Below are positions 1 to 64,000 of a DNA stretch of 64,000 bases, one piece after another. A program made the position numbers and the translations under genes. How positions within the stretch are numbered: position 1 is the stretch's first letter; the number at the start of each line of letters is the position of its first letter. The stretch is from Planctomycetota bacterium. GTDB lineage: Bacteria > Planctomycetota > Phycisphaerae > Sedimentisphaerales > Anaerohalosphaeraceae. The stretch covers positions 25,877 through 89,876 of the forward strand of contig DUZQ01000001.1 in NCBI GenBank assembly GCA_013349435.1, in the 5' to 3' direction. The notes beneath the pieces were generated by a model that searched no databases, was not told the origin of the DNA, and worked only from the letters and a program-made list of their open reading frames with translations.

Positions 1-160
1 TGTCCCCGGTACGCTCGTCGAGCTTTTTGACCAGTAAATCGCCCAGCTCATAGCCGTCGCAGCCGTATTGACGCGATATTGTGATAAAAGGCCCAGGCTG
101 CTTCTTCTCTATCTTGTCTAAATTACCACGAATATAAGATGATAGTGTAGGCTTAGGCAT
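1..160 (-). CDS. cytidylate kinase-like family protein; only the N-terminal 53 codons are present, as the gene runs off the left edge
   Basis: My own reverse-complement translation from the ATG at 158-160 gives MPKPTLSSYIRGNLDKIEKKQPGPFITISRQYGCDGYELGDLLVKKLDERTGD. The ITISRxYGxxG...L start is typical of the cytidylate-kinase-like family. Confidence 0.55.
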   Translation of the reverse strand, partial: MPKPTLSSYIRGNLDKIEKKQPGPFITISRQYGCDGYELGDLLVKKLDERTGD

Positions 161-173
161 CCTTACTCGCTCT

Positions 174-207
174 GAAACTAAAAACTAAAAACTTAAAACT
201 AAAAACC
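174..207. repeat. A-rich heptad tract (AAAACTn units), same family as the arms flanking the four-helix-bundle gene at 55184-55613
   Basis: GAAACTAAAAACTAAAAACTTAAAACTAAAAACC read directly; compare AACTCAAAACTCAAAACTAAAAACTAAGAACT at 55582-55613. It lies about 13 nt upstream of the start codon of the minus-strand gene at 1-160. Confidence 0.7.
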
Positions 208-450
208 GATAACCACCCCTCGCTCCATCATCTCACAACTTAACCAGCCCAACCCCGCAAGTCAATCATAATTCGCGCAAATTTCCAGCCGACAGACACC
301 TGTATTTCACCACGCAGCCCCCAGACCTTTGACCGAGGTAATCCCTATCTTGAGCCGGTATTCAGTCGTTCCGGATGCTGATTCGCGCCACTGCGCTTTT
401 GTTTTGGTAATTCGATGATATTTACAAAAGCCGAGCCGCGCGATAATACC

Positions 451-512
451 AACAGAAGCCGAGCCGCGCACCCGTCGAGACGCGGTCTCGCCGCGGCTGA
501 AGCGGCCGAATC
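451..512 (+). repeat. 61-nt repeat element, copy 1
   Basis: AACAGAAGCCGAGCCGCGCACCCGTCGAGACGCGGTCTCGCCGCGGCTGAAGCGGCCGAATC, with an internal hairpin CGAGAC-GCG-GTCTCG. It is nearly identical (one mismatch) to the reverse complement of 3225-3285. Confidence 0.9.
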
Positions 513-720
513 AGGGGGCGGAATAAAATTATCTTTCGGGTGGCTTGCGCCGCCGCGCTTTTGTTTTGGTGATTCTATTGTCATGCCGGATTTAATCCGG
601 CATCCAGTTAATTTAGCCCCGCGTTTCACGCAGGGTCATTCTGAGCCCTTCGCTTCGCTCAAGGACAGGCACAGCGAAGAATCTCAATTCAATATAAAAT
701 CTAAAATCTATAATGCTTGT

Positions 721-772
721 GGCCGCGTACCAGTCGAGACGCGGTCTCGCCGCGGCTGAAGCGGCCGAATCC
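721..772 (+). repeat. 61-nt repeat element, copy 2 (5' part diverged)
   Basis: GTCGAGACGCGGTCTCGCCGCGGCTGAAGCGGCCGAATCC at 733-772 is identical to the core of copy 1. Confidence 0.9.
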
Positions 773-897
773 TGCCTTAACGCAATACGCGACACGAGAA
801 CCGAGCGACGAGCGACGAATATGTTCCGACCACGCCCACAGTCATCCTGTGGGTACAGTTAAAACCTCTCAAAATCACAAGCTGTGAGAAATGCAGA

Positions 898-1482
898 CTA
901 AACAGAATCGATGATGTCGAGGATTTTTTCGAGTGAGTCGATTGCAAAGTCGGCGTGGTCGGCGAAGCTTTCGCATTGTTTGTGGGTTTTCAGCAGGACG
1001 GCGATGGCGCCCGCGGCCTTTGCGCTGAGCATGTCGAAAAGATAATCGCCTACGACAAGGGTCTCAGCGGGTGCGACAGCAAACCGGCGGCAAAGCTTCA
1101 GAACTCCAAAGGCATCGGGCTTCACGGGTCCGTCTTCTCTGTCAACAACAGCGTCAAAGACAAGGTTGTGTTTTTTGGCAATGGCCTCGGCATTAGCACG
1201 CCTGTTGCGGGTCAATATGCCGATGCAGATATCCTTTCGGCTCAGGGCGTCAAGGACCTCCCTGGCACCGTCGTTAAGAGTGGATTCGGCTACCGCGAGG
1301 TTTTCATGAGATGTGAGTATATCTTCGGCTCGTTTCCTCTGAGGTGGTGTCATTTTTTCCATAGCTTCGAGAACAGGGCCGGAGTCGGTCGGCAGGCCCA
1401 TTTCCTGGCGTATCGCGTCAAAATCGAAGAACGGCCTTGTTATTGTGCCATCCAAATCGAATATAACAGCTTTTATTGTCAT
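898..1482 (-). CDS. HAD-superfamily hydrolase (phosphatase-like)
   Basis: ORF 898..1584 trimmed to the ATG at 1480-1482 (MTIKAVIFDLDGTI...). It carries the DxDGT motif I and a GDxxxD-type motif (VVGDYLFDMLSAKAAG). Confidence 0.8.
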   Translation of the reverse strand: MTIKAVIFDLDGTITRPFFDFDAIRQEMGLPTDSGPVLEAMEKMTPPQRKRAEDILTSHENLAVAESTLNDGAREVLDALSRKDICIGILTRNRRANAEAIAKKHNLVFDAVVDREDGPVKPDAFGVLKLCRRFAVAPAETLVVGDYLFDMLSAKAAGAIAVLLKTHKQCESFADHADFAIDSLEKILDIIDSV

Positions 1483-1626
1483 AGTCTCAGTATAACAGAT
1501 GGGCTTGAAAGAAAAATTAAAAATCAAAAAGAAAAATGAAAATCTAAGAAACCGCTCCGGTACACCCGGTATCGGATGGTACAATTATTAAGTCGGGACG
1601 ACAGCCGCCTGAGCAGCATAAAATAA

Positions 1627-1655
1627 TTGTATCGAGGACCAGGTTGAGTTATAAT
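1627..1655 (+). promoter_or_regulatory. sigma70-like promoter candidate for xylA
   Basis: TTGTAT (1627-1632), a 17-nt spacer, then TATAAT (1650-1655), about 100 nt upstream of the xylA ATG. Confidence 0.45.
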
Positions 1656-1752
1656 GTGGAGAAGTAATCAGTCCGAACAATTTTGGCCGATTTTGTAAAA
1701 TAAGAGCAGGACGATTGAAATATGAAAATTAAAACACAAACAGGAGCTTAAA

Positions 1753-3066
1753 ATGAGTGAATTTTTTCCAAAGATTAAAAAAAAGGTTAAATATGAAGGC
1801 CCGGATTCAAAAAATCCATTTGCATTCAAGCATTACAATCCGAAACAGAAGATAATGGGCAAGACAATGGCCGAGCACCTTCGTTTTGCAGTGTGCTACT
1901 GGCATACATTTAAGGGCTTAGGCTCCGACCAGTTCGGTGGACCAACTATCATCAGAGAATATAACAGCTCCGGCGAACCTATGCAGGTAGCCGAGGATAC
2001 GATGCTTGCTGCATTTGAACTGTTTACCAAACTTGGTGTGGGCTTTTGGTGTTTCCACGACAGGGATATTGCACCCGAGGCAGATACCTTAGCTGAAACC
2101 AACAAACGGCTGGATCAAATTGTAAAGCTTGCAAAGAAACTCCAGAAAGATACCGGCGTAAAATTGTTGTGGGGGACAACAAATGCCTTCAGTCACAGGA
2201 GATTTATGGCAGGAGCAGGGACGAATCCATCACCTGCGGTTTTCGCCTATGCTGCCAGCCAGATAAAAAAGGCAGTTGAGATAACAAAAGAGCTAAACGG
2301 TGCAGGTTATGTTTTCTGGGGTGGAAGAGAGGGCTACGATTCGCTATTGAACACGGATATGGCAAGAGACCTCGACCATTTGGCGCAACTTTTGCGTATG
2401 GCTGTTGATTATAAAAAGAAGATTCGCTTCAAAGGCCAGTTCTATATCGAGCCTAAACCCAAAGAGCCGACAAAACACCAGTACGATTCGGATGCGGGCA
2501 ACTGCTTTGCTTTCCTGCAGAAATATGACCTTGTGAAAGACTTCAAACTCAATATCGAAGCCAATCACGCAACCTTAGCCGGCCATACTTTCCAGCATGA
2601 GCTGCAGTTTTGTGTAGATAACGGTATTTTAGGGTCTGTGGATGCCAACAGGGGGGATTTGTTGCTTGGGTGGGATACCGACCAGTTCCCGACCGATATT
2701 TATGATACCACCCTTGCGATGTACATAATCCTAAAAAGCGGCGGTTTTACGACGGGCGGTTTGAATTTCGATGCGCACGTCAGGAGGCAGTCGATTGACC
2801 CTTACGATTTGTTCCACGGCCATATTGGGGCGATGGACGCTTTTGCAAGAGGCTTGAAAAATGCGGCTAAAATGCTCAGGGAGGGAAAATTTGAAAAAGC
2901 GCTCAAAAAACGTTACGCCGGTTGGGAAACGGCCCTTGGCAGGAAAATAGAAAACGGCAAAGCCGGTTTTGAGGAGCTTGAGAAATATACTATTAAAAAT
3001 GGTGAACCGAAGCTCGCGAGCGGCAGACAGGAGTTGCTTGAAAATATTCTTAATGAATATATCTGA
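1753..3066 (+). CDS. xylA: xylose isomerase
   Basis: 437 aa with the hallmark motifs FCFHDRD, WGGREGY, IEPKPKEPTKHQYD and ANHATLAGHTF. AGGAG lies upstream of the ATG. Confidence 0.95.
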   Translation: MSEFFPKIKKKVKYEGPDSKNPFAFKHYNPKQKIMGKTMAEHLRFAVCYWHTFKGLGSDQFGGPTIIREYNSSGEPMQVAEDTMLAAFELFTKLGVGFWCFHDRDIAPEADTLAETNKRLDQIVKLAKKLQKDTGVKLLWGTTNAFSHRRFMAGAGTNPSPAVFAYAASQIKKAVEITKELNGAGYVFWGGREGYDSLLNTDMARDLDHLAQLLRMAVDYKKKIRFKGQFYIEPKPKEPTKHQYDSDAGNCFAFLQKYDLVKDFKLNIEANHATLAGHTFQHELQFCVDNGILGSVDANRGDLLLGWDTDQFPTDIYDTTLAMYIILKSGGFTTGGLNFDAHVRRQSIDPYDLFHGHIGAMDAFARGLKNAAKMLREGKFEKALKKRYAGWETALGRKIENGKAGFEELEKYTIKNGEPKLASGRQELLENILNEYI

Positions 3067-3094
3067 AAAGGCTTTCACTGCTCCATAGAAAAGA

Positions 3095-3360
3095 TACAGA
3101 TGTCATTCCGAACCCTTCGCCTTAGGACAGGGTCGATGCAATGACATAGCCAGCGAATTGAGATTCTTCGGTTTCGTCTTGGAATGACCCCTAACTTTAT
3201 TGGGTGCCCGGACAAGCAGACTGTATTCGGCCGCTTCAGCCGCGTCGAGACCGCGTCTCGACGGGTGCGCGGCTCGGCTTCTGTTATAAAACGAAATTCG
3301 ACTTAGCTCAAAATGACTATTACGCATGTCTGAATCCTTCGCTTCGCTCAGGGTATGTCC
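3095..3360. repeat. mosaic intergenic repeat cluster (same module families as 345-800)
   Basis: TGTCATTCCGAACCCTTCGCCTTAGGACAGGGTC at 3101-3134; GAGATTCTTCGGTTTCGTCTTGGAATGAC at 3160-3188; an inverted copy of the 61-nt element at 3225-3285; CCTTCGCTTCGCTCAGGG at about 3334-3352, matching 646-664. Confidence 0.85.
3225..3285 (-). repeat. 61-nt repeat element, copy 3 (inverted)
   Basis: ATTCGGCCGCTTCAGCCGCGTCGAGACCGCGTCTCGACGGGTGCGCGGCTCGGCTTCTGTT is the reverse complement of 451-511 with one mismatch. Confidence 0.9.
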
Positions 3361-3396
3361 AACGGGTAAAAATTTGCAATAAGGCGGCCAGTTTGG

Positions 3397-4653
3397 TTAT
3401 TTTGAGGATGGGGAGTCCTTTTTCCGAAGGTAAAGAACTTTAACAGAGTCTTTGCGGGGTGCATAATACATCTTCATATCCTCGGTATGCATGAACATCC
3501 ATGGGCTGGAGTAGCTTGTGCCGTTCTTCGTGAAGACGATGTCATCTGCAATGAACACGGCCGAGTGAAGTAGCCGGCCGGCGTCCAGGTACAAAAGTAT
3601 ATCGCCCAATCGCAGTTCATTTTTGTCGATCTTTCGGTAGGCTGATTCGATTCGCTGTTTGATTTTTGCTGATTTTCCGTAGTCATTGTTGATTTCGAGA
3701 TTGAAGAAGTTCAGGGAGGTCCAATGGCAGTCGCGTTCTACCGAGCTGTCGCCGAAGTCGTGGTCAAGGTCCGGATACATGTAAATGTGGCGGCGGACAA
3801 ACGGAGGCAGAAGATGAACGACGTCCAAAGAGCGGTCGCCGGGCCTGTTTCTGATGCTTTCCAGCAAAGGGTATATTTCTTTGGCTCTTGCCCCCCCTCC
3901 CCAGTACTGTGCGAGGGCGTGGGTATCGCTGTCGTCGGTAATCCTCAATTTAAGAAGTATGGTTTTTTCACAAGAAAGTGCCTGAAATACCTCTCGCCGC
4001 TCGGCATTTGTCGGGATATTTTTCATAAGTATAGGCATATCCGCAAAAAAAAGGATGTTGCCGTTGCGATAGACGAGTTTTTCGAGCAGGACGCGGGTGG
4101 ATTTGGAAAGGTTTACACCATACATCCATTCGTTCAGTGAAGGCGAGGCGTAGCGATGCACTTTATCATGGGCATAGTTGATTTTGTAGGTGGACAGGCG
4201 GTTATAAATGTAGGCGCGTGCTTCCGGACTCAGGTTGATGATGTCGGATTTAGAAGGTTCAATTATAACCCCAGCCGAACGGAGGTTGGGGCGGATTTTC
4301 TGGATGAGCGTTTGTCTTGTTTGTTCGGGCAATGGTGCGTTTGCGATGAATTGTTTCAAAGTCAGTTCGTCCCATTCGGGGAAGTGCCATTTTAGGCAAT
4401 CGGTGGCTATTTGCAATTCCGGCACATAATCTATAGGCGGAGCTATTCTGATGTAACTTATTTCAAGATTACCCCACGGGCCGGGTGCAGCTTTTCGGTC
4501 AAATACGAGTCGGGTATCCGAGGGAACTGTGGCCAGGCAAAACGGCTGGAGTATTGCAAAGTGCAAAAAAATAATTAACGAGATATATAAAAACAACCTT
4601 CCTGGGTATTCTTTAGGACAGGAGGAAGTCCCGGCAAATCGTCGATAAAGCAT
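3397..4653 (-). CDS. hypothetical membrane-anchored or secreted protein with a C-terminal papain/NlpC-P60-like Cys...His signature
   Basis: 418 aa with an N-terminal hydrophobic segment (LFLYISLIIFLHFAILQPFCLA). The C-terminal part has RDCHWTSLNFF ... LGDILLY ... LLHSAVFIADDIVFTKNG, which resembles a Cys/His thiol-peptidase core. Family assignment is from memory only. Confidence 0.55.
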   Translation of the reverse strand: MLYRRFAGTSSCPKEYPGRLFLYISLIIFLHFAILQPFCLATVPSDTRLVFDRKAAPGPWGNLEISYIRIAPPIDYVPELQIATDCLKWHFPEWDELTLKQFIANAPLPEQTRQTLIQKIRPNLRSAGVIIEPSKSDIINLSPEARAYIYNRLSTYKINYAHDKVHRYASPSLNEWMYGVNLSKSTRVLLEKLVYRNGNILFFADMPILMKNIPTNAERREVFQALSCEKTILLKLRITDDSDTHALAQYWGGGARAKEIYPLLESIRNRPGDRSLDVVHLLPPFVRRHIYMYPDLDHDFGDSSVERDCHWTSLNFFNLEINNDYGKSAKIKQRIESAYRKIDKNELRLGDILLYLDAGRLLHSAVFIADDIVFTKNGTSYSSPWMFMHTEDMKMYYAPRKDSVKVLYLRKKDSPSSK

Positions 4654-4932
4654 CTTTTTTCGGAATCCTTAACATAAAACACCATAATATCTGTCTGTAC
4701 TTTTATCAACTATCTGTTCTATAGCAGAAAAAGCATCCACCTACACCCGGCGAGCCCTCCAAACATATGAATTAAGACCCAACCAACAATAATATTATCA
4801 AAAACCTTTTGGTTTGTCAATAATTATTGCATAAGATTCTCTGTTTTTTGCAAATTAAGAAAAAAGGCAGGGCGGCAAGCTTTTTTGTACGGATTTACCA
4901 AAGGCCCTGGGTGGAATATACGGTTATCGTTG

Positions 4933-5832
4933 TTATTCCTTTTTCCGCAGCAGCTCGATAAAGAATCTGCTCGCCTGGGTCAATGTTTTGTCTTTGCGTA
5001 CAATCAGGCCGGCGGTGCGGGAAAACTTTTCATTGGAAAAAGGCATGGCCTTTAGTGTATTGTTTGCAAGCTCGGCTTGTATGGTAGTTTCGGGCAGAAT
5101 GCCGGCGCCGGCGCCAATCTCGACAGCTCGCTTTATCGTCTCGATATTATCGAACTCCATCACCGTGCACACACTTACATCATATCGGCTTAAAATATTG
5201 TCAATAAGTGTTCGAGTGGGCACGCCTTGTTCGAATGCGATAAAAGCTACCCCCTGCAGTTGGTGTATGTCAATGGCCTGCCGGTCGACAGGGGATTTAT
5301 CTAACAGCGGATTGCCGGGGCTGCATACCAGTACCAGAGGTTCCTCTTCGAGCGGATGAACTTCAATGCTGCGGTCTTGCCGGGGCACCGCCACCACTCC
5401 GATATCAACATCCCCTCTCAAAACGCTCTGATAAATCTCTTTAGCGCTTGCATAACTGATGCTGAGATTGACCTCCGGATACCTGGCCATGAATGTCTTT
5501 ATGTACGGCTGGAGGGTATGCATTCCTATACTGAATATAGCGGCGACATTTATTCGGGTGGTTGACCTGCCAAGGGCGGCCAATTCACTGTTAAGCCTGT
5601 TGTATCTGTCTAAAATATCTTTGGCGGCCTGGTAAAAAAGTTCACCGGCGGCGGTGAGTTTCAGCGGCCTCTTTTTTCTGTCCACCAATTGGCATTTATG
5701 TGCCAACTCCAGTTGAGCTAACTGTTGTGAGACGGCTGATTGGCTGACACCGTGCTTTTCAGCCGTCCTCGACAGATTCTTCAAGTCCGCCAGGTCGCAG
5801 AACATACCGATAGTTTCAATGTTCATATTCAT
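4933..5832 (-). CDS. LysR-family transcriptional regulator
   Basis: N-terminal wHTH (FCDLADLKNLSRTAEKHGVSQSAVSQQLAQLE), about 300 aa, with a substrate-binding-domain-like C-terminal part. It is divergent from gdhA. Confidence 0.9.
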   Translation of the reverse strand: MNMNIETIGMFCDLADLKNLSRTAEKHGVSQSAVSQQLAQLELAHKCQLVDRKKRPLKLTAAGELFYQAAKDILDRYNRLNSELAALGRSTTRINVAAIFSIGMHTLQPYIKTFMARYPEVNLSISYASAKEIYQSVLRGDVDIGVVAVPRQDRSIEVHPLEEEPLVLVCSPGNPLLDKSPVDRQAIDIHQLQGVAFIAFEQGVPTRTLIDNILSRYDVSVCTVMEFDNIETIKRAVEIGAGAGILPETTIQAELANNTLKAMPFSNEKFSRTAGLIVRKDKTLTQASRFFIELLRKKE

Positions 5833-5953
5833 AAGCTCCGCTAATAAGAACTATAAAAAAAGTACTGTTGCAGAACAAAAGCGTTCGTTGTATTATAAGA
5901 AAGGTTAATCTTTTGTAAAGAAAAACTTGTAAAACAAAATGTAATAAATGTAA

Positions 5954-7306
<1,353 letters not shown>

Positions 7307-7387
7307 ACAAAGCCCGACAGAGCCGGCAGATTTGATTACGAGTGGCTGCGGCTAAAAGGCGTAATTTCGTGTTCAGACCGGTGAAAT

Positions 7388-7930
7388 ATGCAGAAGAAAA
7401 GATGCGCACATTTTTGGGAAATGATAAATATCTCCGAGGGCCTTGTCGTAATGAAAAAATGTTTTCATTGCAGGAAGGTATCGACCTGCTTTGTCTTTCA
7501 TCATGACCCGCCGCTGGAGCCCTGTCGGGAGCAGAGCCACTTCTGGAACTATGCCGAAAGTGATGAATCCTTTCACTTTGACCTGATGTGCAGCAAATGC
7601 GGCAAAGTGGTAATGCTTGACGAGCTGGTTGGTCTGATGAAGTGTACGGGATGTAACGAGAGATGCAGGGTGTGCGCATTTATGCAAAGTCTCAAGCCCG
7701 AAGAGGTACAGGTTTACATTGCGATGGGACGGAGGCCTGTCGAGGAAAGGCGCCAACTTTCCAAAGAGCAGTTTTCGGCACTGGAGGCCTACTTTAACCA
7801 GCAATCTGAAAGATTAAACAGAAAAGCAAGAATTGTTCGTCATGAGATGGTCAAAGACCTTGACAGATGTTACGCCGAGGTGATTCGGGATGCCGACATG
7901 CTTTTTGCAACATCATATAAAGTAAATTGA
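7388..7930 (+). CDS. hypothetical Cys-rich (multi CxxC zinc-ribbon-like) protein
   Basis: CFHCRK, CSKCGK and CTGCNERCRVC pairs followed by a helical, charged C-terminal half. The true start may be the ATG at 7451 (MKKCFHC...). I recognised no family. Confidence 0.55.
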   Translation: MQKKRCAHFWEMINISEGLVVMKKCFHCRKVSTCFVFHHDPPLEPCREQSHFWNYAESDESFHFDLMCSKCGKVVMLDELVGLMKCTGCNERCRVCAFMQSLKPEEVQVYIAMGRRPVEERRQLSKEQFSALEAYFNQQSERLNRKARIVRHEMVKDLDRCYAEVIRDADMLFATSYKVN

Positions 7931-8017
7931 GCGTGCTTAAATCGACAAATGATGTCGATAGTAAAGCGATTTCTGTCGCCGGCAGAACGCAAAAGCTTTT
8001 TGAATTCAAGGTGATTT

Positions 8018-10603
8018 ATGGGTTCCGCTGTTTACCCAAGTACCGGTTTTGAACACCTTGACGAAATTTTATCTCATCTGCAGCTTGGCGACAACGTTGT
8101 CTGGCAGGTCGATGAAGTAAAGGACTACAAGGCTTTTGTCGCTCCTTATGTCGAAAGAGCCCTTAAGGAGAGACGGGATGTAGTGTACATACGATTCGCC
8201 CAACACGAACCTGTTTTAGACTCGGCCGACGGTCTGACGCTGGAAAAGCTTGACGCCAACATCGGATTCGAGCTGTTCACCTCGCAGATTCATAAAATCA
8301 TAGCCGCTCACGGCCTCGGGGCTTTCTATGTTTTCGACTGCCTAAGCGATCTTTTGTCGGCCTGGGCAACGGATTTGATGATAGGCAACTTTTTTATGGT
8401 TACCTGTCCGTATCTTTATGAGCTGGATACTATTGCTTATTTTGCCATAATACGTGCGTATCACTCGTTTAAGACTGTGGCTCGGATAAGAGGGACGACA
8501 CAACTTTTGCTTGATATTTACAAGCTTGGAGGCGCTTACTATGTCCACCCTTTGAAGGTATGGAATCGCTACTCACCAACAATGTTCCTTCCACATCGCA
8601 AAGTCGAGGAAAACTTTGTTCCGGTTACCACCAGTATCGATGCAGGGAGACTTTTCTCGTACATATCGGAGGAGGCTCGAAAAAGCGCCCGCAGGAAGCT
8701 GGATTACTGGGACAGGTTGTTCCTCAATGCCGAGGAGTTATTGCACGAAGATTCATCAAAAGAACAAAAGAATAACGCCATTGAAGAAATCTGCAAAGTA
8801 ATGATCGGGCGTGAGCGGCGAATGCTTTGCCTGGTCAAGAAACATTTCACGCTTCAGGATTTACTCGAGGTCAAGGCCCGGCTTATCGGGTCCGGTTATA
8901 TCGGCGGCAAAGCGGTCGGCATGCTCCTTGCAAGAAAGATACTGGACGAGGATAAAGAGTTTGACTGGAAAAAACATCTTGAGAGGCACGACTCATTCTA
9001 CATAGGCTCGGACATCTTCTACGCGTACATAATCCAAAACGGCTTGTGGAAACTGCGTATGGAGCAGAAAACCAGGGCCGGGTACTTCGCCAGGGCCGGC
9101 GAGCTGGGCGAAAAGATGCTGAACGGAAAATTTCCCGATGAGGTTAAGGAGCAATTCCTGGAATTGATAGAATACTTCGGCCAGTCACCCATCATCGTAC
9201 GTTCAAGCAGTTTATTGGAGGATGCCTTCGGAAACGCGTTTGCCGGAAAATACAAAAGTATCTTTCTTGTCAATCAGGGCTCACCCGACGAGCGTTACGC
9301 GAAGTTCGTGGACGCCATTCGGCAGATATACGCAAGCACTATGAATAAAGATGCACTGGCATACCGGTTACAGATGGGGCTGGATGAGCAGGAGGAACAG
9401 ATGGCGCTGCTGGTACAAAGAGTGTCGGGTTCGTATCACGACCACTGCTTCTTCCCGTATGTAGCCGGTGTGGGCGTTTCCTACAATACATTCGTATGGA
9501 ACAGAAACCTGAATCCTGAGGCTGGTATGCTGAGAGTTGTTTTGGGCCTCGGCACCAGAGCGGTTGACAGGGTGGAAAATGATTATCCTCGAATCGCGGC
9601 CCTGGATGACCCGCTGGCCAGACCCCATACCGGAATGGACAATATCAGGAAATTCTCTCAACATTATGTTGATGTATTAAGCATAAAAGAAGACAAACTC
9701 CGGACAATCTCCCTTCGTGAGCTTACAAAAAACGCGCCGGACCTTTCTCTGGAGCTTATTGCTGTTGAGGACCGCGAAGGAAACGCAAGAGCCAAAGAGC
9801 TTGGAATCGACAGCAACAAGTGGTGCGTTCTTACCTTTGACAAACTCCTCGCCCGGACCGATTTTGCTTCGAATATGCAAAGGATGCTCAAGAGGCTCGA
9901 AGAACACTACAACTATCCGGTGGATATCGAGTTTACCCTCAATTTCCCCAGAGACAGAGGCCCTCAGATTAACCTGCTTCAGTGCAGGCCGCTGCAAACC
10001 AAAGGCGCCGGAAAAAAGGTTGAAATTCCCGAACACATAGACGAAGCTCGTATCCTGTTCAGGTCGCAGGGCTGTTTTATGGGGGGCAGTATCTCTCAAT
10101 CGATTCACAGAATCATTTATATCGACCCCGAAGGATATATCAAACTTCCAATGGGTCGGAAGTACGACGTTGCGCGGATCGTCGGCAAACTAAACGGACA
10201 GGTTAAAAACAGGCTGCAGGAGTTGATTATGCTGATTGGGCCGGGCAGGTGGGGCACCACTACGCCGTCACTTGGCGTGCCCGTGAGTTTCTCTGAAATT
10301 AACAACATTTCGGTGCTCTGCGAGGTTTCCTATCCGAGCGGAAATCTGATGCCGGAGCTTTCTTACGGCAGCCATTTCTTCCAGGACCTTATCGAAGGCG
10401 ATATCTTTTACATAGCGCTGTTTTGCGAAAAGGATGATGTTGTCTTCAACAGGGACCGATTTTATAATCGACCTAACATACTCAAGACCGTCCTGGCTGA
10501 GGCGGCGGTGTATGAAGATATCATACGAGTATATGACGTGAAAGAAGCGGGTTTGAAAATTTTAGCGGATGTCGTATCACAAAAAATAGTATGTTTCGGT
10601 TAG
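8018..10603 (+). CDS. PEP/pyruvate-binding (PpsA N-terminal ATP-grasp-like) domain protein with an N-terminal RecA/KaiC-like domain lacking a P-loop
   Basis: 861 aa. IGGKAVGMLLARKIL and IVRSSSLLEDAFGNAFAGKYKS match the PPDK_N/PEP synthase nucleotide-binding domain motifs. I saw no swivel-His or PEP-utiliser TIM-barrel domain. The N-terminal 250 aa (TGFEHLDEIL..LGDNVVW) look KaiC-like but without GxxGxGKT. Confidence 0.75.
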   Translation: MGSAVYPSTGFEHLDEILSHLQLGDNVVWQVDEVKDYKAFVAPYVERALKERRDVVYIRFAQHEPVLDSADGLTLEKLDANIGFELFTSQIHKIIAAHGLGAFYVFDCLSDLLSAWATDLMIGNFFMVTCPYLYELDTIAYFAIIRAYHSFKTVARIRGTTQLLLDIYKLGGAYYVHPLKVWNRYSPTMFLPHRKVEENFVPVTTSIDAGRLFSYISEEARKSARRKLDYWDRLFLNAEELLHEDSSKEQKNNAIEEICKVMIGRERRMLCLVKKHFTLQDLLEVKARLIGSGYIGGKAVGMLLARKILDEDKEFDWKKHLERHDSFYIGSDIFYAYIIQNGLWKLRMEQKTRAGYFARAGELGEKMLNGKFPDEVKEQFLELIEYFGQSPIIVRSSSLLEDAFGNAFAGKYKSIFLVNQGSPDERYAKFVDAIRQIYASTMNKDALAYRLQMGLDEQEEQMALLVQRVSGSYHDHCFFPYVAGVGVSYNTFVWNRNLNPEAGMLRVVLGLGTRAVDRVENDYPRIAALDDPLARPHTGMDNIRKFSQHYVDVLSIKEDKLRTISLRELTKNAPDLSLELIAVEDREGNARAKELGIDSNKWCVLTFDKLLARTDFASNMQRMLKRLEEHYNYPVDIEFTLNFPRDRGPQINLLQCRPLQTKGAGKKVEIPEHIDEARILFRSQGCFMGGSISQSIHRIIYIDPEGYIKLPMGRKYDVARIVGKLNGQVKNRLQELIMLIGPGRWGTTTPSLGVPVSFSEINNISVLCEVSYPSGNLMPELSYGSHFFQDLIEGDIFYIALFCEKDDVVFNRDRFYNRPNILKTVLAEAAVYEDIIRVYDVKEAGLKILADVVSQKIVCFG

Positions 10604-10659
10604 CCCCAGGACGCCTTTTTTATTGCTTAATTGTGAGCGAGCCGATAGGATTGGCTGCT

Positions 10660-11394
10660 ATGGCAGAAGAAATCGACATAAAAAAGGTTGCCCGACAGCA
10701 TCTCGATATGGACAGGTTTTTCGCGGGGGATTTTAGCATTAAATCCGAAAAGAGCCGGACCCGGGAGCAGAGCTTACAAGCCGAAGCCGACCAGGCAGCC
10801 GGCCGGATGGAACGAATCGCCGGCCGGGTTCGCGCCTGCCGCAGGTGTCCGCTCGGCGAGCTTCGGACCAACGCGGTTCCCGGGGAAGGTGGTTGGCGGG
10901 GATGTATTGCATTTATAGGTGAGGCCCCCGGAGCCGATGAAGATGCACAAGGCCGGCCTTTTGTGGGCAGAGCGGGTAAGCTATTGGATAAGATAATCGC
11001 GGCGATGGGACTGAAGCGCCAGGATGTATTTATCGGGAACATATTAAAATGTCGCCCGCCGGATAACCGCGACCCCCGACCGGATGAGATTGTCAAGTGT
11101 CTGCCCTACCTGCAGGAACAGTTGGATGTGCTCAAACCTGAGACAATCGTTGCTTTGGGGGCGCACGCGGCAAGAACATTACTGGATAACAACAAATCAA
11201 TCGGCCAGCTTCGGGGCAAGTTTCATGATTACTACCCCGGTGCAATGGCGAAGCCTATTAAGCTTATGGCGACGTATCACCCCGCCTATCTGCTTCGCAA
11301 CTATTCGGACGCCAGCCGAAGAGCTGTCTGGGAGGATATGCAGCAGGTATTGAAAGAGCTCGGCCTGCCGATACCCGACCACGGGCGCAAGTAA
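10660..11394 (+). CDS. uracil-DNA glycosylase, family 4
   Basis: GEAPGADEDAQGRPFVGRAGKLLD, CRRCPL and HPAYLLRN motifs. ORF 10591.. trimmed to the ATG at 10660 (MAEEIDIKK). Confidence 0.85.
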   Translation: MAEEIDIKKVARQHLDMDRFFAGDFSIKSEKSRTREQSLQAEADQAAGRMERIAGRVRACRRCPLGELRTNAVPGEGGWRGCIAFIGEAPGADEDAQGRPFVGRAGKLLDKIIAAMGLKRQDVFIGNILKCRPPDNRDPRPDEIVKCLPYLQEQLDVLKPETIVALGAHAARTLLDNNKSIGQLRGKFHDYYPGAMAKPIKLMATYHPAYLLRNYSDASRRAVWEDMQQVLKELGLPIPDHGRK

Positions 11395-11447
11395 AACCAA
11401 CTTAAAATACTTCCTGGCTCAGTTGCTTCGGCGGCGAAATATCTTGT

Positions 11448-12581
11448 CTAAAAACTCATCACGGTACGAAATCCACCGTAACTTCTGAGGGTCTTCGGGG
11501 TGGCATATCCGCGGTGTGCGGTACGAGAAGTCAGATGGTCGTACTGGAGGCAGCCGCCACGGAAAACGCGTCGCCAGTCACTTTCGGGGCCTCGCGGATT
11601 ATCGTAAGGACTCCAGCTATAGTAATCCATGTTGTACCAGTCATTACACCATTCCCAGACATTGCCGGCCATATCGTACAGCCCATACCCGTTAGCCTGA
11701 TAGTATCCAACCGGAGTTGTATATGGATAGCTGCCGGATTCATAAGGGTCGCCGGAATCGTACCAGTTGGCCTTTGAGTAATTGGGGTCGTTGCCCCAGG
11801 GGTACATGTAGTACTTAAGTCCGCCTCGTGCCGCATACTCCCATTCGGCCTCAGTCGGCAGGCGATAGCTATAGGCGACAAAGTTACAAGTACTGGTGGC
11901 CAAGTCGTAACAGTCCGGACGGCCCTCCTGAGCGCTGCGCCAGTTACAGTAACCGACCGCTCCAAACCAGCTTACCCGCAGCATCGGGTGATTTTCTTTA
12001 CCTGCGGCGACGCTGAATGTACTGCCGTCCCACAGGATTCTGCTGTCGGAATCGTATTCATGTGTGTCGCAGTAGGGTTCATTGGCGTCAAGGCCATATA
12101 CTATCGGCCCGTCGCGTACCTCTATGAGGTTCTCGGAAAGAGCCGAGTTCAGGAACGTGCAATACTGCTGGTTTGTCACTTCGTATCTATCCATACAGAA
12201 TGAATCGACATAAACGAAATGATTGGGTTCTTCGGCTGGGCTGCCGACATCGTAATGGTCTCCCATCTCATACTCGCCGCCTCCGATGAATACCATACCC
12301 GCCGGGGCGATCGCCAGCCAGTGTCGGGCGAAAACGAGAAAATCAAATATGTCGATTATGCCATCGTTGGGATCGGATATATCGCAGATATGATTCCAGC
12401 CGGACTCGCCACTCTGTGTCTGCCATGCTGCTGCAAACACCGCAAAGTCGGTACCATCTACATCCTTATCCGAATCAAAGTCACCGGACACAACACTATC
12501 GGCGATAACAGTAAATCCAAAGACCCACGAGATGGCTACGGACATGATGATTAACAAAATGGGCCGCGATTGATCCTTCAT
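11448..12581 (-). CDS. secreted formylglycine-generating-enzyme-family (FGE-sulfatase/SUMF1 domain) protein with an N-terminal dockerin-like module
   Basis: Trimmed to the ATG at 12579-12581, which has GGAGG upstream. A signal-like N-terminus is followed by GDFDSDKDVDGTDFAVFAAAW...NHICDISDPNDGIIDIFDFLVFARHWL, then the FGE motifs RVSWFGAVGYCNWRS, YRLPTEAEWEYAARGG, GNVWEWCNDWY and RVFRGG. Confidence 0.85.
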   Translation of the reverse strand: MKDQSRPILLIIMSVAISWVFGFTVIADSVVSGDFDSDKDVDGTDFAVFAAAWQTQSGESGWNHICDISDPNDGIIDIFDFLVFARHWLAIAPAGMVFIGGGEYEMGDHYDVGSPAEEPNHFVYVDSFCMDRYEVTNQQYCTFLNSALSENLIEVRDGPIVYGLDANEPYCDTHEYDSDSRILWDGSTFSVAAGKENHPMLRVSWFGAVGYCNWRSAQEGRPDCYDLATSTCNFVAYSYRLPTEAEWEYAARGGLKYYMYPWGNDPNYSKANWYDSGDPYESGSYPYTTPVGYYQANGYGLYDMAGNVWEWCNDWYNMDYYSWSPYDNPRGPESDWRRVFRGGCLQYDHLTSRTAHRGYATPKTLRSYGGFRTVMSF

Positions 12582-12970
12582 TTTACCTTCCTCCAAATCA
12601 ATCTTTAGCCCCCACATTTTTACCCTTTTATTGTACCACTTGTCGGACGAAAGTCAAGATTTTTTTGGTATTTTGGAAAATTCAGTCAAGGCAAAATCAG
12701 ACACTCCGGGAGGTGCCTCAAAGAGCAAAAAATTGGAACTTTTAAAAATTTGCCCCGTGAAAACAGAAAAAAATAAGAAAAATTGAAAAAAATGAAAAAA
12801 TTTTTACATTTCTGGACATACAGAATCCCTTTGTAGGACAACCGGCCCCCGGCTTGATATCCGCTTATAAAATAAGACATTACAAGCGTCAAATATCAGG
12901 ACCTGGTTTGTCCGAAATTGTTTTTTATGAACGGGAAACCGGTTTTTTTTGTTTTTTTTCAATTTTTTTG

Positions 12971-12998
12971 TTTACAAGGGTTCATTTTGTGTTACAAT
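12971..12998 (+). promoter_or_regulatory. sigma70-like promoter candidate for the PEP-CTERM gene
   Basis: TTTACA (12971-12976), a 16-nt spacer, then TACAAT (12993-12998), preceded by long T tracts. It is followed by the hairpin TTAGAGGGG-AAAAGTA-CCCTCTAA (about 13010-13035). Confidence 0.4.
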
Positions 12999-13073
12999 CA
13001 ACGCGTTGTTTTAGAGGGGAAAAGTACCCTCTAAATAAAGAGATGGAAGAGGAAAAGGTGAAATGGAGGAGTA

Positions 13074-13811
13074 GTGAGGAGGAATAGTACAAGGAGGAGC
13101 GTTTTTTGGGGAGTGGTTTTATCATCGCTCATTTTGTGCGCGCCCGCAATGGCCGAGTTGGGCTATACCGATTGGTTCGAGAACGGTGAGCCTACGATGC
13201 TCTCTATTTTAGGGGGGATTTACGGCGGCACTTGGTCTAACGGAGGCCCCGATTATACCAACGGCGATATCACGGTATATCGAGTTTACGATTTTGATGA
13301 CGGCCAGGAGAGCATACATATAGTCGATGGTGACCAGTTCGATATTGACCAGGTCTGGACTGACGGCATTGCAACTGTTACAGCCCAAGCCAAGTACGCG
13401 GGCCTAAACCAATCCTTCGGATGGAACCAGGGAGGGACCGATCCCTGCAATTACCAGGAGTTGCTATCTTATGACGGCCCTTCAGGGGTCATTGAAGGCG
13501 GCCCGGTTGTTGAAATTGATATCGAAGGAGACTTCCTCTGGGGAATTCAACCCAACGGAGATGAGTGGTGGTCTAAGATGTCGAACAACTCTGATGGCGG
13601 GATGGACCACCTGATAACCTTTTTCGTTGAGGGAGTAGGAGAGCCTGACGAAACCGTCTGGCTGTTGTTCTGGGAAGACCTGCCGTCATCGAGTTGGGAC
13701 CAGGATTATCAGGACTTTGTTGTTGAAATAAGGGCCAGCATTCCCGAGCCTGCGACAATGTTCCTGCTTGGTCTCGGTGGATTGGCACTGCTGAAAAAGC
13801 GCAGGAAGTAA
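13074..13811 (+). CDS. PEP-CTERM sorting-domain secreted protein
   Basis: Signal peptide (RRSVFWGVVLSSLILCAPAMA). The C-terminus IPEPATMFLLGLGGLALLKKRRK gives PEP plus a TM helix plus a basic tail. GTG start. Confidence 0.8.
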   Translation: MRRNSTRRSVFWGVVLSSLILCAPAMAELGYTDWFENGEPTMLSILGGIYGGTWSNGGPDYTNGDITVYRVYDFDDGQESIHIVDGDQFDIDQVWTDGIATVTAQAKYAGLNQSFGWNQGGTDPCNYQELLSYDGPSGVIEGGPVVEIDIEGDFLWGIQPNGDEWWSKMSNNSDGGMDHLITFFVEGVGEPDETVWLLFWEDLPSSSWDQDYQDFVVEIRASIPEPATMFLLGLGGLALLKKRRK

Positions 13812-13832
13812 GAGAATTATTTTGAAAATCAC

Positions 13833-13867
13833 AGGGCCGCAACGTAAAACTTGCGGCCCTTTTTTTA
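13833..13867 (+). terminator. rho-independent terminator
   Basis: AGGGCCGCAA (13833-13842), loop CGTAAAAC, TTGCGGCCCT (13851-13860), then TTTTTTT. Confidence 0.85.
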
Positions 13868-13869
13868 TT

Positions 13870-14140
13870 CTTATGAATGTCATTATGTCATTCCAGCATC
13901 GTATCCCCGCATCAGGTGCGGGGTAAACTCCGTACGGCATAAACTCCAGCAGGAATCCACAAACTTCGGCAAGAGAATGTATTGTAAATCCCTCCTTCGC
14001 ACGAAGCTTCCTTCTGCGTTGAAACTACGAAGGACAAGTCGAAGGACAAGCAAGTTTGGAATGACAAAAGTCGATGGATTGAGATTCTTTCCTTCGACAA
14101 GCTCAGGACAGGCTAACTTCGCTCAGAATGACGGCGAGAC
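13870..14140. repeat. mosaic intergenic repeat cluster
   Basis: Contains a copy of the ~70-nt hairpin element (13887-13958), GAAGGACAAG x2, and GAGATTCTTTCCTTCGACAAGCTCAGGACAGGCTAACTTCGCTCAGAATGAC. These modules are shared with 345-800, 3095-3360 and 57043-57080. Confidence 0.85.
13887..13958 (+). repeat. ~70-nt hairpin repeat, copy 1
   Basis: GTCATTCCAGCATCGTATCCCCGCATCAGGTGCGGGGTAAACTCCGTACGGCATAAACTCCAGCAGGAATCC, with a 7-bp GC stem CCCCGCA/TGCGGGG. Confidence 0.9.
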
Positions 14141-14148
14141 GATTGCAG

Positions 14149-15177
14149 CTAAAAAATCTTGTCAACGATAAGTTTTGCACTGAGCAGGATATCGACGCCG
14201 AGGCCCGCACATAAAAGAATCCATCTTAGAGGTCGCCACCGGCAGCCGGCCCTTGTTATGAAAAAGATGCAGGCAGTCAGGACGCAGGCCAGGCCGTACA
14301 TCTCGGCGGATGCTCCAAAAGCGGCTGGTGATTTTAATGCGGCCGGCGTTATTAAGAGCGCCAATGCGGCGGAGGCCCCGACACACAGCAGAATCCACTT
14401 TCTATCGACCCGTCCGGCCAGCACCAGGCCCTGCAAGCCCAATCCAACCAAGACCGAACAATAAAGCGCGGGAACCAGAGCCCAGACCACAGGCGGTGTT
14501 TGCATAACCGCCGGTGCAAAGGCAAGGACCAGTCCTGCCGCGACTATTATCATCACTTTAATCCTGTGAATCGCCAGATACATAAACAGGCCCATCAAGC
14601 CGACCACCAGCGGCACGTGGTAAAAGCCGAAGATAAACTCGTGAGGCTTCAAGGCCAGTGGCGCGATAAGGCCGAGCACATCGGACGGGTTCAGTTTTGC
14701 ATCCAGAGGCACCGGAAACAACGGCCCAAGACCGGTTTGTGCGCAGAGCCAAAAGAACAACGGTATAATGAGAAACGGCGGCAGCACCAAAGCTGCGGAC
14801 GCAATAGTTGTTAAAGCGGACCTGCCTTTTCGAGCCTTCCAAAAGGCAGCAGGACAAAACAGCCAAGGCACCGCAGCAAGCACAATGACAGCTGACGGGT
14901 GGTATGCGGCGAATCCGAGGGCAAAGGGGCTGAACCCATAAGCGGCACCGGCGAAAAGTAAGCCGCCAAAGGCACTTATCCATCGCCTGCTTAAGGTAAA
15001 ACAACCTAATGCGCCGCCGGCGCCGCCGACGACAAAAAGATATTGCAGTGGTTTAAAATTTTCGAAGTACGGCCCATAAAGATACACACTAAAGGCGATG
15101 TAAAGTACCGCTGCTGCGGCAAATGTGCTGTGCTTTTTTATGCGTGCTGCAACATTATTTCGGCTGTTATTTTGCAT
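14149..15177 (-). CDS. polytopic integral membrane protein, unknown function
   Basis: 342 aa with about 9-10 hydrophobic segments rich in Ala/Leu/Gly. I recognised no family. Confidence 0.7.
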   Translation of the reverse strand: MQNNSRNNVAARIKKHSTFAAAAVLYIAFSVYLYGPYFENFKPLQYLFVVGGAGGALGCFTLSRRWISAFGGLLFAGAAYGFSPFALGFAAYHPSAVIVLAAVPWLFCPAAFWKARKGRSALTTIASAALVLPPFLIIPLFFWLCAQTGLGPLFPVPLDAKLNPSDVLGLIAPLALKPHEFIFGFYHVPLVVGLMGLFMYLAIHRIKVMIIVAAGLVLAFAPAVMQTPPVVWALVPALYCSVLVGLGLQGLVLAGRVDRKWILLCVGASAALALLITPAALKSPAAFGASAEMYGLACVLTACIFFITRAGCRWRPLRWILLCAGLGVDILLSAKLIVDKIF

Positions 15178-15390
15178 TAACGCCTCTTTTTATTTAACGG
15201 CCCGGAAATAGAATCGTCATAATGACGAAGTTTTCTTCACTGTTTATAATTGGCACAGACACCTGTTTAGGACCCGATGAGAGGCTGAAAATATTTGCTG
15301 CATCCATTTATATTCCAAAAACGGATAAAAACTGGCGCCTGTCCTTTTTCTGTTGCCCGAAGCATGACTACATATTAACATTGAAGCATT

Positions 15391-16113
15391 ATGCCCGACA
15401 AAAGAACGCACAGAGGTGCTCATCCTGAAGATGCGAAACTGTTTTCGGCCAGGTATCTGAATAACCTGCGTTCGGCGGTTGCGGATTACTCACTTTTGCT
15501 TAGTAAGGGCTATGCGCAGAAAAGCACGCTGAAACTTGTGGGGGACCGGTTTAGCCTGACCGACCGGCAAAGGCTCGCCGTGATGCGCTGCGGCTGCAGC
15601 GATGCCCAGCTTGCGACCCGCCGAGCAAACGAGGTGAAAGTTGCAGAGCTTGGAGCCGAGCCGATTGTCGTTGACGGGTACAACGTGCTGATAACCACAG
15701 AGGCGGCGCTAGCGGGTGCGCCGATATTTCGTTCACGGGACGGTTGCTATCGTGATTTAGCCGGTATCCACGGCTCATATCGCAAGGTAACAGAGACAAT
15801 CCCGGCCATCGAGATTAGTGCAAAATGCCTGCAGGATTTACGCATAGAAAGCGCTCTGTGGCTGTTCGACAGCCCTGTTTCCAACAGCGGCCGGCTGAAA
15901 ACGATAATTGCCTCACTTGCCGAAGAAAACGGCTGGCCGTGGCAGATAGAACTACTCACCAATCCCGACGTTAAGCTGATTGAAACCGATATAACAGCAG
16001 CTACCGGCGACAGCGACGTCCTCGACAAGTGCGGAAAATGGACCAATCTTACGGCATATATTATAGCCACCGCTATACCTGATGCGAAAATAATCGACTT
16101 ATCAATACCGTAG
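15391..16113 (+). CDS. DUF434 plus NYN/PIN-like (DUF5616-type) domain protein
   Basis: The N-terminus RGAHPEDAKLF...LRSAVADYSLLLSKGYAQKSTLKLVGDRFSLTDRQRLAVMR matches my memory of DUF434. The C-terminal part (VVDGYNVLIT...) looks like a NYN-type nuclease fold. Recall only. Confidence 0.55.
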   Translation: MPDKRTHRGAHPEDAKLFSARYLNNLRSAVADYSLLLSKGYAQKSTLKLVGDRFSLTDRQRLAVMRCGCSDAQLATRRANEVKVAELGAEPIVVDGYNVLITTEAALAGAPIFRSRDGCYRDLAGIHGSYRKVTETIPAIEISAKCLQDLRIESALWLFDSPVSNSGRLKTIIASLAEENGWPWQIELLTNPDVKLIETDITAATGDSDVLDKCGKWTNLTAYIIATAIPDAKIIDLSIP

Positions 16114-16222
16114 CCGGGCTTCAAAGCTTTTTGTGTTAAATAGGCATTGCAAAAGGTGGGATTTTGCACTATACTTAAAGGCAGAGAACGGAAGTTGTGG
16201 TTTTAGGGTGGGCCATTCGGTT

Positions 16223-16295
16223 GTCATTCCTGCACCGCATCCCCGCATCGCGGTGCGGGGTAAACTTAGTGCAGGATAAACTACAGCAGGAATCC
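16223..16295 (+). repeat. ~70-nt hairpin repeat, copy 2
   Basis: GTCATTCCTGCACCGCATCCCCGCATCGCGGTGCGGGGTAAACTTAGTGCAGGATAAACTACAGCAGGAATCC. Confidence 0.9.
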
Positions 16296-16321
16296 TGGTT
16301 TCGGAAAAATGGATTCCGGGT

Positions 16322-16382
16322 CAAGCCCGGAATGACAACTGCAAGCCCGGAATGGCAACTGCAGGTCCGGAATGGCAAATCG
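16322..16382 (+). repeat. 20-nt tandem repeat x3
   Basis: CAAGCCCGGAATGACAACTG / CAAGCCCGGAATGGCAACTG / CAGGTCCGGAATGGCAAATCG. Confidence 0.9.
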
Positions 16383-16498
16383 CAGGGTGGGCCGGTTCGG
16401 CTGCCCCTTCGGTTTCGGTCAGGGCTAAAGGCTGCTTCAGAGCAGACTCTGTGGCCCACGCGGATTTTTTATGAGATTCTGTTTTTGGAAGGTTTGTT

Positions 16499-17947
16499 AT
16501 GGGAACTGTTGGGCAGGTCCAAAGTGATGTTTTGAAAATAGAGCCGGGCCTTAAGCATAAGGTAGCGGATATTTCATTGGCCGATTGGGGCCGGGCGGAG
16601 ATGAAACTGGCCGCCAACCAGATGCCGGGGCTGATGGCGGTACGCCGGAAGTACGGGCCGGATAAACCTTTGAAGGGTTTGAAGATTACGGGCAGTCTGC
16701 ACATGACAATTCAGACGGCGATGCTGATTGAGACATTAGAGATTCTCGGAGCGGATATTCGGTGGGCATCGTGCAATATTTTCTCGACTCAGGACCATGC
16801 CGCTGCTGCAATCGCAAAGGCGGGCAGAAGCAGTGTATTTGCCTGGAAAGGTGAAACGTTGGCCGATTACTGGTGGTGCACGGAGCAGGCGCTTACCTGG
16901 CCGGACGGAAGCGGGCCTAATATGATTGTCGATGACGGCGGCGATGCGACTTTGTTTGTGTTTCAGGGTATAAAGGTTGAAAAAGACCCGTCGCTTCTGG
17001 AGGCAGCCTACGACAGTAAAGACATGCAGCTTTTGATGGCGCGCCTTGCGGCAAGTTACAAAGCCGACCCTCACCGATGGACTAATATCGCCGCCGATAT
17101 ACGCGGTGTTTCCGAAGAGACGACAACGGGTGTGCACCGGCTTTATCAAATGGCCAGGGCGGGTGAACTGCCGTTTGCCGCGGTTAACGTCAATGATTCG
17201 GTAACCAAGAGCAAATTTGATAATCTGTACGGCTGCCGCGAATCCATAGGCGACGGTATCAAGCGTGCGACCGACATTATGATAGCCGGCAAGGTGGCGG
17301 TGGTTTGCGGTTATGGGGACGTCGGCAAGGGCTGTGCACAGGCAATGAAAGGTCTCGGTGCCAGAGTACTGATTACCGAGGTTGACCCGATTTGTGCCTT
17401 GCAGGCACTTATGGAAGGTTACGAAGTAACAACGATGGAAGAAGCAGCCCCAATCGGTGATATATTCATCACAGCAACGGGCTGCTGCGATGTGATACGC
17501 GGCGAGCACATGGAGCAGATGAAAAATGAGGCGATTGTCTGCAATATCGGCCACTTCGACAGTGAGGTGGATATGGCTTATCTTGAGACGACCGAAGGCT
17601 GTGTGAAAACCAATATCAAGCCTCAGGTTGATAAATGGATGCTCAAGTCCGGCCGGTCGATTATTATGCTCGCAGAGGGCCGGCTGGTCAACCTCGGCTG
17701 TGCGACCGGACATCCGAGTTTTGTCATGAGTAACAGTTTCACCAACCAGTGTCTTGCGCAAATGATGTTGGCCGCTGAAAACCTTGAGCCGGACGTTTAC
17801 ACGCTGCCTAAAAAGTTGGATGAAGAGGTGGCGAGGCTGCACGTAACAGAGCTGGGCGCTAAGCTTACGAAGTTAAATCAAAAACAGGCGGATTATCTCG
17901 GCATTCCCGTGGATGGGCCTTTTAAGCCTGAGCATTACAGGTATTAG
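16499..17947 (+). CDS. ahcY: adenosylhomocysteinase
   Basis: 482 aa with [17 protein letters not shown]-like NQMPGLM, DDGGD, the [11 protein letters not shown] motif and a C-terminal PEHYRY. Confidence 0.95.
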
Positions 17948-18038
17948 AGAGTTCGTAGTTCTGAGACTGAGCTAATGAGCATCGTGGGCGGCTGGAGGGC
18001 TTTTGCGTCTGCGGAGCTTTTTTGCGTGAGCACATAGT

Positions 18039-18449
18039 ATGTGGGAACATTTTCATCATCAGGCTGACATCGGGATACGGGGTGTGGGCAGGTCGCCGGC
18101 CAAGGCTTTCGAACAGGCAGCTCTTGCCCTAACAGCCGTTATGTGCCAGCCGGATAAGGTCGAGACCGAACAGGAAATTAAAATCGAATGCGAGGCACCT
18201 GACCTGGAGCTTTTATTCATCGATTGGCTAAGTGCTATCATCTATGAAGTGGCAACCCGCGGCATGTTATTCGGCCGATTTGAGGTCGAAATAGCAGCTA
18301 ACAAGCTGAGCGGCAGGGCGTGGGGAGAACAAATCGACGCCGAAAAGCACAGGACCATCGTGGAAGTCAAAGGAGCTACATACGCCGAGCTTAAAGTTTC
18401 ATGCAACAAGGATGGGCAATGGGTGGCCCAATGTGTGGTGGATGTGTAA
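18039..18449 (+). CDS. archease (RtcB activator)
   Basis: 136 aa; HQADIGIRG near the N-terminus and VKGATY near the C-terminus. It lies immediately upstream of rtcB. Confidence 0.85.
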   Translation: MWEHFHHQADIGIRGVGRSPAKAFEQAALALTAVMCQPDKVETEQEIKIECEAPDLELLFIDWLSAIIYEVATRGMLFGRFEVEIAANKLSGRAWGEQIDAEKHRTIVEVKGATYAELKVSCNKDGQWVAQCVVDV

Positions 18450-18514
18450 AATAAGTGCATAAGGGCATAAGTGCATAAGTAGGCGAATGTGACGGGATTG
18501 CTGAGGTGGTGGCT

Positions 18515-19945
18515 ATGGATACGAAAAAATTGAAGCGTACATCCGAATACGAGTGGCGGATAGAGCGGGCCGGTAAGATGCAGGTCGAAGGCGTAATATT
18601 CGCCTCGGCAAAGCTCATCAGCCAGATGGATGAAAAGGTCTGTGAGCAGGTGAGCAATGTTGCGGCCCTGCCGGGGATCGTTAAGGCATCCTTTGCAATG
18701 CCTGACGCTCACTGGGGCTATGGTTTTCCCATCGGGGGTGTAGCTGCGTTTGACCCGGACGCCAGCGGGGTTATATCGGCGGGCGGAGTAGGATTTGACA
18801 TAGCCTGCGGCGTCAGGACTCTGCATACAGGCCTGAAGGTTGGTGATATTGAAGGCCGAAGAGAACAGATAGCCGAGGCACTTTTCCGTAAGATACCGGC
18901 CGGCGTTGGGAGCAGAGGAAAAATTCATTTGAAGCCTGCGGCGATGGATAAGATGCTTACAGGTGGTGCGAAGTGGGCGGTTGAACAAGGCTACGGCACG
19001 GCTGAGGACCTTCGGTTCATCGAATACGGCGGGCAGATTAAGGGGGCCGGGCCGGGCGATGTCTCCGACCACGCCAAGAAGCGACAGGAAGATGAGGTGG
19101 GCACATTAGGCTCGGGTAACCACTACCTTGAAATACAAAAGGTTGTCAAAGTTTACGACAAGGATGCGGCCGAGGCTTTCGGGATAAGTGTTGATGATAT
19201 TAAGATAAGTATTCACTGCGGTTCACGCGGCCTTGGTCATCAGATTGGGACCGATTACCTCAAGAAGATGACCACGTCAGCAGGCGAGTTTGGAATCCGG
19301 TTGCCGGAGCGGGAGTTGGCCTGTGCGCCTTTGAACTCGAAGGTCGGGCAAAACTACCTTGGAGCTATGCGGGCGGGGATAAACTGCTCGTTAGCCAATC
19401 GACAGGTCCTGACCCATCTTGTCCGACAGGCATTTGAAAGGGTATTGCCCAAAGCATCTATCAAGCTTCTTTATGATGTTTCGCACAATACCTGCCAGGA
19501 AGAAGAGCACGCGATAAACGGCAAACGAAGACGCGTTTTTGTACATCGCAAGGGTGCTACGCGGTCTTTCGGGCCGGGGCATGCGTCTTTGCCGGCTGAG
19601 TATCGCCATATCGGCCAGCCGGTGCTTATAGGCGGCACAATGGGCACAGCATCATACATATTAGTCGGTACCAGTGAAAGTGAGAGGCTGGCATTTGGCT
19701 CGGCGTGCCACGGGGCCGGCAGAAACATGAGCCGCACGGCAGCAAAGAAACGCTGGCGTGGTACGGAAGTGGCCGGTAACTTGGCGGCGGACGGCGTGTT
19801 GATACGCAGCAGGAGTATGCGCGGGGTGGCGGAGGAAGCCCCCGGAGCGTATAAAGACGTAAGCGAGGTGGTCGAGGCGACGGAAAAGGCGCATCTTGCC
19901 GGAAAGGTGGCAAAATTAGTGCCGCTTGTTTGCGTTAAAGGTTAG
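18515..19945 (+). CDS. rtcB: RNA 3'-phosphate ligase RtcB
   Basis: GSGNHYLE, GSRGLGHQ and HGAGR motifs. The ATG at 18515 is preceded by GAGGTGG; the ORF track offers an in-frame GTG at 18506. Confidence 0.95.
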   Translation: MDTKKLKRTSEYEWRIERAGKMQVEGVIFASAKLISQMDEKVCEQVSNVAALPGIVKASFAMPDAHWGYGFPIGGVAAFDPDASGVISAGGVGFDIACGVRTLHTGLKVGDIEGRREQIAEALFRKIPAGVGSRGKIHLKPAAMDKMLTGGAKWAVEQGYGTAEDLRFIEYGGQIKGAGPGDVSDHAKKRQEDEVGTLGSGNHYLEIQKVVKVYDKDAAEAFGISVDDIKISIHCGSRGLGHQIGTDYLKKMTTSAGEFGIRLPERELACAPLNSKVGQNYLGAMRAGINCSLANRQVLTHLVRQAFERVLPKASIKLLYDVSHNTCQEEEHAINGKRRRVFVHRKGATRSFGPGHASLPAEYRHIGQPVLIGGTMGTASYILVGTSESERLAFGSACHGAGRNMSRTAAKKRWRGTEVAGNLAADGVLIRSRSMRGVAEEAPGAYKDVSEVVEATEKAHLAGKVAKLVPLVCVKG

Positions 19946-20030
19946 CCGGGATTGACAAATCCTTTTTTCTGATGGGCAACCTTGTTGCTGCTGGACTTTT
20001 TATGGTATACAACACATAGCAGGTTTATTT

Positions 20031-22370
20031 ATGATACGAGCAGGTAACAAACTATATATCACTCTGATTTGTGCAGGGCTGGTACTGGTCACTTTTGTGG
20101 CTTTTGAGCAGGTAAGGAATAATCAATTCGTAAACTACGATGATGGTACATACGTAACGGAAAACAGACATGTCAAAGCAGGAATAAACCGAGATTCCAT
20201 TATTTGGGCCTTTGCCAATATACATCCCAGCGGCAACTGGCATCCTTTAACCTCTCTGAGCCACATGCTTGATTGTCAACTTTTCGGCTTGGATCCTGCA
20301 TGGCATCATATGACCAGTTTGTTAATTCATATCGCAAGCACTTTGCTGTTATTTTATGTTCTGCAGAAAATGACCGGGGCAATTTGGCGAAGTGCATTCG
20401 TTGCCGCAGCCTTCGCTTTGCATCCTCTGCATGTTGAATCTGTGGCATGGGTGGCTGAACGAAAAGATGTCTTAAGTGGTCTGTTCTGGATGCTAACTAT
20501 ATTAGCTTACATTCGATATACAAAGTGTCCGGGTATTGGAAGGTATTTGTTGATCGTTTTGTTTTTTAGCTTGGGCTTGATGGCTAAACCTATGCTGGTT
20601 ACTTTGCCTTTTGTGCTTATTCTGCTTGATTATTGGCCTTTAAATCGCTTCCAAGGAGCAGATCAAAATGGAACTGAAACTGCAGGGCAATCCGAATCGG
20701 TTTCCGGTGTTTACTCCGGTTCATCAGTTCGGTGTTTGTTTACCGAAAAGATTCCCTTGTTTGCTCTTGCAGCCGTTTCAAGTGCCATTACCTTTATTGT
20801 TCAAAAAAAAGCCGGATCAGTATGGGGAACAGAAATTCTGCCTCTTTATTTGCGAATAGCCAACGCACTGGTTTCTTACATCAAATATATCGGAAAGATG
20901 ATTTTCCCGACCCGCTTGGCGGTCTTGTATCCCTATTCCAGAAACGGTTTCACAGCGTGGCAACTAATAATATGTATTTTGATATTAGCTGTTGTATCAG
21001 CCTTCGTCATTTATATGGCTCGAAAAAAGCGTTACCTTATAGTAGGGTGGCTGTGGTATCTTGGGACTTTAGTTCCAGTCATCGGTTTGATACAAGTAGG
21101 TGCTCAGTCTATGGCCGATAGATACACTTATCTGCCGTCAATCGGCATTTTTACCATGGTTGTTTGGGGCGCGGCGGAGCTTAGCGCTAAAGGGCGTTAT
21201 GGTCAAATTGTTTCGGCGACGCTCGCTGGTTTATCGCTCGCAGCACTTCTTCTATGCACACGTGCACAGGTGCAGTATTGGCAAAACAGCCAGACATTAT
21301 GTCAACATGCGATTGAAGTAACCGAAGACAATTTCGTGATGCATATCAATTTGGGTCTGGCGCTTTATTCGCAAGGTCTTGTTAGCGAAGCAGAAAGCCA
21401 TTACCTTCAGGCATTACAAATTAAGCCCGGTGCTCCCAAAGCACACAATAACTTAGCCGTGTTATTGATAGGGCAAGGTGCTTTACAAGAGGCAATAAGA
21501 CATTGTCGGCAGGCATTAATGTCCAGACCCGACTTCGCCGAAGCCCATAACAACTTAGGTAATGCTCTTGCTAAAAACAACAATTTGGACGAGGCAATCA
21601 GACATTTTCAACAGGCATTAAAAATAACGCCTGACCACATCGGAGCGCACAATAACCTGGGAAGCGCGCTTGCCACCAAGGGAGATCACGACGAGGCTGT
21701 AGAGCGTTATCGTACAGTACTCCGGCTCGATCCCGATAGCCCTATAGCGCTCTATAATTTAGGGAGGGTGCTTGTCTTGCAGGGCAAACGTGCCGATGCT
21801 ATTGATTGTTATCAAGAGTCGTTAAGGTTGAAATCCGACCAGCATGAGTCACATAGAGATTTGGGAATGATATTATTCGGGCTGGGCAAACTCGATCAAG
21901 CTATTTTCCACTTTGAGTGTTCGATAAAAATCAAAGAAGATCAGCCCTTCGTCCTAAATAAATTAGGGGAGAGTTATTTTCTATATGGGGAAATAAAAAA
22001 AGCTCTTAGATGCTGGAATAAAGTATTGGAGCTTGAACCTGAATTGATTAGTGCTATTAACAATTTAGCCTGGGTCAAAGCCACACAGAAAGCAACCGAC
22101 ATCGGCGATCCAAATGAAGCTGTCCAATTGGCCTTACGTGCCTGCGAACTGACAAAATACAATCGGGCCGATGTCCTTGACACCTTAGCAGTTGCCTATG
22201 CCGCAGCCGGCAGATTCGATGAAGCAGTAGCTACAGCCCAAAAAGCTGTTGAAATAATCACATCCGGCGGTAATCAAGAACAAATTCAGGAGATCCGAGA
22301 TCGATTAGAGTTGTATAGAAAAGGAAAACCGTACCAGCAGCATTCTGATGACAGGAATAGCAGTAAATGA
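20031..22370 (+). CDS. TMTC-like GT-C-fold membrane glycosyltransferase with C-terminal TPR repeats
   Basis: The N-terminal polytopic domain has the NQFVNYDDGTYVTEN motif (the FxxDD...N motif of TMTC/DUF1736-type O-mannosyltransferases, from memory). It is followed by at least 8 TPR units (AHNNLG... repeats). Confidence 0.7.
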   Translation: MIRAGNKLYITLICAGLVLVTFVAFEQVRNNQFVNYDDGTYVTENRHVKAGINRDSIIWAFANIHPSGNWHPLTSLSHMLDCQLFGLDPAWHHMTSLLIHIASTLLLFYVLQKMTGAIWRSAFVAAAFALHPLHVESVAWVAERKDVLSGLFWMLTILAYIRYTKCPGIGRYLLIVLFFSLGLMAKPMLVTLPFVLILLDYWPLNRFQGADQNGTETAGQSESVSGVYSGSSVRCLFTEKIPLFALAAVSSAITFIVQKKAGSVWGTEILPLYLRIANALVSYIKYIGKMIFPTRLAVLYPYSRNGFTAWQLIICILILAVVSAFVIYMARKKRYLIVGWLWYLGTLVPVIGLIQVGAQSMADRYTYLPSIGIFTMVVWGAAELSAKGRYGQIVSATLAGLSLAALLLCTRAQVQYWQNSQTLCQHAIEVTEDNFVMHINLGLALYSQGLVSEAESHYLQALQIKPGAPKAHNNLAVLLIGQGALQEAIRHCRQALMSRPDFAEAHNNLGNALAKNNNLDEAIRHFQQALKITPDHIGAHNNLGSALATKGDHDEAVERYRTVLRLDPDSPIALYNLGRVLVLQGKRADAIDCYQESLRLKSDQHESHRDLGMILFGLGKLDQAIFHFECSIKIKEDQPFVLNKLGESYFLYGEIKKALRCWNKVLELEPELISAINNLAWVKATQKATDIGDPNEAVQLALRACELTKYNRADVLDTLAVAYAAAGRFDEAVATAQKAVEIITSGGNQEQIQEIRDRLELYRKGKPYQQHSDDRNSSK

Positions 22371-24754
22371 AAGCCAAAGCGATTATCATATTCCTTGCGT
22401 TTTCGGCGACTTTAGCTGGTGTGGTATGGATTTTACACCGGTCCTGTTCAACCCAAAAAGAAATCCGCAACGTCGTTTTAATCAGCATCGACACCTGCCG
22501 GGCTGATTATCTGAGCTGTTATGGTTGTCCCCAAAATACCACTCCTAACATAGACGCCTTTGCAGCTCAAGCTACTGTTTTCGAGAATACAATCTCGCCG
22601 GTCCCGATAACTTTGCCAGCCCATAGTTCGATACTGACCGGAACTATTCCACCTTATCATGGTGTCCACGACAACATCGACTATAAACTTGACAAGACAA
22701 ATATTACCTTAGCCGAAATACTGAAAGGTAACGGATTTACTACCGGTGGTATTATCAGCGCCTTGGTTTTGGATTCAAGATTTGGCGTTGATCAAGGCTT
22801 CGACACATACAATGACTATTTCGAAGAAGAGCGAACGACCGCCGGAAATATCACCGAGCGTGTCGGTGCCGAGACCAGCCGTCATGCCATTAACTGGCTG
22901 AAGAAGCATCAAAACGAAAATTTCTTTCTCTTTCTCCATTACTTTGAACCCCATGCCGAGTATTCACCCCCGGAGCCATTCGCTTCCAAATTCCGCGAAA
23001 AGCCCTATGCCGGGGAGATTGCCTACACCGACCATTGCATCGGGCAGGTTTTAGAGAAACTAAAAGAACTGCAGCTATATAATTCAACATTGATAATCAT
23101 AACGAGCGATCACGGTGAGATGCTCCAAGAGCACAGAGAGCCGACACACAGTTATTTTATTTACCAAAGTGCTATCAGGGTGCCCCTTATCTTCCGCTTG
23201 CCCGGTCAAGTAAAACCACAAAAAATAAAGGGCGTAGCAGGTCTGATTGATATTGTCCCTACAGTATGCTCTCTTCTCGGTATCAAAATGTCCTCTGAGG
23301 TTCAGGGAATGGATCTTTCGGCTTATGTCAAGGGTCATAAACACCAAATTCCCAAAAGGAGCATTTTCTGCGAGAGTCTCACCCCGACAAAATACGATGG
23401 CAACTCTTTGCTCGGTGTAGTTACAGACCGATGGAAATATATCCAGACCACGAGGCCGGAACTATATGATATAGTCAATGACACAACAGAATCAACAAAC
23501 CTGATAAAGCAAAAGCCACACCAGGGTCGCATTCTTCAGGATATTTTAAAACAGACACTCGAAAAATCGGTTCGTAATAAAGGATTCGAAAGCAAAATAC
23601 AACTTGACACAAAAAGCCGCAGACAGCTTGAAAGCCTTGGCTACGTCGCAGGTGGGATTATTGAGGATTTCAGTTTCGACAAAACGAGAGAGGATCCCAA
23701 AGACCTGATCAATTTCTATGTATTAAGCGTAAAAGCAACGAACCTTGCTTTTCAAGGTAAGTATCGCCAAGCCGAAGATTTGAGCAAGAAGCTCATTAAT
23801 ATAAGACCCGATAGTTATGTATGCCATGAAGTATTGGCCACTATAGCCTGGAAACAGGAAGACTATCCTGCGGCCATTGAACACCTGAACAACCTTCTTG
23901 AACTCAGGGGCGATGATGCCAAGGTTCATAATAACCTCGGGACAGTACTTCAGTTAGAAGGTAGAGAAGATGAAGCGATAACGCATTATTATATAGCACT
24001 GGAAAGTAGACCTGAATTTGTGGAAGCACATAATAATTTGGCAATGGCACTTTTGGAACGGGGCGAGCCTGACACTGCTATCAAGCACTTACAGGAAGCG
24101 TTAATTCTCTATCCCGATTATTTCGAGGCACGTTGTAATCTGGGCAATACACTTGTCAATAAGGGCATGATACATGAGGCAATCGTTGAGTATCGCCAAG
24201 CTCTCAAGATTAAAACCAACCAAGCCGAGGTATATCGCAGTCTTGCCAAAGCGTTAAGGAAACAAGGAAAGCTTGAAGAAGCTATCTGTCACTATGAGAA
24301 GGCAATCTGGTTGGATCCCAAGTTGGCTCCTGCCCAAAACAGCCTTGGCGAAATATATTATCAAAAGGGAGATTTCGATAAGGCCCTTGCTTACTGGAGC
24401 GAGGCACTGAAGATAAATCCGGAGCAGGTCAGCGTTCTTAACAATATTGCATGGCTTAAAGCAGCATACAAAGACAAAAATTTCCACGAGCCCAAAACGG
24501 CTGTACAACTTGCCCGAAAAGCCTGTGAGCTGACCAATTACAAAGGGCCGGCGTTGTTACATACTTTATCGGTTGCCTATGCGGCGGACGGCAGATTTGA
24601 CGAGGCGATTAAGACGGCTGAAAAGGCATTGCGCATCACCAAATATGAGAATCAAGCCCAATTGGTTGACGAAATTAATAGTCATCTGGAACTTTTCAAA
24701 AGGGGCATGCCCTACTATGATTCGGCTCAGCCGGAGAAAAAACGACAACCTTAA
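22367..24754 (+). CDS. sulfatase-like (alkaline-phosphatase superfamily) hydrolase/transferase fused to TPR repeats
   Basis: VVLISIDTCRADYLSCYG and TSDHGEM motifs with an N-terminal TM anchor. The TPR C-terminal half has a last ~95 aa homologous to the C-terminus of the upstream gene. The start overlaps the upstream stop (ATGA). Confidence 0.8.
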   Translation: MKAKAIIIFLAFSATLAGVVWILHRSCSTQKEIRNVVLISIDTCRADYLSCYGCPQNTTPNIDAFAAQATVFENTISPVPITLPAHSSILTGTIPPYHGVHDNIDYKLDKTNITLAEILKGNGFTTGGIISALVLDSRFGVDQGFDTYNDYFEEERTTAGNITERVGAETSRHAINWLKKHQNENFFLFLHYFEPHAEYSPPEPFASKFREKPYAGEIAYTDHCIGQVLEKLKELQLYNSTLIIITSDHGEMLQEHREPTHSYFIYQSAIRVPLIFRLPGQVKPQKIKGVAGLIDIVPTVCSLLGIKMSSEVQGMDLSAYVKGHKHQIPKRSIFCESLTPTKYDGNSLLGVVTDRWKYIQTTRPELYDIVNDTTESTNLIKQKPHQGRILQDILKQTLEKSVRNKGFESKIQLDTKSRRQLESLGYVAGGIIEDFSFDKTREDPKDLINFYVLSVKATNLAFQGKYRQAEDLSKKLINIRPDSYVCHEVLATIAWKQEDYPAAIEHLNNLLELRGDDAKVHNNLGTVLQLEGREDEAITHYYIALESRPEFVEAHNNLAMALLERGEPDTAIKHLQEALILYPDYFEARCNLGNTLVNKGMIHEAIVEYRQALKIKTNQAEVYRSLAKALRKQGKLEEAICHYEKAIWLDPKLAPAQNSLGEIYYQKGDFDKALAYWSEALKINPEQVSVLNNIAWLKAAYKDKNFHEPKTAVQLARKACELTNYKGPALLHTLSVAYAADGRFDEAIKTAEKALRITKYENQAQLVDEINSHLELFKRGMPYYDSAQPEKKRQP

Positions 24755-25617
24755 TTGGTAAGTGCAGCCGTTACACTTGCGGCATTGAACATCGCGTGTA
24801 TGAAAATCGGCCGGAAAAGAGAGCCGCTCTTTTCATAAGCATACCCCATGCAGCAGGACAGCACAAACAAGGGCGGAAAATGTGTATTCGGGTGCGATAC
24901 GGCAAAGAACAACGACGTTATGACTATCGCCTCCCAAGGCCGGCCGGTCAAGCCCCTCATCACGGATTGCAGTATCCCTCGAAACAGCATCTCCTCAAAA
25001 ACCGGGGCGATTAAAACGAGAAAAAAGAACATCACCATCCTAACTACCTGCTGTGGATGTTCCGTAACAACTGCAAGACCTTCGTTGGTCTGCATCTCGA
25101 AATCAGGCCCCGCAAGAAACCTGCCGATATGAATTGTCAGCAGTATTCCCAACAGCACCAGCGGCAAAACAGAGATGAGATTTACAACTGCTGCGACAAA
25201 ATCTCCGGTTATAGTGCGAAGATTCAGGCCGAATCCTGTCAATCTGCGCACAAAGCTTTGCCGGGCAAAACACACGAAAAAAACTATCAGCACCAGTTCA
25301 ATGATGCTTAAAGCCAAGTACTTGAACACTTCCCGGCGCCACGGAGGCGATTCGGCGGCGGCCAATTCAATAATCGCCATCACATCAAAGACGACTACCG
25401 CCCATACAGCCATCAAAACAAACGGCAGATAGACGGGCAGATTGTGCCTTCTGTCCGGGCAGTTACCCAAACCAACAGGCCCGGCACGCCCGCTGAGCCA
25501 GTACAAAAGAAACATAACTCCAAGCGCGCAAAGAGCTGTCACAAAGATATCAACCGTGTTCGCCTCTGAAGCAGCCAACACCGGTTCAAAAAAAGATTTA
25601 TCGGGGAAATTGGACAT
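24751..25617 (-). CDS. CPBP-family (CAAX/Abi) intramembrane glutamic protease
   Basis: 288 aa, polytopic, with the EEMLFRG, FAVSHP and HAMFN motifs. Confidence 0.85.
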   Translation of the reverse strand: MSNFPDKSFFEPVLAASEANTVDIFVTALCALGVMFLLYWLSGRAGPVGLGNCPDRRHNLPVYLPFVLMAVWAVVVFDVMAIIELAAAESPPWRREVFKYLALSIIELVLIVFFVCFARQSFVRRLTGFGLNLRTITGDFVAAVVNLISVLPLVLLGILLTIHIGRFLAGPDFEMQTNEGLAVVTEHPQQVVRMVMFFFLVLIAPVFEEMLFRGILQSVMRGLTGRPWEAIVITSLFFAVSHPNTHFPPLFVLSCCMGYAYEKSGSLFRPIFIHAMFNAASVTAALTN

Positions 25618-25868
25618 CAGCGCGATAATAAGTGATAATCAGACCGTAGTCAACCCGCCCGATTCCGCCAAGAGCCGTCAAAAGACATACCAAAAAGCAG
25701 CGAAAAGTCTGTACTCAGAAACATATAGCCGCATTCCGGCCAAAAAGGCGACAAAAGGCGGCAATTCTTCGCATTTTTGAAGTTTCCGGCCCCGAGCGTC
25801 CGATAAGATATGGTAGAAAAGGTACTTCATCTGGAGAGGCTCGGATTCGACCTGGAGATGTACAGAAA

Positions 25869-28529
25869 ATGAGGATTTTGACGTTTAGCCTCATCTGCGC
25901 GGCGATGGTGACTCCCTGTGCCGCCGAGGTAATCACCGTCGATGAAAACGGCGGTGCGGATTTTGTCGGCATACAGGATGCAATCGACTATTCCTGGCAT
26001 GGTGACACTATCGAGGTTTGGCCGGGGGTCTATAATGAGAGAATAAACTTTTACGGCATGAGCATCACCATAACAAGTACAGATCCGAATGACCTCTCGG
26101 TGGTCGAGGCAACGGTGATTGACGCAGGTTCTTCGGGAAACGCCGTAACATTCGACAGTGGGGAAGATGCCGCATCCTTGCTTGTCGGCTTTACCGTTCA
26201 AAATGGAGACAGGGGCATTTACTGTTACTATTCCGACCCGGCAATAGAGAAATGCATCATAAAGAACAATAATGAATCTGCGATATACGGTGTAGATGCA
26301 CAGCCGACAATTGCACATTGCCGTATTAGCGAAAACGGCGGTTCAGTCGAACACAGGGCTGTCTATGGCTGCAACGGCCGGATATCCGATTGCGTAATTA
26401 ATGATAACACAGGCGGGGCAATAGCACTTTGTGACGGGCCTATAGGGGCATGTACAGTCAGCGGGAACTCAAGTTTTGGTTTTGAAATGTGCGCGGGCAT
26501 CATCGCCAACTCTGTCATATCCGGCAATGGTGATACCGGCATAGTCAGTGGCGACGGCCAGATAATAGTGAACTGTACAATCGTGTGCAATAAGGGCAAC
26601 GGCTATACATACGGCCAAGGCGCCGACCCGATTCTAAGCAGTAATATAATCGTACTCAACTCGGGCTATGGCGTGCAGGGGTCGGCTACCCTGGCTTATA
26701 ACAATATTTGGGCAAATACTTCAGGAAGTTATGACGGCGTACCTCCGGAACCGACTGACATACACAAAAATCCCCTGTTTGCCGAAAATGGTTATTGGAA
26801 CGGCGACCCAAACTGGGTCCAGGGAGATTATCACCTGAAATCCGAGGCCGGAAGGTGGGACCCGAACAACCAAACGTGGGTCATTGACGATGTCAGCAGC
26901 CCCTGCATAGACGCCGGCCATCCCGCCTACCCGACCGATTTCGAGCCTTATCCTGACGGCAACATAATCAACCAGGGTGTTTACGGCGGGACGGAACAAG
27001 CAAGTAAATCTCCAAACGGCCAATACACCTACTGCTCAAGCATCCCTGCATGTGATATAGATGAAGACTGCAGAGTCGGAGTTTCCGATTTCACCTTAGT
27101 AACGGCTGATTGGCTCCGCACAGAGGAACTTGAGCCGAATATGGTCATTCAGGAATGGGCCGAAAGGTACAATGGGCCGGACAAAAATGATGATGACGCG
27201 TTGGCTATTACCACGGACAGTTCCGGCAGCATATATGTAACCGGCTGGAGCGAGGGTACAGACACAAGTAAGGATTATGTTACAATCAAATACGACTCGA
27301 ACGGAACAAAACTTTGGGCCGACAGGTACAATGGGCCGGGCAACGACTATGACCGTGCAGTTGCCATAGCCGCCGACAGTCTGGACAACGTTTATGTAAC
27401 AGGCTCGAGCAAGGGGACCGGGGGCAAGCTGGATTACGCCACAATTAAATACGCCTCGGACGGAACAAGGCTTTGGGTAAAGCGTTATAACGGACCGGCT
27501 GACGGGCATGATACCGCCTGCGCCGTCGGCGCGGATAGTTGGGGCGACGTGTACGTAACAGGCTGGAGCGAGGGGGCGGGCGGCGACAAGGATTATCTTA
27601 CAATCAAATATGACACCAACGGCAGCCAACTCTGGGCCGTCAGATATGATAATCCCGCCTGGGGCCTGGATGACCAAGCTAATGCTATGGCGATAGATGC
27701 CGTGGGAAATGTCTATGTAACAGGCTCCAGCAATGAAGATGCGTTTACGGACCACTACACTACAATCAAATATGACCCGAATGGAAATGAGGTTTGGGTC
27801 GCCCACTACAGCTATACCGACGAGGAAGCCAAAGCCATAGCCATAGACAGCCTGGGCAATGTCTGCGTAGCAGGTAACAGTAACGGTGCCAACGGACGCC
27901 CTGATTACGCAACAATTAAATATGACTCAGGTGGAAACGAACTTTGGGCGGCACGGTACAACGGCCCGGGCAACGATGGTGATTATCTGAATGGGATAGC
28001 GATAGACAGCGTTGACAATATCTATGTTACCGGCTCCAGTGAAAGCGCCGAGGGCGACATGGATTACGCCACTATCAAATACGACCCCAACGGAAGCGAA
28101 CTATGGGCGGCAAGATATAACGGGCCGGGCAACAGCAACGACTACGGACTCGCCCTGGCTCTGGACGGTCTTGATAATATCTATGTAAGTGGTGAAAGTT
28201 CGGGCGTCAGCGGAGATTATGCCACAGTCAAGTACGACCCGAACGGAAATGAACTTGGCCAAGCGAGGTACGACGGGCCGGGCAACGGTGATGACAGCCC
28301 GTCGGCCATTGTTATAGACAGTCTGGACAATGTTTACGTAACAGGCTGGAGCCAGGATTCGGGATACTATGACTACCTCACAATCAAATATGCTCCGAGT
28401 TATACCTGCACAACTATAATAACGGGCGATTTCGATAACGACTGCAAAATAGATTTTACAGACTTCGTGATAATGTCATCGCACTGGCTCGAATGCAACC
28501 TTGAGCCGCAGGAAGCGTGTTGGGAATAA
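25869..28529 (+). CDS. secreted right-handed beta-helix plus 7-8-blade SBBP beta-propeller protein with two dockerin-like segments
   Basis: Signal peptide; DAIDYSWHGDTIEVWPGVY and parallel beta-helix rungs (about 25930-27000); CDIDEDCRVGVSDFTLVTADWL (about 27051-27116); about 53-aa repeats of the form DYxTIKYDxxGxxLWxxRYNGPG...A(I/V)xxDSxxNVYVTG (27150-28400); and a C-terminal GDFDNDCKIDFTDFVIMSSHWL. Confidence 0.8.
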   Translation: MRILTFSLICAAMVTPCAAEVITVDENGGADFVGIQDAIDYSWHGDTIEVWPGVYNERINFYGMSITITSTDPNDLSVVEATVIDAGSSGNAVTFDSGEDAASLLVGFTVQNGDRGIYCYYSDPAIEKCIIKNNNESAIYGVDAQPTIAHCRISENGGSVEHRAVYGCNGRISDCVINDNTGGAIALCDGPIGACTVSGNSSFGFEMCAGIIANSVISGNGDTGIVSGDGQIIVNCTIVCNKGNGYTYGQGADPILSSNIIVLNSGYGVQGSATLAYNNIWANTSGSYDGVPPEPTDIHKNPLFAENGYWNGDPNWVQGDYHLKSEAGRWDPNNQTWVIDDVSSPCIDAGHPAYPTDFEPYPDGNIINQGVYGGTEQASKSPNGQYTYCSSIPACDIDEDCRVGVSDFTLVTADWLRTEELEPNMVIQEWAERYNGPDKNDDDALAITTDSSGSIYVTGWSEGTDTSKDYVTIKYDSNGTKLWADRYNGPGNDYDRAVAIAADSLDNVYVTGSSKGTGGKLDYATIKYASDGTRLWVKRYNGPADGHDTACAVGADSWGDVYVTGWSEGAGGDKDYLTIKYDTNGSQLWAVRYDNPAWGLDDQANAMAIDAVGNVYVTGSSNEDAFTDHYTTIKYDPNGNEVWVAHYSYTDEEAKAIAIDSLGNVCVAGNSNGANGRPDYATIKYDSGGNELWAARYNGPGNDGDYLNGIAIDSVDNIYVTGSSESAEGDMDYATIKYDPNGSELWAARYNGPGNSNDYGLALALDGLDNIYVSGESSGVSGDYATVKYDPNGNELGQARYDGPGNGDDSPSAIVIDSLDNVYVTGWSQDSGYYDYLTIKYAPSYTCTTIITGDFDNDCKIDFTDFVIMSSHWLECNLEPQEACWE

Positions 28530-28563
28530 CTTTTCGCCCTCCGATTGGGCAAAGGTGACAATC

Positions 28564-29024
28564 TGCGGCGAAATCCCGGCCGATGTTACGGGATTTGAGG
28601 CCGAATCCGGCTAATCGATTGTCGAATCTGCTCCAGGCAAAACAAATAAATACAACAATTAGTCCAAGCTCGATGGCGCTCAGGGCCAGGTACTTTAGAG
28701 CTTCCTGGAGCCATGAAGACAGCTCGGCAGCGAGCAGGTCAATCATCATCATTGCATCAGAGACAACAACCAGCCAGACGGCCATGAGGACAAAAGGTAA
28801 ATAGGTTGGGAATTGATTTTTTCTCTTTGGGCAGTTGGCCAGGTTGACCGGCCCTGCAAATCCGCAGGACAGTACACAAGAGATATGGCGCCAAGTGCGC
28901 AAAGGGCCGGCAGGAAGATATTAGCCACACCTGTTTTTGTGACAGCCAGGAACCTGCTTAAAACGGAGATATTTATAAGAGCAGCCATCACATTAATAAT
29001 AAGAGATAATAAGAAAGTGGTCAA
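28564..29024 (-). pseudogene. decayed N-terminal fragment of a CPBP-protease paralog (frameshifted and 3'-truncated)
   Basis: Two overlapping minus-strand frames (28749..29024 and 28456..28902) together align to residues ~20-150 of the 24751-25617 protein. For example, ALCALGAISLV and then LSCGFAGPVNLANCPKRKNQFPTYLPFVLMAVW...GFGLKSRNIGRDFAA align to ALCALGVMFLLYWLSGRAGPVGLGNCPDRRHNLPVYLPFVLMAVW...GFGLNLRTITGDFVAA. The frame switches near 28880. The catalytic motifs (EExxxR, FxxxH, HxxxN) are absent. Confidence 0.5.
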
Positions 29025-29143
29025 CCGGAAGCTGTGTTATAGAGAAGGGCAGGGGAGTACTTGCGCATAAGCACTGCTTGGTGGGCAATTTATGGGTTTT
29101 TCGAAAATTTTCGAAAATTTTTGGGTTTTAAAGAAATTCTAAC

Positions 29144-29172
29144 TTGAATTTCATGTATAAGGTGGGTATACT
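29144..29172 (+). promoter_or_regulatory. sigma70-like promoter candidate
   Basis: TTGAAT (29144-29149), a 17-nt spacer, then TATACT (29167-29172), preceded by the direct repeat TTTTCGAAAATTTTCGAAAATTTTT (about 29098-29122). Confidence 0.45.
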
Positions 29173-29197
29173 GATACGTAGAGAGGAAGGAGACAAG

Positions 29198-29353
29198 GTG
29201 AAACATATAACTATCGAAAAACGATTCTGTTCATGTCGAATGTTTGAGGGCCTGGAGGAGGTCAAACGAATCTACTGGTATGGCACAAATAACCAGAAAA
29301 ACCATTTATTTAGCGAAGTCATAAATGCACGGAAAAACCACGAGTTTCCATAG
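29198..29353 (+). CDS. candidate 51-codon upstream ORF or leader peptide (very uncertain)
   Basis: GTG at 29198 is preceded by GGAAGGAGA (29185-29193). Translation: VKHITIEKRFCSCRMFEGLEEVKRIYWYGTNNQKNHLFSEVINARKNHEFP. No family recognised. Confidence 0.25.
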   Translation: MKHITIEKRFCSCRMFEGLEEVKRIYWYGTNNQKNHLFSEVINARKNHEFP

Positions 29354-29402
29354 ATTCAGTCGGAGTAAGGTTACAATTTCTTCTTTTAGGAATGAAGTGA
29401 AA

Positions 29403-32400
29403 ATGAAAAGATTAATTCTCACTATAGCAGTATCGGTGTTATGCTTGTATCCTGCAAAGATGGGGCAAGCGGCAGTGCAGGATGGTGTTGAAGTAGCGCA
29501 TTGTTTTGACGACCTCAATGACAGCAGCGGTAACGGCCATACTGCTTCTCTTCAAGGAGGTGCCAATTTGTCCGGCGGGATGGTCTATTTTGACGGTAAT
29601 GGTGATTATGTTAACGTGGGTAGCGGTACATGGAGCAGCAATCCCTGTGACGGCAGCAGCAATTTTACAATTGCAATCGCCTACGCATCCTCACAAACGG
29701 GCGAGGGAGAAGAGGGAGCCGCTTTAGCTTGTATAGGCGACCCATCTGTAGAAGGAGGCTCAGGACATCTGACTATATTTACAAATAACAACGGCCAATA
29801 TGTTGACTGTTGGTATGTCGGAGCAGTTCTGGGGGGCACGCAGTACTCAGGTCTGTCTTATTCGTTCTCCGATGGAAATATGCATTGCTGCTTTATCACT
29901 TACAATGCAAGCACGGACATGGTAAAGTTATATGCGCTTGACGGTGGAAGTGCCGTAGCGGGACCAAGCGGTACCCTCGGAATTAATACTACCGGTTCAA
30001 ATGAATATCCACGGCTCGGAAGAGCACATGATGACCCTTATAATGATTTTGCAACTGTGGAACTCAACGGGCAAATCAGTCTGTTTGCCATCTGGAACAG
30101 GATTATAAGCACCTCTGAAATGGAACTTGTTGAAGATTTGTGTGTTCCGCCGAATCCCTGCAGGCCGAATAATCCAAGCCCAGCCAATCTAGATGAACAT
30201 ATCGATTATCGCAATCTTATACTGGACTGGAGTGTTGAAGGAGGATGCGATCCCTGTACGACTTATGATGTTTATTTTGGTACATCTTCACCCCCTCCAT
30301 TACAGGCCTCCGGCGTGACCAATACTGATTGGAGCTGTCCATCACCTCTAAACATAGATCAATGGTATTGGTGGCAAATAAAGGCACAAGTCCCCGGCGA
30401 TCCGTGCAGCCCCATTGAGGGCAGTGAATGGAAATTCAAGACCGGCGGAAAGGCATATAATCCCAGTCCTTATGACGGGGAAGGAAACGTACAGACTTCT
30501 TCGCAACTTAGCTGGAGTGGTGACAGCTTTGCCGACTCCTATAATGTGTACTTCGGAACGACACCGGATGGCGGTACATTTCAGGATAATACAACCGACC
30601 CCTGCTTTACTCCCACTCTGGAAGCTGAGACACCTTACTATTGGAGAATAGATGAAGTTATCGGCGGCTCGCCTCAGACGGGCGATGTCTGGTCATTTGA
30701 AACGGCACTGGCTCCGCCGGATCCGGAGGAGCTGGGCTTCGATGAAATCCTGTTTGTCCAACGGCCCAGTTTCGCCAGCGATCATTTTTATACTGATTTT
30801 ATTCACTATGATCCGGACGGTTTATTCAGGTCGGATAACGGCATTTACAAATACAATCTGACTACCCATGTAATCGCGCCTGTGATTACTGCCGCAGACA
30901 TGCCGGGAGGCCAGGGAGTTTTCTATAAGTTCGACCTGGATTGGGATGCATCTCGTATCGTATTTGATTACAAACGAGGCGTCGGTTATGGTTACCGTAT
31001 CTGGATGTGTGATATTGACGGCTCAAATCTGACCCAGATTACGACAACACCGCCGGATGAGGCGGCTAATATGGCTGAATACGACATGGGAGAGTACACT
31101 TATTCTTTCCACTATGATGATATGCATCCTTGTTTCACACAGGAAGATACAATCATTTTCACATCGACACGTTGTAAATTTACTACCCTTTGTGATTACG
31201 ACGGTGTACTGACTACACCGGTGCTTCATCGAATTAATATTGATGGAACCGGACTTGAGAAGTTGACCGACAGTCCCGTCAGTGAATTCGCACCTTCGAT
31301 GATGTCCGACGGCAGAGTGGTTTATACGCGTTGGGAATATGTCGATAAGGATTCGCTGTACTGCAAGGTTGGATACGCGATGAATCCGGACGGGAGTCAT
31401 GTAAATGAAATCATCGGCCTTGACCATCACTCGCCTCCGACTTTTAACTATTTCCGCCAGGTTCCGACTAATCCGAACAAGTTTGTCTGCGTAGGTGCGC
31501 CTCACTACTGGCAGGGCGATAATTTGGGACCGATTCTTTTGATAGACAGGACCAAGGAAGTAAGAACACATGAAGAACCCGACGACCCGACACCCGGGCC
31601 TGCTGTTACTTATGTTACACCAAAAGTTCATATCTGGCAGGAACCGGGATGGAACTTCTGGACAGGTTCCGGTTGGGTTATGGATGAGGATGGTTCTTCC
31701 GGCAAGCTCTATACAACGCCGTACCCGCTCAATGAGACTCAGTTCCTTGTTACCTGCAAGTATAATGATAGTGACTCCTGGGATACACGTGATGCATATG
31801 ATATTTATCTAATAGACGTCAGCGAGAACCATATTCCGCTTGTTAGTGTGTCTGGAACGAGCTGCTGGAATCCATATCCTTTGAAGACGCGCGATAAACC
31901 CATAAAGATAAATGCCTTAAAATTCCCTTCTTATGTGGCATCGAATCAGGGTCTTGCGCTGGTTACTGATGTTTATAAGGGCCTGGAAGGGGAAGGTGAC
32001 CCTCCTATAGCCCGCGGCGATGTGAAATATCTGCGAGTTAATATGGTCGTATCGCGCCCCTGGTCGTGCCATCGAATTTTGTTATGGGATCCTGTTGTAT
32101 CAAGTACCGGCTGGGCTGCGGCCTTGTGGCCTCGAGTCCAACTTGGTATCGTCCCCGTTGAAGATGACGGCTCCGCTTACTTTGTAGTTCCTGCAGACAG
32201 GAATATCTTTTTGCAGGCCTTGGATTCAGAATATCGTGAGCTTCAACGGGAACGAACATATATAAATTTCAGGCCGGGTGAGTTCCGTTCCTGTATTGGC
32301 TGTCATGAACAAAGCGGTCATGCACCGACGCCACCGTACGGCTCGAGCGAAGCTGTTATGGCATTTCAAAATCCACCTGTTATCCCAGAACCGATGCCCG

Positions 32401-32921
32401 GTGAGGCAGCAGGAACGGGCGACTGGGCCGGCTGGGGTGTGAAGGTTCTATATTATCCTTATGATATACAGCCAATCTTTAATGACCCCTGCAGGCCTGG
32501 TGGTAGTTGCGTTAGTTGCCACAGCGGCGGAAGTCCATCCGGTGATCTTGATCTTAGCGATGGTCTCACAGAGGCGTACAACGTTTCTTATGAAAGTTTA
32601 ACATATGGTGGATATTGCGGTCCGTTGGTTTTTGAAAATAATGACCACATGGATGATGATCTGACGCAGTTCGAGCCGCCTATGTATTTCGGCTGTCATA
32701 ATTCTTATCTTGCCTGGTGGCTTTATAATGATGCGACTCACAGGGCAAGACTTACTGACCAGGAACTGAGAACCATATTCCGATGGGTGGACACTAATTA
32801 CCAGTACTACGGCACCTATTACGGCAGGCATCATAGTGACCACTCCAGTGATCCTGATTTCAGGCGGATGCCGACAGTCGAAGAAGCAATCAGTTATGAT
32901 GCGCCATCGTGGCATAATTAA
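29403..32921 (+). CDS. secreted multidomain protein: LamG-like lectin domain, two Fn3/Ig-like modules, a TolB/hydrazine-synthase-alpha-middle-like beta-propeller region, and two CxxCH haem-c sites (the second PSCyt1-like)
   Basis: Trimmed to MKRLILTIAVSVLCLYPA (ATG 29403). The LamG_3-like segment is HCFDDLNDSSGNGHTASLQGGA...LFAIWNR, and YYWRIDEV marks repeat modules. CIGCH lies at 32292-32306 and CVSCH at 32508-32522, the latter in the context IQPIFNDPC...CVSCHSGGSPSGDLDLSDG. Confidence 0.75.
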   Translation: MKRLILTIAVSVLCLYPAKMGQAAVQDGVEVAHCFDDLNDSSGNGHTASLQGGANLSGGMVYFDGNGDYVNVGSGTWSSNPCDGSSNFTIAIAYASSQTGEGEEGAALACIGDPSVEGGSGHLTIFTNNNGQYVDCWYVGAVLGGTQYSGLSYSFSDGNMHCCFITYNASTDMVKLYALDGGSAVAGPSGTLGINTTGSNEYPRLGRAHDDPYNDFATVELNGQISLFAIWNRIISTSEMELVEDLCVPPNPCRPNNPSPANLDEHIDYRNLILDWSVEGGCDPCTTYDVYFGTSSPPPLQASGVTNTDWSCPSPLNIDQWYWWQIKAQVPGDPCSPIEGSEWKFKTGGKAYNPSPYDGEGNVQTSSQLSWSGDSFADSYNVYFGTTPDGGTFQDNTTDPCFTPTLEAETPYYWRIDEVIGGSPQTGDVWSFETALAPPDPEELGFDEILFVQRPSFASDHFYTDFIHYDPDGLFRSDNGIYKYNLTTHVIAPVITAADMPGGQGVFYKFDLDWDASRIVFDYKRGVGYGYRIWMCDIDGSNLTQITTTPPDEAANMAEYDMGEYTYSFHYDDMHPCFTQEDTIIFTSTRCKFTTLCDYDGVLTTPVLHRINIDGTGLEKLTDSPVSEFAPSMMSDGRVVYTRWEYVDKDSLYCKVGYAMNPDGSHVNEIIGLDHHSPPTFNYFRQVPTNPNKFVCVGAPHYWQGDNLGPILLIDRTKEVRTHEEPDDPTPGPAVTYVTPKVHIWQEPGWNFWTGSGWVMDEDGSSGKLYTTPYPLNETQFLVTCKYNDSDSWDTRDAYDIYLIDVSENHIPLVSVSGTSCWNPYPLKTRDKPIKINALKFPSYVASNQGLALVTDVYKGLEGEGDPPIARGDVKYLRVNMVVSRPWSCHRILLWDPVVSSTGWAAALWPRVQLGIVPVEDDGSAYFVVPADRNIFLQALDSEYRELQRERTYINFRPGEFRSCIGCHEQSGHAPTPPYGSSEAVMAFQNPPVIPEPMPGEAAGTGDWAGWGVKVLYYPYDIQPIFNDPCRPGGSCVSCHSGGSPSGDLDLSDGLTEAYNVSYESLTYGGYCGPLVFENNDHMDDDLTQFEPPMYFGCHNSYLAWWLYNDATHRARLTDQELRTIFRWVDTNYQYYGTYYGRHHSDHSSDPDFRRMPTVEEAISYDAPSWHN

Positions 32922-32986
32922 AAATTGAAATAGTTGTTTGGTATCTTAAAGATAGTTGAATAATCTTAAAATATGAAGGTGGAAAG

Positions 32987-35011
32987 GTGGATACAATACA
33001 CAACAAAAGGCTCTATGTGATATCGGTATTGATTCTGGTTTTAGCATTAACTGTAAATGCCCGGGCGTCTGATTATTATTCACCTGCGGCAGTTGCGCTT
33101 GACAATGCAGGGCAATATCTCTACATCGCCGAACACACAGCCAACCAGATTGAAGAGTTTAACACTTCGACCGAGACGGTTACAAGGACATTGTCACTGG
33201 ATAAGGCGCCTACCGGTGTGGTTTGTTCCAGCAGCGGGAAGTTGTATATAACAGCCGGTGATTATAATGGGAAAGTGTACGTAATCGACACTACCGAAAC
33301 AGAGTGGGCGGTAAACGATACCATTGATGTTGGGCATACGCCTATGTCGCCCGTACTAAGTTCCGATGGCTTGCATCTTTATATATGCAACCGTTTTGAC
33401 GGGACGGTTATGGATATTGGTACTGCTTCCGGGACGGTACTGAGCACGATTGATGTAGTTCGTGAGCCGGTGGCGGCTGCGATAACACCCACCTCTGACA
33501 AGCTGGTCGTCGTTAATCAACTGCCCGACGGCGCTGCCAACACCGGGACAACGGGTTGTGATGTTTCAGTAATGAATACTTCCGGCTATGCGGTAACGAA
33601 TATTGAGCTTTACAACGGTTCTACCGGTGCAAAAGGCGTTTGTATATCGCCGGACGGCAATTATGCCTATATAACACATATCATTGGTCGTTACCAGGTT
33701 CCGACGAGTCAGCTTGAAAGAGGCTGGATTATGACAAACGCGATGAGCATTATCAATCTTAACACGTCGCAAATCGTTAATACGGTCCTGCTCGATGATG
33801 TGGAAATGGGAGCTGCGAATCCCTGGGGCATCGCCTGTACGAGCGATGGGAGCAAATTGGTTGTCGCTCATTCAGGAAGCCATGAACTAAGTATCATAGA
33901 CAGGAACGGTGTTCATAATCGTCTTTCAAATCTGCCGTATACCGGTGGATTTTCCCAGACCTCTACTGACGTACGCAATGACCTGGGCTTTTTGTCCGGA
34001 TTGAGAAACAGAATACAACTTCCGGGCAAAGGCCCGAGGGCGGTAGCAGTCTATGGGAACAAGGCATACGTCGCTGAATATTTCTCGGACAGCATCTCGA
34101 TCATAAATATCGACACCAAAGCTGTTGAACAGGCTCTCTTAGGTTCGCAAAATCCAATGGACCAAGTCAGGCTCGGAGAATTTTATTTCTACGATGCTCA
34201 GCAGGGCACTTTTCAAAAGTGGCTCAGTTGTAACAGTTGTCATCCCGACGTACGTGCGGACGCCTTAAACTGGGACCTTGCCAACGATGGTTACGGAAGC
34301 CCCAGAAACGCCAAAAGTTTATTGAAATCGCATTACACACCTCCCGCGATGATAACAGGCATACGACCCGATGCAGAGACTGCGGTTCGTGCCGGTTTTA
34401 AGTTTATCCAGTTTGCAATTCGAACTGAAGATGACGCCGGCGCCGTCGATGCGTTCCTGGGTTCTGTTGAACCTGTTGAAAGCCCCTATCTGGTAAACGG
34501 CGAGCTGAGCGAGGCCGCCGAGCGAGGTAAGGATCTGTTCGATTCGGCATATTGCAGCGTATGTCACTACGGACGGTATTACACTGATCAATCTTCACAC
34601 GACGTGGGCACGGGCAGAGGAGGCGGTGAGTCGTTTGACACACCCACCCTGACCGAGGTGTGGCGGACGGGGCCGTATCTTCAGGATGGCCGGGCAGCAA
34701 CGATGCTGGAAGTCCTAACTACGTACAATCCAGGGGACCGGCACGGCGTTACATCGGACTTGACCGAACAACAGCGAAACGATCTTGCTGAGTATGTTTT
34801 AAGCCTTGGTGTTTCACAGGAAACGTGTATTGGTGACTTCGACGGCAATGGGGGAGTCGGCCCTGAGGACCTGGAGATTTTGGCCGCCGCCTGGCTGAGC
34901 TTTTCGGGCGGTTCCAACTGGAACCATGTTTGTGATATATCCGACCCGAACGACCTGGTTATCAACGGGAAGGATTTTGCAGTCTTTTCGGGCAACTGGT
35001 TGTGCCCTTAA
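32987..35011 (+). CDS. secreted YVTN/YncE-type beta-propeller fused to a di-haem cytochrome c peroxidase (CCP/MauG-like) domain and a C-terminal dockerin-like module
   Basis: GTG start and signal peptide. CNSCH lies at 34229-34243 and CSVCH at 34553-34567. FDTPTLTEVWRTGPYLQDGRAATMLEV is the CCP family signature. The C-terminus is GDFDGNGGVGPEDLEILAAAWL...NHVCDISDPNDLVINGKDFAVFSGNWL. Confidence 0.8.
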   Translation: MDTIHNKRLYVISVLILVLALTVNARASDYYSPAAVALDNAGQYLYIAEHTANQIEEFNTSTETVTRTLSLDKAPTGVVCSSSGKLYITAGDYNGKVYVIDTTETEWAVNDTIDVGHTPMSPVLSSDGLHLYICNRFDGTVMDIGTASGTVLSTIDVVREPVAAAITPTSDKLVVVNQLPDGAANTGTTGCDVSVMNTSGYAVTNIELYNGSTGAKGVCISPDGNYAYITHIIGRYQVPTSQLERGWIMTNAMSIINLNTSQIVNTVLLDDVEMGAANPWGIACTSDGSKLVVAHSGSHELSIIDRNGVHNRLSNLPYTGGFSQTSTDVRNDLGFLSGLRNRIQLPGKGPRAVAVYGNKAYVAEYFSDSISIINIDTKAVEQALLGSQNPMDQVRLGEFYFYDAQQGTFQKWLSCNSCHPDVRADALNWDLANDGYGSPRNAKSLLKSHYTPPAMITGIRPDAETAVRAGFKFIQFAIRTEDDAGAVDAFLGSVEPVESPYLVNGELSEAAERGKDLFDSAYCSVCHYGRYYTDQSSHDVGTGRGGGESFDTPTLTEVWRTGPYLQDGRAATMLEVLTTYNPGDRHGVTSDLTEQQRNDLAEYVLSLGVSQETCIGDFDGNGGVGPEDLEILAAAWLSFSGGSNWNHVCDISDPNDLVINGKDFAVFSGNWLCP

Positions 35012-35226
35012 GGTGCCTGAAAACAGCACAGAACCGGCCCGGTTTCGCCATCCTGATTAAAATACCAATTCGTTTGCTTTTTAACCGCTCATGCGAAAAT
35101 TGTAGCGTTGGATTTGCATCAACGCTATAATCAGTTCTGTGTGTGAAACAATCAGAACAGGCGCTAAGTGAAAAGTAACCAGGCTTCGCAAAAACGGGCG
35201 GTTGGGGGACAAAGGAACGTAAACAG

Positions 35227-35904
35227 GTGCAAGGTGTAAAAACAAAACGAGAGTTAGAAGTTCGTGATTGCGGCCTGATGGCCTACAAAGACGCGTTGAA
35301 TCTGCAAAAAAGCCTCGTTGAACAAAGACAGAACGGCCAAATCGGCAACACTATACTGATATTGGAACATCCGCCTGTAATTACGTTAGGTGTCCGCAAG
35401 GATTTGAATAAGTTGCTTGTTGATGAAGATATTCCGGCGCAAAAGGGAATTGAGATTGTGCTGGTTCGCCGCGGTGGAGGTGCCACAGCACACAACCCGG
35501 GGCAAGTTGTCCTGTACCCGATTATCAAGCTCAAGTCGCTTGGATTAGGTGTAAGCGACTATATCAGGGTTCTGGAGGCAATTGGTCTTGAACTCCTCGA
35601 ACAATTGGGAGTGTGGGCCGAGAGACGAAGAGGATTTCCGGGACTGTGGACAAAAGGCGGGAAAATAGGTTCGATAGGGGTGCAAATCAGGCGATGGACA
35701 ACTTTCCATGGAATGGCCATCAACATCAATAACGATTTGAGTATCTTCGAGACCATCGTACCCTGTGGTCTGGAGGGCGTGGAAATAACAAGTGTATTGA
35801 AGCAAACGGCCACGGAATATCCGATGACCCGGGTAAAAAAAAGATTAACGGATTTGTGTTTCAAGCACCTTGCGGGTCGAAATGTTAAATCGTTGAGTTT
35901 GTGA
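35227..35904 (+). CDS. lipB: lipoyl(octanoyl) transferase
   Basis: LEHPPVITLG and RRGGGATAHNPGQ motifs; GTG start. Confidence 0.9.
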   Translation: MQGVKTKRELEVRDCGLMAYKDALNLQKSLVEQRQNGQIGNTILILEHPPVITLGVRKDLNKLLVDEDIPAQKGIEIVLVRRGGGATAHNPGQVVLYPIIKLKSLGLGVSDYIRVLEAIGLELLEQLGVWAERRRGFPGLWTKGGKIGSIGVQIRRWTTFHGMAININNDLSIFETIVPCGLEGVEITSVLKQTATEYPMTRVKKRLTDLCFKHLAGRNVKSLSL

Positions 35905-36803
35905 GACGGCGAATGGCCGAATCGATTGGCAAACTGCCCGTATGGCTCAAGAGGAGATTCAAAACCGGCGAAACCTACAGCCACACACGCGATGTGCTTA
36001 ACTCGCTGGGCCTGGAGACGATATGCACCAATGCAAACTGTCCGAACATCGGCGAGTGCTGGTCAAGAGGCACCGCAACGGTCCTGATTTCAGGCAATGT
36101 ATGTACGCGCAATTGCAGGTTCTGCTCCGTCGCCGCCGGCAGGCCCGAACCCCCCGACCCGGACGAGCCGAGGCGGGTGGCACAGATGGCCAGGCGATTA
36201 AATCTGAAGTATCTCGTTATTACAAGCGTTACCCGAGACGATTTGCCCGACGGAGGTGCGGCACATTTTAGAAACGTGGTAAACAGGTGCAGACGCGAAA
36301 TACCTGATATGCGATTCGAGCTGCTCGTGCCCGATTTTCGAGACGGACAGGATGATGCGATAAAGATTCTTGCTGAGGCAGTGCCCTTTGTGTTCGCTCA
36401 CAATGTTGAGACCGTACCTTCACTATATCCCAAGGTTCGTGCCGGTGCCGATTACAACCTCTCTTTAGACCTGTTGAGAAGGGCCAAACAGGCATATCCC
36501 GACATCCAGACCAAATCCTCGATTATGTTAGGTCTCGGCGAGAGCGATACAGAGGTCATCAATGTCCTGAAGGACTTGCGGCGGGCACGGTGCGACCGAA
36601 TCGCAATAGGTCAGTACTTAAGGCCCGATAAAGATGCTGTAAGTGTCGTAAAATTCATATCACCGGACAAGTTCGACTGGTGGCACAAAAAGGCCGAGAG
36701 CCTGGGATTTTCGTGGGTGATGGCCTCGCCGTTCACCAGAAGCTCATTCGGCGCCGAAAAGGATAATCCGGAAAATACAAAAAGACCTCTTAATATACCT
36801 TAA
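35901..36803 (+). CDS. lipA: lipoyl synthase (radical SAM)
   Basis: CPNIGECW and CTRNCRFCSV clusters. The start overlaps the lipB stop. Confidence 0.95.
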   Translation: MRRRMAESIGKLPVWLKRRFKTGETYSHTRDVLNSLGLETICTNANCPNIGECWSRGTATVLISGNVCTRNCRFCSVAAGRPEPPDPDEPRRVAQMARRLNLKYLVITSVTRDDLPDGGAAHFRNVVNRCRREIPDMRFELLVPDFRDGQDDAIKILAEAVPFVFAHNVETVPSLYPKVRAGADYNLSLDLLRRAKQAYPDIQTKSSIMLGLGESDTEVINVLKDLRRARCDRIAIGQYLRPDKDAVSVVKFISPDKFDWWHKKAESLGFSWVMASPFTRSSFGAEKDNPENTKRPLNIP

Positions 36804-36810
36804 TATATCC

Positions 36811-36839
36811 TTGACCCAAACCTTGCTTTTTGGTATAAT
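36811..36839 (+). promoter_or_regulatory. near-consensus sigma70 promoter
   Basis: TTGACC (36811-36816), a 17-nt spacer, then TATAAT (36834-36839); about 235 nt upstream of the ATG at 37076. Confidence 0.6.
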
Positions 36840-37075
36840 ATACATTGATATTAAGGCCTGCTGGGGCGGCTGTCTTCATCTTTGATTCAAACCAACTTAC
36901 AGGAAATATTCTTATCGGACCAGCGGGGCAAAGAAAAAATATATCTATTCTTTTTTTATTGGGCGGGGTAATTTTGCATCAGTTGCTATTTTATCTTATA
37001 TTTTAATCTGGAGATACGAAGCTTTTACAGGCTTGAAGGAAAAATAACGAGGGGAAAAAACGAGAGGGGAATAAG

Positions 37076-38476
37076 ATGAACAGGTACAAGGGGAGAAACA
37101 GGCACCTTCGCCGGGGGGCTATCCTTATTATCGCCGTGATTTTCGTCGCCGTTTTCTCATCTTTTGGACTGGCGGTGTTGACAATGTCCTCGACCAACGT
37201 CCGGGTAGCCGACAATCAACAAAAGGCCAACCGGGCGCTCGAAAGCGCGCAGTCCGGACTCGAAGTAATGAAGTACTGGCTCGGACGAGTGGCTATGCCC
37301 GGCGATACCACACCTGCAGACAGGTTCAGCACCCTGACATACCTTCTAAATTCCGATATGGGCAACGCCGGTATTTATGTCAACCAGGCTTATGACGACG
37401 ATGGTTACCCTGCATCTCTTGGCCTTGGTGACGTAGCTGTAAGCGCTCTTACGGACCAATCTTTTTCAACCTCTCTTCAAAAAACCGCCGACCTCGATGT
37501 ACTTCAAATGGATATTACAGGCAACTCCAATTCCATAGCACGAACCATCAGGGTCAATTACACCTTTGGCACAAGGGCTCATAATGTTTTCGACTACGGC
37601 GTGGCAACAAAAGGCCCTTTGAGTCTTTCCGGTAACATCGATATGAGCGGCGCCACAGTGGCTGTCGAGGCCGACGTTTATATCGAAAGTCATAATCAAA
37701 ACGAAGCTCTTTCCATCATAGGCAACTCACAAATTGCAGGTGATGTACAAATCACAAACCCCGACGCATACGTTACCCTTCAGGGTGGACAGGCCGGTAT
37801 AGGCGGAGAAACCGGGGAAGCCGCTCTCGATAACGTTACAATCGGGGCAGAACCTGCAGAGTTTCCCATTCCTCTGACCGGTTATTTCGAGCAGTATGTA
37901 CAGAACACTTTTGACCCTGCGATTCACGACACAAGTGCCGACAACACATACGAGAACATAAGGATACCCGGCGGAACCAATCCCCACTTCTCCGGCAATG
38001 TAACTCTCAACGGAATAATCTTTATCGAAACGCCTAACATCGTAACATTTACCGGAAACGTCAATATCACCGGCATGGTCATAGGTGACGGTGATATGAA
38101 TGACAATTCGGGCGCAAATCAATTGACATTCTTAGGCAACGTCAGCAGCAATCCTGTTGGCGACCTGCCCGAGACCTCTCAGTTTGACGGTATCCGGGAC
38201 GAAACCGGCACCTTTCTTATGGCGCCCGGATTCAGCGCATCTTTCGGCGGAAACTTTGACACCCTAAACGGTGCGATAGCCGCCAACGGTATCAATTTCT
38301 TCGGTAATGCAGGTGGAACAATCAACGGCTCCATATTGAACTATTCCGATACACCCATGACATTCAGCGGCAACAGTGACCTTATCTTCAACCGTTCGGG
38401 CATAACCGAGGTGCCCGCGGGTTTCGGGCCCGAGATAATACTTCATTATGTCTCGGAATCTTATTCGGAAGTGTAA
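37076..38476 (+). CDS. PilX_N-like membrane-anchored protein with a Gly/Asn-rich beta-helix-like ectodomain
   Basis: The N-terminus RRGAILIIAVIFVAVFSSFGLAVLTMSSTNVRVADNQQKANRALESAQSGLE matches the PilX N-terminal domain pattern (recall). It has no G|FTLxE prepilin site. Repeated GN..I.G rungs follow. It is a paralog of 40152-41831. Confidence 0.65.
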   Translation: MNRYKGRNRHLRRGAILIIAVIFVAVFSSFGLAVLTMSSTNVRVADNQQKANRALESAQSGLEVMKYWLGRVAMPGDTTPADRFSTLTYLLNSDMGNAGIYVNQAYDDDGYPASLGLGDVAVSALTDQSFSTSLQKTADLDVLQMDITGNSNSIARTIRVNYTFGTRAHNVFDYGVATKGPLSLSGNIDMSGATVAVEADVYIESHNQNEALSIIGNSQIAGDVQITNPDAYVTLQGGQAGIGGETGEAALDNVTIGAEPAEFPIPLTGYFEQYVQNTFDPAIHDTSADNTYENIRIPGGTNPHFSGNVTLNGIIFIETPNIVTFTGNVNITGMVIGDGDMNDNSGANQLTFLGNVSSNPVGDLPETSQFDGIRDETGTFLMAPGFSASFGGNFDTLNGAIAANGINFFGNAGGTINGSILNYSDTPMTFSGNSDLIFNRSGITEVPAGFGPEIILHYVSESYSEV

Positions 38477-38546
38477 GGCTGATAACAGCCTTGAAAAATC
38501 AAACAAAAAAACTGATTTACAGCGAAAAAATATAAAGGGTGAAGAA

Positions 38547-40049
38547 ATGAGAAACTTAAAAACTACAATCTGTTTTTTAGGATTGCTGATTGCCGGTTCC
38601 GCCGGCGCGGCGGTTCACTATGTTCCCACGGACTACCCTACTATTCAGGCTGCCATTGACGCCGCTTCCGGCGGTGATTCCATCGTGATAAACCCCGGAA
38701 CGTATTCGGGCCCCGGTAATTACAGCATCAGCTTCAAAGGTAAGGCAATTACGGTTCAAAGTACCGACCCCGGTGATCCTTATGTAGTTAATACAACTGT
38801 AATTGACTGCCAGGGATCGCCTTCAACGCGGGGCTTCGTCTTTCATTCCGGCGAAACGTCGGATTCAAAACTGACGGGCCTGACAATCACCGGCGGCGAT
38901 AACTTTTTGGGTGGTGGTATATACTGCTATAACAGCAGCAGCCCTGCAATCAGCAAATGTGTTATTACCGCTAATTCAGCCGTATTCGGTGGGGCGGTCG
39001 CGGTTGGAAACAACAACAGCCAACCCACTATTTCCGCTTGCACTATCACGGAAAACTCCGCTATGGTGGGCGGCGGCGCAATATATTGCATTGGTTCGGG
39101 TCCCAGATTCGAAAGCTGCATCATTGCAGGAAACTTTGCGCCCCGAGGCGGTGCCGTCTATAGCCATAACCCCGGCAATTCCATCATAGCCAATTGCACA
39201 ATCACTTCAAATGCAGCCTCTGTATGGGGAGGGGCTTTCTATTGTTTCGCATCAGGCAACATGGATATAAGTAACTGCATCCTCTGGGACAATACCGCCT
39301 CAAGTGCATCGGAAATGATGGTCGGCAATGTGGGCGCACCCGCTTCTGTCAGCATTTCATATTGCGATATCCAGGGCCTGTCGGCTGGTGTAGTAGCCAA
39401 CAGCGGCTCGACCGTCAATTGGGGACAGGGTAATATCGACCTTGACCCTATGTTTGTAAGCGGCGGTCAGATGGACAGCATCACCAAAGTTTATACCAAG
39501 GGCAATTACCACTTGACTGAAGACTCTCCCTGCATCGACGCCGGTAACCCCTCGTTCGTTGCAGGTACACAAATCGATATTGACGGTGAAAGCAGGTTAT
39601 CTGGAGCGGCGGTGGATATCGGAGCAGATGAATTCGCAGTCGTATCGACCATAAATGCTGACATCAAGTTCAGGCCCAGGGCACTAAACCTGAGAAGCAG
39701 GGGCAGGTGGACGCTCTGCACCATAAAGCTTGATGACGGCCATGACGTTCGGGATATAGCCGTTGACAGCATCAAACTGAACAACGAAGTGAAACCTTCG
39801 GCAGCCAAAGCTTTCCGATTCAGCAAGAAGCTTTTTGTTATGTTCAACCGGGCGGAGGTTGAAAACACATTAAGCGATGCCCAGGGATCTGCGCTGATTG
39901 TTGTCACCGGAAATCTTGGAGATGGTACCGTCTTTGAGGGACAGGATACCATCAAGATAGTAAACGGATACTGTAACATGAAAAACAAAACATTTGGGAA
40001 GCTAAGCAAGCACTTCAAGCAAAAATGCGGCAAGATTTGCAAAAAGTAA
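38547..40049 (+). CDS. secreted right-handed beta-helix (pectin-lyase-fold) protein with a C-terminal Ig-like domain and a Lys-rich tail
   Basis: Trimmed to MRNLKTTICFLGLLIAGSAGA. YPTIQAAIDAASGGDSIVINPGTY is followed by about 22-aa rungs (TGGDN..GGGIYC, ANSAVFGGAVA, ENSAMVGGGAIYC...). The C-terminal part has RPRALNLRSRGRWTLCTIKL... Confidence 0.7.
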   Translation: MRNLKTTICFLGLLIAGSAGAAVHYVPTDYPTIQAAIDAASGGDSIVINPGTYSGPGNYSISFKGKAITVQSTDPGDPYVVNTTVIDCQGSPSTRGFVFHSGETSDSKLTGLTITGGDNFLGGGIYCYNSSSPAISKCVITANSAVFGGAVAVGNNNSQPTISACTITENSAMVGGGAIYCIGSGPRFESCIIAGNFAPRGGAVYSHNPGNSIIANCTITSNAASVWGGAFYCFASGNMDISNCILWDNTASSASEMMVGNVGAPASVSISYCDIQGLSAGVVANSGSTVNWGQGNIDLDPMFVSGGQMDSITKVYTKGNYHLTEDSPCIDAGNPSFVAGTQIDIDGESRLSGAAVDIGADEFAVVSTINADIKFRPRALNLRSRGRWTLCTIKLDDGHDVRDIAVDSIKLNNEVKPSAAKAFRFSKKLFVMFNRAEVENTLSDAQGSALIVVTGNLGDGTVFEGQDTIKIVNGYCNMKNKTFGKLSKHFKQKCGKICKK

Positions 40050-40151
40050 TTAAACCCGCAGGTTTGCGGTCGCCGGCTTTAATAAGGAATTTCTTCTGAT
40101 TTGGATGAGTTAAAGGTGCCAGCTTGAATACCGCGCCGGAAGGAGGGTAGT

Positions 40152-41831
40152 ATGAGCAAGCACGAAAGGAAAAACAAAAACAGTCCGCAAGGTGTGGTCC
40201 TTGTCGTTGCGATGATTTTTATGGTAGTCTTTTCATCGCTGGGTGTTGCTATGTTGAGAATGTCATCTACCAATATCCGGGTAGCGGATAATCACCATAA
40301 GGCAAATACCGCAATGGATGCGGCACTTTCAGGTCTGGAGTGCGGTCAATATTTCATCGCTAACTACTCGCCAGTTAGCAACACCACCGACAATCTTATT
40401 ACCACTCAGGAGGCTGATGCCGCCTGGAATCAGTTCTCATATCAAATTCAACAAATCGGGGGACAATCAGCCACAACCGGCCGGCTGACTAATGATGTTG
40501 GAACCGAGACTGGTGATTTCATCGAGGCAACCAACGTAAACCTTGGTGGGATAGGTGCCTCTTTCAACATCAAATTCTCTCGACTTGATACCGATCCCTT
40601 CACTATTATACTTGAGTCAACCGGAACATACGGCCAGCTCTCCCGACGGGTAAGAATGAGTGTGGCAATCGCCAAGGATACCAGAACCCTCGAGTATGCA
40701 GTAGCAAGTAAAAGCCGTATCATCGTTACCGGAGATTCCACTATCGAAGGTGATATATACAGTACCTATGACAGGCCCAACTACGCGCCTCCTTTTGAGC
40801 TGCGGGCTGAATCAACGGTAAACGGAACTCTTAATACCGTTGTTGAGAAAGGCTATTTCAATCCCCAAAGTACCGACTATGTCGGCTATACACTTGAGAC
40901 GCTGGATGAAAACGGCAATCCTATGTTCGATGAAAACGGCAACCGCGTCTACAGCGAAGGCGATATGGTTCAGGGTACACATCAAGGCATCAATTACGGC
41001 CAGCCCCTGCCCACCCTGCCCGGTTTCGAAGCTTCCGATTACGATACGAGTTCCTACGGAAATAACCCCAACATGTCGTATTTTGCGCTGTCCGACACGA
41101 CCGACGGAGTTGATGGCCGTGTTACTGAATATTTCCCCCATGCTGATAATGATTTTACACAGCCCCTCAACGGGAGCAGCAAACAGATTCATCGCTATGT
41201 CATTGAAAACCAGACCATCACAAATCGCACCCTCAGAGCGGGCAGCAACGCACTGTTTCGAAACTGCACCTTTGAAGGTGTCCTGTTCGTTGAATCCACC
41301 ACCGAAAACCCTTATTACCCCAACTACGCCGACAGCCGGACCGGAAACAATGTCAGGTTTGAGAACTGCAACTTTAACGGGACAATAGTAACGGAAGTCC
41401 CCGAAGATTTTCAGTGGAAAAACAATATGCTGTATTTTACTAATGATGCCATATTCAACAACACTTATATGGAAGAGGCCACAATCCTGGCTCCCAATTT
41501 TAATGTAAACGTTGGAAACGCCAGGGCGCTCGAGGATGGAAGTGAAAGTGTATTAGAAGGTCTCGTGGTCGGAGGTATAGTTGACATACGCGGTAACGCC
41601 AGTGTCGAGGGTACAATACTTTCGATGTATGACCCTTCGGAACTTGGTTATGCATCGAGGCAGTACGGAACCAATGTCGGCTTTTCCGATGAAAATAACG
41701 AAGCATCTGTCCCCGGCGACGCAGAATTCGGAACTATTCATGTTCGTCCCGATCCCGACCGGATGCTGCCCGTCGGCGTAGCGAGTGATATTATCCTTGT
41801 GGTTGACCAGACAAGCTACCAGGAGCTTTAA
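40152..41831 (+). CDS. PilX_N-like membrane-anchored protein, paralog of 37076-38476
   Basis: The N-terminus PQGVVLVVAMIFMVVFSSLGVAMLRMSSTNIRVADNHHKANTAMDAALSGLE aligns residue-for-residue with the 37076 product. A strong GGAGGG SD is present, and the C-terminal region is beta-helix-like (NCTFEGVLFVE, NCNFNGTIVTE). Confidence 0.65.
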   Translation: MSKHERKNKNSPQGVVLVVAMIFMVVFSSLGVAMLRMSSTNIRVADNHHKANTAMDAALSGLECGQYFIANYSPVSNTTDNLITTQEADAAWNQFSYQIQQIGGQSATTGRLTNDVGTETGDFIEATNVNLGGIGASFNIKFSRLDTDPFTIILESTGTYGQLSRRVRMSVAIAKDTRTLEYAVASKSRIIVTGDSTIEGDIYSTYDRPNYAPPFELRAESTVNGTLNTVVEKGYFNPQSTDYVGYTLETLDENGNPMFDENGNRVYSEGDMVQGTHQGINYGQPLPTLPGFEASDYDTSSYGNNPNMSYFALSDTTDGVDGRVTEYFPHADNDFTQPLNGSSKQIHRYVIENQTITNRTLRAGSNALFRNCTFEGVLFVESTTENPYYPNYADSRTGNNVRFENCNFNGTIVTEVPEDFQWKNNMLYFTNDAIFNNTYMEEATILAPNFNVNVGNARALEDGSESVLEGLVVGGIVDIRGNASVEGTILSMYDPSELGYASRQYGTNVGFSDENNEASVPGDAEFGTIHVRPDPDRMLPVGVASDIILVVDQTSYQEL

Positions 41832-41963
41832 ACCCGATTGCAAAATCTTTTCTGGCTTTGGTATAGAGGGTGGCAGGAAGCTTTCTCGCGAATATTAACT
41901 CGGATGGTCCGGCGTCGTTAGCTTTCAATAACTGTGCTGCGTGAAAGTCGCAAAAGTACTTGG

Positions 41964-42007
41964 GCCGCCTGAAGCGCGTTATTTACCGCTTCAGGCGGCG
42001 TCTTTTT
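41964..42007. terminator. strong hairpin terminator between convergent genes
   Basis: GCCGCCTGAAGCG (41964-41976), a 10-nt loop, CGCTTCAGGCGGC (41987-41999), then TCTTTTT. Confidence 0.8.
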
Positions 42008-42028
42008 GTATGAACCGCACCCGCACGT

Positions 42029-42862
42029 TCAGTGAATCAGTCCCAGGCGACGCAGGGTAGCACCTGCCCATCTGGCCGAGCGAACCTGGGCAAAAACAAA
42101 CAGCAAAAGCGTTATCAGCCACAGCACCAAAAATCGAAGATACCAAAGCACCTGGCTGACAACTGTATCTTCAGCCGTCGGTGCAGCAGTACACAGCAAT
42201 TCGGCCGGGGTATAAACGGTCCCTGCAACCACACCGGCAAAAAGCCTCTGCCATGGAAACAGCAGCACAAGACCGAAAAGCGAGAGAATAAAGGCGCGAC
42301 AGATATGGTTCATGCCGCCTAATCGACCGACCAGCGATATCTTAATGCTCACCAGCAATATAAAACAGTAAAGTGTCGCCGCGATGATAAGAATGAAGTT
42401 GCACGCCCAAATCAGTGTAGCAATGTGGCTGCAGTTGAAAGCGAACTGTGTGCCGGGCTTTGTTTGGTTACCATCGGTCTGAGCAGGAGCAGGAGCGGCT
42501 GTGCCCGCAGATTCGTCCGGCTGGGCCGTTTCTTCGCCGATATCGGCGGTTGCAAGTTGGGCCTGCTCTGCGATTGTCCCGGCTTGGCCTGCGGTCGATG
42601 CTTCAACAACACCCCCGGCATCCGGATTCGCGTCTGCCCGGCCGCTGCAGGGGACCCCGAAAACAAGCCCTTTGTCAGTCATCTCGTAACAACCGGTATT
42701 ATCGATGTAGCCTAATTGCCGGAGCCAGAAAGCGGCCTGCAACAACAAAAGGCACAACAAAATAACGAAGAACAAAAAGTTCTTCGTGGCTTTGAACGCA
42801 TTGACCGCTTCAAGACAATCGGTGGTATCAACCATATCCTTTGTTTTTTCGTTCTCATTCAT
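42029..42862 (-). CDS. hypothetical membrane protein with a low-complexity Ala/Gln/Thr-rich linker
   Basis: Trimmed to the ATG at 42860-42862, which has GGGAGA upstream. It has 4-5 TM segments and no recognised family. Confidence 0.65.
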   Translation of the reverse strand: MNENEKTKDMVDTTDCLEAVNAFKATKNFLFFVILLCLLLLQAAFWLRQLGYIDNTGCYEMTDKGLVFGVPCSGRADANPDAGGVVEASTAGQAGTIAEQAQLATADIGEETAQPDESAGTAAPAPAQTDGNQTKPGTQFAFNCSHIATLIWACNFILIIAATLYCFILLVSIKISLVGRLGGMNHICRAFILSLFGLVLLFPWQRLFAGVVAGTVYTPAELLCTAAPTAEDTVVSQVLWYLRFLVLWLITLLLFVFAQVRSARWAGATLRRLGLIH

Positions 42863-42907
42863 TTTTCCGTCTCCCAACTTACATTACGCCACAGAGAACC
42901 GTACAGA

Positions 42908-42981
42908 CATTATTCTGAGCGTCCCCTGTCACTCTGAACGTCCTCTGTCATTCTGAGCCCTTCGCTCCGCTCAGCATGACA
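42908..42981 (+). repeat. three tandem ~19-nt GTCAYTCTGARCG units, the last extended into the GTCATTCTGAGCCCTTCGCTCCGCTCAG module
   Basis: CATTATTCTGAGCGTCCCC / TGTCACTCTGAACGTCCTC / TGTCATTCTGAGCCCTTCGCTCCGCTCAGCATGACA. Confidence 0.8.
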
Positions 42982-43076
42982 ACAAAAAACGGTCAGTTTG
43001 ACTAATTTATATTTAACCCGGCCACCTCTTGAATAGATTAACAACGACTCATTCAAGGCTGTCCCGCCCGGCTTTC

Positions 43077-44384
43077 TCAGTCATCTGCAATTCTGTTGAA
43101 GACATTATGCGCGACCTTCAATGTTTTTTCAACATCTTCTTTTGAATGGGCCAGTGATACAAACATCGCTTCGTAAGCGCTTGGTGCAAGATAAATCCCT
43201 CCTTTAAGCATCCCCGAGAAGAACTTTTTGAACATTTTGATATTGCTGCCGCGGACATCGGTAAAATTAAGGACGGGTTTATCAGTGAAAAAGCAGCTCA
43301 TTATTGAGCCGACGCGGTTAATAGTAACAGCGATACCGGCGGATTCTGCGGCGTGCTCCAGGCCGGCCTGCAGAGCTGCGCCGCTTGCTTCAAGCCTGGT
43401 GTAGCAATCACCGCCGGCCAGTATCTCAAGGGTCGCATTCGCCGCAGCGGTCGCAAGAGGATTGCCGCTGAGCGTCCCGGCCTGATAGACCGGCCCAAGC
43501 GGAGCCAACATATCCATAATCTTCGCCAGCCCACCCACCATAGCCGCCGGCAGCCCCCCTCCGATTATCTTACCCAAACAGGTAAGGTCGGCGTTTACGC
43601 CGTAAAGCTCCTGTGCGCCGCCCAAAGCCACACGAAAACCGGTTATTACCTCGTCGAAGATAAGTACGGCACCGTTTTTATCAGACAACCGCCGAAGCAT
43701 CTGCAGATACCCATCCACAGGCGGCACCACCCCCATATTAGCGGCAACCGGCTCGACCAGCACCGCCGCAATTCGGCCTCTGTATTTTTCGAAAGCCGTC
43801 TCAACGGCCTCGAAATCGTTGTACGGTATCGCAACGGTCAGTTCGGCAAGCTGCTGTGGAACTCCTTTGCTCGAAGGTTTGGAAATCTGGGCCAGACCGG
43901 AGCCGGCTGATACGAGCAGTGAATCACTGTGCCCGTGGTAACAACCGACCATCTTGATTATATAATCCCTTTCGGTAAACGCCCGTGCCAGGCGGACAGC
44001 CGTCATTACCGCTTCGGTGCCGCTGTTTATCATCCGCACCTTTTCGATTGAGCCGAACGCCGCGACCACCTTTTGGGCCAGTGCTGTTTCAGCCTGGGTT
44101 GGCGCCCCAAAGCTCATGCCGCGCCGGGCGGCCTCTGTAACTGCACGGACAACCTTCGGGTGCGCATGGCCCAATATCATCGGCCCCCACGAGCAAACAT
44201 AGTCGATATACTCATTGCCGTCTATATCGTATATCTTTGAGCCGCTCGCCGAGCCGATAAACAATGGCTCCGTATCAACCCCCCCGAACGCCCTGACCGG
44301 CGAATTAACTCCCCCGGGTATAACTTCACTTGCCTCAGCAAAGGCATGAGCCGATTTTTGACGAAAGTTTTTACCTGATTTCAT
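43077..44384 (-). CDS. hemL: glutamate-1-semialdehyde 2,1-aminomutase
   Basis: 435 aa with GGVNSPVRAF and the PLP-Lys motif LGKIIGGGLP. Confidence 0.95.
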   Translation of the reverse strand: MKSGKNFRQKSAHAFAEASEVIPGGVNSPVRAFGGVDTEPLFIGSASGSKIYDIDGNEYIDYVCSWGPMILGHAHPKVVRAVTEAARRGMSFGAPTQAETALAQKVVAAFGSIEKVRMINSGTEAVMTAVRLARAFTERDYIIKMVGCYHGHSDSLLVSAGSGLAQISKPSSKGVPQQLAELTVAIPYNDFEAVETAFEKYRGRIAAVLVEPVAANMGVVPPVDGYLQMLRRLSDKNGAVLIFDEVITGFRVALGGAQELYGVNADLTCLGKIIGGGLPAAMVGGLAKIMDMLAPLGPVYQAGTLSGNPLATAAANATLEILAGGDCYTRLEASGAALQAGLEHAAESAGIAVTINRVGSIMSCFFTDKPVLNFTDVRGSNIKMFKKFFSGMLKGGIYLAPSAYEAMFVSLAHSKEDVEKTLKVAHNVFNRIADD

Positions 44385-44524
44385 AAATCACCTTTCATTT
44401 GAAACCGTGCTGAATATGATAAGTGCCGCACCGCACGATATTCAAGTAAATTTTAATATCATAAGGTCTTGGGGCAAGCCCGCACCCCCTTGTTTTGCCG
44501 AAAAACAGCAATCCACTATTTTTC

Positions 44525-44552
44525 TTGCAAAAGCATCCCGATTGCATATACT
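44525..44552 (+). promoter_or_regulatory. sigma70-like promoter candidate
   Basis: TTGCAA (44525-44530), a 16-nt spacer, then TATACT (44547-44552). Confidence 0.45.
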
Positions 44553-44605
44553 CTTAAGGTTCTAAATGGACGAAAAGAGTTCTTTTTGAATGAACAGGTG
44601 AAATT

Positions 44606-46798
44606 ATGCATACAGTTGTTAAATGGATACGCAGGAATCAAAGAAAGCTGATGGCCTTTGTTGTCATCTTCATTATGATAGCCTTTGTCGGTGGTGCCGC
44701 CTTCCAGCAGATTATGAGCAGGATAGGTGCCGGCGGGAGTACCGTTGCGTATTTCGGCGAAAAAGGCAAAATAGCGGGCAGTGATATCCTCCGGGCCCAG
44801 TCCGACCTTAGTGTGCTCAGAATGCTCATGTTCGACAGACTGCTTTATTTCGGCCTGGGGGATTTGCCGTCCAGACTGCTTGGACAACTGCTTTTCCCGG
44901 ACAGCCGTATTGCCGCAGCACTGAGCGACAATATGAAACAAGCGGTTATCCAGGGCCGACTCCGGATGAGTACAAAGGATATAGATACGTTCTTCAGCCA
45001 GGCCACGGGCCGAAGCGAGTTGCTCTGGATTTTGCTAAAGGCTGAAGCAAAACAGGCCGGCTGCATTACGACAAACACCCAGGCCAAGCAGTTACTCAGA
45101 CAGATAGTGCCTCAGCTTACCCAGGGCCAGACCGACGCAAAACGGCTGGTCGATTACATAATCAAAAACCACGGCATTCCGGAAAGACAAATCCTTCGGA
45201 CGACAGCGGACCTCTGGTCAATCCTGGCATATACAAAAATGATTACGAGCAATGAGAATATAACAATCAGCGAGGTTCAGGCCGCTGTCGGGCGCGAAGG
45301 AGAAAGGATTAATGCCGAGTTCGTAAAAATAAACGCTTCCGACTTTGTCGCCGGCGTGGGCGAGCCTGCACCCGAAGAGCTGACCGACCAGTTCGAGCGA
45401 TACAAACAATTTCCACCCGACCGGATAAATGACCGGAATCCCTACGGTTTCGGATACAAACAGCCGGCGAGAATAGTGCTTGAGTACCTTATCCTGAAGC
45501 TGGACGATGTGCAGACATTAATAGCCGAGCCTACGCCGGACGAAACCGAAGCGTTCTATCAGCAAAATCTGGACCTGCCCGACTATCAGTTTCTGTTCAA
45601 ATACGAGGAGCCTGCAGACCCCAACGACCCGGCCTCCACGGTTCAAAAGACCAGGAGCTACGCAGAGGTCGCCGGCCGGATCGAGCGGGTTATGACTCAG
45701 GAAAGAACCAACAGGCAGGCCGACATGATTTTGAATGAGGCGATAGCCCTGGCCGATACGCACCTTACAAACTCAGATGCCGGGCGGGCGGGTGATGCCG
45801 AACCAGCCAAGGCCGCGGCGGGCAGCTACAACGAAGCAGCCGCAAAGCTCAGCGAGGAGTACAAAATAAAGGTTTACGCCGGCCAAACGGGCCTGCTAAG
45901 CGCCGCCGAGGTAGCCGCCGATACGTATCTGGGCAGACTCTCAATCGAAGGTCAGAACCAAAGGGTCGTTCCTCTGGTCAAGGCCGTGTTTGCCCTCAAT
46001 GAGCTTGGTGCCGGCCGGACAGGACCATTAGGGGTGTCAGGTTCAAAGATGTGGCAAAGCATAGGGCCTGCCAGGGACATGTTCGGTTCGATAGTTGCCA
46101 TAGTCAGAGTAATCCAGGCGGAAACCGCAACTGAGCCTGCGGATTTGTACGAAACATTCAACAAAAACGGGGTCACCCTCGACGAAACCGAACAAACCGA
46201 AAACATCTACTCGGTCAGAGACCAGGTTGCCCGGGATATAAAACTGCAAAAAGCTATGAGCGGCGCCGGGAGCCGGGCCTCCGAGCTTGTACAATTAATA
46301 GACCAAAAGGAGGATTGGACCGAGGCTCTGGATGAGCTTAACAGGCTTTATTACGACCCTAACGACCCGCTGTATATTATGACGGTGTCTCAGCAGACCA
46401 GACTTTCTGAAATGGATATAGAGGCCGCCCGTGTTCGCTCGGAGGAGAACCCGGCAGCAACAGCATCCGTCAGAAACCTGGTAGAAAGAAAAAAGATGCT
46501 TGATGAGTTGTACTCTCTCATCCCCGAAGGAAAAACCGAGGCCGCCAATCTCAAATCCGCCATCGAGTTTAAGCCGGGCGCATGTTACTATGTTATCAAA
46601 AATGTCTCGCGTACCGCCGTTACCCGGCAGGATTATCAACAGAAGAAGGCCCAGACCGCTCTTATGCTGGATACGACCCGGGCCGAAAAGCTGTCTTTCA
46701 TTCATCTCGGGCCGGACAATATATTCAAACGAATGAATTACAGGGCCGCAGCCGCCAAGACCGACAACGACAGTAAACAGCCGAACGGAGCACCCTGA
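44606..46798 (+). CDS. membrane-anchored periplasmic chaperone, PpiD/SurA_N-like
   Basis: 730 aa. The N-terminus KWIRRNQRKLMAFVVIFIMIAFVGG is typical of the PpiD-type anchor. I did not recognise a clear parvulin domain. Confidence 0.5.
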   Translation: MHTVVKWIRRNQRKLMAFVVIFIMIAFVGGAAFQQIMSRIGAGGSTVAYFGEKGKIAGSDILRAQSDLSVLRMLMFDRLLYFGLGDLPSRLLGQLLFPDSRIAAALSDNMKQAVIQGRLRMSTKDIDTFFSQATGRSELLWILLKAEAKQAGCITTNTQAKQLLRQIVPQLTQGQTDAKRLVDYIIKNHGIPERQILRTTADLWSILAYTKMITSNENITISEVQAAVGREGERINAEFVKINASDFVAGVGEPAPEELTDQFERYKQFPPDRINDRNPYGFGYKQPARIVLEYLILKLDDVQTLIAEPTPDETEAFYQQNLDLPDYQFLFKYEEPADPNDPASTVQKTRSYAEVAGRIERVMTQERTNRQADMILNEAIALADTHLTNSDAGRAGDAEPAKAAAGSYNEAAAKLSEEYKIKVYAGQTGLLSAAEVAADTYLGRLSIEGQNQRVVPLVKAVFALNELGAGRTGPLGVSGSKMWQSIGPARDMFGSIVAIVRVIQAETATEPADLYETFNKNGVTLDETEQTENIYSVRDQVARDIKLQKAMSGAGSRASELVQLIDQKEDWTEALDELNRLYYDPNDPLYIMTVSQQTRLSEMDIEAARVRSEENPAATASVRNLVERKKMLDELYSLIPEGKTEAANLKSAIEFKPGACYYVIKNVSRTAVTRQDYQQKKAQTALMLDTTRAEKLSFIHLGPDNIFKRMNYRAAAAKTDNDSKQPNGAP

Positions 46799-47211
46799 TG
46801 CCAAAACAATCTAAAATCGACCATGGAATCTTCCTGCTTGTCGTCGCGGTCCTTGCCTGGACCGTGCCTGGGGCCGGACACCTCGTCATTAAGGAGAGAA
46901 AACGGGCCGTCATAATATTTGTTACAATCACCCTGACATTTATCACCGGCCTGTACATCGGCTCTGTGGGCGTAATTGACCCGGTCGGGGCCTGGCCCTG
47001 GTATATCGGTCAGATGATGGCCTCTCCGGCGGTCGGTGTGCTCGGACAAATAACCAGGACCGGCCACTATACCAGTTACGGAAAACCCGCCGACATCGGC
47101 CAGATATACACGTGTATCGCCGGTCTGCTGAATCTGTTATGCGTCATAAGTGCGGTATATATGGCCTACGCCGGGAGAGGCGAAATAATCGGAGAAGATG
47201 AGGATGTGTGA
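46798..47211 (+). CDS. small integral membrane protein
   Basis: 137 aa with 3-4 TM segments. The start overlaps the upstream stop (TGATG). Confidence 0.6.
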   Translation: MPKQSKIDHGIFLLVVAVLAWTVPGAGHLVIKERKRAVIIFVTITLTFITGLYIGSVGVIDPVGAWPWYIGQMMASPAVGVLGQITRTGHYTSYGKPADIGQIYTCIAGLLNLLCVISAVYMAYAGRGEIIGEDEDV

Positions 47212-47452
47212 ATTCGGTCTTATTGTCGCTACTTTCACCTCTCCCGAGAACATCGGAATGGATGTCAAGAGCCTGCTGTGGGTATTTCCTTTGCTGGCAT
47301 CGGTCGCCGTCATCTATAAAGCAACAAAGGTTCGCGTAATCTTTCTGCGGCGATTTTTCACAGAAACACTCGTCTTGTTTTGCACTCTATGTATTGTTAT
47401 GACTCTGATAGCCGCCCTGCTCCATGCAGGAGTCTGGATAATCACCGGCTAA
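47198..47452 (+). CDS. small hydrophobic protein (uncertain)
   Basis: 84 aa with 2-3 TM segments. It overlaps the previous gene by 14 nt. Confidence 0.4.
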   Translation: MRMCEFGLIVATFTSPENIGMDVKSLLWVFPLLASVAVIYKATKVRVIFLRRFFTETLVLFCTLCIVMTLIAALLHAGVWIITG

Positions 47453-47516
47453 CCCGCATCTTCTGTGCCGCTAAATCAGGTGCAACCCAACTTTTGAAAC
47501 AAAAGGACAAAGTGGT

Positions 47517-48413
47517 CTATTTGCTCTTTAGCCCGGCTGTCATTGTTTTTATGTGGTCGGGGGTGGTACCGCAGCAGCCGCCGATGATTTTTACACCGAC
47601 GGCGCAGATTTGCTCACTGGCAGCGGCGAAATCTTCAGGTGAGAGATTATAAACGGCATCTTCATCCACCAATTCCGGCCTGCCGGCGTTCGGCTCAGCT
47701 AACAAGACTGTCGGCTCGGTGCCAATCGCGTCCGCATAAACTTGTGCAAGTTTCACATAGCCTGCCATATCCAATGTGCCGCAGTTAAATCCTATAGCCG
47801 CGATTCCCAAAGGCAGCAGCTTTTCGATTGCTGTTTCAGGAGATATTCCCATCATCGTCCTGAATGTATCACCCGCCGGGTCATAAGCAAGGCTTGCCAA
47901 TATCGGCAGGTCGCCGGCGGACTTGACGGCCTCTATTGCGATTGTTATTTCCTCAATCGCGGCCATCGTCTCGATTATAAACCCATCGACACCACCATCG
48001 GCAAGTGCCCCGGCCTGTCGGGCAAAGGCGGCGCGCAATTCGTCCGGCTTGACATTACCCAAAGGTTCAAGGAAACCGCCGCACGGACCTATATCACCGA
48101 GGACGTATTTATCCTCGCCGGCCGCCCCGCGCCCGAGCCGGGCCGCCGCGACATTTATCCCGGCCGCCATATCGGCAAGGCCGTGTCGGCCCAGAGCGTA
48201 TTTGTTGGCGCCGAATGTGTTCGTGATGATTGCATCGCTGCCCGCCTCAAGATATGCCGTGTGTATTCCGGAAACAATATCAGGCGATTCGATATTCAGA
48301 TAATCGTTACACCGGCCGACTTCGACACCGCGGGCAAACAACTGCGTCCCCATCGCGCCGTCCAGAAAAAACAGTTCTCCGCCAATCCGCTCACTTAATT
48401 TGATTCTTCCCAC
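47517..48413 (-). CDS. homocysteine S-methyltransferase domain protein
   Basis: FLDGAMGT at the N-terminus and the zinc-site GGCCGTTPDHI at the C-terminus; GTG start. Confidence 0.85.
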   Translation of the reverse strand: MGRIKLSERIGGELFFLDGAMGTQLFARGVEVGRCNDYLNIESPDIVSGIHTAYLEAGSDAIITNTFGANKYALGRHGLADMAAGINVAAARLGRGAAGEDKYVLGDIGPCGGFLEPLGNVKPDELRAAFARQAGALADGGVDGFIIETMAAIEEITIAIEAVKSAGDLPILASLAYDPAGDTFRTMMGISPETAIEKLLPLGIAAIGFNCGTLDMAGYVKLAQVYADAIGTEPTVLLAEPNAGRPELVDEDAVYNLSPEDFAAASEQICAVGVKIIGGCCGTTPDHIKTMTAGLKSK

Positions 48414-48431
48414 GAGACAACCAACCTTTCG

Positions 48432-49298
48432 CTACTGCTCTACAAATTTACAATCTTCGTTTAACCGCAAGACATGCTCAAAACCCTCAGGCTCCGGACG
48501 TGTAAAAAGACCTGCGAGTTGTTCCGGTGAAGGTTCGAACAATTTAACATTCTTAAGATTGATATCGACCAGGGTGTCTGTTTCGTAGTGGGTAATGTTA
48601 ATCCTTGTCGGCACGGGTGCGGCATCACCGAGGCGTGTGTACTTGTCCAATTCGAGCAAAAGGGTCGAGCCGCCCCGGTCATCGTAATACTCTATACGAC
48701 GGGCCAGATGGTCGCCGCAGCCGATATGGACTCTCTGGATTATCCGGCCTCCGTCATCCATCCTTGTAAGAGTCTGCAAATCACCCTTGCCGGACAGCAA
48801 CCATGATGAGTCAACGCCAACCATGCCGAGAGCTTCACAAAGGTTCCGCGGATTCAGCCACTGCTCAGACGGACACGCCTTGACCTGCGACCGCATACCC
48901 CACTGATACGTACTTATTTGGTCGGGCTTCATCAAAATCCAGAACTCATCCGAATTCGCCCCCAATCGGACAGCCTCACCCAGGATTGTGGAGCCGCGGA
49001 AATAAATCCGGCTGGGCGGACAGAACCTCAGGTCGATATTCAGGTTTTCCCGGTACTCCCTGTCGCCGCTGTCACGCCACCTGATACACATGTTCCCGGA
49101 GGCCCTTAAAGGCACAACATTTTCACGCCGAAGACGAAAAAGCTGTACAATCTCATCAATACTCCCGCCGACACATATACCGGCAGCTTTTTCGACGGTC
49201 GGCGCGGCGCAGCCGGAAATGAACACGCACAAACTTACCATCAGTACGACCGCAAAAAACAGAACGGAATTCTTTGAACACCGATTATTCACATGCAT
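48432..49298 (-). CDS. lipoprotein, possibly with a LolA/LolB-like fold
   Basis: Lipobox FISGC after a hydrophobic signal. The family call is tentative. Confidence 0.55.
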   Translation of the reverse strand: MHVNNRCSKNSVLFFAVVLMVSLCVFISGCAAPTVEKAAGICVGGSIDEIVQLFRLRRENVVPLRASGNMCIRWRDSGDREYRENLNIDLRFCPPSRIYFRGSTILGEAVRLGANSDEFWILMKPDQISTYQWGMRSQVKACPSEQWLNPRNLCEALGMVGVDSSWLLSGKGDLQTLTRMDDGGRIIQRVHIGCGDHLARRIEYYDDRGGSTLLLELDKYTRLGDAAPVPTRINITHYETDTLVDINLKNVKLFEPSPEQLAGLFTRPEPEGFEHVLRLNEDCKFVEQ

Positions 49299-49405
49299 CC
49301 CCGGATTTGCTCAGCCCAAAGCCCGTGTAAAAGCCGGGCTGAGTATGCATCGAGCATCGAATTTCGAGTATCGAGTACCAGGCTTTGTGTCCTCCGTTTT
49401 GTGCC

Positions 49406-49894
49406 TCACATCTCAATTTGCAGTATCCCGCCAATCTGCGAAGACAACTCGGCGACCTGGTCTTCAGTAAGGTGCGGATTGACAACATGAACGTTGCGCT
49501 TGGCGCCGGCTACTCGCAGCGTCCAGATTTCGTTACCATTTTCATATCTGCTCGAATCATATTTCAATATACGTTTTCTCATCAGAACAAGTGTCAGAAC
49601 GAATCGAAAGTTCACTTTATCGGGCCCGGTATCATCAGCCAGTCGCTCAAAGAAAGTCATAAGCATATCATCGTCCACAAAGAGTTTTTTCTTGTGGTCG
49701 GGGCGGACCATTTTCGTCCTCCAGTAACAGTAAACCGGGGGCTGGTTCTCCTGCCAGTATTCAACGCTGAAGTCCCTCCGCTCAAAACCGTTCTCAGTCT
49801 CTACAAGCGCCGCGTAGTATTCGGCGCCGACTTCAAACTTCGCATCCGTCCCCCAGCACCGGCCTAATGTTTTGCTTATTTCCCACTCTGACAT
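49406..49894 (-). CDS. hypothetical protein
   Basis: 162-aa ORF with clean coding appearance and no recognised motif. Confidence 0.55.
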   Translation of the reverse strand: MSEWEISKTLGRCWGTDAKFEVGAEYYAALVETENGFERRDFSVEYWQENQPPVYCYWRTKMVRPDHKKKLFVDDDMLMTFFERLADDTGPDKVNFRFVLTLVLMRKRILKYDSSRYENGNEIWTLRVAGAKRNVHVVNPHLTEDQVAELSSQIGGILQIEM

Positions 49895-49940
49895 ACCTTG
49901 TCGTAATTCTCCGATTTACGCCCTCTAAAAAACACGGGTA

Positions 49941-50318
49941 TCACTCAAAACAAAGCCAGGGCCGCAGCTTCTCAGCGGTCCTTGGGCCGATTCCCCTGAT
50001 ATTCTCCATATCCGCGATTCGGCGAAACGCCGGTCCCTCTGAATCGACTGTTTCCCGGTATTTGACAATGGCCTCCGCCCGCCTGGGGCCTATGTTCGCA
50101 AGCCTGACCAGGCTTGACGCCTCGGCTGTGTTGGGATTAATCGCACCGTCCAGGATAACTTTGCAACCGTCGGCGGACCGGCTGAAATAAGTTGCGCTCA
50201 GAAGTATTGAGAACACAAAACTGATTATTGCTGCAATGACGAATGCAAACAGTTGTGTTTGCTTTTGTCCGTTTATGTCTTTGAGGAAAATGGTCTCGGT
50301 TGACATACAGCCACCCAC
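49941..50318 (-). CDS. ComEA-like helix-hairpin-helix DNA-binding protein
   Basis: A TM anchor followed by LANIGPRRAEAIVKYRE and IRGIGPRTAEKL HhH motifs. Confidence 0.7.
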   Translation of the reverse strand: MGGCMSTETIFLKDINGQKQTQLFAFVIAAIISFVFSILLSATYFSRSADGCKVILDGAINPNTAEASSLVRLANIGPRRAEAIVKYRETVDSEGPAFRRIADMENIRGIGPRTAEKLRPWLCFE

Positions 50319-50340
50319 AGCACAAGCACTTTTTAATATT

Positions 50341-51852
50341 CTACCGACTACCCTTTTTCTGTCTGGTCAAAATAAGTTTCTGAAGTTTTTCCAAAGTAAG
50401 GAAGGTTTCTTTCGGCTCAAAGCCTTCCGTCAAAAGCCCGCTGCCCAATATCTTTGTATCCTCAGTGTCGGCAAGATTTAAATAAGTAATTGAATTAACG
50501 AAGGGTTTACCAAGAGCGATTTTGTAAAACTGCTCAATCCAGTCACTTTGAAGAGACTCGTCCCATTCCCTGTGCCACTTACCCGCGACACGCCAGTCCT
50601 GGTCGTTTGACTCGCTGCGGCCGGGTATCGCAACGCCCGTTACGTGCACCGGCTTGACGACGGCTGCAAAATAGTCCAGCATCGATGAAATCTGCATCAT
50701 ATCTCTTATGTGCATTCCGGGCCGGTCCTTACCGAAATGCATTTGTACGGCAAATGCGTCGAAACTGATAGCGCTTTGGATAACCATATCGGCATAAACC
50801 AGAGGAGGAACGGTATTCTTTCTCTCGGAATAATACTCTCCCCACGGAAGCAATATCTCCACAATCTTCCTCGATTTGTTGTCGGCGGAACGGGCTGCCA
50901 GGCATGCGGTGCGGGTTATTTCTATCATCTGCTCAAAATTAAAGCTGAAGTGATTATGTGCGTTCATTCCGCTGATTACGCGCCAGGCATGGATGTATCT
51001 TGAATAACGGGTTACAATTCGTGAGATAAACTCATAGGCGGCCTCTCGTATTTTCCCAAATTCCGTTCGACTGCCGCCCAGCCACTCGGGAAGATAATCC
51101 GGATGAAAATATAACAGCGGGCCGGCGCATATCGCCAGCCTCCTGCCGACAAGAACGTCAATACAGTGGTCGATGCTGGAAAAGTCGTAGTAACCTTTCT
51201 CGGATTCTATCTGCGCCCAGTTCACAGGAATCGTAACATACCCGAACATATCAAAAAGACGCTTGCGATATTTTGCGTTGTCAACCAGTTTTGGATCTAT
51301 ACAACAGCCCAGACTGTGCCGACCCAAACCTCTAATCCTGCACCTTGCAGCTAAGAATATCTCGGCGTGCTTGGCCGCCAATCTCTCTGAAAAAAGCATC
51401 GCTTCTTTCAGTGATTCATCGGCCAAAACAGAGGCCCTGGAGGGATTGCCGATGTTTTGAACAGCCTTAATGAAAACATCCTGAGCGTGATGGGCCATGT
51501 TTGAAAATTTATTGGTCTCCTCGTCGAAAAGCGACCAGTCTTCCCGTTTAAGGGTAATCTGCATCAGCCTGGCCCGGGCCAATTCAACATTCAGATTATA
51601 AGGCCTTTTTCTTTCGGGAACGCGCGTGGTCGAAAGCAATACTTTGCCGAATCCATCAACAGGCCAAAGCAAAGATAAACCCGCCGACTCCGGGCCTTTT
51701 TTAACACACTCAATCGACCCGTTTTTGAACCTGATTTTGCTCGAAGTACGCAACGGAACCCTGTCCGCCCCGAACATATAAGCCGCGGATAGTTCAAAAT
51801 CCCGGGCAAGCTCACCGTTTTTGAAAACCTGAAATCTCACTTTTTCTTGCAC
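50341..51852 (-). CDS. hypothetical TIM-barrel glycoside-hydrolase-like protein (GH10-like, weak)
   Basis: 503 aa. IPVNWAQIESEKGYYDFSSIDHCIDVL resembles the GH10/GH-A beta-2/3 region. I could not find canonical NE or TEL catalytic Glu motifs. GTG start. Confidence 0.45.
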   Translation of the reverse strand: MQEKVRFQVFKNGELARDFELSAAYMFGADRVPLRTSSKIRFKNGSIECVKKGPESAGLSLLWPVDGFGKVLLSTTRVPERKRPYNLNVELARARLMQITLKREDWSLFDEETNKFSNMAHHAQDVFIKAVQNIGNPSRASVLADESLKEAMLFSERLAAKHAEIFLAARCRIRGLGRHSLGCCIDPKLVDNAKYRKRLFDMFGYVTIPVNWAQIESEKGYYDFSSIDHCIDVLVGRRLAICAGPLLYFHPDYLPEWLGGSRTEFGKIREAAYEFISRIVTRYSRYIHAWRVISGMNAHNHFSFNFEQMIEITRTACLAARSADNKSRKIVEILLPWGEYYSERKNTVPPLVYADMVIQSAISFDAFAVQMHFGKDRPGMHIRDMMQISSMLDYFAAVVKPVHVTGVAIPGRSESNDQDWRVAGKWHREWDESLQSDWIEQFYKIALGKPFVNSITYLNLADTEDTKILGSGLLTEGFEPKETFLTLEKLQKLILTRQKKGSR

Positions 51853-51945
51853 CTAAAAACCGAAATATAAACAAAACAACAAGCACGGATTATAGCACAG
51901 CAACGCCTGAATGCAAAACACTTTCTGTAAAGCGGGGCAGCGCAG

Positions 51946-52136
51946 GGTGCATTTGTCGTTTGTAGGTAAAAAAATTCATAACCTCATAAGCCCTGAAAGG
52001 GCGCCATAATATAGCCCAGGGCGCAAGCCCTGGGCCATCGAGCCAAACACCCATTTTAAGCCCTGAAAGGGCGACAAAAGCACTATTATGAATTTCGCCG
52101 TCTTGTAAAAACCCACCTACAAACTACAGATGCACC
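51946..52136. mobile_element. ~190-bp MITE-like element with 22-nt terminal inverted repeats
   Basis: The left TIR GGTGCATTTGTCGTTTGTAGGT (51946-51967) matches the reverse complement of ACCTACAAACTACAGATGCACC (52115-52136) at 20 of 22 positions. Inside are AAGCCCTGAAAGGGCG x2 (51988-52003 and 52058-52073) and the palindrome GCCCAGGGCGCAAGCCCTGGGC (about 52014-52035). No ORF. Confidence 0.6.
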
Positions 52137-52252
52137 CCGAAGCGCACGCCCAAAAGAGTCTGGCGCCATCCCTTCGGCTACAGGTAACACCGCCAGCGCA
52201 GACACGATGAGTTACGTGGATTTCAATCGGTAAAATAAAACCCGGCGGGCCG

Positions 52253-52915
52253 CTACAGCATCCGCTTAAAGCGATACATAGGAAAATATCTGCCCGGACA
52301 AACCGTATGCCCTTTATAGCCGGGTGTGTCGCTGTGGCCGTAGATTCTGCTTTTAGGAATTCCGTACCGACTTTGCAGAAAACGAACCAGTTTGACAAGT
52401 GAATCCATCTGACGGGCTGTCGGGCTGGTCCTGGTAAAATCGCCAACAAGACAGATACCTATAGCGTCTTCATTCGCCCAGTTGCCCGGTGTGCCCCCGA
52501 CGTGAGCGCCGGCGATTTGCTCCCGCCAGCGGAAAGTAACTTCCACACGACCGTCACCGCTGCCGTTACCGTTGCCGATTACAAAATCATAACCGACTCC
52601 CATCCAATGTTTGCCGTTTCTGTGGTAATCATCAAATTTGTCGGCACTGCCATTATGGGTGGCGGAGTGATGCAGGACTATCGCCTTCCAGCCCTTTTCC
52701 CGATCGGCGGGCGGATACCACGCCGCCGGGATGCCGGTGTCCACAGGCTCCGTAAAACCACCTGTTGGAGGGCTTTGAAAAACCGATGCCAGCGGTTGTA
52801 CAACGGTGTGAGCGGCACTACCGACTATCTCGGGGACACCACCCCCATCCGCGCCGCAGCCGGTAATCAACAGAATCGCGAAAATTACAAAACAAAAAGC
52901 AAAAATCCATTTCAT
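52253..52915 (-). CDS. N-acetylmuramoyl-L-alanine amidase (Amidase_2/PGRP type) lipoprotein
   Basis: Lipobox LITGC, plus IVLHHSAT and GYDFVIGNG motifs. Confidence 0.8.
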   Translation of the reverse strand: MKWIFAFCFVIFAILLITGCGADGGGVPEIVGSAAHTVVQPLASVFQSPPTGGFTEPVDTGIPAAWYPPADREKGWKAIVLHHSATHNGSADKFDDYHRNGKHWMGVGYDFVIGNGNGSGDGRVEVTFRWREQIAGAHVGGTPGNWANEDAIGICLVGDFTRTSPTARQMDSLVKLVRFLQSRYGIPKSRIYGHSDTPGYKGHTVCPGRYFPMYRFKRML

Positions 52916-52999
52916 CGTACCTGTCCCTCATATCGTTTCAAACAAACCTCGGACCGGCCCCGAACCGGCATCTATCAAGTCGGTTGCTTCAGTGTAAAA

Positions 53000-53434
53000 T
53001 CAACTCGCGTTTGGCGCCTTGCTCTTATGCTTTACCATGTGAACACAATTACCCGTTTTGTTGTACTCGACTGTATCCATGTACGAACGCATCAGAAACA
53101 GGCCTCTGCCGGAGCATTTTCGAAGATTTTCCTCGGCCCGGGGGTCCGGTACGGCATCCGGGTCAAAGCCGGTCCCTTCATCAGTGATCGAAACTTCAAA
53201 TTTGGCCGGGGTAATAAAATACTCAACCTTAATTGTCTTGCCGGAGTCCTGCTTATTGCCGTGGCAAATCGCATTGAGCAGGGCCTCCTCTAAGGCAAGG
53301 TGAATCGCGAAAATATCGTCACCGTCAAAATCCCTGCCGGCAGCGGCTTCAAACAACTGGCTGCACAGCGCCTCAACAGCAGCGCGGCTGCTCTTGATAA
53401 CTACTGATTTATGCACCGAAGAATCTGAAACCAT
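53000..53434 (-). CDS. anti-sigma regulatory factor, Ser/Thr kinase (RsbW/SpoIIAB-like HATPase)
   Basis: N-box EALLNAICHGN, G1 DEGTGFD and G2 GRGLFLMRSYMD. Confidence 0.8.
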   Translation of the reverse strand: MVSDSSVHKSVVIKSSRAAVEALCSQLFEAAAGRDFDGDDIFAIHLALEEALLNAICHGNKQDSGKTIKVEYFITPAKFEVSITDEGTGFDPDAVPDPRAEENLRKCSGRGLFLMRSYMDTVEYNKTGNCVHMVKHKSKAPNAS

Positions 53435-53454
53435 AAAATTTATATCGTCCCAAA

Positions 53455-53600
53455 AACGAGATTCTCATAAATCATTCCCGGCTCCGTCCTTTTCACCCAT
53501 TCGGCTGCGCTCGGGGCAGGCCCTGCGGCCCCGGGTCCCCTTCGGCGGCACTCAGGGTAAAAACCGCAGGTTTTACCACAGGCCAGGGTTCCCAAACGCG
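53455..53600. repeat. intergenic repeat modules and hairpins between the STAS and kinase genes
   Basis: GAGATTCTCATAAATCATTCCCGGC, CGCTCGGGGCAGGCCCTG and the hairpin GGTAAAA-ACCGCAGG-TTTTACC. The module types are shared with the other clusters. Confidence 0.6.
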
Positions 53601-53641
53601 ATATCTTGCGTTTATGTTCCCTGAATATTCAGCCCCACGTT

Positions 53642-54007
53642 TTACGCCGGGTCGGTACTCTGGGTTGCCTGGAGCTTGTCGTCATAAATGTCAAAAACCC
53701 GGTCAAGGCGCGTAATCCTGAATATCTCGAAAATCTTCGGATTTATACCGCACAGCTTCAGTTGTCCGCCTGATTCATAAACCTTCTTGCTCACTCGAAT
53801 CAGAAGCCCCAGGACTGCACTTGTGAGGAACTTGACATTGCCAAAGTCAATCACAAGGTTAATCCCGTCGGCCTCTTCTACCAGCGGCATGAGCGAATCA
53901 GACAGGGCCTGGACCTCGCTTTCGTCTAAAATCCGCTCCTCTGTCAACGTTACAATCGTTGTATTTTTGCCGTATTCGACAGCTATTTTCGGCTGTACCT
54001 TATCCAT
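53642..54007 (-). CDS. STAS-domain anti-sigma factor antagonist
   Basis: 121 aa with VIDFGNVKFLTSAVLGLLI (phosphorylatable Ser/Thr region). Confidence 0.8.
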   Translation of the reverse strand: MDKVQPKIAVEYGKNTTIVTLTEERILDESEVQALSDSLMPLVEEADGINLVIDFGNVKFLTSAVLGLLIRVSKKVYESGGQLKLCGINPKIFEIFRITRLDRVFDIYDDKLQATQSTDPA

Positions 54008-54205
54008 AATATAATACTCCTGTAAGCCAATGAACGGCTGACATCATAAATGAAAGGCCTCGACCTGTCAAGCTTTTAGCTATGCGACGAAGGCTCCAAA
54101 AGCTATATTCGCCCTTTCAGCCGTTTATTTTCAGACTTGACCGGTCGCGTTCGTGGCGGTAGCATAGTGAAATAATGCTCATTTTGTACAAGGGGCTAAA
54201 GTGTT

Positions 54206-54613
54206 ATGGATTGTCCGGTATGTAAATCAGCAATGATTACCTGCCAGCTCGAAGAGGTGGAGGTCGATTACTGCCTCGACTGTGCGGGTATCTGGCTCGA
54301 CGCGGGTGAGCTTGAGGCGCTGCTTGACGATACGGCGCGGGCAAAAGAGTTGTTGGCTTCGTTTAAGCCGGCCAAAGAATGCACCGAAAAGCCTCGTAAG
54401 TGCCCTATATGTCTGAAAAAGATGGAAAAAATCCTCGTCGGCGCGGATGCCTCGGCCCAGCTTATTGACAGATGCAAGAAGGGCGACGGCCTGTGGTTTG
54501 ACAGGGGCGAATTGGGCGATGTCCTGAAAATAGGCTCGTTTGACGAACAGGGCAAAGTCCAAAAACTGTTAGCCGATATGTTCGGCGGTGAACCGAGTCA
54601 AATAAACGAGTAG
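54206..54613 (+). CDS. zinc-ribbon (zf-TFIIB type) domain protein, two repeats
   Basis: CPVCKSAM...DYCLDCAGIWLDAGELEALL and CPICLKKM...DRCKKGDGLWFDRGELGDVL. Confidence 0.7.
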   Translation: MDCPVCKSAMITCQLEEVEVDYCLDCAGIWLDAGELEALLDDTARAKELLASFKPAKECTEKPRKCPICLKKMEKILVGADASAQLIDRCKKGDGLWFDRGELGDVLKIGSFDEQGKVQKLLADMFGGEPSQINE

Positions 54614-54637
54614 GCAGAAATGTAAAGGAGAAACAGC

Positions 54638-55192
54638 ATGGTAGCACTTATTATTGTCGGTGTAATTTTAGTTTTGCTCATCATTTTCGTAATCGGGATA
54701 TACAACGCATTGGTTCGGCTGCGGAATCAGGTCGATAACGCCTGGTCACAGATTGACGTACAACTCAAAAGAAGGCACGACCTTATCCCGAATCTTGTCG
54801 AAACGGCCAAGGGATATATGGAGCACGAGCGTGGGACGTTCGAGGCCATCACCGAGGCAAGAAGTAAGGCGATGGGTGCCAAAACGGTTTCTGAAGCGTC
54901 CCAGGCAGAAGGCGGCCTGAGCGATGCTCTGAGTAAGTTCATGCTGGTTGTGGAAAACTACCCCGACTTAAAGGCCAACCAGAACTTTCTGTCACTGCAG
55001 GAAGAGCTTACCAGCACGGAAAATAAAATCGCCTTCGCCCGCCAGGGCTATAACGACCAGGTGCTTTTCTTCAATAACAAAATTCAGATGTTCCCCTCGA
55101 ACATCATCGCTAACTCGTTCAACTTCACTTCGAGAGACTTCTTTGAGATTGAAAGTGCCGAGGAACGTGAAGTACCTAAAGTTAGTTTTTAG
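54638..55192 (+). CDS. lemA: LemA family protein
   Basis: N-terminal TM segment and RRHDLIPNLVETAKGYMEHE, of typical LemA length. The last codons and the stop lie in the heptad arm. Confidence 0.9.
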   Translation: MVALIIVGVILVLLIIFVIGIYNALVRLRNQVDNAWSQIDVQLKRRHDLIPNLVETAKGYMEHERGTFEAITEARSKAMGAKTVSEASQAEGGLSDALSKFMLVVENYPDLKANQNFLSLQEELTSTENKIAFARQGYNDQVLFFNNKIQMFPSNIIANSFNFTSRDFFEIESAEEREVPKVSF

Positions 55193-55222
55193 TTTTTAGT
55201 TTTGAGTTTTAAGTTTTGAGTT
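55184..55222 (+). repeat. left heptad-repeat arm of the four-helix-bundle cassette
   Basis: AGTTTTTAGTTTTTAGTTTTGAGTTTTAAGTTTTGAGTT. It is complementary to 55582-55613. Confidence 0.9.
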
Positions 55223-55615
55223 ATGGCTGAAAGCCTCGTTAAGCAGAAAAGCTATGACTTTGCTCTGCGCATTATCAGGCTGTGCATGTGGCTAAAGGAA
55301 GAAAAGCATTTTGAAATAGCAACGCAGCTTCTAAGGGCAGGTACAAGTATAGGGGCCAATGTCGAAGAGGCTCTGGCGAGGCAGAGCAGAAAAGATTTTT
55401 TGGCCAAAATGTCCCTTGCTTCAAAGGAGGCAAGAGAGACGAATTACTGGTTGAGGTTGATACGAGACTCGGGAATTCTCAATGGAGACAGAATACAGGC
55501 AATAACAGACGAATCAGAAGAATTATGTAAGATTTTGACCAGCATGGTGAAGACCGGTAACGCAAAGATGAAAAGCGCATCAACTCAAAACTCAAAACTA
55601 AAAACTAAGAACTGA
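55223..55615 (+). CDS. four-helix-bundle protein (23S rRNA intervening-sequence protein / Avd family)
   Basis: 130 aa. SYDFALRIIRLCMWLKEEKHFEIATQLLRAGTSIGANVEEA...SKEARETNYWLRLI is the family signature. Confidence 0.85.
   Translation: MAESLVKQKSYDFALRIIRLCMWLKEEKHFEIATQLLRAGTSIGANVEEALARQSRKDFLAKMSLASKEARETNYWLRLIRDSGILNGDRIQAITDESEELCKILTSMVKTGNAKMKSASTQNSKLKTKN
55582..55613 (-). repeat. right heptad-repeat arm (inverted copy of the left arm)
   Basis: AACTCAAAACTCAAAACTAAAAACTAAGAACT; its reverse complement AGTTCTTAGTTTTTAGTTTTGAGTTTTGAGTT aligns with the left arm apart from one 7-nt unit. Confidence 0.9.
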
Positions 55616-55618
55616 AAG

Positions 55619-56866
55619 ATGTGGGAACAAATAAGAGCAAATAAGAGGAACTCAATTATCCTTCTGGTATTGATGGCTGTTTGCCTGATGGTGGTCGGTT
55701 ACGTCATCGGAATAGCATTTGCCGGGCCGGACGCCGGGTTCTTCGGCATAATAATCGCTACGGCCATCTGGCTGGTGCTGCTTGCGGTCAGCTTTGCGGG
55801 AGGCGACCAGATACTACTTGCCACCAGCAAGGCGGTGCCCGTTACTCATGACGTGCACCCCCAGCTATTCAACGTCGTTGAAGAGATGACCATCGCCGCA
55901 AATCTGCCCAAAATGCCCAAGGTATATATCATTAACGACCCGGCGCCGAACGCATTCGCAACCGGCAGAAAACCCGAAACGGCGTCGGTCGCGGTAACAG
56001 CGGGGCTTTTGGCAAGGCTGAATCGTGATGAGCTGCAGGGCGTTGTCGCACATGAAGTCAGCCATATCCTGCACCGCGATATACTTTTCGTTACCTTGGC
56101 GGGCATAATGCTGGGCAGCATTGTACTGATTAGCCAGGTTTTTCTGCGGGGAATGTTCTACAGCTCAATGATGGGTTCGCGCCGCAGATACTCAGGAGGT
56201 TCGTCCGGCGGCGGCCAGGCACAGGCACTGTTTATGCTTATTGCGATAATCGCGGCAATCCTGGCGCCTATCTTTGCATACCTTTTATATTTTGCACTTT
56301 CAAGGAGGCGCGAATACCTCGCCGATGCAGGCGGCGTCCGGCTTACACGCTATCCTGAAGGACTTGCATCTGCACTTGAAAAAATCGCCAACGACCCGGC
56401 CCCGCAACTGGCCTCGGCCAATAAAGTAACCGCTCCGATGTACATCGCAAACCCTCTTAAAGGTAAAAAGCAACGGAAGCTTTCCGACCTTACCAGCACC
56501 CACCCGCCCATTTCCGAGAGGGTCAGGATTTTACGCAATATGTCCCGCGGCGCTTCGTTTAAGGATTATTCCGACTCCTACAGCCAGACGGTCGGTGCCG
56601 GGTCGGTCATGCCGGCTTCGGCCCTGAAAGAATCTGAAAGTGTCGAAATCAGACACCCCGGCGAAAAACCAAAAAAGTCGATAAGCGCACAAAAGCAAAT
56701 GAGGCAGGTCGGCGACATCATGCGCAGGGTCAACCAGTTCACATTTTTGACCTGCGCATGCGGATTGCAAATGAAAATCCCGCCGAACTACAAACCAAAA
56801 AACGTCTCCTGCCCCCGCTGCAAAAGAAACCTGGAACTGCCCAAAGCCGGCGGAAAACCTCTATAG
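55619..56866 (+). CDS. htpX: M48-family HtpX-like zinc metalloprotease with a C-terminal zinc ribbon
   Basis: HEVSHILHRD (HExxH), multiple TM segments, THPPISERV, and a C-terminal CACG...CPRC. Confidence 0.85.
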   Translation: MWEQIRANKRNSIILLVLMAVCLMVVGYVIGIAFAGPDAGFFGIIIATAIWLVLLAVSFAGGDQILLATSKAVPVTHDVHPQLFNVVEEMTIAANLPKMPKVYIINDPAPNAFATGRKPETASVAVTAGLLARLNRDELQGVVAHEVSHILHRDILFVTLAGIMLGSIVLISQVFLRGMFYSSMMGSRRRYSGGSSGGGQAQALFMLIAIIAAILAPIFAYLLYFALSRRREYLADAGGVRLTRYPEGLASALEKIANDPAPQLASANKVTAPMYIANPLKGKKQRKLSDLTSTHPPISERVRILRNMSRGASFKDYSDSYSQTVGAGSVMPASALKESESVEIRHPGEKPKKSISAQKQMRQVGDIMRRVNQFTFLTCACGLQMKIPPNYKPKNVSCPRCKRNLELPKAGGKPL

Positions 56867-56879
56867 ATGTTATCTGCGA

Positions 56880-57090
56880 CAATTGTCATTTCAGCCCCGC
56901 ATCGTGGTGCGGGGTAAACTCCGTGCGGGATAAACTCAACTGGAATCCACGTCTTTCAGCTGGCAAATGGATTCCAAATCAAGCCTGCCCTGAGCAAAGC
57001 CGAATGGGTTTGGAATGACAATTCCGACGTGTCTTCCACAATGTCATTCTGAACGTAGCGCCGGCGGAGTGAAGAATCTCGGCCCTTACA
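56880..57090. repeat. mosaic intergenic repeat cluster
   Basis: Hairpin element copy 3 (56885-56948), GGATTCCAAATCAAGCC...GGAATGACA, and GTCATTCTGAACGTAGCGCCGGCGGAGTGAAGAATCTC (57043-57080). Confidence 0.85.
56885..56948 (+). repeat. ~70-nt hairpin repeat, copy 3
   Basis: GTCATTTCAGCCCCGCATCGTGGTGCGGGGTAAACTCCGTGCGGGATAAACTCAACTGGAATCC. Confidence 0.9.
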
Positions 57091-57219
57091 AATCGTTACT
57101 GAGGTTACGCCAGGCCAAAATGATTGACAGAGTGGAACCGGCCTTTTATTATAGCTGAGTTGTTTCTGACAACTTGAGTTGTAAAAAAATTTATTTACCG
57201 CCAATCAAGGAGGTTTCAA

Positions 57220-58446
57220 ATGTTGAAAAAGGCTATTGTGCTGATATATGACGGTTTGGGCGACCGGCCTGTGGATTCTTTTGGGGGATTGACACCCCTT
57301 GAGTACGCAAAGACGCCGAACTTTGACAAACTCGCAAGCCGGGCCGAGTGCGGCCTGATGCATACCCTCGGAAGAGGATTTCGGCCGGGAAGCGATACAT
57401 CCCATCTTGCAATATTCGGTTATGCACCTGCCGAGTATTATCCGGGCAGAGGGCCGATAGAAGTAGCGGGAATCGGCCTGAAGATGGCCGATGGTGATGT
57501 CGCCTTTCGCGGCAATCTCGGCACGGTGGATGAGAACATGGTCATTCAAGACAGAAGGGCCGGCCGCATTCGCGACGTCGAGCCGTTGACAAAGGCGCTC
57601 GACGGCCTCGAAATTGACGGTGTAACCCTCATCGCCAAACCGGGAACCGCCCACCGGGCAGGCGTTGTTTTGAGAGGAGAGGGTCTTTCCAGTGCCGTTA
57701 CCGATGCCGACCCCCACGAAGTGGGACAGGCCGTATGGGAAGTCAAACCTACGGATGACAGTCCCGAGGCAAAACGCACGGCCCAGATCTTAAATAAGTT
57801 CGTTGCCAAAACGCATGACGTACTTAACAAACTCGAATTTAACAAAGAGCGCCAAAGCCGCGGCGACCTGCCCGGCAACTGTCTTCTGGTTCGCGGCGCA
57901 GGCCAGTACAGAAGTTTCCCGAGTTTTAAGGAGCGGTTCGGATTCAGTGCCTGTTGCGTCGCCGGGGGCGGACTCTACAAGGGTGTCGGTGCATTTTTAG
58001 GGATGGATATTATCGATGTCCCCGGCGCAACCGCCCTTCCCGACAGCGATATAGAGGCCAAGTTCAAAACGTCTTTTAAGCAGCTTGATTCACACGACTT
58101 TATATTTATACACGTAAAGGCCGCCGATTCGCTGGGCGAGGACGGCAATCCCGAAGGCAAGGCGGAATTTATCGCCAAATGCGATAAAGCGATGGCCCTT
58201 TTCAATAATTTGCCGAAAGACACCCTGCTGGCGGTTACCGCCGACCACTCAACCCCGTGTGAGCTGAAACAGCACTCCGCCGACCCGGTGCCGGTAATGT
58301 TTTACGGCGAAGGTGTCAGGGTTGACGATGTAACCGAGTTCGGCGAGCGGGCCTGTGCGAAAGGCAGCTTAGGGCATATTGAAGGCAAAGACATTATGCC
58401 GCAGGTACAAAACCTTATGGGCCGGCTGCATCTGATAGGTGCGTAA
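57220..58446 (+). CDS. apgM: cofactor-independent phosphoglycerate mutase, archaeal-type
   Basis: 408 aa with DGLGDRP, TPNFDKLA, GSDTSHLAIFGY and ADHSTP motifs. AGGAGG SD. Confidence 0.85.
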   Translation: MLKKAIVLIYDGLGDRPVDSFGGLTPLEYAKTPNFDKLASRAECGLMHTLGRGFRPGSDTSHLAIFGYAPAEYYPGRGPIEVAGIGLKMADGDVAFRGNLGTVDENMVIQDRRAGRIRDVEPLTKALDGLEIDGVTLIAKPGTAHRAGVVLRGEGLSSAVTDADPHEVGQAVWEVKPTDDSPEAKRTAQILNKFVAKTHDVLNKLEFNKERQSRGDLPGNCLLVRGAGQYRSFPSFKERFGFSACCVAGGGLYKGVGAFLGMDIIDVPGATALPDSDIEAKFKTSFKQLDSHDFIFIHVKAADSLGEDGNPEGKAEFIAKCDKAMALFNNLPKDTLLAVTADHSTPCELKQHSADPVPVMFYGEGVRVDDVTEFGERACAKGSLGHIEGKDIMPQVQNLMGRLHLIGA

Positions 58447-58488
58447 TCATAACTCGTAAAAAACTTTCACAGCCGAGGGAGAGACTCG

Positions 58489-60300
58489 ATGCCAAAGATA
58501 GTCGTCCTTGACGACAATATGGTCAATATGATAGCGGCCGGTGAGGTGATAGAAAGGCCGGCCAGTGTGGTCAAGGAGCTTGTGGAAAACAGCATCGACG
58601 CAGGCGCCGGCAGGGTCGCTGTCAATATCGAGGATGGCGGACGAAAACTCATCTCCGTTGTCGATGACGGCATGGGTATGGACGCCGAAGATTTGGCAAG
58701 GGCGTTTGAGCCGCACGCAACCAGCAAAATTGCTACAAGCGCCGACCTTCTGGGCATATCAACGATGGGCTTTCGCGGCGAGGCCCTTGCCAGCATAGCG
58801 GCGGTCGGCACGGTCGATGTCGTTACCAGAGCCGCCGACTCAATCGAGGCGAGTTGTCTTTCCATAGACTGCGGCAAGGCCGAACCGGTCAGCCCCTGCA
58901 GCGGTGATTATGGCACCACAATCGAGGTAAGAGACCTTTTCTACAAGGTGCCCGCCCGCCGCAAGTTCCTGCGAACCGCCAACACCGAGATGACGCACAT
59001 CATCGAGCGTTTCACGCGGATAGCATTAGCTCATTGCGACCTGGACATGAAACTGACACACAACGGCAGACAATTGTACCACCTTGTCCGAGGCGGCGCT
59101 ATCAGAGACAGGATTGCCCAACTGACAGGCCCGGCGATTGCCGATGATTTGATTGAACTCGAAACCGAAGAAAAGAGCATCAAAATTGCCGCTCTTTTAG
59201 GAAGGCCGACACAAACAAGAGCTAACAACAAATTACAATACGTGTTCCTTAACGGAAGATTCATCAGGGATAAATTCATCAGCCACGCCCTCAGGGAGGC
59301 ATACCGCGGCCTGATAGAACCGAATAAATTTCCGATAGTCTTTCTGTTTCTTGAGATGCCGCCGGACAGATTCGATGTAAATGTTCACCCCACCAAAATC
59401 GAGGTCCGCTTTGACAACGCAAATCTGGTACACTCGGCCGTCTTAGCCGCCTTGCGCGAAAAACTTTTGAGTATAAACTTTGAGGTAAGCGCCCGGATGC
59501 CGATTGCGACCGTAAGCCTTCACGGGGAGCAGCAAACAGGCAAAGAGGGCCAAGCCAGGCGGCAAAGAATCGCCGAAGCCATGGCCGATTTCTTCAAGCA
59601 TCATAAACCAGCCGCCGGCCCCCAGCAGCACCTCGGCTTTTCAAGTCCCACCGCTCTGAAAAGTGCCCAAAAAACCGCCCCTTCCAAGACCCAACAGGCA
59701 ATTACTCAACAACAAGACTTTGTCACCAAGCCGAAAAAGCTCCTGCAAATTCACAACAGCTACATTGTAACCGAAGCCGACGAAGGATTTGTCATCATCG
59801 ACCAGCATGCCCTGCACGAGCGGATAATTTATGAGGACCTGTGCAGGAAGTTGGCCGAGGGAAATCTCCAGTCCCAGCAGTTGCTTATGCCTGAGACCTT
59901 CGATGTAACCGGCGCCCAGGCCGAGGCGATAAATTCAAATGCACGTTTATTCGAGAAAATCGGTGTCCGGCTCGAGCCGTTCGGCCCAGGGACCATGGCG
60001 ATTCAGGCGTTTCCCTCGATGCTGGCGAAGGTAAACCGCCTCGAGTTTATCCGGGACTTGCTGGATGTGCTGACAGACACGGGTGCCGGCCTCGATGCCG
60101 AAAGAGTACTGCACGAGGCGCTCGATATGGCGGCGTGTAAGGCGGCGATTAAAGCGGGACAGGCACTTACACCAGAAGAAATGGCCCAGCTAATCGCCGA
60201 CAAGGACACCATCGAAAGGGCCGGCAGATGTCCGCACGGCAGACCCACAACGATAAAATTCACATTAGACGAGCTTCAAAAACAGTTCAAGAGAACATAG
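58489..60300 (+). CDS. mutL: DNA mismatch repair protein MutL
   Basis: IAAGEVIERPASVVKELVENSIDAGA GHKL ATPase N-terminus; the C-terminal dimerisation domain carries CPHGRP. Confidence 0.95.
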   Translation: MPKIVVLDDNMVNMIAAGEVIERPASVVKELVENSIDAGAGRVAVNIEDGGRKLISVVDDGMGMDAEDLARAFEPHATSKIATSADLLGISTMGFRGEALASIAAVGTVDVVTRAADSIEASCLSIDCGKAEPVSPCSGDYGTTIEVRDLFYKVPARRKFLRTANTEMTHIIERFTRIALAHCDLDMKLTHNGRQLYHLVRGGAIRDRIAQLTGPAIADDLIELETEEKSIKIAALLGRPTQTRANNKLQYVFLNGRFIRDKFISHALREAYRGLIEPNKFPIVFLFLEMPPDRFDVNVHPTKIEVRFDNANLVHSAVLAALREKLLSINFEVSARMPIATVSLHGEQQTGKEGQARRQRIAEAMADFFKHHKPAAGPQQHLGFSSPTALKSAQKTAPSKTQQAITQQQDFVTKPKKLLQIHNSYIVTEADEGFVIIDQHALHERIIYEDLCRKLAEGNLQSQQLLMPETFDVTGAQAEAINSNARLFEKIGVRLEPFGPGTMAIQAFPSMLAKVNRLEFIRDLLDVLTDTGAGLDAERVLHEALDMAACKAAIKAGQALTPEEMAQLIADKDTIERAGRCPHGRPTTIKFTLDELQKQFKRT

Positions 60301-60630
60301 ACCCTGAGACAATCACTTATCCGTCCTGATTTTCGGCTTAAAATCAAAGAACAATTAACCCAAGTTACGCAGTTATGAGGTTGGGTGGTGGTTTTTGATA
60401 GCGCCAAGAGTGATTTTTGCAAAAAGTATTCACTACATTTGCACTATTACGTCTATCCGCCGCAGCCGTTGCGGCAGAGTCAGGCCTAAGCGATTCAATA
60501 ATATTTTCTGTGCTTCATCCGGTGTTGTTACACAGCGGAGCCGAACAATTTTCTTTGGCCGGCCATCCCTTCTGCAAGTGGGCGAAACAACATCGCCGCT
60601 TTTGATTTTTTTGGGTTTTGTTACAGGCCG

Positions 60631-61770
60631 TTACCGCAGTTTTAGTGTTGCCAGGGCAAGGATGGCAAACGCAACGGCCAAAAGCCAGAACCTGACTACT
60701 ATTTGAGGCTCGCTCCAACCGCCCAGGTGAAAATGATGGTGGATCGGAGCGCAGCGAAAAAGCCTCCCGCCGCCGCTGTATTTGAAGTAGCCAACCTGAA
60801 TAACAACGCTGGCAAGCTCTATTACAAAAACACCCCCGATTACAAAAAGCAGTATCTCGTTTCTGCTGACCATCGCCCCATATCCCATCGCCGCACCTAA
60901 TGACAGCGACCCCACATCCCCCATAAACACCTGAGCCGGCGGACAATTATACCACAGGAATCCGACTATCGCGCCCATAATGGATGCATAGAAGATACAA
61001 AGCTCACCGGCCTGCGGTATATGCGGCAGCAGCAGATAACCCGCCCAGGTCATCGTACTCGTCCGCGACATCGTCTCAGACGCCACATAACAAAGTATAA
61101 CCAAAACCGCACAAACAATCCCCACACAGCCCGCCGCCAGACCGTCCATACCGTCGGTCAGATTGACCGCGTTGCTCGTTGCCGACATATATAAAATCGC
61201 AATAATCGCGAACATCCATCCTGCAAGCGGGATCCCGTGTTTGTAAAATGGAAGCCAGAACATCTTCGCATCGGGTATATTTGCAAAATCCGAATACAGA
61301 AAATGAGCCACAAGAACCGCACCGCCGAACTGAAACGCCAGTTTTTCCCACGGCTTCAAACCGTCTCTGGAGCGATGGCGTATCTTGCTCGTAAGTTTCA
61401 GCCAATCATCGGCAGCTCCTAAGCCACCGAACCACACAATTACGAAAAGCCCCTTATGGATAAAAGGATTGTCAAGCCTGGCCAAAAGCAGTGTGCTTAC
61501 TATAACCGCAAGCAATATTATCAGACCACCCATAGTCGGCGTGTTGGCACGCTCCTTCATCAGCTCGTTTAGTGCCGTATGGTGAAACTCCGGACGGTCC
61601 CCGATTTTTTTGGTCATCAGCCACCGGATTATCCTTGGCCCCGAAAGCTGAGCTATCGCAAAACTAACAAGAGCCGCTACTACCGCGCGAAACATCACAT
61701 CTTCATAAGCGTAGAAACCAAGCTTATATGTGAACGACTCACGCAACAACCACAATATATGGTATATCAA
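60631..61770 (-). CDS. mraY: phospho-N-acetylmuramoyl-pentapeptide transferase
   Basis: NAVNLTDGMDGLA, DDWLKL and polytopic topology; 379 aa. Confidence 0.95.
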   Translation of the reverse strand: MIYHILWLLRESFTYKLGFYAYEDVMFRAVVAALVSFAIAQLSGPRIIRWLMTKKIGDRPEFHHTALNELMKERANTPTMGGLIILLAVIVSTLLLARLDNPFIHKGLFVIVWFGGLGAADDWLKLTSKIRHRSRDGLKPWEKLAFQFGGAVLVAHFLYSDFANIPDAKMFWLPFYKHGIPLAGWMFAIIAILYMSATSNAVNLTDGMDGLAAGCVGIVCAVLVILCYVASETMSRTSTMTWAGYLLLPHIPQAGELCIFYASIMGAIVGFLWYNCPPAQVFMGDVGSLSLGAAMGYGAMVSRNEILLFVIGGVFVIELASVVIQVGYFKYSGGGRLFRCAPIHHHFHLGGWSEPQIVVRFWLLAVAFAILALATLKLR

Positions 61771-61849
61771 GTTCTAAGCTCCGACAAACCCGGACCTTCT
61801 TGCTTTTGTTGCCCGGCACCACGGAATAAAAAAAAGTGAAAGGTTCATG

Positions 61850-63217
61850 TCAAGCGTCAAATTTCTTTACGTCCAGTTTTACAACCGCTTGTTCAAGTTT
61901 CGCGCTGCGTGAACCTTTCACCAATACTATATCGTCACACCGCACGAATCTTGACAAATTATTACACAGTTCATTTGTATTTTTGAAAACAAAAATTTCA
62001 AAATCTTCCTTCCCGGCGTTTGCGCGTGCCGACTCGGCTACCACTCCGGCCAAATCTCCGCTCGCCGCAAGCACATCGACTCCGCTTTCGGCAACCATTC
62101 TGCCAAGCCGGCGGTGCAACTGTTCGCTTTGAGCACCTAATTCCGCCATCAAACCGCAGATAAACACCTTCCTTTTACCTGCGCCGAGCCTGGCCAGGCA
62201 ATCCAATGCGTTCGCCATTGATGCGGGATTGGCGTTGTAGCAATCATTGATAATCGTTATCGGACCCCTGTTGATTATCTCAAGCCGCATATCAACCGTT
62301 TCAAACGTACTTATTGCTTCGGAAAAGGACTCAAGGCCGACATCGAACTGCTTACATATCGCCCACGCCGCAAGTGCATTTGAAAGGTTTGCCACGCCCG
62401 CTAAAGGCACCTGTATTTGACTGCCTTCAATCGTCAACCTGCCGCAAATGCCTTCACTGATTAGCCCCTCTCCCCTTATATCGCAATCGCCTCCCTGCCC
62501 AAATGTTAAAAAATCCCTCTTAATAGTATCACAATACCGCACCAATCCCTCAAAATCCCCGTTTATCAGCAACTTGCCTCCCGCCTTTAATCCCTCCGCT
62601 ATCGAGGCTTTCTCCCGTATTATCGTCTCAAGATTACCAAAACCAGCGAGATGTGCAGGGTATATATTAGTTATCAACGCAATATCAGGTGCCGCGATGG
62701 AGGTAAGGGCCGATATCTGGCCCGGTGCGTTACTGCCAAGCTCGACAATCAGAATCTCATTGTTTTCATCTGCCGACAGAATTGTTAAAGGTACACCGAT
62801 AGCGTTGTTAAAGCTCTTTAGTGCCTGAACGCAGCTATAATGCCCGCTCAATACATGGTATGCCATCTGTCTTGTGGTCGTCTTGCCCGCAGAACCGGTA
62901 ATAGCAATAACCTTATAACCTATTCGGCTGCGATACCATTTGGCAAGTGTCCCTAACGCCTTTACCGTATCGGCCACCTTAAGGATGTTCTGCCCGGCCC
63001 CAACATCCCGCTCGACAACCGCACAGTCCGCACCATTTACAATCGCCTGGCTGACATAATCATGCCCGTCAAAATTCTCGCCCCTGACAGCAAAAAAGCA
63101 ATCACCCGCCCGAATCGTCCTCGAATCTATGCTTATACCTGTAATGACGGCGTTAGCACTATTGGTCGGCTCGGCTCTTATTATTTGAGCTAAGTCTTCA
63201 ATTAAAAATTCTTTCAT
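61850..63217 (-). CDS. murF: UDP-N-acetylmuramoyl-tripeptide--D-alanyl-D-alanine ligase
   Basis: ITGSAGKTTT P-loop and Mur ligase middle and C-terminal domains; located upstream of mraY. Confidence 0.9.
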   Translation of the reverse strand: MKEFLIEDLAQIIRAEPTNSANAVITGISIDSRTIRAGDCFFAVRGENFDGHDYVSQAIVNGADCAVVERDVGAGQNILKVADTVKALGTLAKWYRSRIGYKVIAITGSAGKTTTRQMAYHVLSGHYSCVQALKSFNNAIGVPLTILSADENNEILIVELGSNAPGQISALTSIAAPDIALITNIYPAHLAGFGNLETIIREKASIAEGLKAGGKLLINGDFEGLVRYCDTIKRDFLTFGQGGDCDIRGEGLISEGICGRLTIEGSQIQVPLAGVANLSNALAAWAICKQFDVGLESFSEAISTFETVDMRLEIINRGPITIINDCYNANPASMANALDCLARLGAGKRKVFICGLMAELGAQSEQLHRRLGRMVAESGVDVLAASGDLAGVVAESARANAGKEDFEIFVFKNTNELCNNLSRFVRCDDIVLVKGSRSAKLEQAVVKLDVKKFDA

Positions 63218-63292
63218 TTAAGAACGCCCAGAATCAGCTTGATTTACACAATTGTGAAACGGATTTGTCCAACTCACGCTGAACCGTACAAT

Positions 63293-63880
63293 TTATAATC
63301 TCACAAATTGCAAAAGAAGTCCGTAGTCGTTTTCATCTGCGGCAATTAACGACTCAATATACTTATTTCGATCATCTCCAGATTTTATAAGATCGGCTTT
63401 ACCCCATGTAAATGGACGCTTTTTGAAAACATATTCCAGAAGAATATCAGCCATTAATCTTGCATGCCTGCCGTTGCCGTTTGGGAATAAATGTATTGCT
63501 ACCAACCGATGGTGAAATCGAGCAGCTATTTCATCCTCAGAAAACGTCTTATTGTCTATCCAGTATTTAGCGTCATCGCACAACAGTTTCAGATCAGTGT
63601 GAATTTGATGCCAGGGAACACCAACACTTTTATCACTTTGCCTGAACTTACCAGCCCACTTCCATACATTACAGAACATTCTCCTGTGTAATGACTTAAT
63701 AAAAGACTCGTTCAGAATGTTCTTCGGCTTACGTTCTTCTATCCATGCCAGAGCCTCATTGATATTATCCTGTTCCCATCTGTCTAATTCCGCCCTTGTT
63801 GTAATATGAGTTGGAATCAATCCCTCAATTTCGTTCGGATCAAGGGGTGTCGCACCTTCTGGATAATGGAATTTCATCAT
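63293..63880 (-). CDS. Fic/DOC family protein ('mobile mystery protein B'-like)
   Basis: Fic motif HLFPNGNGRHARL. At 195 aa, the size and architecture match my recollection of mobile mystery protein B. Confidence 0.8.
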   Translation of the reverse strand: MMKFHYPEGATPLDPNEIEGLIPTHITTRAELDRWEQDNINEALAWIEERKPKNILNESFIKSLHRRMFCNVWKWAGKFRQSDKSVGVPWHQIHTDLKLLCDDAKYWIDNKTFSEDEIAARFHHRLVAIHLFPNGNGRHARLMADILLEYVFKKRPFTWGKADLIKSGDDRNKYIESLIAADENDYGLLLQFVRL

Positions 63881-64000
63881 TGCTCATCCCATAGTGATTT
63901 TGGCATTGTGCTGGTAATGTCCCCAATCAAGCTATCCAATGCTTTTTCTTTTTCATCATCGCTAAGTTCCTGCTTTTCCAACCGCATCATTTGGTTACTT
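63877..64000 (-). CDS. C-terminal end of the partner gene upstream of fic (possibly 'mobile mystery protein A'-like); partial
   Basis: My own translation gives ...SNQMMRLEKQELSDDEKEKALDSLIGDITSTMPKSLWDEQ*. The stop overlaps the fic ATG (ATGA). The family cannot be judged from 40 residues. Confidence 0.4.
   Translation of the reverse strand, partial: SNQMMRLEKQELSDDEKEKALDSLIGDITSTMPKSLWDEQ

Follow-up and report, generated by a model that had tools for sequence, protein, structure and literature searches.

Two adjacent genes for predicted secreted haem c proteins

We analyzed a stretch of 64,000 nucleotides (the window) from contig DUZQ01000001.1 (GCA_013349435.1) of a Planctomycetota bacterium, to which all positions refer. 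Two genes on the same strand, 65 bp apart, encode the proteins termed here protein 1 and protein 2 (Table 1) and probably form a co-transcribed two-gene module. The length given for protein 1 assumes the MKRLIL start; an alternative upstream ATG at 29325 would yield 1198 aa. The second gene starts with GTG, preceded by GAAGGTGGAAAG. The original prediction of neighbouring genes for secreted haem c/propeller proteins agreed with the open reading frames and the haem sites, relatives showed the pair to be conserved, and the sequence contexts quoted in it (IQPIF..C..CVSCHSGG..GDLDLS, FDTPTL..GPYLQDG and YYWRIDEV) were found in the translations.

Table 1. Features of the gene pair. Positions are those of the window; aa, residues of the respective protein; ~, counterpart in hydrazine synthase (HZS).
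Feature	Position	Strand	Evidence
Gene 1, HzsA-related (hydrazine synthase alpha-like) di-haem c protein with N-terminal accessory arm, 1172 aa	29403..32921	+	ORF, Pfam, PDB profile, Foldseek
Probable Sec signal peptide, protein 1, aa 1-23, cut after GQA	29403..29471	+	sequence inspection
LamG/ConA-like jelly-roll candidate, aa ~64-239	29592..30119	+	sub-threshold Pfam Laminin_G_3
Fn3/Ig-like beta-sandwich module 1, aa ~274-348 (WYWWQIKA...WKFKT)	30222..30446	+	internal repeat, model
Fn3/Ig-like beta-sandwich module 2, aa ~369-435 (YYWRIDEV...WSFET)	30507..30707	+	internal repeat, model
N-terminal beta-propeller of HzsA-like core, aa ~446-860	30738..31982	+	confident all-beta model, profile segments, Foldseek
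HZS_alpha middle domain, aa 872-969, first haem site at its end	32016..32309	+	Pfam PF18582
CxxCH no. 1 of protein 1 (C964/C967/H968), ~ haem alphaI	32292..32306	+	motif scan, PDB profile alignment, invariant in 43 sequences
CxxCH no. 2 of protein 1 (C1036/C1039/H1040), ~ haem alphaII	32508..32522	+	aligned to HzsA, invariant
His1113, opposite HzsA His772 (distal ligand of haem alphaII)	32739..32741	+	PDB profile alignment, invariant 43/43
Gene 2, fused HzsB-HzsC-like: 7-bladed YVTN propeller, CCP-like di-haem domain, dockerin-like tail, 674 aa	32987..35011	+	ORF, NCBIfam, PDB profile, Foldseek
Probable Sec signal peptide, protein 2, aa 1-27, cut after ARA	32987..33067	+	inspection; model helix 2-23
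HzsB-like seven-bladed beta-propeller, aa 29-385	33071..34141	+	HzsB alignment, model, TIGR02276
Conserved propeller loop RYQVPTSQLERGWIMTN, aa 235-251	33689..33739	+	HzsB alignment, conservation
HzsC-like / CCP-MauG-superfamily di-haem domain, aa 386-612	34142..34822	+	phmmer vs PDB, Pfam CCP_MauG and Cytochrom_C
CxxCH no. 1 of protein 2 (C415/C418/H419), ~ haem gammaI / CCP peroxidatic haem	34229..34243	+	motif scan, PDB alignments, invariant
CxxCH no. 2 of protein 2 (C523/C526/H527), ~ haem gammaII	34553..34567	+	motif scan, PDB alignment, invariant
His586 (DRHG), opposite HzsC DMHG	34742..34744	+	PDB alignments, invariant
Dockerin-like two-repeat C-terminal tail (GDFDGNGGVGPEDLEILAAAWL ... 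DISDPNDLVINGKDFAVFSGNWL)	34832..35008	+	motif, two helices in model

By inspection, both N-termini are probable Sec signal peptides: MKR, a hydrophobic stretch and GQA/A in protein 1, and KR, a hydrophobic stretch and ARA/S in protein 2. All four CxxCH motifs lay exactly where they had been predicted. Residue shuffles gave a chance expectation of 0.02 and 0.004 motifs per protein, and the four sites were invariant in 43 and 31 homologues, respectively, down to about 37-50% identity. H1113 and H586 were likewise invariant among the homologues aligned. Besides the pair, no CxxCH protein was found in the window.

Relationship to hydrazine synthase

The key lead came from the HzsA middle domain, one of the domains for which a search had been proposed: PF18582 matched protein 1 over profile positions 1-98 of 98 (4.2e-19, 69 bits against a cut-off of 26.6). 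Protein 1 also matched NCBIfam hydrazine_alpha below the equivalog cut-off, and its close relatives carry the NCBI name "HzsA-related protein". Residues 436-1172 were collinear with HzsA, and 5C2V_A was the only full-length structural match. A PDB profile search found 5c2v_A at 6e-24 in four collinear segments, those of the propeller pairing with HzsA chain residues 86-121 and 327-354, and 5c2v_A was also the best Foldseek match of the protein 1 model (E=1.7e-27, TM 0.63, 868 columns).

The context of the second haem site had been ascribed to the planctomycete PSCyt1 module (PF07635), with which protein 1 does share a short IQPI...C..CH context around this one site. This attribution failed. 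PSCyt1 had no Pfam match even at E<=10, and about 130 residues align with the HzsA haem-alphaII domain instead, DIQPIF(xxx)CxxCH pairing with HzsA DIQPILDAKCAMCH; weak PSCyt1 matches (2e-4) occurred in 2 of 46 relatives. In the same profile alignment His1113 stands opposite chain residue H745, which is alphaHis772 (offset of 27, from C583/C586/H587), and may be a haem ligand as well.

Protein 2 scored 138 bits with NCBIfam hydrazine_BC, 89 with the beta and 88 with the gamma model. Its family profile matched 5c2v_B at 2.6e-41 and 5c2v_C at 1.6e-36, and the best Foldseek match was 5c2v_B (TM 0.86). The predicted fusion of a YVTN-type propeller to a di-haem domain of the CCP/MauG superfamily was borne out by TIGR02276 (50 bits against 27.85) and Pfam CCP_MauG. 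The propeller covers HzsB chain residues 10-349 of 352, with pLDDT mostly >90. One of its loops, of low pLDDT, pairs with HzsB HQTPKNWLPVCEAENG; R235, Y236, Q242, R245 and G246 were invariant and residue 244 was E or D (31/31). This loop is probably equivalent to HzsB beta245-260, which in HZS comes close to the inter-haem tunnel (PMC12607021).

The di-haem domain resembles di-haem CCP, MauG and MbnH (CCP_MauG, PF03150) in superfamily, in its two CxxCH sites, in an RNA-type motif (SPRNAKSL) after haem 1 and in (F)DTPTL...PY.xDG after haem 2, but differs in its fusion to a propeller and in having an HzsA-like partner. The original assignment to CCP_MauG held marginally, at 28.9 bits against 25.6 and over half of the profile; the domain is far closer to HzsC (phmmer against PDB, 1.5e-25) than to MbnH (3.7e-10) or CCP (2e-5), with CCPs 15-20 orders of magnitude weaker. 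The position of the CCP/MauG inter-haem Trp is Ile in protein 2 and Ile/Val/Met in the family, which speaks against a mechanism of the standard CCP type. The Met ligand position of CCPs is not conserved. Instead, the invariant His586 may be the distal ligand of the gammaII-like haem; it sits in an insertion of three residues that HzsC shares and CCPs lack.

HZS of 'Ca. Kuenenia stuttgartiensis' (5C2V) was thus the best PDB match of the pair by both structure and sequence. Both systems have the order propeller, middle domain, di-haem domain in alpha and seven-bladed propeller, CCP-like di-haem domain in beta-gamma, the latter two fused here as in HzsBC of 'Ca. Scalindua', and all four CxxCH sites, the alphaHis772 equivalent and the conserved propeller loop are kept. 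However, identity in structural alignments is only 16-22%, and the gene order alpha to beta-gamma is reversed in anammox bacteria (PMC12758564). Equivalents of Tyr591 and Ser590 are missing: the residue at +4 of the first CxxCH of protein 1 is Gly in place of HZS Tyr591, and across 43 sequences it was G/N/K/S/R/T, never Tyr, suggesting that haem alphaI is probably His-ligated. Also missing are the HzsC insertion "vCGRDpg" (gammaCys165, gammaAsp168) and the insertions around haem gammaII, while gammaHis144 is replaced by Ile. The LamG-like/Fn3-like arm and the dockerin-like tail are additional to HZS, and partner anammox genes are missing around the pair in the window. Judged by these comparisons, the pair is related to hydrazine synthase only distantly and is not of the anammox kind; it combines an HzsA-like protein with a fused HzsB-HzsC-like protein and is predicted to carry four c-type haems.

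Accessory modules and distribution of the pair

The accessory modules claimed originally were only partly recovered by profiles. Laminin_G_3 aligned over profile positions 1-149 of 151 (E=0.0016), but at 19.1 bits stayed under the cut-off of 27.6, and the AlphaFold model is unreliable there (pLDDT <45). The two Ig/Fn3 modules form a true internal repeat (34% identity, E=6e-7) with beta strands in the model, but had no Pfam match; stretches homologous to module 1 are annotated elsewhere as fn3 or Pur_ac_phosph_N. The dockerin-like tail has the motif and two model helices, but no Pfam dockerin match even at E<=10. An equivalent tail occurs on the neighbouring protein 25869-28529 and on the orthologues at loci L002 and L003, and is missing from 78 of 80 family members. 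Among 45 N-extended HzsA-like relatives, 11 had a confident Laminin_G_3, and other glycan-binding-type modules recurred (F5_F8_type_C in 4, NPCBM in 3, Laminin_G_2 in 4). Such modules occur on either partner in complementary fashion; L083 combines a bare alpha with a beta-gamma protein bearing an Fn3/CBM-like array of about 800 aa. The basic form, that of most members, consists of a ~780-aa alpha and a ~615-aa beta-gamma with no accessory module at all, suggesting that glycan targeting is an add-on of the subclade and not the core function. In the present pair, arm and tail most likely anchor the complex to a surface or scaffold rich in glycans.

An alpha-like partner was present on the same strand at 17 of the 22 beta-gamma loci with enough flank (77%), usually within 100 bp, and lay directly upstream at L001, L002, L003 and L026. 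Within the subclade to which protein 1 belongs, pairing predominates. In a genome scan, 76 of 80 loci with an alpha-like core had no beta-gamma gene within 6 kb; this holds for most alpha-like proteins of the broader type of protein 1 (~780 aa, 43-47% identical), so alpha can evidently exist without an adjacent partner. Members of the family come from heterotrophic Planctomycetota, Verrucomicrobiota, Hydrogenedentota and other groups. The window and the surroundings of some relatives contain sulfatase and Gfo/Idh/MocA genes; no carbohydrate-active neighbour was conserved across the relatives' loci.

Pairs of this kind were already known from computational work, so that the original remark that no example was known no longer holds at the sequence level, nor does it for LamG-HzsA-like fusions, given the 11 of 45 relatives. 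They were described as "hzs-like" genes of Phycisphaerae UBA1845 (Dalcin Martins 2023, PMC10732223) and as non-anammox HZS homologues of clades I-IV (Hagglund et al. 2025, PMC12758564); the present pair is a further member. As here, the published pairs have alpha-like immediately upstream of fused beta-gamma-like, a Planctomycetota host and loss of key HZS catalytic residues. The present pair retains the alphaII site together with its distal His, which clades I-III are reported to lack or to have lost; it has Ile at the CCP-Trp position, for which Trp is reported in those clades, and it is without the extra N-terminal c554-type haem motifs of clade I. FG-GAP/CRTAC1 and ABC-transporter genes are missing nearby, in agreement with the description of clade IV (PMC12758564), and we provisionally place the pair there. 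It stands apart through membership of a small subclade whose alpha proteins bear a LamG-like and two Fn3-like modules and whose beta-gamma proteins end in a dockerin-like tail; LamG, Fn3, dockerin and carbohydrate modules go unmentioned in both papers.

Possible function and alternative readings

Our best guess, to which we assign a probability of about 0.6, is a secreted four-haem complex with two active sites that would reduce a small oxidant and be tethered through its accessory modules. Both proteins are predicted to be exported by Sec and to receive their haems outside the cytoplasm; by analogy with HZS, they would join as one complex. The gammaII-like haem (C523xxCH and His586) would pass electrons from a periplasmic carrier to the gammaI-like haem of CCP-peroxidatic type (C415xxCH), which would reduce peroxide, NO or a related N-/O-oxide. 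The alphaI-like haem (C964xxCH, probably His-ligated) would be another reactive site, the alphaII-like haem (C1036xxCH and His1113) would be bis-His and serve electron transfer or structure, and the invariant propeller loop would lie at the subunit interface. The pair very probably does not make hydrazine. Substrate and direction of catalysis in non-anammox members are guesses.

An identification as hydrazine synthase was rejected on the low equivalog scores, the missing HZS-specific residues and the lack of another haem gene in the window. A cryptic, divergent hydrazine synthase, implying unrecognised anammox-type metabolism in a non-Brocadiia planctomycete, would explain the homologues of all three HZS subunits, the operon-like layout and the four conserved haem sites, and such a possibility was raised for the UBA1845 MAGs (PMC10732223). 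We give it very little credence: NCBIfam equivalog scores of 45 against 800 and, for hydrazine_BC, 138 against 1250 fall more than five-fold short, alphaTyr591, gammaCys165, gammaAsp168 and gammaHis144 are all missing, no HDH/HAO or further multihaem gene was found in the 64 kb, and the family is spread over heterotrophic members of several phyla. Hagglund et al. likewise judged their own homologues not to be HZS (PMC12758564).

The original inference, read as a carbohydrate-targeted extracellular redox system, is also unlikely. The haems would then act on or beside a polysaccharide or surface glycan, for example by oxidising or reducing a group bound to the glycan; LamG/Fn3 would bind the substrate and the dockerin-like tail would dock the partner. 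The LamG-like region, the recurrence of glycan-binding-type modules on HzsA-like cores, the dockerin-like tails of the subclade and the nearby sulfatase and Gfo/Idh/MocA genes point that way. Yet the basic form lacks any such module, so catalysis appears independent of glycan binding; the LamG match is sub-threshold in an unreliable part of the model; no conserved carbohydrate-active neighbour was found; and sulfatases at 10 of 80 loci are weak evidence since these genes are very common in such genomes. In addition, the haems of the HZS fold are buried at sites suited to small molecules rather than polymers (5C2V; PMC12607021).

We further regard it as rather improbable that the two proteins are independent neighbours, protein 2 being a stand-alone propeller-CCP peroxidase that detoxifies peroxide and protein 1 a di-haem surface protein of its own. 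The many alpha-like loci without a nearby beta-gamma gene, the 5 of 22 well-flanked beta-gamma loci without alpha and the CCP_MauG match above threshold would fit this reading. Against it, the homologous subunits of HZS itself form an obligate complex (5C2V), the CCP Trp and Met ligand are not conserved, and pairing on the same strand prevails at well-flanked beta-gamma loci, pairing also being usual in the subclade of protein 1. Moreover, the propeller loop is invariant and the accessory modules are complementary between the partners.

A hydrazine synthase-like gene pair

Hydrazine synthase (HZS) of anammox bacteria was for a long time considered an orphan enzyme of uncertain origin. To our knowledge, the pairs of alpha-like and beta-gamma-like genes of non-anammox bacteria are its only relatives, and none of them has been characterised. 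ORF1 and ORF2 belong with the pairs of this kind that have already been described. In Phycisphaerae metagenome-assembled genomes, an hzsA-like gene was found directly 5' of a fused hzsBC-like gene, and the authors proposed that HZS-like proteins acting on other substrates form a widespread family (PMC10732223, 2023). A later study distinguished four clades of co-located homologues, showed that key residues have been lost, and dismissed the idea of cryptic anammox (PMC12758564, 2025). Relatives of protein 1 carry the NCBI name "HzsA-related protein". On the function or expression of the homologues, we found no literature beyond these two comparative papers.

Both reading frames and their four CxxCH motifs were present as in the original prediction, with identical motif positions and with the quoted sequence contexts in the translations. 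The genes lie on the same strand, 65 bp apart. Residue shuffles gave a chance expectation of 0.02 and 0.004 CxxCH motifs per protein. On inspection of the sequences, each protein starts with what looks like a Sec signal peptide. Promoter and terminator motifs, scanned for over the two genes, were about as frequent as in shuffled sequence, and nothing can be inferred from them.

Coordinates of the gene pair and of other genes in the window
Feature	Position	Strand	Remarks
TPR-rich protein gene	20031-22370	+	large; tandem with the next gene, 4-bp overlap
Sulfatase-TPR fusion gene	22367-24754	+	large, TPR-rich
CPBP/Rce1-like membrane protease gene	24751-25617	-
SBBP/beta-helix gene	25869-28529	+	secreted, 886 aa
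Short ORF	28456-28902	-	148 aa
ORF1 (protein 1)	29403..32921	+	1172 aa from MKRLIL; 1198 aa from an upstream ATG at 29325
ORF2 (protein 2)	32987..35011	+	674 aa; GTG start preceded by GAAGGTGGAAAG
lipB-lipA	35227-36803
Gene for protein with pilin-like N-terminus	37076-38476	+	large; Pfam PilX_N match
Beta-helix/Chlamydia-PMP-repeat protein gene	38448-40049	+
Gene for protein with pilin-like N-terminus	40152-41831	+	large; N-terminus similar to the first, no Pfam match

The only Pfam domain identified in protein 1 was the HZS alpha middle domain, which had been proposed as a check (PF18582, aa 872-969, 4e-19; 69.3 bits against a cut-off of 26.6). The NCBIfam model hydrazine_alpha was also matched, and a PDB sequence search returned HzsA (chain A of the HZS structure, 5c2v_A) as the sole match. 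With a family profile of the alpha-like core (aa 436-1172), HzsA was matched at 6e-24; the four aligned segments are collinear and span chain residues 86-767. The core was confidently modelled by AlphaFold, and the best Foldseek match of the model was again 5c2v_A (E=1.7e-27, TM 0.63), with no other full-length analogue found in that search. With its middle domain and whole-length homology to HzsA, protein 1 is an HZS-like alpha protein. The second CxxCH context had been assigned to the planctomycete PSCyt1 module. PSCyt1 (PF07635) did not match the isolated C-terminal 163 aa at E<=10 or the whole protein at E<=0.1, and the DIQPIF..C..CH context aligns to the haem-alphaII site of HzsA, DIQPILDAKCAMCH. 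By this alignment, the region corresponds to the HzsA alphaII domain instead.

Protein 2 combines an HzsB-like propeller and an HzsC-like di-haem domain within one chain. Pfam identified a lactonase-type propeller, CCP_MauG and Cytochrom_C. In NCBIfam, the protein matched the beta-gamma fusion model hydrazine_BC (3e-40) and also the individual models for beta and gamma. HzsC and HzsB were among the best PDB matches, and a profile of the fusion family matched HzsB (5c2v_B, residues 10-349, 3e-41) and HzsC (5c2v_C, residues 41-313, 2e-36). The AlphaFold model (pLDDT 80) was most similar to 5c2v_B (TM 0.86).

Conserved haem sites and departures from known enzymes

Conservation of the CxxCH motifs, on which the original prediction depended, was complete: none of the four varied among the homologues of protein 1 (43) and protein 2 (31). 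Further features are kept as in HZS. H1113 of protein 1 aligns to alphaHis772 in 43 of 43 sequences, His586 of protein 2 is retained as in HzsC, and a propeller loop of protein 2 with invariant R235, Y236, Q242, R245 and G246 aligns to the HzsB loop region. In this alignment, Glu244 may be the counterpart of the Glu by which the beta loop of HZS binds magnesium.

Despite this likeness, the pair is not a hydrazine synthase. We rejected a cryptic enzyme of this type since equivalog scores, key residues and, within the window, genomic company all fail. Protein 1 scored 45.2 bits against the 800 of the alpha equivalog NF052339, and protein 2 scored 138 against the 1250 of the fusion equivalog NF052342, 89 against 560 for the separate beta subunit, and 88 against 625 for gamma. 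In HZS, the proximal ligand of haem alphaI is Tyr591, four residues after the CxxCH histidine, while His587 is diverted to a zinc that is also bound by Cys303, and haem gammaI has a third covalent link to gammaCys165 and the distal gammaAsp168 (PMC12758564, PMC12607021). The Tyr591 position is Gly972 in protein 1, and G, N, K, S, R or T, never Tyr, in the 43 homologues; the HMM alignment of protein 1 to HzsA stops at Ser590. The HzsC segment vCGRDpg, which holds gammaCys165 and gammaAsp168, is an insertion without counterpart in protein 2 or the family profile, and gammaHis144 is replaced by Ile456 (HZS numbering offsets were checked via the CxxCH motifs, HzsC C102/C105/H106 being chain residues 63/66/67). 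Within the 64 kb of the window, there were no genes for hydrazine dehydrogenase, HAO-type octahaem proteins or other anammox partners, and none of the other ORFs had more than one CxxCH motif.

The original prediction had read protein 2 as a propeller-cytochrome c peroxidase fusion, and CCP_MauG (PF03150) was indeed matched (28.9 bits against 25.6), but at profile positions 3-76 of 149 only. Searched alone against the PDB, the gamma-like domain matched HzsC at 1.5e-25, MbnH at 4e-10, and CCPs at 2e-5 or worse. The inter-haem Trp of CCP/MauG enzymes, located by alignment to the QFWDG motif of 2c1u, has the same position as gammaHis144 and is thus I456 in protein 2 (I/V/M/A in 31 sequences). The Met-ligand position of CCPs is Tyr579, which is less than 80% conserved in the family; His586, by contrast, does not vary. 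Protein 2 does not show the inter-haem Trp together with a conserved sixth ligand of the electron-transfer haem that is Met (in CCP) or Tyr (in MauG). We rejected a classical CCP peroxidase mechanism because neither the Trp nor the Met position is conserved.

While homology, conservation of the haem sites and synteny follow directly from the data, we infer complex formation, ligation states, substrate and localisation of the HZS-like pair from the analogy with HZS. The two proteins would be secreted and assemble into one alpha/beta-gamma complex, which would hold four haems of the c type. Those at C523xxCH/H586 and C1036xxCH/H1113 would be bis-His electron-transfer haems, and those at C415xxCH and C964xxCH would be open and reactive. 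A small oxidant may be reduced at the gamma-like haem, with a second site in alpha, and the accessory arm and tail may tether the complex. A more far-reaching reading, which we consider rather improbable, is that the pair represents an ancestral-type "tunnel" enzyme with two active sites, which couples reactions of small nitrogen or oxygen compounds in bacteria other than anammox, and that in the subclade of protein 1 the LamG/Fn3 and dockerin-like modules anchor it to a surface rich in glycans. For example, NO or peroxide would be reduced at the gamma-like haem and the product converted further at the alpha-like haem. If true, heterotrophic Planctomycetota and Verrucomicrobiota would have a widespread branch of nitrogen or reactive-species metabolism that has gone unrecognised, and the pair would provide a living model of the origin of hydrazine synthase.

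Family size, pairing and synteny

Searches with full-length protein 1 were swamped by matches to the Fn3 and LamG modules, and the core was used as query instead. It gave at least 1,015 matches, and the alpha-like superfamily comprises 4,165 clusters at 50% identity (E<=1e-3). In GTDB species representatives, at least 592 alpha-like loci were found, in Planctomycetota, Verrucomicrobiota, Hydrogenedentota, Lentisphaerae and Armatimonadota. At 90% identity, the beta-gamma fusion family falls into more than 4,375 clusters. These proteins span several phyla of mostly heterotrophic bacteria, and their activity, whatever its nature, is common in soils, sediments and bioreactors.

Co-location of the two genes in relatives, also raised in the original prediction, was frequent but not universal. 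Of 22 beta-gamma loci flanked by 3.5 kb or more on each side, 17 had a same-strand alpha-like gene, directly upstream in 12 of these 17, and some had 2-3 tandem alpha-like genes. The homologous loci L001 and L002 have the alpha-like gene immediately 5' of the beta-gamma fusion, and L003 and L026 are paired too. From the alpha side, only 2 of 80 genome loci with a protein-1-type core had a beta-gamma gene within 6 kb. Solitary alpha-like loci had no conserved neighbours, only sporadic Gfo/Idh/MocA, sulfatase and ThuA genes. In a distance tree of alpha-like proteins, one divergent group was mostly paired and a large clade of about 780 aa was solitary. Protein 1 fell into a small, mostly paired and mostly N-terminally extended subclade with L002, L083, L095, L003, L026, L012 and L064. 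The gene pair is the sole context that the window shares with its closest relative, L002.

The solitary clade, seen among the GTDB species representatives (L003-L082), is 43-47% identical to the protein 1 core and conserves all haem sites, with no beta-gamma-like gene within 6 kb and without any conserved neighbour; alpha homologues had been described as few in the published surveys. In four metagenome loci (L085, L101, L116 and L124), 2 or 3 tandem alpha-like paralogues lie 5' of one beta-gamma-like gene, which suggests interchangeable alpha subunits for a single beta-gamma partner. In L001 (GCA_942493245.1, 2.11 Mb region), the pair is flanked by ThuA, HEAT-ThuA, Gfo/Idh/MocA, xylose-isomerase-like TIM and 3-keto-disaccharide-hydrolase genes, and on the other side by an NrfD/4Fe-4S/multihaem cytochrome cluster, absent from the window and a possible redox partner context.

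Genes of this family can be, and have been, read as hints of "novel anammox" organisms. A solitary, non-anammox-type HzsA-related gene was also present in a genome labelled "uncultured candidatus Brocadiaceae bacterium" (L018, CAYYAQ010000206.1), a case of how such genes or bins could pass for anammox markers.

Accessory modules and neighbouring genes

The original prediction of a carbohydrate- or surface-targeted redox system was supported in part, and the redox component can now be named more specifically as an HZS-like alpha and beta-gamma pair. LamG, dockerin and carbohydrate modules are mentioned in neither PMC10732223 nor PMC12758564. In protein 1, Laminin_G_3 (PF13385) matched over the full profile length, at 19.1 bits and thus under the cut-off of 27.6 (E=0.0016); the AlphaFold model of this region (pLDDT 22-45) is too unreliable for a fold call. 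Lectin-type module fusions to the HzsA-like core are recurrent, because 11 of 45 diverse N-extended relatives had a confident Laminin_G_3 domain and others had F5/8-C, NPCBM or Laminin_G_2 modules. The two Fn3-like modules of protein 1 are a genuine internal repeat, and the tail of protein 2 has two repeats of a DxDxDG-type loop and a helix. Pfam gave no matches in either region, including Dockerin (PF00404), and we use the labels Fn3-like and dockerin-like as putative ones, on grounds of motif, repeat and model.

The beta-gamma partners in L002 and L003 also end in the dockerin-like tail, and L026 and L095 have variants of it; 78 of 80 family members lack the tail. The alpha-like protein of L083 has no extension, and its beta-gamma partner (2603-6859) bears a C-terminal array of about 800 aa with Fn3-like and CBM/LamG-like modules. 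The placement of modules on either partner fits two proteins acting as one unit. With its anchoring modules and its retained alphaII site, the subclade of protein 1 would be a reasonable choice for expression and biochemistry.

The SBBP/beta-helix gene encodes a secreted protein that combines SBBP beta-propeller repeats and a right-handed beta-helix with a C-terminal dockerin-like tail (GDFDNDCKIDFTDF...), as in protein 2; no further tail of this type was found in the window. On the far side of the pair, the genes for the two proteins with pilin-like N-termini and the beta-helix/PMP-repeat protein between them lie just 3' of lipB-lipA. The SBBP/beta-helix gene is flanked by the protease gene and the 148-aa ORF, which closely repeats the N-terminal part of the protease (…CP.R.N..P.YLPFVLMAVW…), as if a gene had been inserted and the protease gene partly duplicated on its other side.

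What the first reader, a model, noticed from the sequence alone, without database searches (positions are those of the whole stretch)
37076..41831. Orphan trio: two PilX_N-like anchored proteins sandwiching a secreted beta-helix protein, with no pilus or T2SS machinery nearby
Seen: the products of 37076-38476 and 40152-41831 share a colinear N-terminus. It consists of a basic stretch, one hydrophobic helix, then STN(V/I)RVADN(Q/H)(Q/H)KAN...A.SGLE. Long Gly/Asn/Thr-rich regions with rung-like periodicity follow. Between them is a signal-peptide parallel-beta-helix protein with an Ig-like C-terminal domain and a Lys-rich tail. The trio follows a near-consensus promoter (36811-36839) and ends at a strong terminator (41964-42007). 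Established knowledge, from recall: this N-terminal pattern is the PilX_N type found on pilus or pseudopilus tip and minor components, but here the prepilin-peptidase G|F motif is missing. Inference: the three genes form a self-contained surface fibre or adhesin module, or a tip complex for a pilus encoded elsewhere. I know of no function for this arrangement.
Basis: partly seen in the sequence, partly recalled or inferred. Interest (0 to 1): 0.65.

Follow-up and report, generated by a model that had tools for sequence, protein, structure and literature searches.

The report
Orphan solenoid-bearing pilus tip subunits
Two of the three genes encode large pilus-tip subunits of the PilX/GspK/ComZ kind (a pilin stalk with a beta-solenoid grafted on), kept far from the pilus machinery in a Phycisphaerae (Planctomycetota) genome, and the third is a secreted beta-helix protein that often travels with them; this extends a known class to a new phylum.

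Summary
The three ORFs, their shared N-terminus, the promoter-like site and the strong terminator are real. A (37076-38476) and A' (40152-41831) are full-length paralogues (hhalign E 4.5e-38), not just N-terminal look-alikes.

High-confidence AlphaFold models of both show a ~60-residue pilin helix, a small antiparallel sheet, a large beta-solenoid and a final long strand. For both, the best PDB match is ComZ, the tip pilin of Thermus thermophilus, followed by DUF3494 ice-binding solenoids.

A Gly sits at -1 before the hydrophobic helix in 129 of 137 family members. Position +5 is never Glu, as in the capping subunits GspK and PilX.

No pilus genes lie in the 64-kb window or within 10 kb in 79 of 80 related species. 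In one relative (L057), A sits back to back with a pilin-G/I/J/K/H-PilMNO-secretin operon.

The A-B-A' order is confined to the closest relatives. Elsewhere the array is A, A-A', A-A-A', A-B and others, usually just after lipB-lipA. B stays beside A even when the pair has moved.

Verdict: modular tip minor pilins, with an accessory secreted beta-helix protein, for a filament encoded elsewhere. This is a new member of a known kind. The ligand is unknown.

The parts
36811..36839 (+). Promoter-like site: TTGACC, 17-nt spacer, TATAAT, with an upstream TG. It lies 237 bp before the A start codon, in the 272-bp lipA-A spacer.
   Evidence: It is the best site in the region (11 of 12), but the count of such sites is not above the shuffle expectation. 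Function is inferred only.
37076..38476 (+). Gene A: a 466-aa PilX/GspK/ComZ-type modular minor pilin.
   Evidence: PilX_N at 32.9 bits, above cutoff. At least 1493 homologues in Planctomycetota/Phycisphaerae, the 120 best listed sharing 55-83% identity. AF2 pLDDT 87. Foldseek top hit ComZ 6QVI, E 7e-10.
37076..37117 (+). A leader peptide, residues 1-14 (MNRYKGRNRHLRRG). It is basic and ends in the invariant Gly14, the putative prepilin-peptidase cleavage site.
   Evidence: G14 is invariant in 61 sequences. Gly is at -1 in 129 of 137 family members and +5 is never Glu. Cleavage itself is inferred.
37118..37282 (+). A alpha-1 helix, residues 15-69: a hydrophobic alpha1N followed by an amphipathic alpha1C with the conserved motif N41..N47..S60-G61-L62-E.
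   Evidence: AF2 places a helix at residues 8-69. Invariant columns.
37313..37570 (+). A pilin head, residues 80-165: one helix plus a 5-6-stranded antiparallel sheet.
   Evidence: AF2 secondary structure.
37583..38422 (+). A beta-solenoid module, residues ~170-449. It is very acidic (pI 4.05).
   Evidence: AF2. Structural matches to the ComZ and DUF3494 ice-binding solenoids. The same module boundaries (profile positions 170-449) recur in Sec-secreted, non-pilin proteins P0379 and P0386. Composition.
38432..38470 (+). A last long beta-strand, residues 453-465 (EIILHYVSESYSE). It is inferred to return to the pilin sheet, so the solenoid would be an insertion before the last pilin strand, as in ComZ.
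   Evidence: AF2 strand at 453-465. The strand is absent from homologues that lack the pilin head and present in P0397, which has the head.
38547..40049 (+). Gene B: a 500-aa Sec-exported right-handed beta-helix protein. It has a choice-of-anchor-Q (Disaggr_assoc-like) segment, a beta-rich C-terminal domain and a Lys-rich tail.
   Evidence: B is adjacent to A on the same strand in 10 of 50 complete species loci. The pair is kept together after relocation in L090 and L105.
40152..41831 (+). Gene A': a 559-aa divergent full-length paralogue of A with the same architecture. Leader residues 1-14 end in Gly14. Helix 13-70, head 85-175, a longer solenoid, and a last strand at 545-558.
   Evidence: hhalign of A2 against A3 gives probability 100, E 4.5e-38, 450 aligned columns. 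AF2 pLDDT 86, pTM 0.82. Foldseek top hit ComZ, E 2.7e-10. 560 homologues.
41964..42007 (+). Intrinsic terminator: a 13-bp GC-rich stem followed by a T-run. It lies between the convergent A' gene and the minus-strand membrane-protein gene 42029-42877.
   Evidence: dG -32.9 kcal/mol, z -5.2, 0 of 200 shuffles as stable.

Best explanation
A and A' are modular tip ('capping') minor pilins of a type IV filament, either a T4P-like pilus or a T2SS-like pseudopilus, whose assembly genes lie elsewhere in the genome.

Proposed mechanism:
1. Each protein is made with a 14-residue basic leader.
2. A prepilin peptidase is inferred to cut after the invariant Gly14.
3. The hydrophobic alpha1N helix holds the protein in the inner membrane.
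4. The protein lacks Glu5, as GspK, PilX and ComZ do. It therefore takes the most distal position of the priming complex formed with GspI/J-like (PilV/W-like) minor pilins.
5. It is pushed out first, so the ~280-360-residue beta-solenoid, grafted before the last strand of the pilin sheet, is displayed at the filament tip.

Genomes of this order carry one K-type subunit inside the machinery operon (solenoid-like region plus LamG domain) and 1-4 orphan K-type genes (A-type and A'-type). These most likely act as alternative caps that give the same machine different tip modules.

B is a co-transcribed, Sec-exported beta-helix protein. It is most likely an accessory that works with the A tip, either as a partner or cargo of the filament or as a co-displayed binding or polysaccharide-active module.

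The ligand is not known. The very acidic solenoid argues against a ComZ-like DNA receptor. In this sulfatase- and glycosidase-rich organism, binding to a conserved polymer or particle, or a PilY1-like plug role, is more likely.

Shown: sequence features, predicted fold, family distribution and gene contexts. Inferred: cleavage, incorporation at the tip, use of alternative caps, and B's partnership.
For: - PilX_N hit above cutoff for A.
- Gly at -1 in 129 of 137 members; +5 is hydrophobic, never Glu.
- AF2 models of A and A' show a 55-60-residue N-terminal helix, a pilin-like sheet, a solenoid and a terminal strand.
- ComZ (6QVI) is the top PDB match for both models (E 7e-10 and 2.7e-10, probability 1.0), followed by DUF3494 ice-binding proteins. 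This is the relationship reported for ComZ's own solenoid (PMC6561018).
- Cyanobacterial PilX proteins have the same solenoid insertion and lack Glu5 (bioRxiv 10.64898/2026.02.12.705559).
- In L057/L092, A is divergently adjacent to an operon with three N_methyl pilins, a K-like protein with LamG, GspH, PilM, PilN, PilO and a secretin.
- That operon is conserved in 11 further metagenome contigs that the scan with the L057 PilM protein retrieved (L093-L103).
- Canonical GFTLIE prepilins occur on several A-bearing contigs.
- The solenoid module also occurs on Sec-secreted PKD/dockerin-like proteins. It is therefore a portable extracellular 'effector' module.
- B stays next to A after relocation (L090, L105).
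- Two representative proteins fuse a B-like choice-of-anchor-Q beta-helix to the A-type solenoid (P0400, P0394).
Against: - No pilin partner, peptidase, ATPase or secretin lies within the 64-kb window, or within 10 kb in 79 of 80 species loci. Machinery in the window's own genome is not demonstrated.
- Foldseek TM-scores to ComZ are low (0.2-0.3), although probability is 1.0. GspK itself is not among the top hits.
- Profile searches find no sequence similarity to any PDB chain. The NCBIfam GspK model scores only 16 bits against a cutoff of 130.
- A is unusually conserved for an adhesin: 55-83% identity among the 120 best homologues listed and ~80 invariant columns. It also sits in a housekeeping neighbourhood, which fits a core envelope role as well.
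- The B-like/solenoid fusion proteins are fragments and could be assembly chimeras.
- B also occurs without A (L087).
Confidence: 0.58

Rival explanations
1. T2SS variant of the same idea. A and A' cap a short periplasmic pseudopilus (a GspK role), and B is a Sec-exported cargo that the A tip recognises and pushes through the secretin. The A-B pair would then be a tip adaptor and its cognate exoprotein.
For: - The linked operon in L057 has GspH- and GspG/I/J-like pilins plus a secretin, and could be T2SS-like.
- B has a Sec signal peptide and a polysaccharide-lyase-like beta-helix.
- A-B adjacency survives relocation.
- B-like/solenoid fusions exist.
Against: - The operon carries PilM/N/O rather than GspL/M.
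- A 280-360-residue solenoid is large for a periplasmic piston.
- Most species have A without B.
- No interaction was tested.
Confidence: 0.2
2. A and A' are not filament subunits. The N-terminal helix is an uncleaved signal anchor, and they are inner-membrane-tethered periplasmic beta-solenoid proteins with a conserved envelope or housekeeping function. The PilX_N resemblance would be ancestral only.
For: - Orphan position.
- lipB-lipA lies directly upstream in 59 of 69 species.
- All conserved neighbours are housekeeping genes: lpdA, carB, lon, folP, hemL.
- High sequence conservation.
- The solenoid also works outside a pilin context.
Against: - An invariant Gly exactly at the -1 position, a basic leader and the absence of Glu5 are hard to explain for a plain anchor.
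- The fold is a pilin stalk plus sheet, with ComZ as the best match.
- A is physically linked to a pilus operon in L057.
Confidence: 0.12
3. ComZ-like competence function: A and/or A' is the DNA receptor at the tip of a DNA-uptake pilus.
For: - The closest solved structure is ComZ, a DNA-binding tip pilin (PMC6561018).
- A conserved ligand such as DNA would explain the high conservation.
- Cyanobacterial PilX-Com subunits have the same architecture.
Against: - The A solenoid has pI 4.05, with only 1 Lys and 3 Arg in 280 residues. The A' solenoid has pI 4.2. ComZ binding depends on lysines.
- No com genes are nearby.
- There is no sequence similarity to ComZ.
Confidence: 0.08
4. B is functionally unrelated to A and A'. 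It is an ordinary secreted beta-helix enzyme or adhesin that happens to sit in the array.
For: - B is absent from 40 of 50 complete loci.
- B stands alone in L087.
- The B family is very large: at least 3186 hits, most of unknown context.
- The Lys-rich tail is not conserved.
Against: - When present, B is always on the same strand, 40-100 bp from A.
- The pair moved together to new neighbourhoods.
- B-like/solenoid fusions exist.
Confidence: 0.35

Closest known systems
ComZ of Thermus thermophilus (PDB 6QVI; PMC6561018)
   Same: - A GspK-like pilin domain with a large triangular beta-solenoid whose nearest relatives are DUF3494 ice-binding proteins.
- Not recognised by standard pilin motifs.
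- Proposed to cap the filament.
- Best Foldseek match for both A and A'.
   Different: - No detectable sequence similarity.
- ComZ lies inside a pilin locus next to its partner PilA2. A and A' are orphans beside lipBA.
- ComZ binds DNA through lysines, whereas the A and A' solenoids are strongly acidic.
- TM-scores are only 0.2-0.3.
Cyanobacterial PilX1-3 / HpsA-type PilX (bioRxiv 10.64898/2026.02.12.705559)
   Same: - PilX-class subunits without Glu5, with a bulky solenoid inserted before the C-terminal strand.
- Several paralogues per genome are proposed to cap different filaments.
- Genes are not always colocalised with their PilV partners.
   Different: - Different phylum.
- No direct sequence or structure comparison could be run here.
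- Planctomycetal arrays are tandem, sit in a housekeeping block and are often paired with a secreted beta-helix protein.
GspK (T2SS) and PilX (Pseudomonas T4aP) capping minor pilins
   Same: - Basic leader, Gly at -1, no Glu5, PilX_N-type alpha-1 helix.
- The relatives' machinery operon holds a K-type gene in the G-I-J-K-H order.
   Different: - The GspK model scores far below its cutoff (16 bits against 130).
- GspK carries an alpha-helical insertion, and Pseudomonas PilX is small (stated in the papers read).
- A and A' carry a beta-solenoid and are unlinked from the I/J-type partners.
Modular type IV pilins (PilB/PilC of Streptococcus sanguinis; PMC8179133)
   Same: The concept of a pilin 'carrier' module with a grafted 'effector' module that also occurs in non-pilin proteins.
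   Different: - Those pilins have canonical IPR012902 N-termini and C-terminal fusions through a linker.
- Here the N-terminus is the PilX_N type, and the module is inferred to be inserted within the sheet.
Tapirins of Caldicellulosiruptor (PDB 4WA0, 6N2B, 6N2C)
   Same: Beta-helix surface proteins. From recall, not checked in a paper here, they are encoded beside a T4P locus and bind polysaccharide. This is a functional analogy for B and for the solenoid.
   Different: Only marginal Foldseek hits (E 0.3-1). Tapirins are not pilins.

Membership tests
Type IV pilin superfamily (class III signal peptide proteins) | Short, positively charged leader ending in Gly at -1, directly followed by a ~20-residue hydrophobic segment. 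| tested here: met
   Leaders are MNRYKGRNRHLRRG|AILIIAVIFVAVFSSFGLAVL and MSKHERKNKNSPQG|VVLVVAMIFMVVFSSLGVAML. G14 is invariant in A and at least 90% conserved in A'. It is present in 129 of 137 members.
Type IV pilin superfamily (class III signal peptide proteins) | Glu at +5 of the mature protein. It is present in most pilins and characteristically absent in capping subunits. | tested here: not met
   The +5 residue is I, L, V, A or M in the 129 members with Gly at -1 (one T and one F apart) and never Glu. This excludes a body subunit and matches the GspK/PilX exception.
Type IV pilin superfamily (class III signal peptide proteins) | Pilin fold: a long N-terminal alpha-1 helix packed on an antiparallel beta-sheet. 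| tested here: met
   AF2 predicts a helix at 8-69 and strands at 102-165 for A, and a helix at 13-70 and strands at 107-175 for A'. This is a prediction, not an experimental structure.
Type IV pilin superfamily (class III signal peptide proteins) | Processing by a prepilin peptidase and assembly by a T4P/T2SS machine in the same genome. | not testable with these tools
   No machinery lies in the window. It is shown only for relative L057/L092, on the same contig. The attempt to link L002 and L102 as one genome failed.
PilX_N (PF14341) | Score above the Pfam gathering threshold. | tested here: met
   A scores 32.9 bits against a 25.5-bit cutoff. A' scores 21.3 bits, below the cutoff, but is a full-length homologue of A.
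T2SS GspK (NF037980 / T2SSK) | Full-length match including the alpha-helical insertion domain. | tested here: not met
   Only residues 13-71 align. Scores are 16.4 and 14.6 bits against a cutoff of 130. There is no Pfam T2SSK hit.
ComZ / solenoid-bearing PilX tip pilins | A large triangular beta-solenoid related to DUF3494 ice-binding proteins, attached to the pilin domain. | tested here: met
   For both models Foldseek ranks ComZ first and ice-binding proteins next.
ComZ / solenoid-bearing PilX tip pilins | [quoted passage not shown] | tested here: inconclusive
   A long terminal strand follows the solenoid. It is lost exactly when the pilin head is lost in homologues. Model coordinates could not be inspected.
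ComZ / solenoid-bearing PilX tip pilins | Encoded beside, or binding to, a small partner minor pilin (PilA2 or PilV). | tested here: not met
   No pilin gene lies in the window or in 79 of 80 species loci. Adjacency occurs only in L057/L092. Binding was not testable.
ComZ / solenoid-bearing PilX tip pilins | DNA binding. | not testable with these tools
   Composition argues against it: solenoid pI 4.05, 1 Lys.
Choice-of-anchor Q / right-handed beta-helix secreted proteins (protein B) | Beta-helix repeats plus the NF041518 domain above its cutoff. | tested here: met
   NF041518 scores 34.5 bits against a cutoff of 25. Chlam_PMP scores 28.5 bits against 20.6. Precomputed Beta_helix and Pel9A-like hits are also on record.

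The most novel reading that the evidence does not exclude
The acidic solenoid tips (A, A') and the secreted beta-helix protein B form a pilus-borne capture device specific to Phycisphaerae. Alternative K-type caps would dock or present secreted beta-helix or dockerin-like modules at the tip of one shared type IV filament. This would give these polysaccharide degraders an exchangeable, cellulosome-like 'tool head'. It would explain the tandem paralogue arrays, the A-B co-migration, the B-like/solenoid fusions, and the reuse of the solenoid on dockerin-like secreted proteins.
Probability: 0.1. Interest if true: 0.7.

Novelty: new member of a known kind. Interest (0 to 1): 0.38.

Why it matters
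Solenoid-bearing capping pilins have so far been described in Thermus (ComZ) and cyanobacteria (PilX). Finding a large, strongly conserved family of them in Phycisphaerae has three consequences.

- It extends the class to the PVC group: at least 1670 clusters at 50% identity and 156 matching stretches among the GTDB species-representative genomes.
- It shows that such caps can be kept as orphan tandem arrays far from the machinery.
- It provides a concrete handle for studying how uncultured anaerobic polysaccharide degraders attach to or sample their substrates: A, A', the operon-encoded LamG cap, and B.

It also corrects automated 'PilX family' labels by giving them a structural rationale. 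In addition, it flags the solenoid as a portable extracellular module.

Tried and rejected
- A profile search of the A family against PDB sequences gave no hit at E <= 1. B against PDB sequences also gave none.
- I tried to show that an orphan A-B locus (L002, SDBV01000457) and a machinery operon (L102, SDBV01003020) belong to one genome because they share a WGS prefix. The prefix probably denotes a metagenome assembly, and tetranucleotide similarity ranks L102 only 29th of 76. I did not use this as evidence.
- Literature searches for PilX or minor pilins in Phycisphaerae, Sedimentisphaerales or Planctomycetes found nothing relevant.
- The top 150 hits of the 1.84-billion-protein representative search were all close family members. 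It did not reveal relatives in other phyla, and hits carry no taxonomy.
- An Rfam scan found no RNA element in the 272-bp lipA-A spacer.
- I considered and dropped a functional tie to lipoate synthesis. All conserved neighbours are unrelated housekeeping genes, and the A-B pair survives separation from lipBA.
- I considered the weak NCBIfam hits ArlF, ComGG and HalA (E 0.05-0.16) to be noise.
- AlphaFold-Multimer modelling of A/B/A' and a structure of B could not be run.

Full report
**1. What is in the sequence**

Three same-strand ORFs lie between lipB-lipA (35227-36803) and a convergent membrane-protein gene:
- A: 37076-38476, 466 aa.
- B: 38547-40049, 500 aa. This is the start used by gene callers on the identical contigs.
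- A': 40152-41831, 559 aa.

The gaps are 70 bp (A to B) and 102 bp (B to A'). The best sigma-70-like site of the region (TTGACC, 17 nt, TATAAT, with an upstream TG) lies at 36811-36839. The number of such sites does not exceed the shuffle expectation. A 13-bp GC-rich hairpin with a T-run at 41964-42007 is a convincing terminator (dG -32.9 kcal/mol, z -5.2).

A and A' share 46% identity over residues 1-79 (E 8e-21). PilX_N scores 32.9 bits for A, above the cutoff, and 21.3 bits for A', below it.

B has a Sec-type signal peptide, Chlam_PMP repeats, a choice-of-anchor-Q domain and a Lys-rich tail.

The window is a metagenomic Planctomycetota/Phycisphaerae contig. Pfam scans of about 45 ORFs found only housekeeping and polysaccharide-related genes. 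A motif regex and phmmer with pilus proteins from a relative found no pilus or T2SS component.

**2. A and A' are full-length paralogues with a pilin-plus-solenoid architecture**

Profile-profile comparison of 61 A-type and 54 A'-type sequences aligns 450 columns, from the leader to the last strand (probability 100, E 4.5e-38).

The AlphaFold2 models are confident:

| Feature | A | A' |
|---|---|---|
| pLDDT | 87 | 86 |
| pTM | 0.73 | 0.82 |
| N-terminal helix | 8-69 | 13-70 |
| Short helix plus antiparallel sheet | 80-165 | 85-175 |
| Large beta-solenoid | present | present, longer |
| Final long strand | 453-465 | 545-558 |

Foldseek against the PDB ranks the Thermus thermophilus competence pilin ComZ (6QVI) first for both models (E 7e-10 and 2.7e-10, probability 1.0). 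DUF3494 ice-binding solenoids come next. The ComZ paper reports this combination for ComZ itself: a GspK-like pilin domain, with a solenoid closest to FfIBP inserted before the last pilin strand (PMC6561018). A 2026 preprint reports the same insertion in all cyanobacterial PilX subunits.

The TM-scores are low (0.2-0.3). No sequence-level similarity to any PDB chain exists. The relationship is therefore one of architecture and fold, not demonstrable orthology.

**3. The prepilin motif is not missing**

Gly14 directly precedes the hydrophobic helix. It is invariant in 61 A sequences and at least 90% conserved in A'. Across the species loci, 129 of 137 A/A' proteins have Gly at -1. The +5 residue is I, L, V, A or M (once T, once F) and never Glu.

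A basic leader, Gly at -1 and the absence of Glu5 together form the signature of the capping subunits GspK and PilX.

**4. Distribution and gene context**

The A family has at least 1493 homologues in the 5.8-billion-protein set. The 120 best are 55-83% identical over the full length, and all named ones come from Planctomycetota, Phycisphaerae or Sedimentisphaerales. A profile search of 1.84 billion representatives finds 1670 clusters, 386 of them at E <= 1e-30.

I classified ORFs with phmmer in 80 GTDB species loci.
- lipA lies directly upstream in 59 of the 69 loci that have enough upstream sequence.
- Among the 50 loci complete on both sides, the arrays are:

| Array | Loci |
|---|---|
| A-A' | 17 |
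| A | 11 |
| A-A-A' | 7 |
| A-B | 6 |
| A'-A-B | 2 |
| B-A-B, B-A-A', A-A, A-A-A, A'-A-A, A'-A, A-A-A-A | 1 each |
| A-B-A' | 0 |

- The A-B-A' order recurs only in the window's own contigs and in one ~82% relative (L104).
- The conserved neighbours are housekeeping genes: lpdA, an lplA-like gene, lipB, lipA, carB, lon, folP and hemL.

**5. Where the machinery is**

In L057 (CAYONQ010000046, the same sequence as metagenome contig L092), the A gene is divergently adjacent (422 bp) to an operon. The operon encodes:
- a GFTLVE major-type pilin and two further N_methyl pilins;
- a 596-aa K-type protein, with a leader of the form RRG|AALLVV, no Glu5, a solenoid-like region and a Laminin_G_3 domain;
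- a GspH-type pilin;
- PilM, PilN and PilO, an ORF with no family assignment, and a secretin.

The scan with the L057 PilM protein retrieved 11 further metagenome contigs. All carry segments of this gene order, and the longest span it from pilin G to the secretin. None of them has A beside it. Canonical GFTLIE prepilins also occur on other A-bearing contigs.

So this lineage owns a type IV filament machine with its own K-type cap, and A/A' are additional K-type genes kept elsewhere. I could not show the machine in the window's own genome. An attempt to tie L002 and L102 to a single genome failed.

**6. Protein B**

Seventeen B-type sequences from the loci, aligned with the window's B, share the signal peptide, the beta-helix, the choice-of-anchor-Q segment and a beta-rich C-terminal domain. 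One of the 17 (L008) is cut off after about 225 residues. The Lys-rich tail is variable. The wider family is large, with at least 3186 hits.

When B is present, it lies 40-100 bp from A on the same strand. The A-B pair stays together in new neighbourhoods: L090/L091 between a DsbD-like gene and a metX/metW-type gene (Abhydrolase_1 + MetW), and L105 after recA-alaS with lipBA moved away. B also occurs alone (L087).

Two representative proteins join a B-like beta-helix (31% identity to B over 380 residues, E 3e-35) or its Disaggr_assoc/choice-of-anchor-Q end to an A-type solenoid (P0400, P0394). Both are fragments, so this is suggestive only.

**7. The solenoid is a portable module**

Homologues match only profile positions ~170-449. 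They carry a Sec signal peptide and PKD domains, and some have sub-threshold Dockerin_1 hits (P0379, P0386, P0385, P0388). They lack both the pilin head and the terminal strand. P0397 keeps the head and also keeps the strand.

This fits the carrier/effector idea of modular pilins (PMC8179133). It also indirectly supports insertion of the solenoid before the last pilin strand.

The A solenoid is extremely acidic: pI 4.05, with 1 Lys and 3 Arg in 280 residues. This speaks against a ComZ-like, lysine-mediated DNA receptor.

**8. Mechanism proposed**

A and A' are inferred to be cleaved after Gly14 and to seat, as Glu5-less distal subunits, on an I/J-type priming complex. They would then be extruded first and display their solenoids at the tip of a filament built by the distant G-I-J-K-H-PilMNO-secretin machine.

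The operon-encoded LamG cap and the 1-4 orphan caps would be alternatives that give different tips. B would be an accessory partner or cargo.

Confidence by step:

| Claim | Confidence |
|---|---|
| Pilin-type architecture | ~0.8 |
| Tip incorporation on a distant machine | ~0.55-0.6 |
| B partnership | ~0.3 |
| Ligand | unknown |

Rivals considered:
- a T2SS pseudopilus tip with B as cargo;
- an uncleaved membrane-anchored envelope protein;
- a DNA receptor;
- B being unrelated to A and A'.

**9. Novelty and score**

NCBI already labels some members 'pilus assembly PilX family protein'. The solenoid-bearing cap architecture is published for Thermus and cyanobacteria. No paper on it in Planctomycetota was found.

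This is a new member of a known kind, with three unusual traits:
- orphan tandem arrays fixed beside lipBA across an order;
- recurrent pairing with a secreted beta-helix protein;
- reuse of the solenoid on secreted dockerin-like proteins.

Interest is moderate, 0.38.

Noticed in passing
window 51989-52034 (-): An Acido-Lenti-1 RNA (RF01687; 60.5 bits against a gathering score of 37) lies 137 bp upstream of the GH10-like gene 50341-51852 (-). It is the only Rfam hit in the window.
   Followed up: no
window 35227-36803 (+) and loci L007-L086: lipB-lipA lies directly upstream, on the same strand, of the PilX_N array in 59 of 69 species. No functional reason is apparent. In L105 and L090 the A-B pair is separated from lipBA. 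Read-through transcription was not tested.
   Followed up: partly
window 29325-35011 (+): A 1198-aa protein with a hydrazine-synthase-alpha middle domain (HZS_alpha) is followed by a 674-aa protein with beta-propeller and CCP_MauG/cytochrome c domains. The second protein ends in a dockerin-like GDFDGNGGVGPEDLEILAAAW motif. The motif was seen by eye and has no Pfam hit at E <= 0.001.
   Followed up: no
window 42029-42877 (-): A 282-aa multi-pass membrane protein has no Pfam family. It is conserved beside hemL and a 730-aa family-less protein (44606-46798) downstream of the array in at least 10 relatives.
   Followed up: partly
window 20031-24754 (+): A 779-aa TPR protein is followed, with a 4-bp overlap, by a sulfatase-TPR fusion of 795 aa. 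An FGE-sulfatase maturase gene lies at 11448-12617 (-) and a PEP-CTERM protein at 13074-13811 (+).
   Followed up: no
L057 5811-7601 (-); L092-L103: The machinery operon's own K-type subunit carries a Laminin_G_3 lectin-like domain after a solenoid-like region. It is conserved in the operon across the metagenome contigs. In L102 and L103 a shorter 381-aa version has no Pfam hit.
   Followed up: partly
L046 482-6100 (+): A second cluster, with a PilM/PilN fusion, a secretin and a response regulator, is followed by an IS (rve) transposase. It lies 4-9 kb upstream of lipBA-A-A' in one Sedimentisphaerales MAG. The proximity is probably coincidental.
   Followed up: partly
L090/L091 1989-5113 (+): A 226-aa prepilin-type (N_methyl, GFTLIELLVVI) protein is encoded immediately before ZnuA, ABC ATPase and permease genes. 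This is an odd pairing of a pilin-like protein with a metal transporter.
   Followed up: no
L081 9893-16276 (+): Four tandem A-type genes sit in one species. This is the largest array seen and suggests active duplication of cap genes.
   Followed up: no
window 63293-63880 (-): A Fic/DOC family protein is encoded next to the murF-mraY cell-wall genes at the window edge.
   Followed up: no

Follow-up and report, generated by a model that had tools for sequence, protein, structure and literature searches.

A PF05635 gene flanked by inverted heptad repeats at the lemA-htpX junction of a Planctomycetota operon: a candidate insertion cassette

Why should a small four-helix-bundle gene be wedged between lemA and htpX, and why should it be bracketed by tandem heptads that are complementary to each other? 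Most of what is known about the PF05635 family, to which the gene belongs, comes from rRNA intervening sequences and from the kinship of its fold with that of Avd. We addressed these questions in a 64,000-nucleotide stretch of Planctomycetota DNA, referred to here as the window, in which this is the only PF05635 gene, and in related loci from other genomes.

The apparent operon begins with a gene for a double zinc-ribbon protein (54206-54613, plus strand; PF13453, E = 1.3e-22), which occupies the equivalent place 5' of lemA in relatives L001-L004. It is followed on the same strand by lemA (54638-55192; PF04011, E = 6.7e-64), whose profile match reaches the last residue, 184, and whose stop codon TAG lies at 55190-55192. 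The whole gap between lemA and htpX is occupied by a 130-codon gene (55223-55615, plus strand; PF05635, E = 5.6e-27; TIGR02436, E = 1e-31), which we term the cassette gene. On its 3' side lies htpX, encoding an M48 zinc metalloprotease (55619-56866, plus strand; PF01435, E = 8.5e-33); the best NCBIfam HtpX model gave E = 2.5e-94, yet these models scored under their equivalog cut-offs. The called neighbours are the zinc-ribbon protein, LemA, the M48 protease, a phosphoglycerate-mutase-like protein and MutL. A scan for promoters and terminators found no plus-strand site inside lemA-cassette-htpX, nor between the zinc-ribbon gene and the end of htpX, and a self-contained transcription unit is therefore unsupported. 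An Rfam scan of positions 54000-57200 returned zero matches at E ≤ 1.

The boundaries of the cassette gene fall within the repeats. The left arm, at 55182-55222 on the plus strand, consists of T-rich AGTTTTN tandem heptads (Tandem Repeats Finder period 7, 5.9 copies) with an AGTT core every 7 nt, six in all, at 55184, 55191, 55198, 55205, 55212 and 55219. The final codons of lemA, GTT AGT TTT, and its TAG stop lie within the first heptad, each of the left-arm heptads contains TAG, TGA or TAA, and the cassette ATG at 55223 abuts the arm with 0 nt between. The right arm, at 55582-55617 on the plus strand, is the reverse complement of the left, a run of A-rich AACTNAA heptads with five AACT cores at 55582, 55589, 55596, 55603 and 55610. 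It holds the stop codon of the cassette gene (TGA, 55613-55615), which overlaps the final core, and it ends 1 nt before the htpX ATG, which follows the TGA after 3 nt (AAG). The inverted repeat can be drawn as 55184-55215 with 55582-55613 (32 nt, 94% complementarity) or, alternatively, as 55187-55222 with 55582-55617 (36 nt, 89% complementarity). The heptad pattern has 10 overlapping matches in the 64 kb, confined to three places, where shuffled sequences predict 0.04. The original prediction had described a heptad tract and its reverse complement bracketing the ORF, with the lemA stop in one arm and the end and stop of the ORF in the other, and this arrangement is confirmed at the coordinates given. 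It made no mention of the five cores per arm, the stop codon in each left-arm heptad, or the spread of the arrangement across phyla.

It had also proposed that the arms could pair over at least 25 nt and loop out the ORF. When positions 55150-55650 were folded with RNAfold, the arms were paired in both the minimum free energy (MFE) and the centroid structures (z = -4.46), giving a predicted 32-bp RNA stem. The predicted duplex of the arms has a free energy of -38.4 kcal/mol, and forcing the left arm to be single-stranded costs 33 kcal/mol. A stable long stem is thus the predicted state of the RNA.

The 130-aa product scores far above the cut-offs of both family models (PF05635, 94.5 bits against 33.8; TIGR02436, 109.4 bits against 24) and matches the sequence of PDB entry 2RLD (E = 5.9e-26). 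Two further NCBIfam subfamily models, NF008911 and NF008912, described merely as hypothetical proteins, were matched with scores below their cut-offs. An AlphaFold model (pLDDT 85) has helices across residues 2-111 and a tail with pLDDT below 50; disorder is predicted for residues 117-130, whose codons lie in the right arm. The modelled fold is a four-helix bundle like those of 2RLD (Foldseek E = 2.5e-7, target-normalised TM-score 0.90) and 2GSC (E = 2.9e-3). The published family consensus is GxxRxxxSxxxNxxE (Zhang 2013, PMC3936711); its RxxxSxxxNxxE portion is present as R38, S42, N46 and E49, which are invariant or nearly so in the homologue alignment, and the leading G is missing, residue 35 being Q. 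PADLOC and PHROGs scans of the protein gave zero matches. The family is large, with 10,147 cluster representatives (50% identity) matching at E ≤ 1e-3. Values of dN/dS against orthologues range from 0.04 to 0.10, and dS is like that of the flanking genes, indicating that the cassette gene is under strong purifying selection.

Close relatives carry orthologues (85-91% identity) with arms at the same lemA-htpX site, although their left arms differ in AGTT core count, with six in the window, five in L001 and three in L004. An empty site in related genomes was among the outcomes that the original prediction looked for, and a survey of 80 htpX loci of relatives found it. Most relatives have lemA adjacent to htpX and lack the cassette gene; true empty sites are seen in L124 (1 nt gap) and L105 (15 nt gap). 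A full cassette is present at the junction in L138 and a cassette pseudogene in L095. L164 has an intact cassette gene and right arm without a left arm. Arms alone remain at the junction in L099, L106, L112, L145, L158, L161 and others, and some relatives retain right-arm stubs 5' of htpX without the cassette gene. The cassette is thus absent or decayed at the lemA-htpX junction of some relatives, and the ORFs that relatives do carry there have arms, the right one only in L164. L164 and the right-arm stubs together suggest that the right arm may have a role that does not need pairing.

The same unit is found elsewhere. Between a PF01053 (Cys/Met-metabolism) gene and nifU there is a gene of 73% identity that bears the same arms, a placement seen again in many Planctomycetota. 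At the lemA site itself, the proteins of L011 and L164 are 82-88% identical to nifU-site copies and 71-74% identical to the clade of the window, and the protein tree does not track insertion site. Gene and arms therefore constitute a single unit, and the operon junction at which it sits differs from lineage to lineage. Over moderate evolutionary distances the cassette has been inherited vertically and kept by purifying selection. A test for recent transposition, based on one identical protein found on 20 contigs, showed no change of context, the neighbours being always the same.

To place these observations in a wider setting we surveyed 70 related loci from at least eight phyla, with neighbouring genes and shuffled sequences as controls. 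An inverted-repeat score of 12 or more was found at 77% of the 70 loci, compared with 4% of neighbouring genes and 0.9% of shuffles, and the number of base pairs between the two ends in predicted MFE structures had a median of 28.5, compared with 8 in control segments. The tandem period was 7 in every surveyed case. Exactly five cores were present in 36 of the 70 left arms and 33 of the 70 right arms, with few arms having four or six, though these loci are not phylogenetically independent. This peak at five is seen across several phyla and no fewer than 12 unrelated gene contexts. Within the heptad the 4-nt core, A[GA]TT, is conserved and the 3-nt spacer is variable. Position 7 of the left-arm heptads is T in 59 cases, G in 87, A in 26 and C in 2, a composition by which nearly every left-arm heptad makes a stop codon. 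In 39 of 53 loci both neighbours point the same way as the cassette, and the median gaps are 49 nt to the upstream neighbour and 11 nt to the downstream one. Members of the family are thus recognisable as a unit, five heptads, a gene and five inverse heptads, placed with nucleotide precision at operon junctions in many phyla.

The explanation that we favour, to which we give about an even chance of being correct, is that a promoterless cassette of ~436 nt (55182-55617), bounded by the arms, was inserted exactly at the lemA-htpX junction, that the arms neutralise the insertion, and that their stem is a likely substrate of RNase III. Each arm would comprise some five repeats of 7 nt, made up of an A[GA]TT core and three variable bases, and the insertion would lie in the direction of transcription. 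The arms would probably render it harmless to the operon. A period of 7 with a stop in each left-arm heptad would place stops in successive reading frames, so that an upstream ORF would terminate in the arm just before the cassette ATG; the cassette ORF would in turn terminate within the right arm, directly ahead of the htpX ATG. On an untranslated transcript the arms would pair as a stem of ~32 bp with the ORF looped out, and the lemA stop and htpX start would again lie within a few nucleotides of each other. The analogy with the Coxiella 23S rRNA intervening sequence makes this stem a likely RNase III substrate, and it is on that analogy alone that we infer its processing. The same analogy is the sole ground for the original prediction's suggestion that the cassette might split or regulate the lemA-htpX transcript.

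The analogy is close in several respects. The Coxiella burnetii intervening sequence is 428 nt long and carries an S23p ORF in a loop; its complementary borders form a stem that RNase III cuts in the middle (PMC4990558). Intervening sequences in 23S rRNA that bear S23p/PF05635 genes have also been reported for Leptospira and others. The lemA-htpX cassette is nearly the same size, and it likewise would place a gene of the same family in the loop of a stem, here a predicted one, formed by complementary borders. It is also oriented in the sense direction within the host transcript and is sporadic among relatives at a conserved site, with full, decayed and empty junctions. It differs in its host site, which is a junction of two protein-coding genes instead of an rRNA helix, and in its arms, which are tandem heptads with five cores each. 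Also, the Coxiella ORF is reported to be decaying and probably untranslated, whereas the cassette ORF is under strong purifying selection.

Two tests bear on whether pairing between the arms is selected at the RNA level, and both were neutral. The mismatches between arms showed no sense-strand excess of G:U (46 G:U against 40 A:C). In a register test of the 19 loci with five cores in each arm, spacer complementarity was 75.4% in the antiparallel register and 77.6% when shifted (p = 0.52). The negative register test indicates that complementarity resides in the heptad family rather than in single base pairs, and base-pair covariation was consequently dropped as an argument. What the arms share is a locus-specific heptad family, not maintained individual pairs, and complementarity at that level is fitted equally well by a DNA-level or a protein-binding role. 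The original prediction of an intervening-sequence-type cassette in an operon thus stands as regards an inserted, arm-bounded unit, whose arms accompany the gene to other junctions and whose lemA-htpX site is empty or decayed in some relatives, and the two RNA-pairing tests lend its RNA aspect no support.

Several observations count against the favoured explanation. A simple need for stem stability would not be expected to produce so sharp a mode at five cores. The neutral G:U and register tests, together with L164 and the right-arm stubs, point the same way, as do the absence of any sign of recent movement and the more distant relatives on Nostocales plasmids, which lie antisense between cas2 and cas1 with heptad tracts flanking them.

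A serious rival follows from the observation that the family crystallises as pentamers: protein might bind to the five-heptad arms. The 2RLD and 2GSC entries each contain five chains, and the literature describes the PF05635 family as a homopentameric toroid; it is from these two sources only that we infer a homopentameric ring for the window protein. The arms would then be putative binding sites for the cassette's own pentamer, each subunit taking one A[GA]TT core and each arm supplying five, and their complementarity would be secondary, the same site displayed twice in opposite orientation. Binding could be to RNA beside the two start codons, or to DNA, with autoregulation of the gene and its neighbours as the outcome; alternatively, it could serve maintenance or spread of the cassette. 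The peak at five cores with 7-nt spacing in both arms (36 and 33 of 70) across at least 12 unrelated contexts fits this idea, as do the conserved core beside a variable spacer, the finding that complementarity is not register-specific, and cassettes of the AATT type, in which both arms show the same core. Avd lends further weight, since the literature describes it as an S23-like pentamer, positively charged, that binds structured RNA as part of the diversity-generating retroelement (DGR) ribonucleoprotein. It has a four-helix-bundle subunit like that of the cassette protein, and Foldseek recovered both 4DWL and 8UB7 at target-normalised TM-scores of ~0.7. The similarity is at the level of fold only (4DWL, TM-score 0.72-0.74, E-value 0.3-0.8), and, unlike avd, the cassette gene has neither a template/variable repeat nor a reverse transcriptase nearby, in the window or in relatives, where the 3-kb flanks of L001-L006 were covered. 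We nonetheless regard self-binding as a doubtful, if real, possibility. Heptads vary widely among cassettes (AGTTTTG, AATTACG, AGAGTTA and AGTAATT), so that specificity would need to co-evolve; arms of the AGTT type present differing cores, AGUU and AACU, on one RNA strand; in more distant relatives, from cyanobacteria and Bacteroidota, the heptads number 3 to 13 instead of five; and the core counts are phylogenetically non-independent.

A DNA-level explanation would make the arms the terminal inverted repeats of a non-autonomous, MITE-like element with a passenger gene. An enzyme whose gene lies elsewhere, or recombination joining the arms of different copies, would move or exchange it. Such an element would fit a single junction that is polymorphic for presence and absence and that shows hairpin remnants of arms alone and a pseudogene, and the occurrence of gene plus arms at several junctions, proteins that do not cluster by insertion site (L011 and L164), and the neutral G:U and register tests all suit it. 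The cassette also resembles MITEs and integron cassettes in being a small promoterless unit with inverted repeats or hairpins, expressed from a host promoter, and in having ORF-less hairpin derivatives. However, comparison of filled and empty lemA-htpX junctions showed no target-site duplication; no transposase or integrase lies near the gene in the window or in the flanks of relatives; no attC-type single site was seen; and no near-identical copies in differing contexts, nor a multicopy identical family, were found. The tandem heptads at the cassette ends vary in copy number, strong co-orientation with the neighbours and a position exact to the nucleotide between stop and start codons are unusual for a transposon, and the gene has been under long-term purifying selection. 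We consider this explanation distinctly unlikely. At the other extreme, the gene might be an ordinary functional member of the lemA-htpX operon and the tracts incidental low complexity or generic A/U-rich leaders. Conservation of the site and values of dN/dS and dS in line with the neighbours are compatible with this, and other short-period tracts do occur near gene starts in the window (1511-1542, 18451-18480 and 49349-49377). Only three of 10 stringent period-7 tracts in 451 kb adjoin a PF05635-family gene, although by our estimate such tracts are enriched about 50-fold beside these genes, four genes plus margins making up ~0.6% of the 451 kb. The AGTTTTN heptads occur at only three places in the window, though unrelated short-period tracts lie at other gene junctions, and the common low-complexity sequence that would have refuted the original prediction is not clearly what they are. 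Mutual complementarity of the arms is far commoner than at neighbouring genes, in most relatives lemA adjoins htpX with no such gene between them, and gene and arms recur in unrelated operons of many phyla. Empty sites and multiple contexts have largely refuted the ordinary-member reading, which we hold to be very improbable.

Readings of the gene as an integron cassette or as part of a toxin-antitoxin system were also considered and dropped, as no defining component of either lies nearby.

Related to the repeats considered next are the STRR (short tandemly repeated) heptamers known from heterocystous cyanobacteria. In Beggiatoaceae, Cyanobacteria and Bacteroidetes, TAACTGA heptamers have been described in tandem ahead of start codons (MacGregor 2015, PMC4679880). 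Like the arms, these are tandem 7-nt units, in two to six copies, that end a few nucleotides before a start codon, contain an AACT core and place stops in all reading frames; the arm-to-ATG distances in the window are 0 nt for the left arm (cassette gene) and 1 nt for the right (htpX). The TAACTGA repeats are described as direct repeats without an inverted partner and without a gene family, in contrast to the AGTTTTN/AACTNAA pair, and the terms 23S, S23, intervening sequence and four helix are absent from the paper (PMC4679880). A solo tract of the AGTTTTN family, at 174-207, T-rich on the minus strand, had been noted in the original prediction and is real. On that strand it precedes by 13 nt the ATG (160-158) of a gene that is cut off by the edge of the window; no inverted partner was found within 1.7 kb and no homologues of the visible 53-aa N-terminus. 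The tract may derive from a cassette arm that decayed, arms left alone in this way being common at the lemA-htpX junctions of relatives, or it may be a leader repeat of independent origin. More generally, the cassette provides a source from which some of the unexplained tandem heptamers close to start codons could have arisen.

A broader reading, tentative and unlikely in our judgement, is that bacterial tandem heptamer repeats have their protein partners in PF05635 pentamers, each ring binding an arm of five heptads with one A[GA]TT core to a subunit, and the cassette being a self-recognising (ribo)nucleoprotein unit that regulates the start codons next to its arms. Spread of such a cassette through transcripts may explain its sense orientation in both rRNA and operon junctions. 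If true, this reading would unite rRNA intervening sequences, TAACTGA/STRR heptamers and the apparent CRISPR association of the family. That association stems from '23S_rRNA_IVP' genes inside cas operons (Zhang et al. 2013, PMC3936711), which PMC10910872 also lists as CRISPR-linked. In Pleurocapsa a family gene is wedged between cmr3 and cmr2, much as the cassette gene is between lemA and htpX, and published coordinates place gaps of 85 nt and 5 nt between the genes. These papers take such a position to mean that the gene is functionally linked to CRISPR-Cas, and they do not describe flanking repeats or an insertion cassette; our results suggest that the cas-operon associations may reflect cassette insertion rather than function. 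In the literature covered, where subscription journals are thinly represented and an earlier notice is possible, no arm-flanked PF05635 gene outside rRNA is described.

For a family with solved structures and no assigned function, the arms are a concrete candidate nucleic-acid partner. Cassettes are present in cultured organisms, which makes experiments possible: Pontibacter cellulosilyticus SD6, Polaribacter marinus MSW13, Marivirga sericea DSM 4125, Hymenobacter rubripertinctus CCM 8852, Desulfosarcina alkanivorans PL12 and Anabaena cylindrica PCC 7122. The tail encoded by the right arm, TKNSKL(K/R)T(K/Q)N, is found again in many homologues, and annotators should be aware that low-complexity C-terminal tails of this kind (e.g. 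...TKNSKLKTKN) are translated arm sequence.

The cassette gene is a 130-codon ORF (ATG 55223, TGA 55613-55615) bracketed by two heptad arms between lemA and htpX, all on the plus strand, and this layout agrees with the original prediction in its coordinates. lemA (54638-55192) matches PF04011 to its final residue, and its 3' end (GTT AGT TTT TAG) forms the first units of the left arm, a T-rich AGTTTTN tract with AGTT cores at 55184, 55191, 55198, 55205, 55212 and 55219. The A-rich right arm carries AACT cores at 55582, 55589, 55596, 55603 and 55610; the cassette TGA overlaps the last of them, and htpX starts at 55619. The two tracts are reverse-complementary over 32 nt at 94%, or 36 nt at 89%, in line with the proposed pairing of at least 25 nt. 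In RNAfold predictions for 55150-55650 the arms are paired with each other in the MFE structure as well as in the centroid (z = -4.46), with a predicted duplex energy of about -38 kcal/mol and a predicted cost of 33 kcal/mol when pairing is forbidden. Across the 64-kb window the heptad pattern is confined to three places (expectation, 0.04 matches), although unrelated short-period tracts are present at other gene junctions. A solo tract at 174-207, T-rich on the minus strand, does lie ahead of another gene, 13 nt from its minus-strand start codon, with no inverted partner nearby.

The cassette is an inserted unit. Orthologues of 85-91% identity occupy the same site with the same arms; including the window, left-arm core counts are 6, 5 and 3. 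Metagenome contigs scanned for htpX relatives of 70-77% identity yielded 80 junction loci, in which lemA is nearly always immediately 5' of htpX, with spacers of 1 to 418 nt. One junction (L138) holds a complete cassette, another (L164) the gene and right arm without a left arm, the cassette ATG overlapping the lemA stop, and a third (L095) a pseudogene and right arm; in about 12 all that is left is arm stubs or an arm-loop-arm hairpin, and the remaining spacers are filled by unrelated repeats. The empty sites that the original prediction proposed to look for were found, with spacers of 1 nt (L124) and 15 nt (L105). Furthermore, the same arms flank a 73%-identical gene located between nifU and a PF01053 gene of Cys/Met metabolism, an arrangement found again in many Planctomycetota. 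This polymorphism of insertion and decay, together with the second context, supports the insertion-cassette part of the original prediction, which likened the unit to an rRNA intervening sequence (IVS); an ordinary lemA-htpX operon member is effectively excluded. A short neighbour-joining tree of the protein core, which carries no resampling support, does not group copies by insertion site and therefore indicates probable re-insertion or exchange between copies. Arguing against active mobility, no target-site duplication was seen between filled and empty lemA-htpX junctions, and a protein found in identical form on 20 contigs has the same neighbours on all of them.

The assignment to the four-helix-bundle family also held: the ORF is a clear PF05635/TIGR02436 member by profile and matches the solved structure 2RLD (E=5.9e-26). 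Its predicted model is a four-helix bundle (pLDDT 85) whose nearest folds are 2RLD and 2GSC, the DGR protein Avd being more distant; disorder is predicted for the C-terminal 14 residues, which are translated from the right arm. The 2RLD and 2GSC crystals have five chains per entry, and the literature describes the family as a homopentameric toroid. It is very large, with 10,147 cluster representatives (50% identity) matching at E≤1e-3, and an identical protein is annotated in a Planctomycetes metagenome-assembled genome. Compared with orthologues, the gene has a dN/dS of 0.04-0.10 and a dS of 0.5-1.0, equal to that of lemA and htpX, from which we infer that the protein is functional and has long been co-inherited with its flanks.

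The inverted heptad architecture is general to relatives of the cassette. Species-representative genomes contained 80 loci whose products are relatives at 48-76% identity, in Planctomycetota, Verrucomicrobiota, Acidobacteriota, Nitrospirota, Desulfobacterota, Bacteroidota, Chloroflexota, Elusimicrobia and others. Among the 70 loci with both flanks present, 77% have a 5'/3' inverted repeat scoring ≥12, compared with 4% of neighbouring genes and 0.9% of shuffles. The tandem period is 7 in every case. Heptads vary by locus (AGTTTTG, AATTTTG, AATTACG, AGAGTTA, AGTAATT and others) around a common A[GA]TT core, and a left arm's own right arm has a median partner rank of 8.5 of 70 (chance, 34.5). Predicted MFE structures contain a median of 28.5 end-to-end pairs, versus 8 in controls. 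Both neighbours are co-oriented with the cassette at 39 of 53 loci, and the median gap is 49 nt on the upstream side and 11 nt on the downstream side. In an unbiased 451-kb sample with only four family genes, 3 of 10 stringent period-7 tracts lay within 120 nt of one.

More distant plasmid relatives from cultured Nostocales, Euhalothece and Bernardetia are also heptad-flanked (GTAAAAA, ACTGGTC and TAGTGAT, respectively). On Anabaena cylindrica PCC 7122 pANACY.01 (L178, 1790-2575) and a Nostoc sp. TCL26-01 plasmid (L177) the gene occupies the cas2-cas1 gap in antisense orientation, which may be why the family has been reported as CRISPR-associated. The former has four tracts of one heptad family (GTAAAAA/TTTTTAC) in the order A-rich, T-rich, gene, A-rich, T-rich, which would offer alternative pairings; the latter has a partial set. 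The Euhalothece plasmid has (ACTGGTC)x13 downstream of the gene and the Bernardetia plasmid (TAGTGAT)x8 upstream, arrays that resemble cyanobacterial STRR heptamers.

Two features of the arms were absent from the original prediction. Nearly all left-arm heptads create a stop codon (position 7 is T in 59, G in 87, A in 26 and C in 2), and since 7 is not divisible by 3 the stops fall in successive frames. At the surveyed loci the upstream gene's stop is usually arm-derived, and the cassette's own stop lies within or at the right arm. Core counts per arm show a sharp maximum at five (36 of 70 left and 33 of 70 right arms), with few four- or six-core arms, and this mode recurs in at least 12 unrelated contexts; it fails for the much longer Euhalothece and Bernardetia arrays.

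Anatomy, insertion-decay polymorphism and generality are demonstrated by these data; for what the arms do we favour, at roughly even chances, a reading in which they let a promoterless gene occupy an operon without disrupting it. They would terminate translation independently of frame directly ahead of each next ATG; in untranslated RNA they would pair into a stem of about 32 bp, restoring the closeness of lemA stop and htpX start found at empty sites. RNase III would then cut this stem, as in the 428-nt Coxiella IVS, where cleavage is mid-stem and the S23p ORF lies in the loop (PMC4990558). Our confidence goes no higher because both tests of RNA pairing were neutral. Sense-strand arm mismatches in the 70-locus survey showed no G:U excess (46 G:U versus 40 A:C), and at 19 loci with 5+5 cores spacer complementarity was no better in correct than in shifted registers (75.4% versus 77.6%). 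What the two arms have in common is thus a locus-specific heptad family; individually kept pairs are not evident.

Complementarity at the level of the heptad family, the preference for five cores and the persistence of right arms where the left one is missing keep two other explanations in play. The arms could be binding sites of the cassette's own protein, a pentamer on five heptads; five chains per crystal entry and the lack of register-specific complementarity fit this, as do right arms outlasting left ones, and we consider it unlikely but a serious contender. Inverted repeats acting at the DNA level would fit the same neutral tests; the missing target-site duplication and the constant neighbours argue against mobility of this kind, and we think it less probable still.

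The cassette would work much as an rRNA IVS does but is not itself one, since it lies outside any rRNA gene, nor is it a DGR component, since no RT was found among its window neighbours or in the 3-kb flanks of six homologous loci (L001-L006). A typical MITE or integron cassette was likewise rejected. A literature search of incomplete coverage found no earlier account of an arm-flanked PF05635 cassette. The nearest descriptions found are of TAACTGA heptamers upstream of start codons, where the gene link was not drawn (PMC4679880), and of 23S_rRNA_IVP genes wedged in cas operons, where the cassette was not described (PMC3936711).

In this clade (L087-L166) small repeats are concentrated at the lemA-htpX junction. 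Many spacers (e.g. L097, L089, L110, L111) contain between one and four members of the hairpin family 'GGCACCCTCAAAC...GTTTGGGGGTG', and 'GTCATTCCCGC...GGGAATCC' elements occupy those of L157, L111, L094 and L140. The latter resemble 'gtcattctgagccc...gcgaagaatctc', a hairpin-like sequence near 637-690 in the long intergenic region by the solo arm (380-830). Other repeats of that region are a 28-nt tandem pair at 413-468, a 32-nt unit present at 385-416 and again at 547-578, and a 50-nt direct repeat whose copies at 463-512 and 722-771 are 96% identical. Downstream of htpX, L164 has TCTGTCC heptad arrays in four blocks of up to 129 nt (3937-4372), unrelated in sequence to the arms. Short tandem tracts at other gene junctions of the window, GAAAAAT x4.7 (1511-1542), ATAAGTGC x3.8 (18451-18480) and ATCGAGT x4.1 (49349-49377), never have a period that is a multiple of 3; the octamer tract begins directly after a stop codon, ahead of the next start, with TAA in each unit. 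It may be that this genome commonly carries such repeats at its junctions, irrespective of the cassette. htpX and nifU (L006-L016), the genes recurrently 3' of the cassette in Planctomycetota, both start ATGTGGGA (MWE or MWD), which could be coincidence or a favoured insertion context. The first gene of the operon (54206-54613) encodes a double zinc-ribbon protein (PF13453), and an extra C-terminal segment of HtpX (56700-56866) has CxC and CPxC motifs that appear zinc-ribbon-like.
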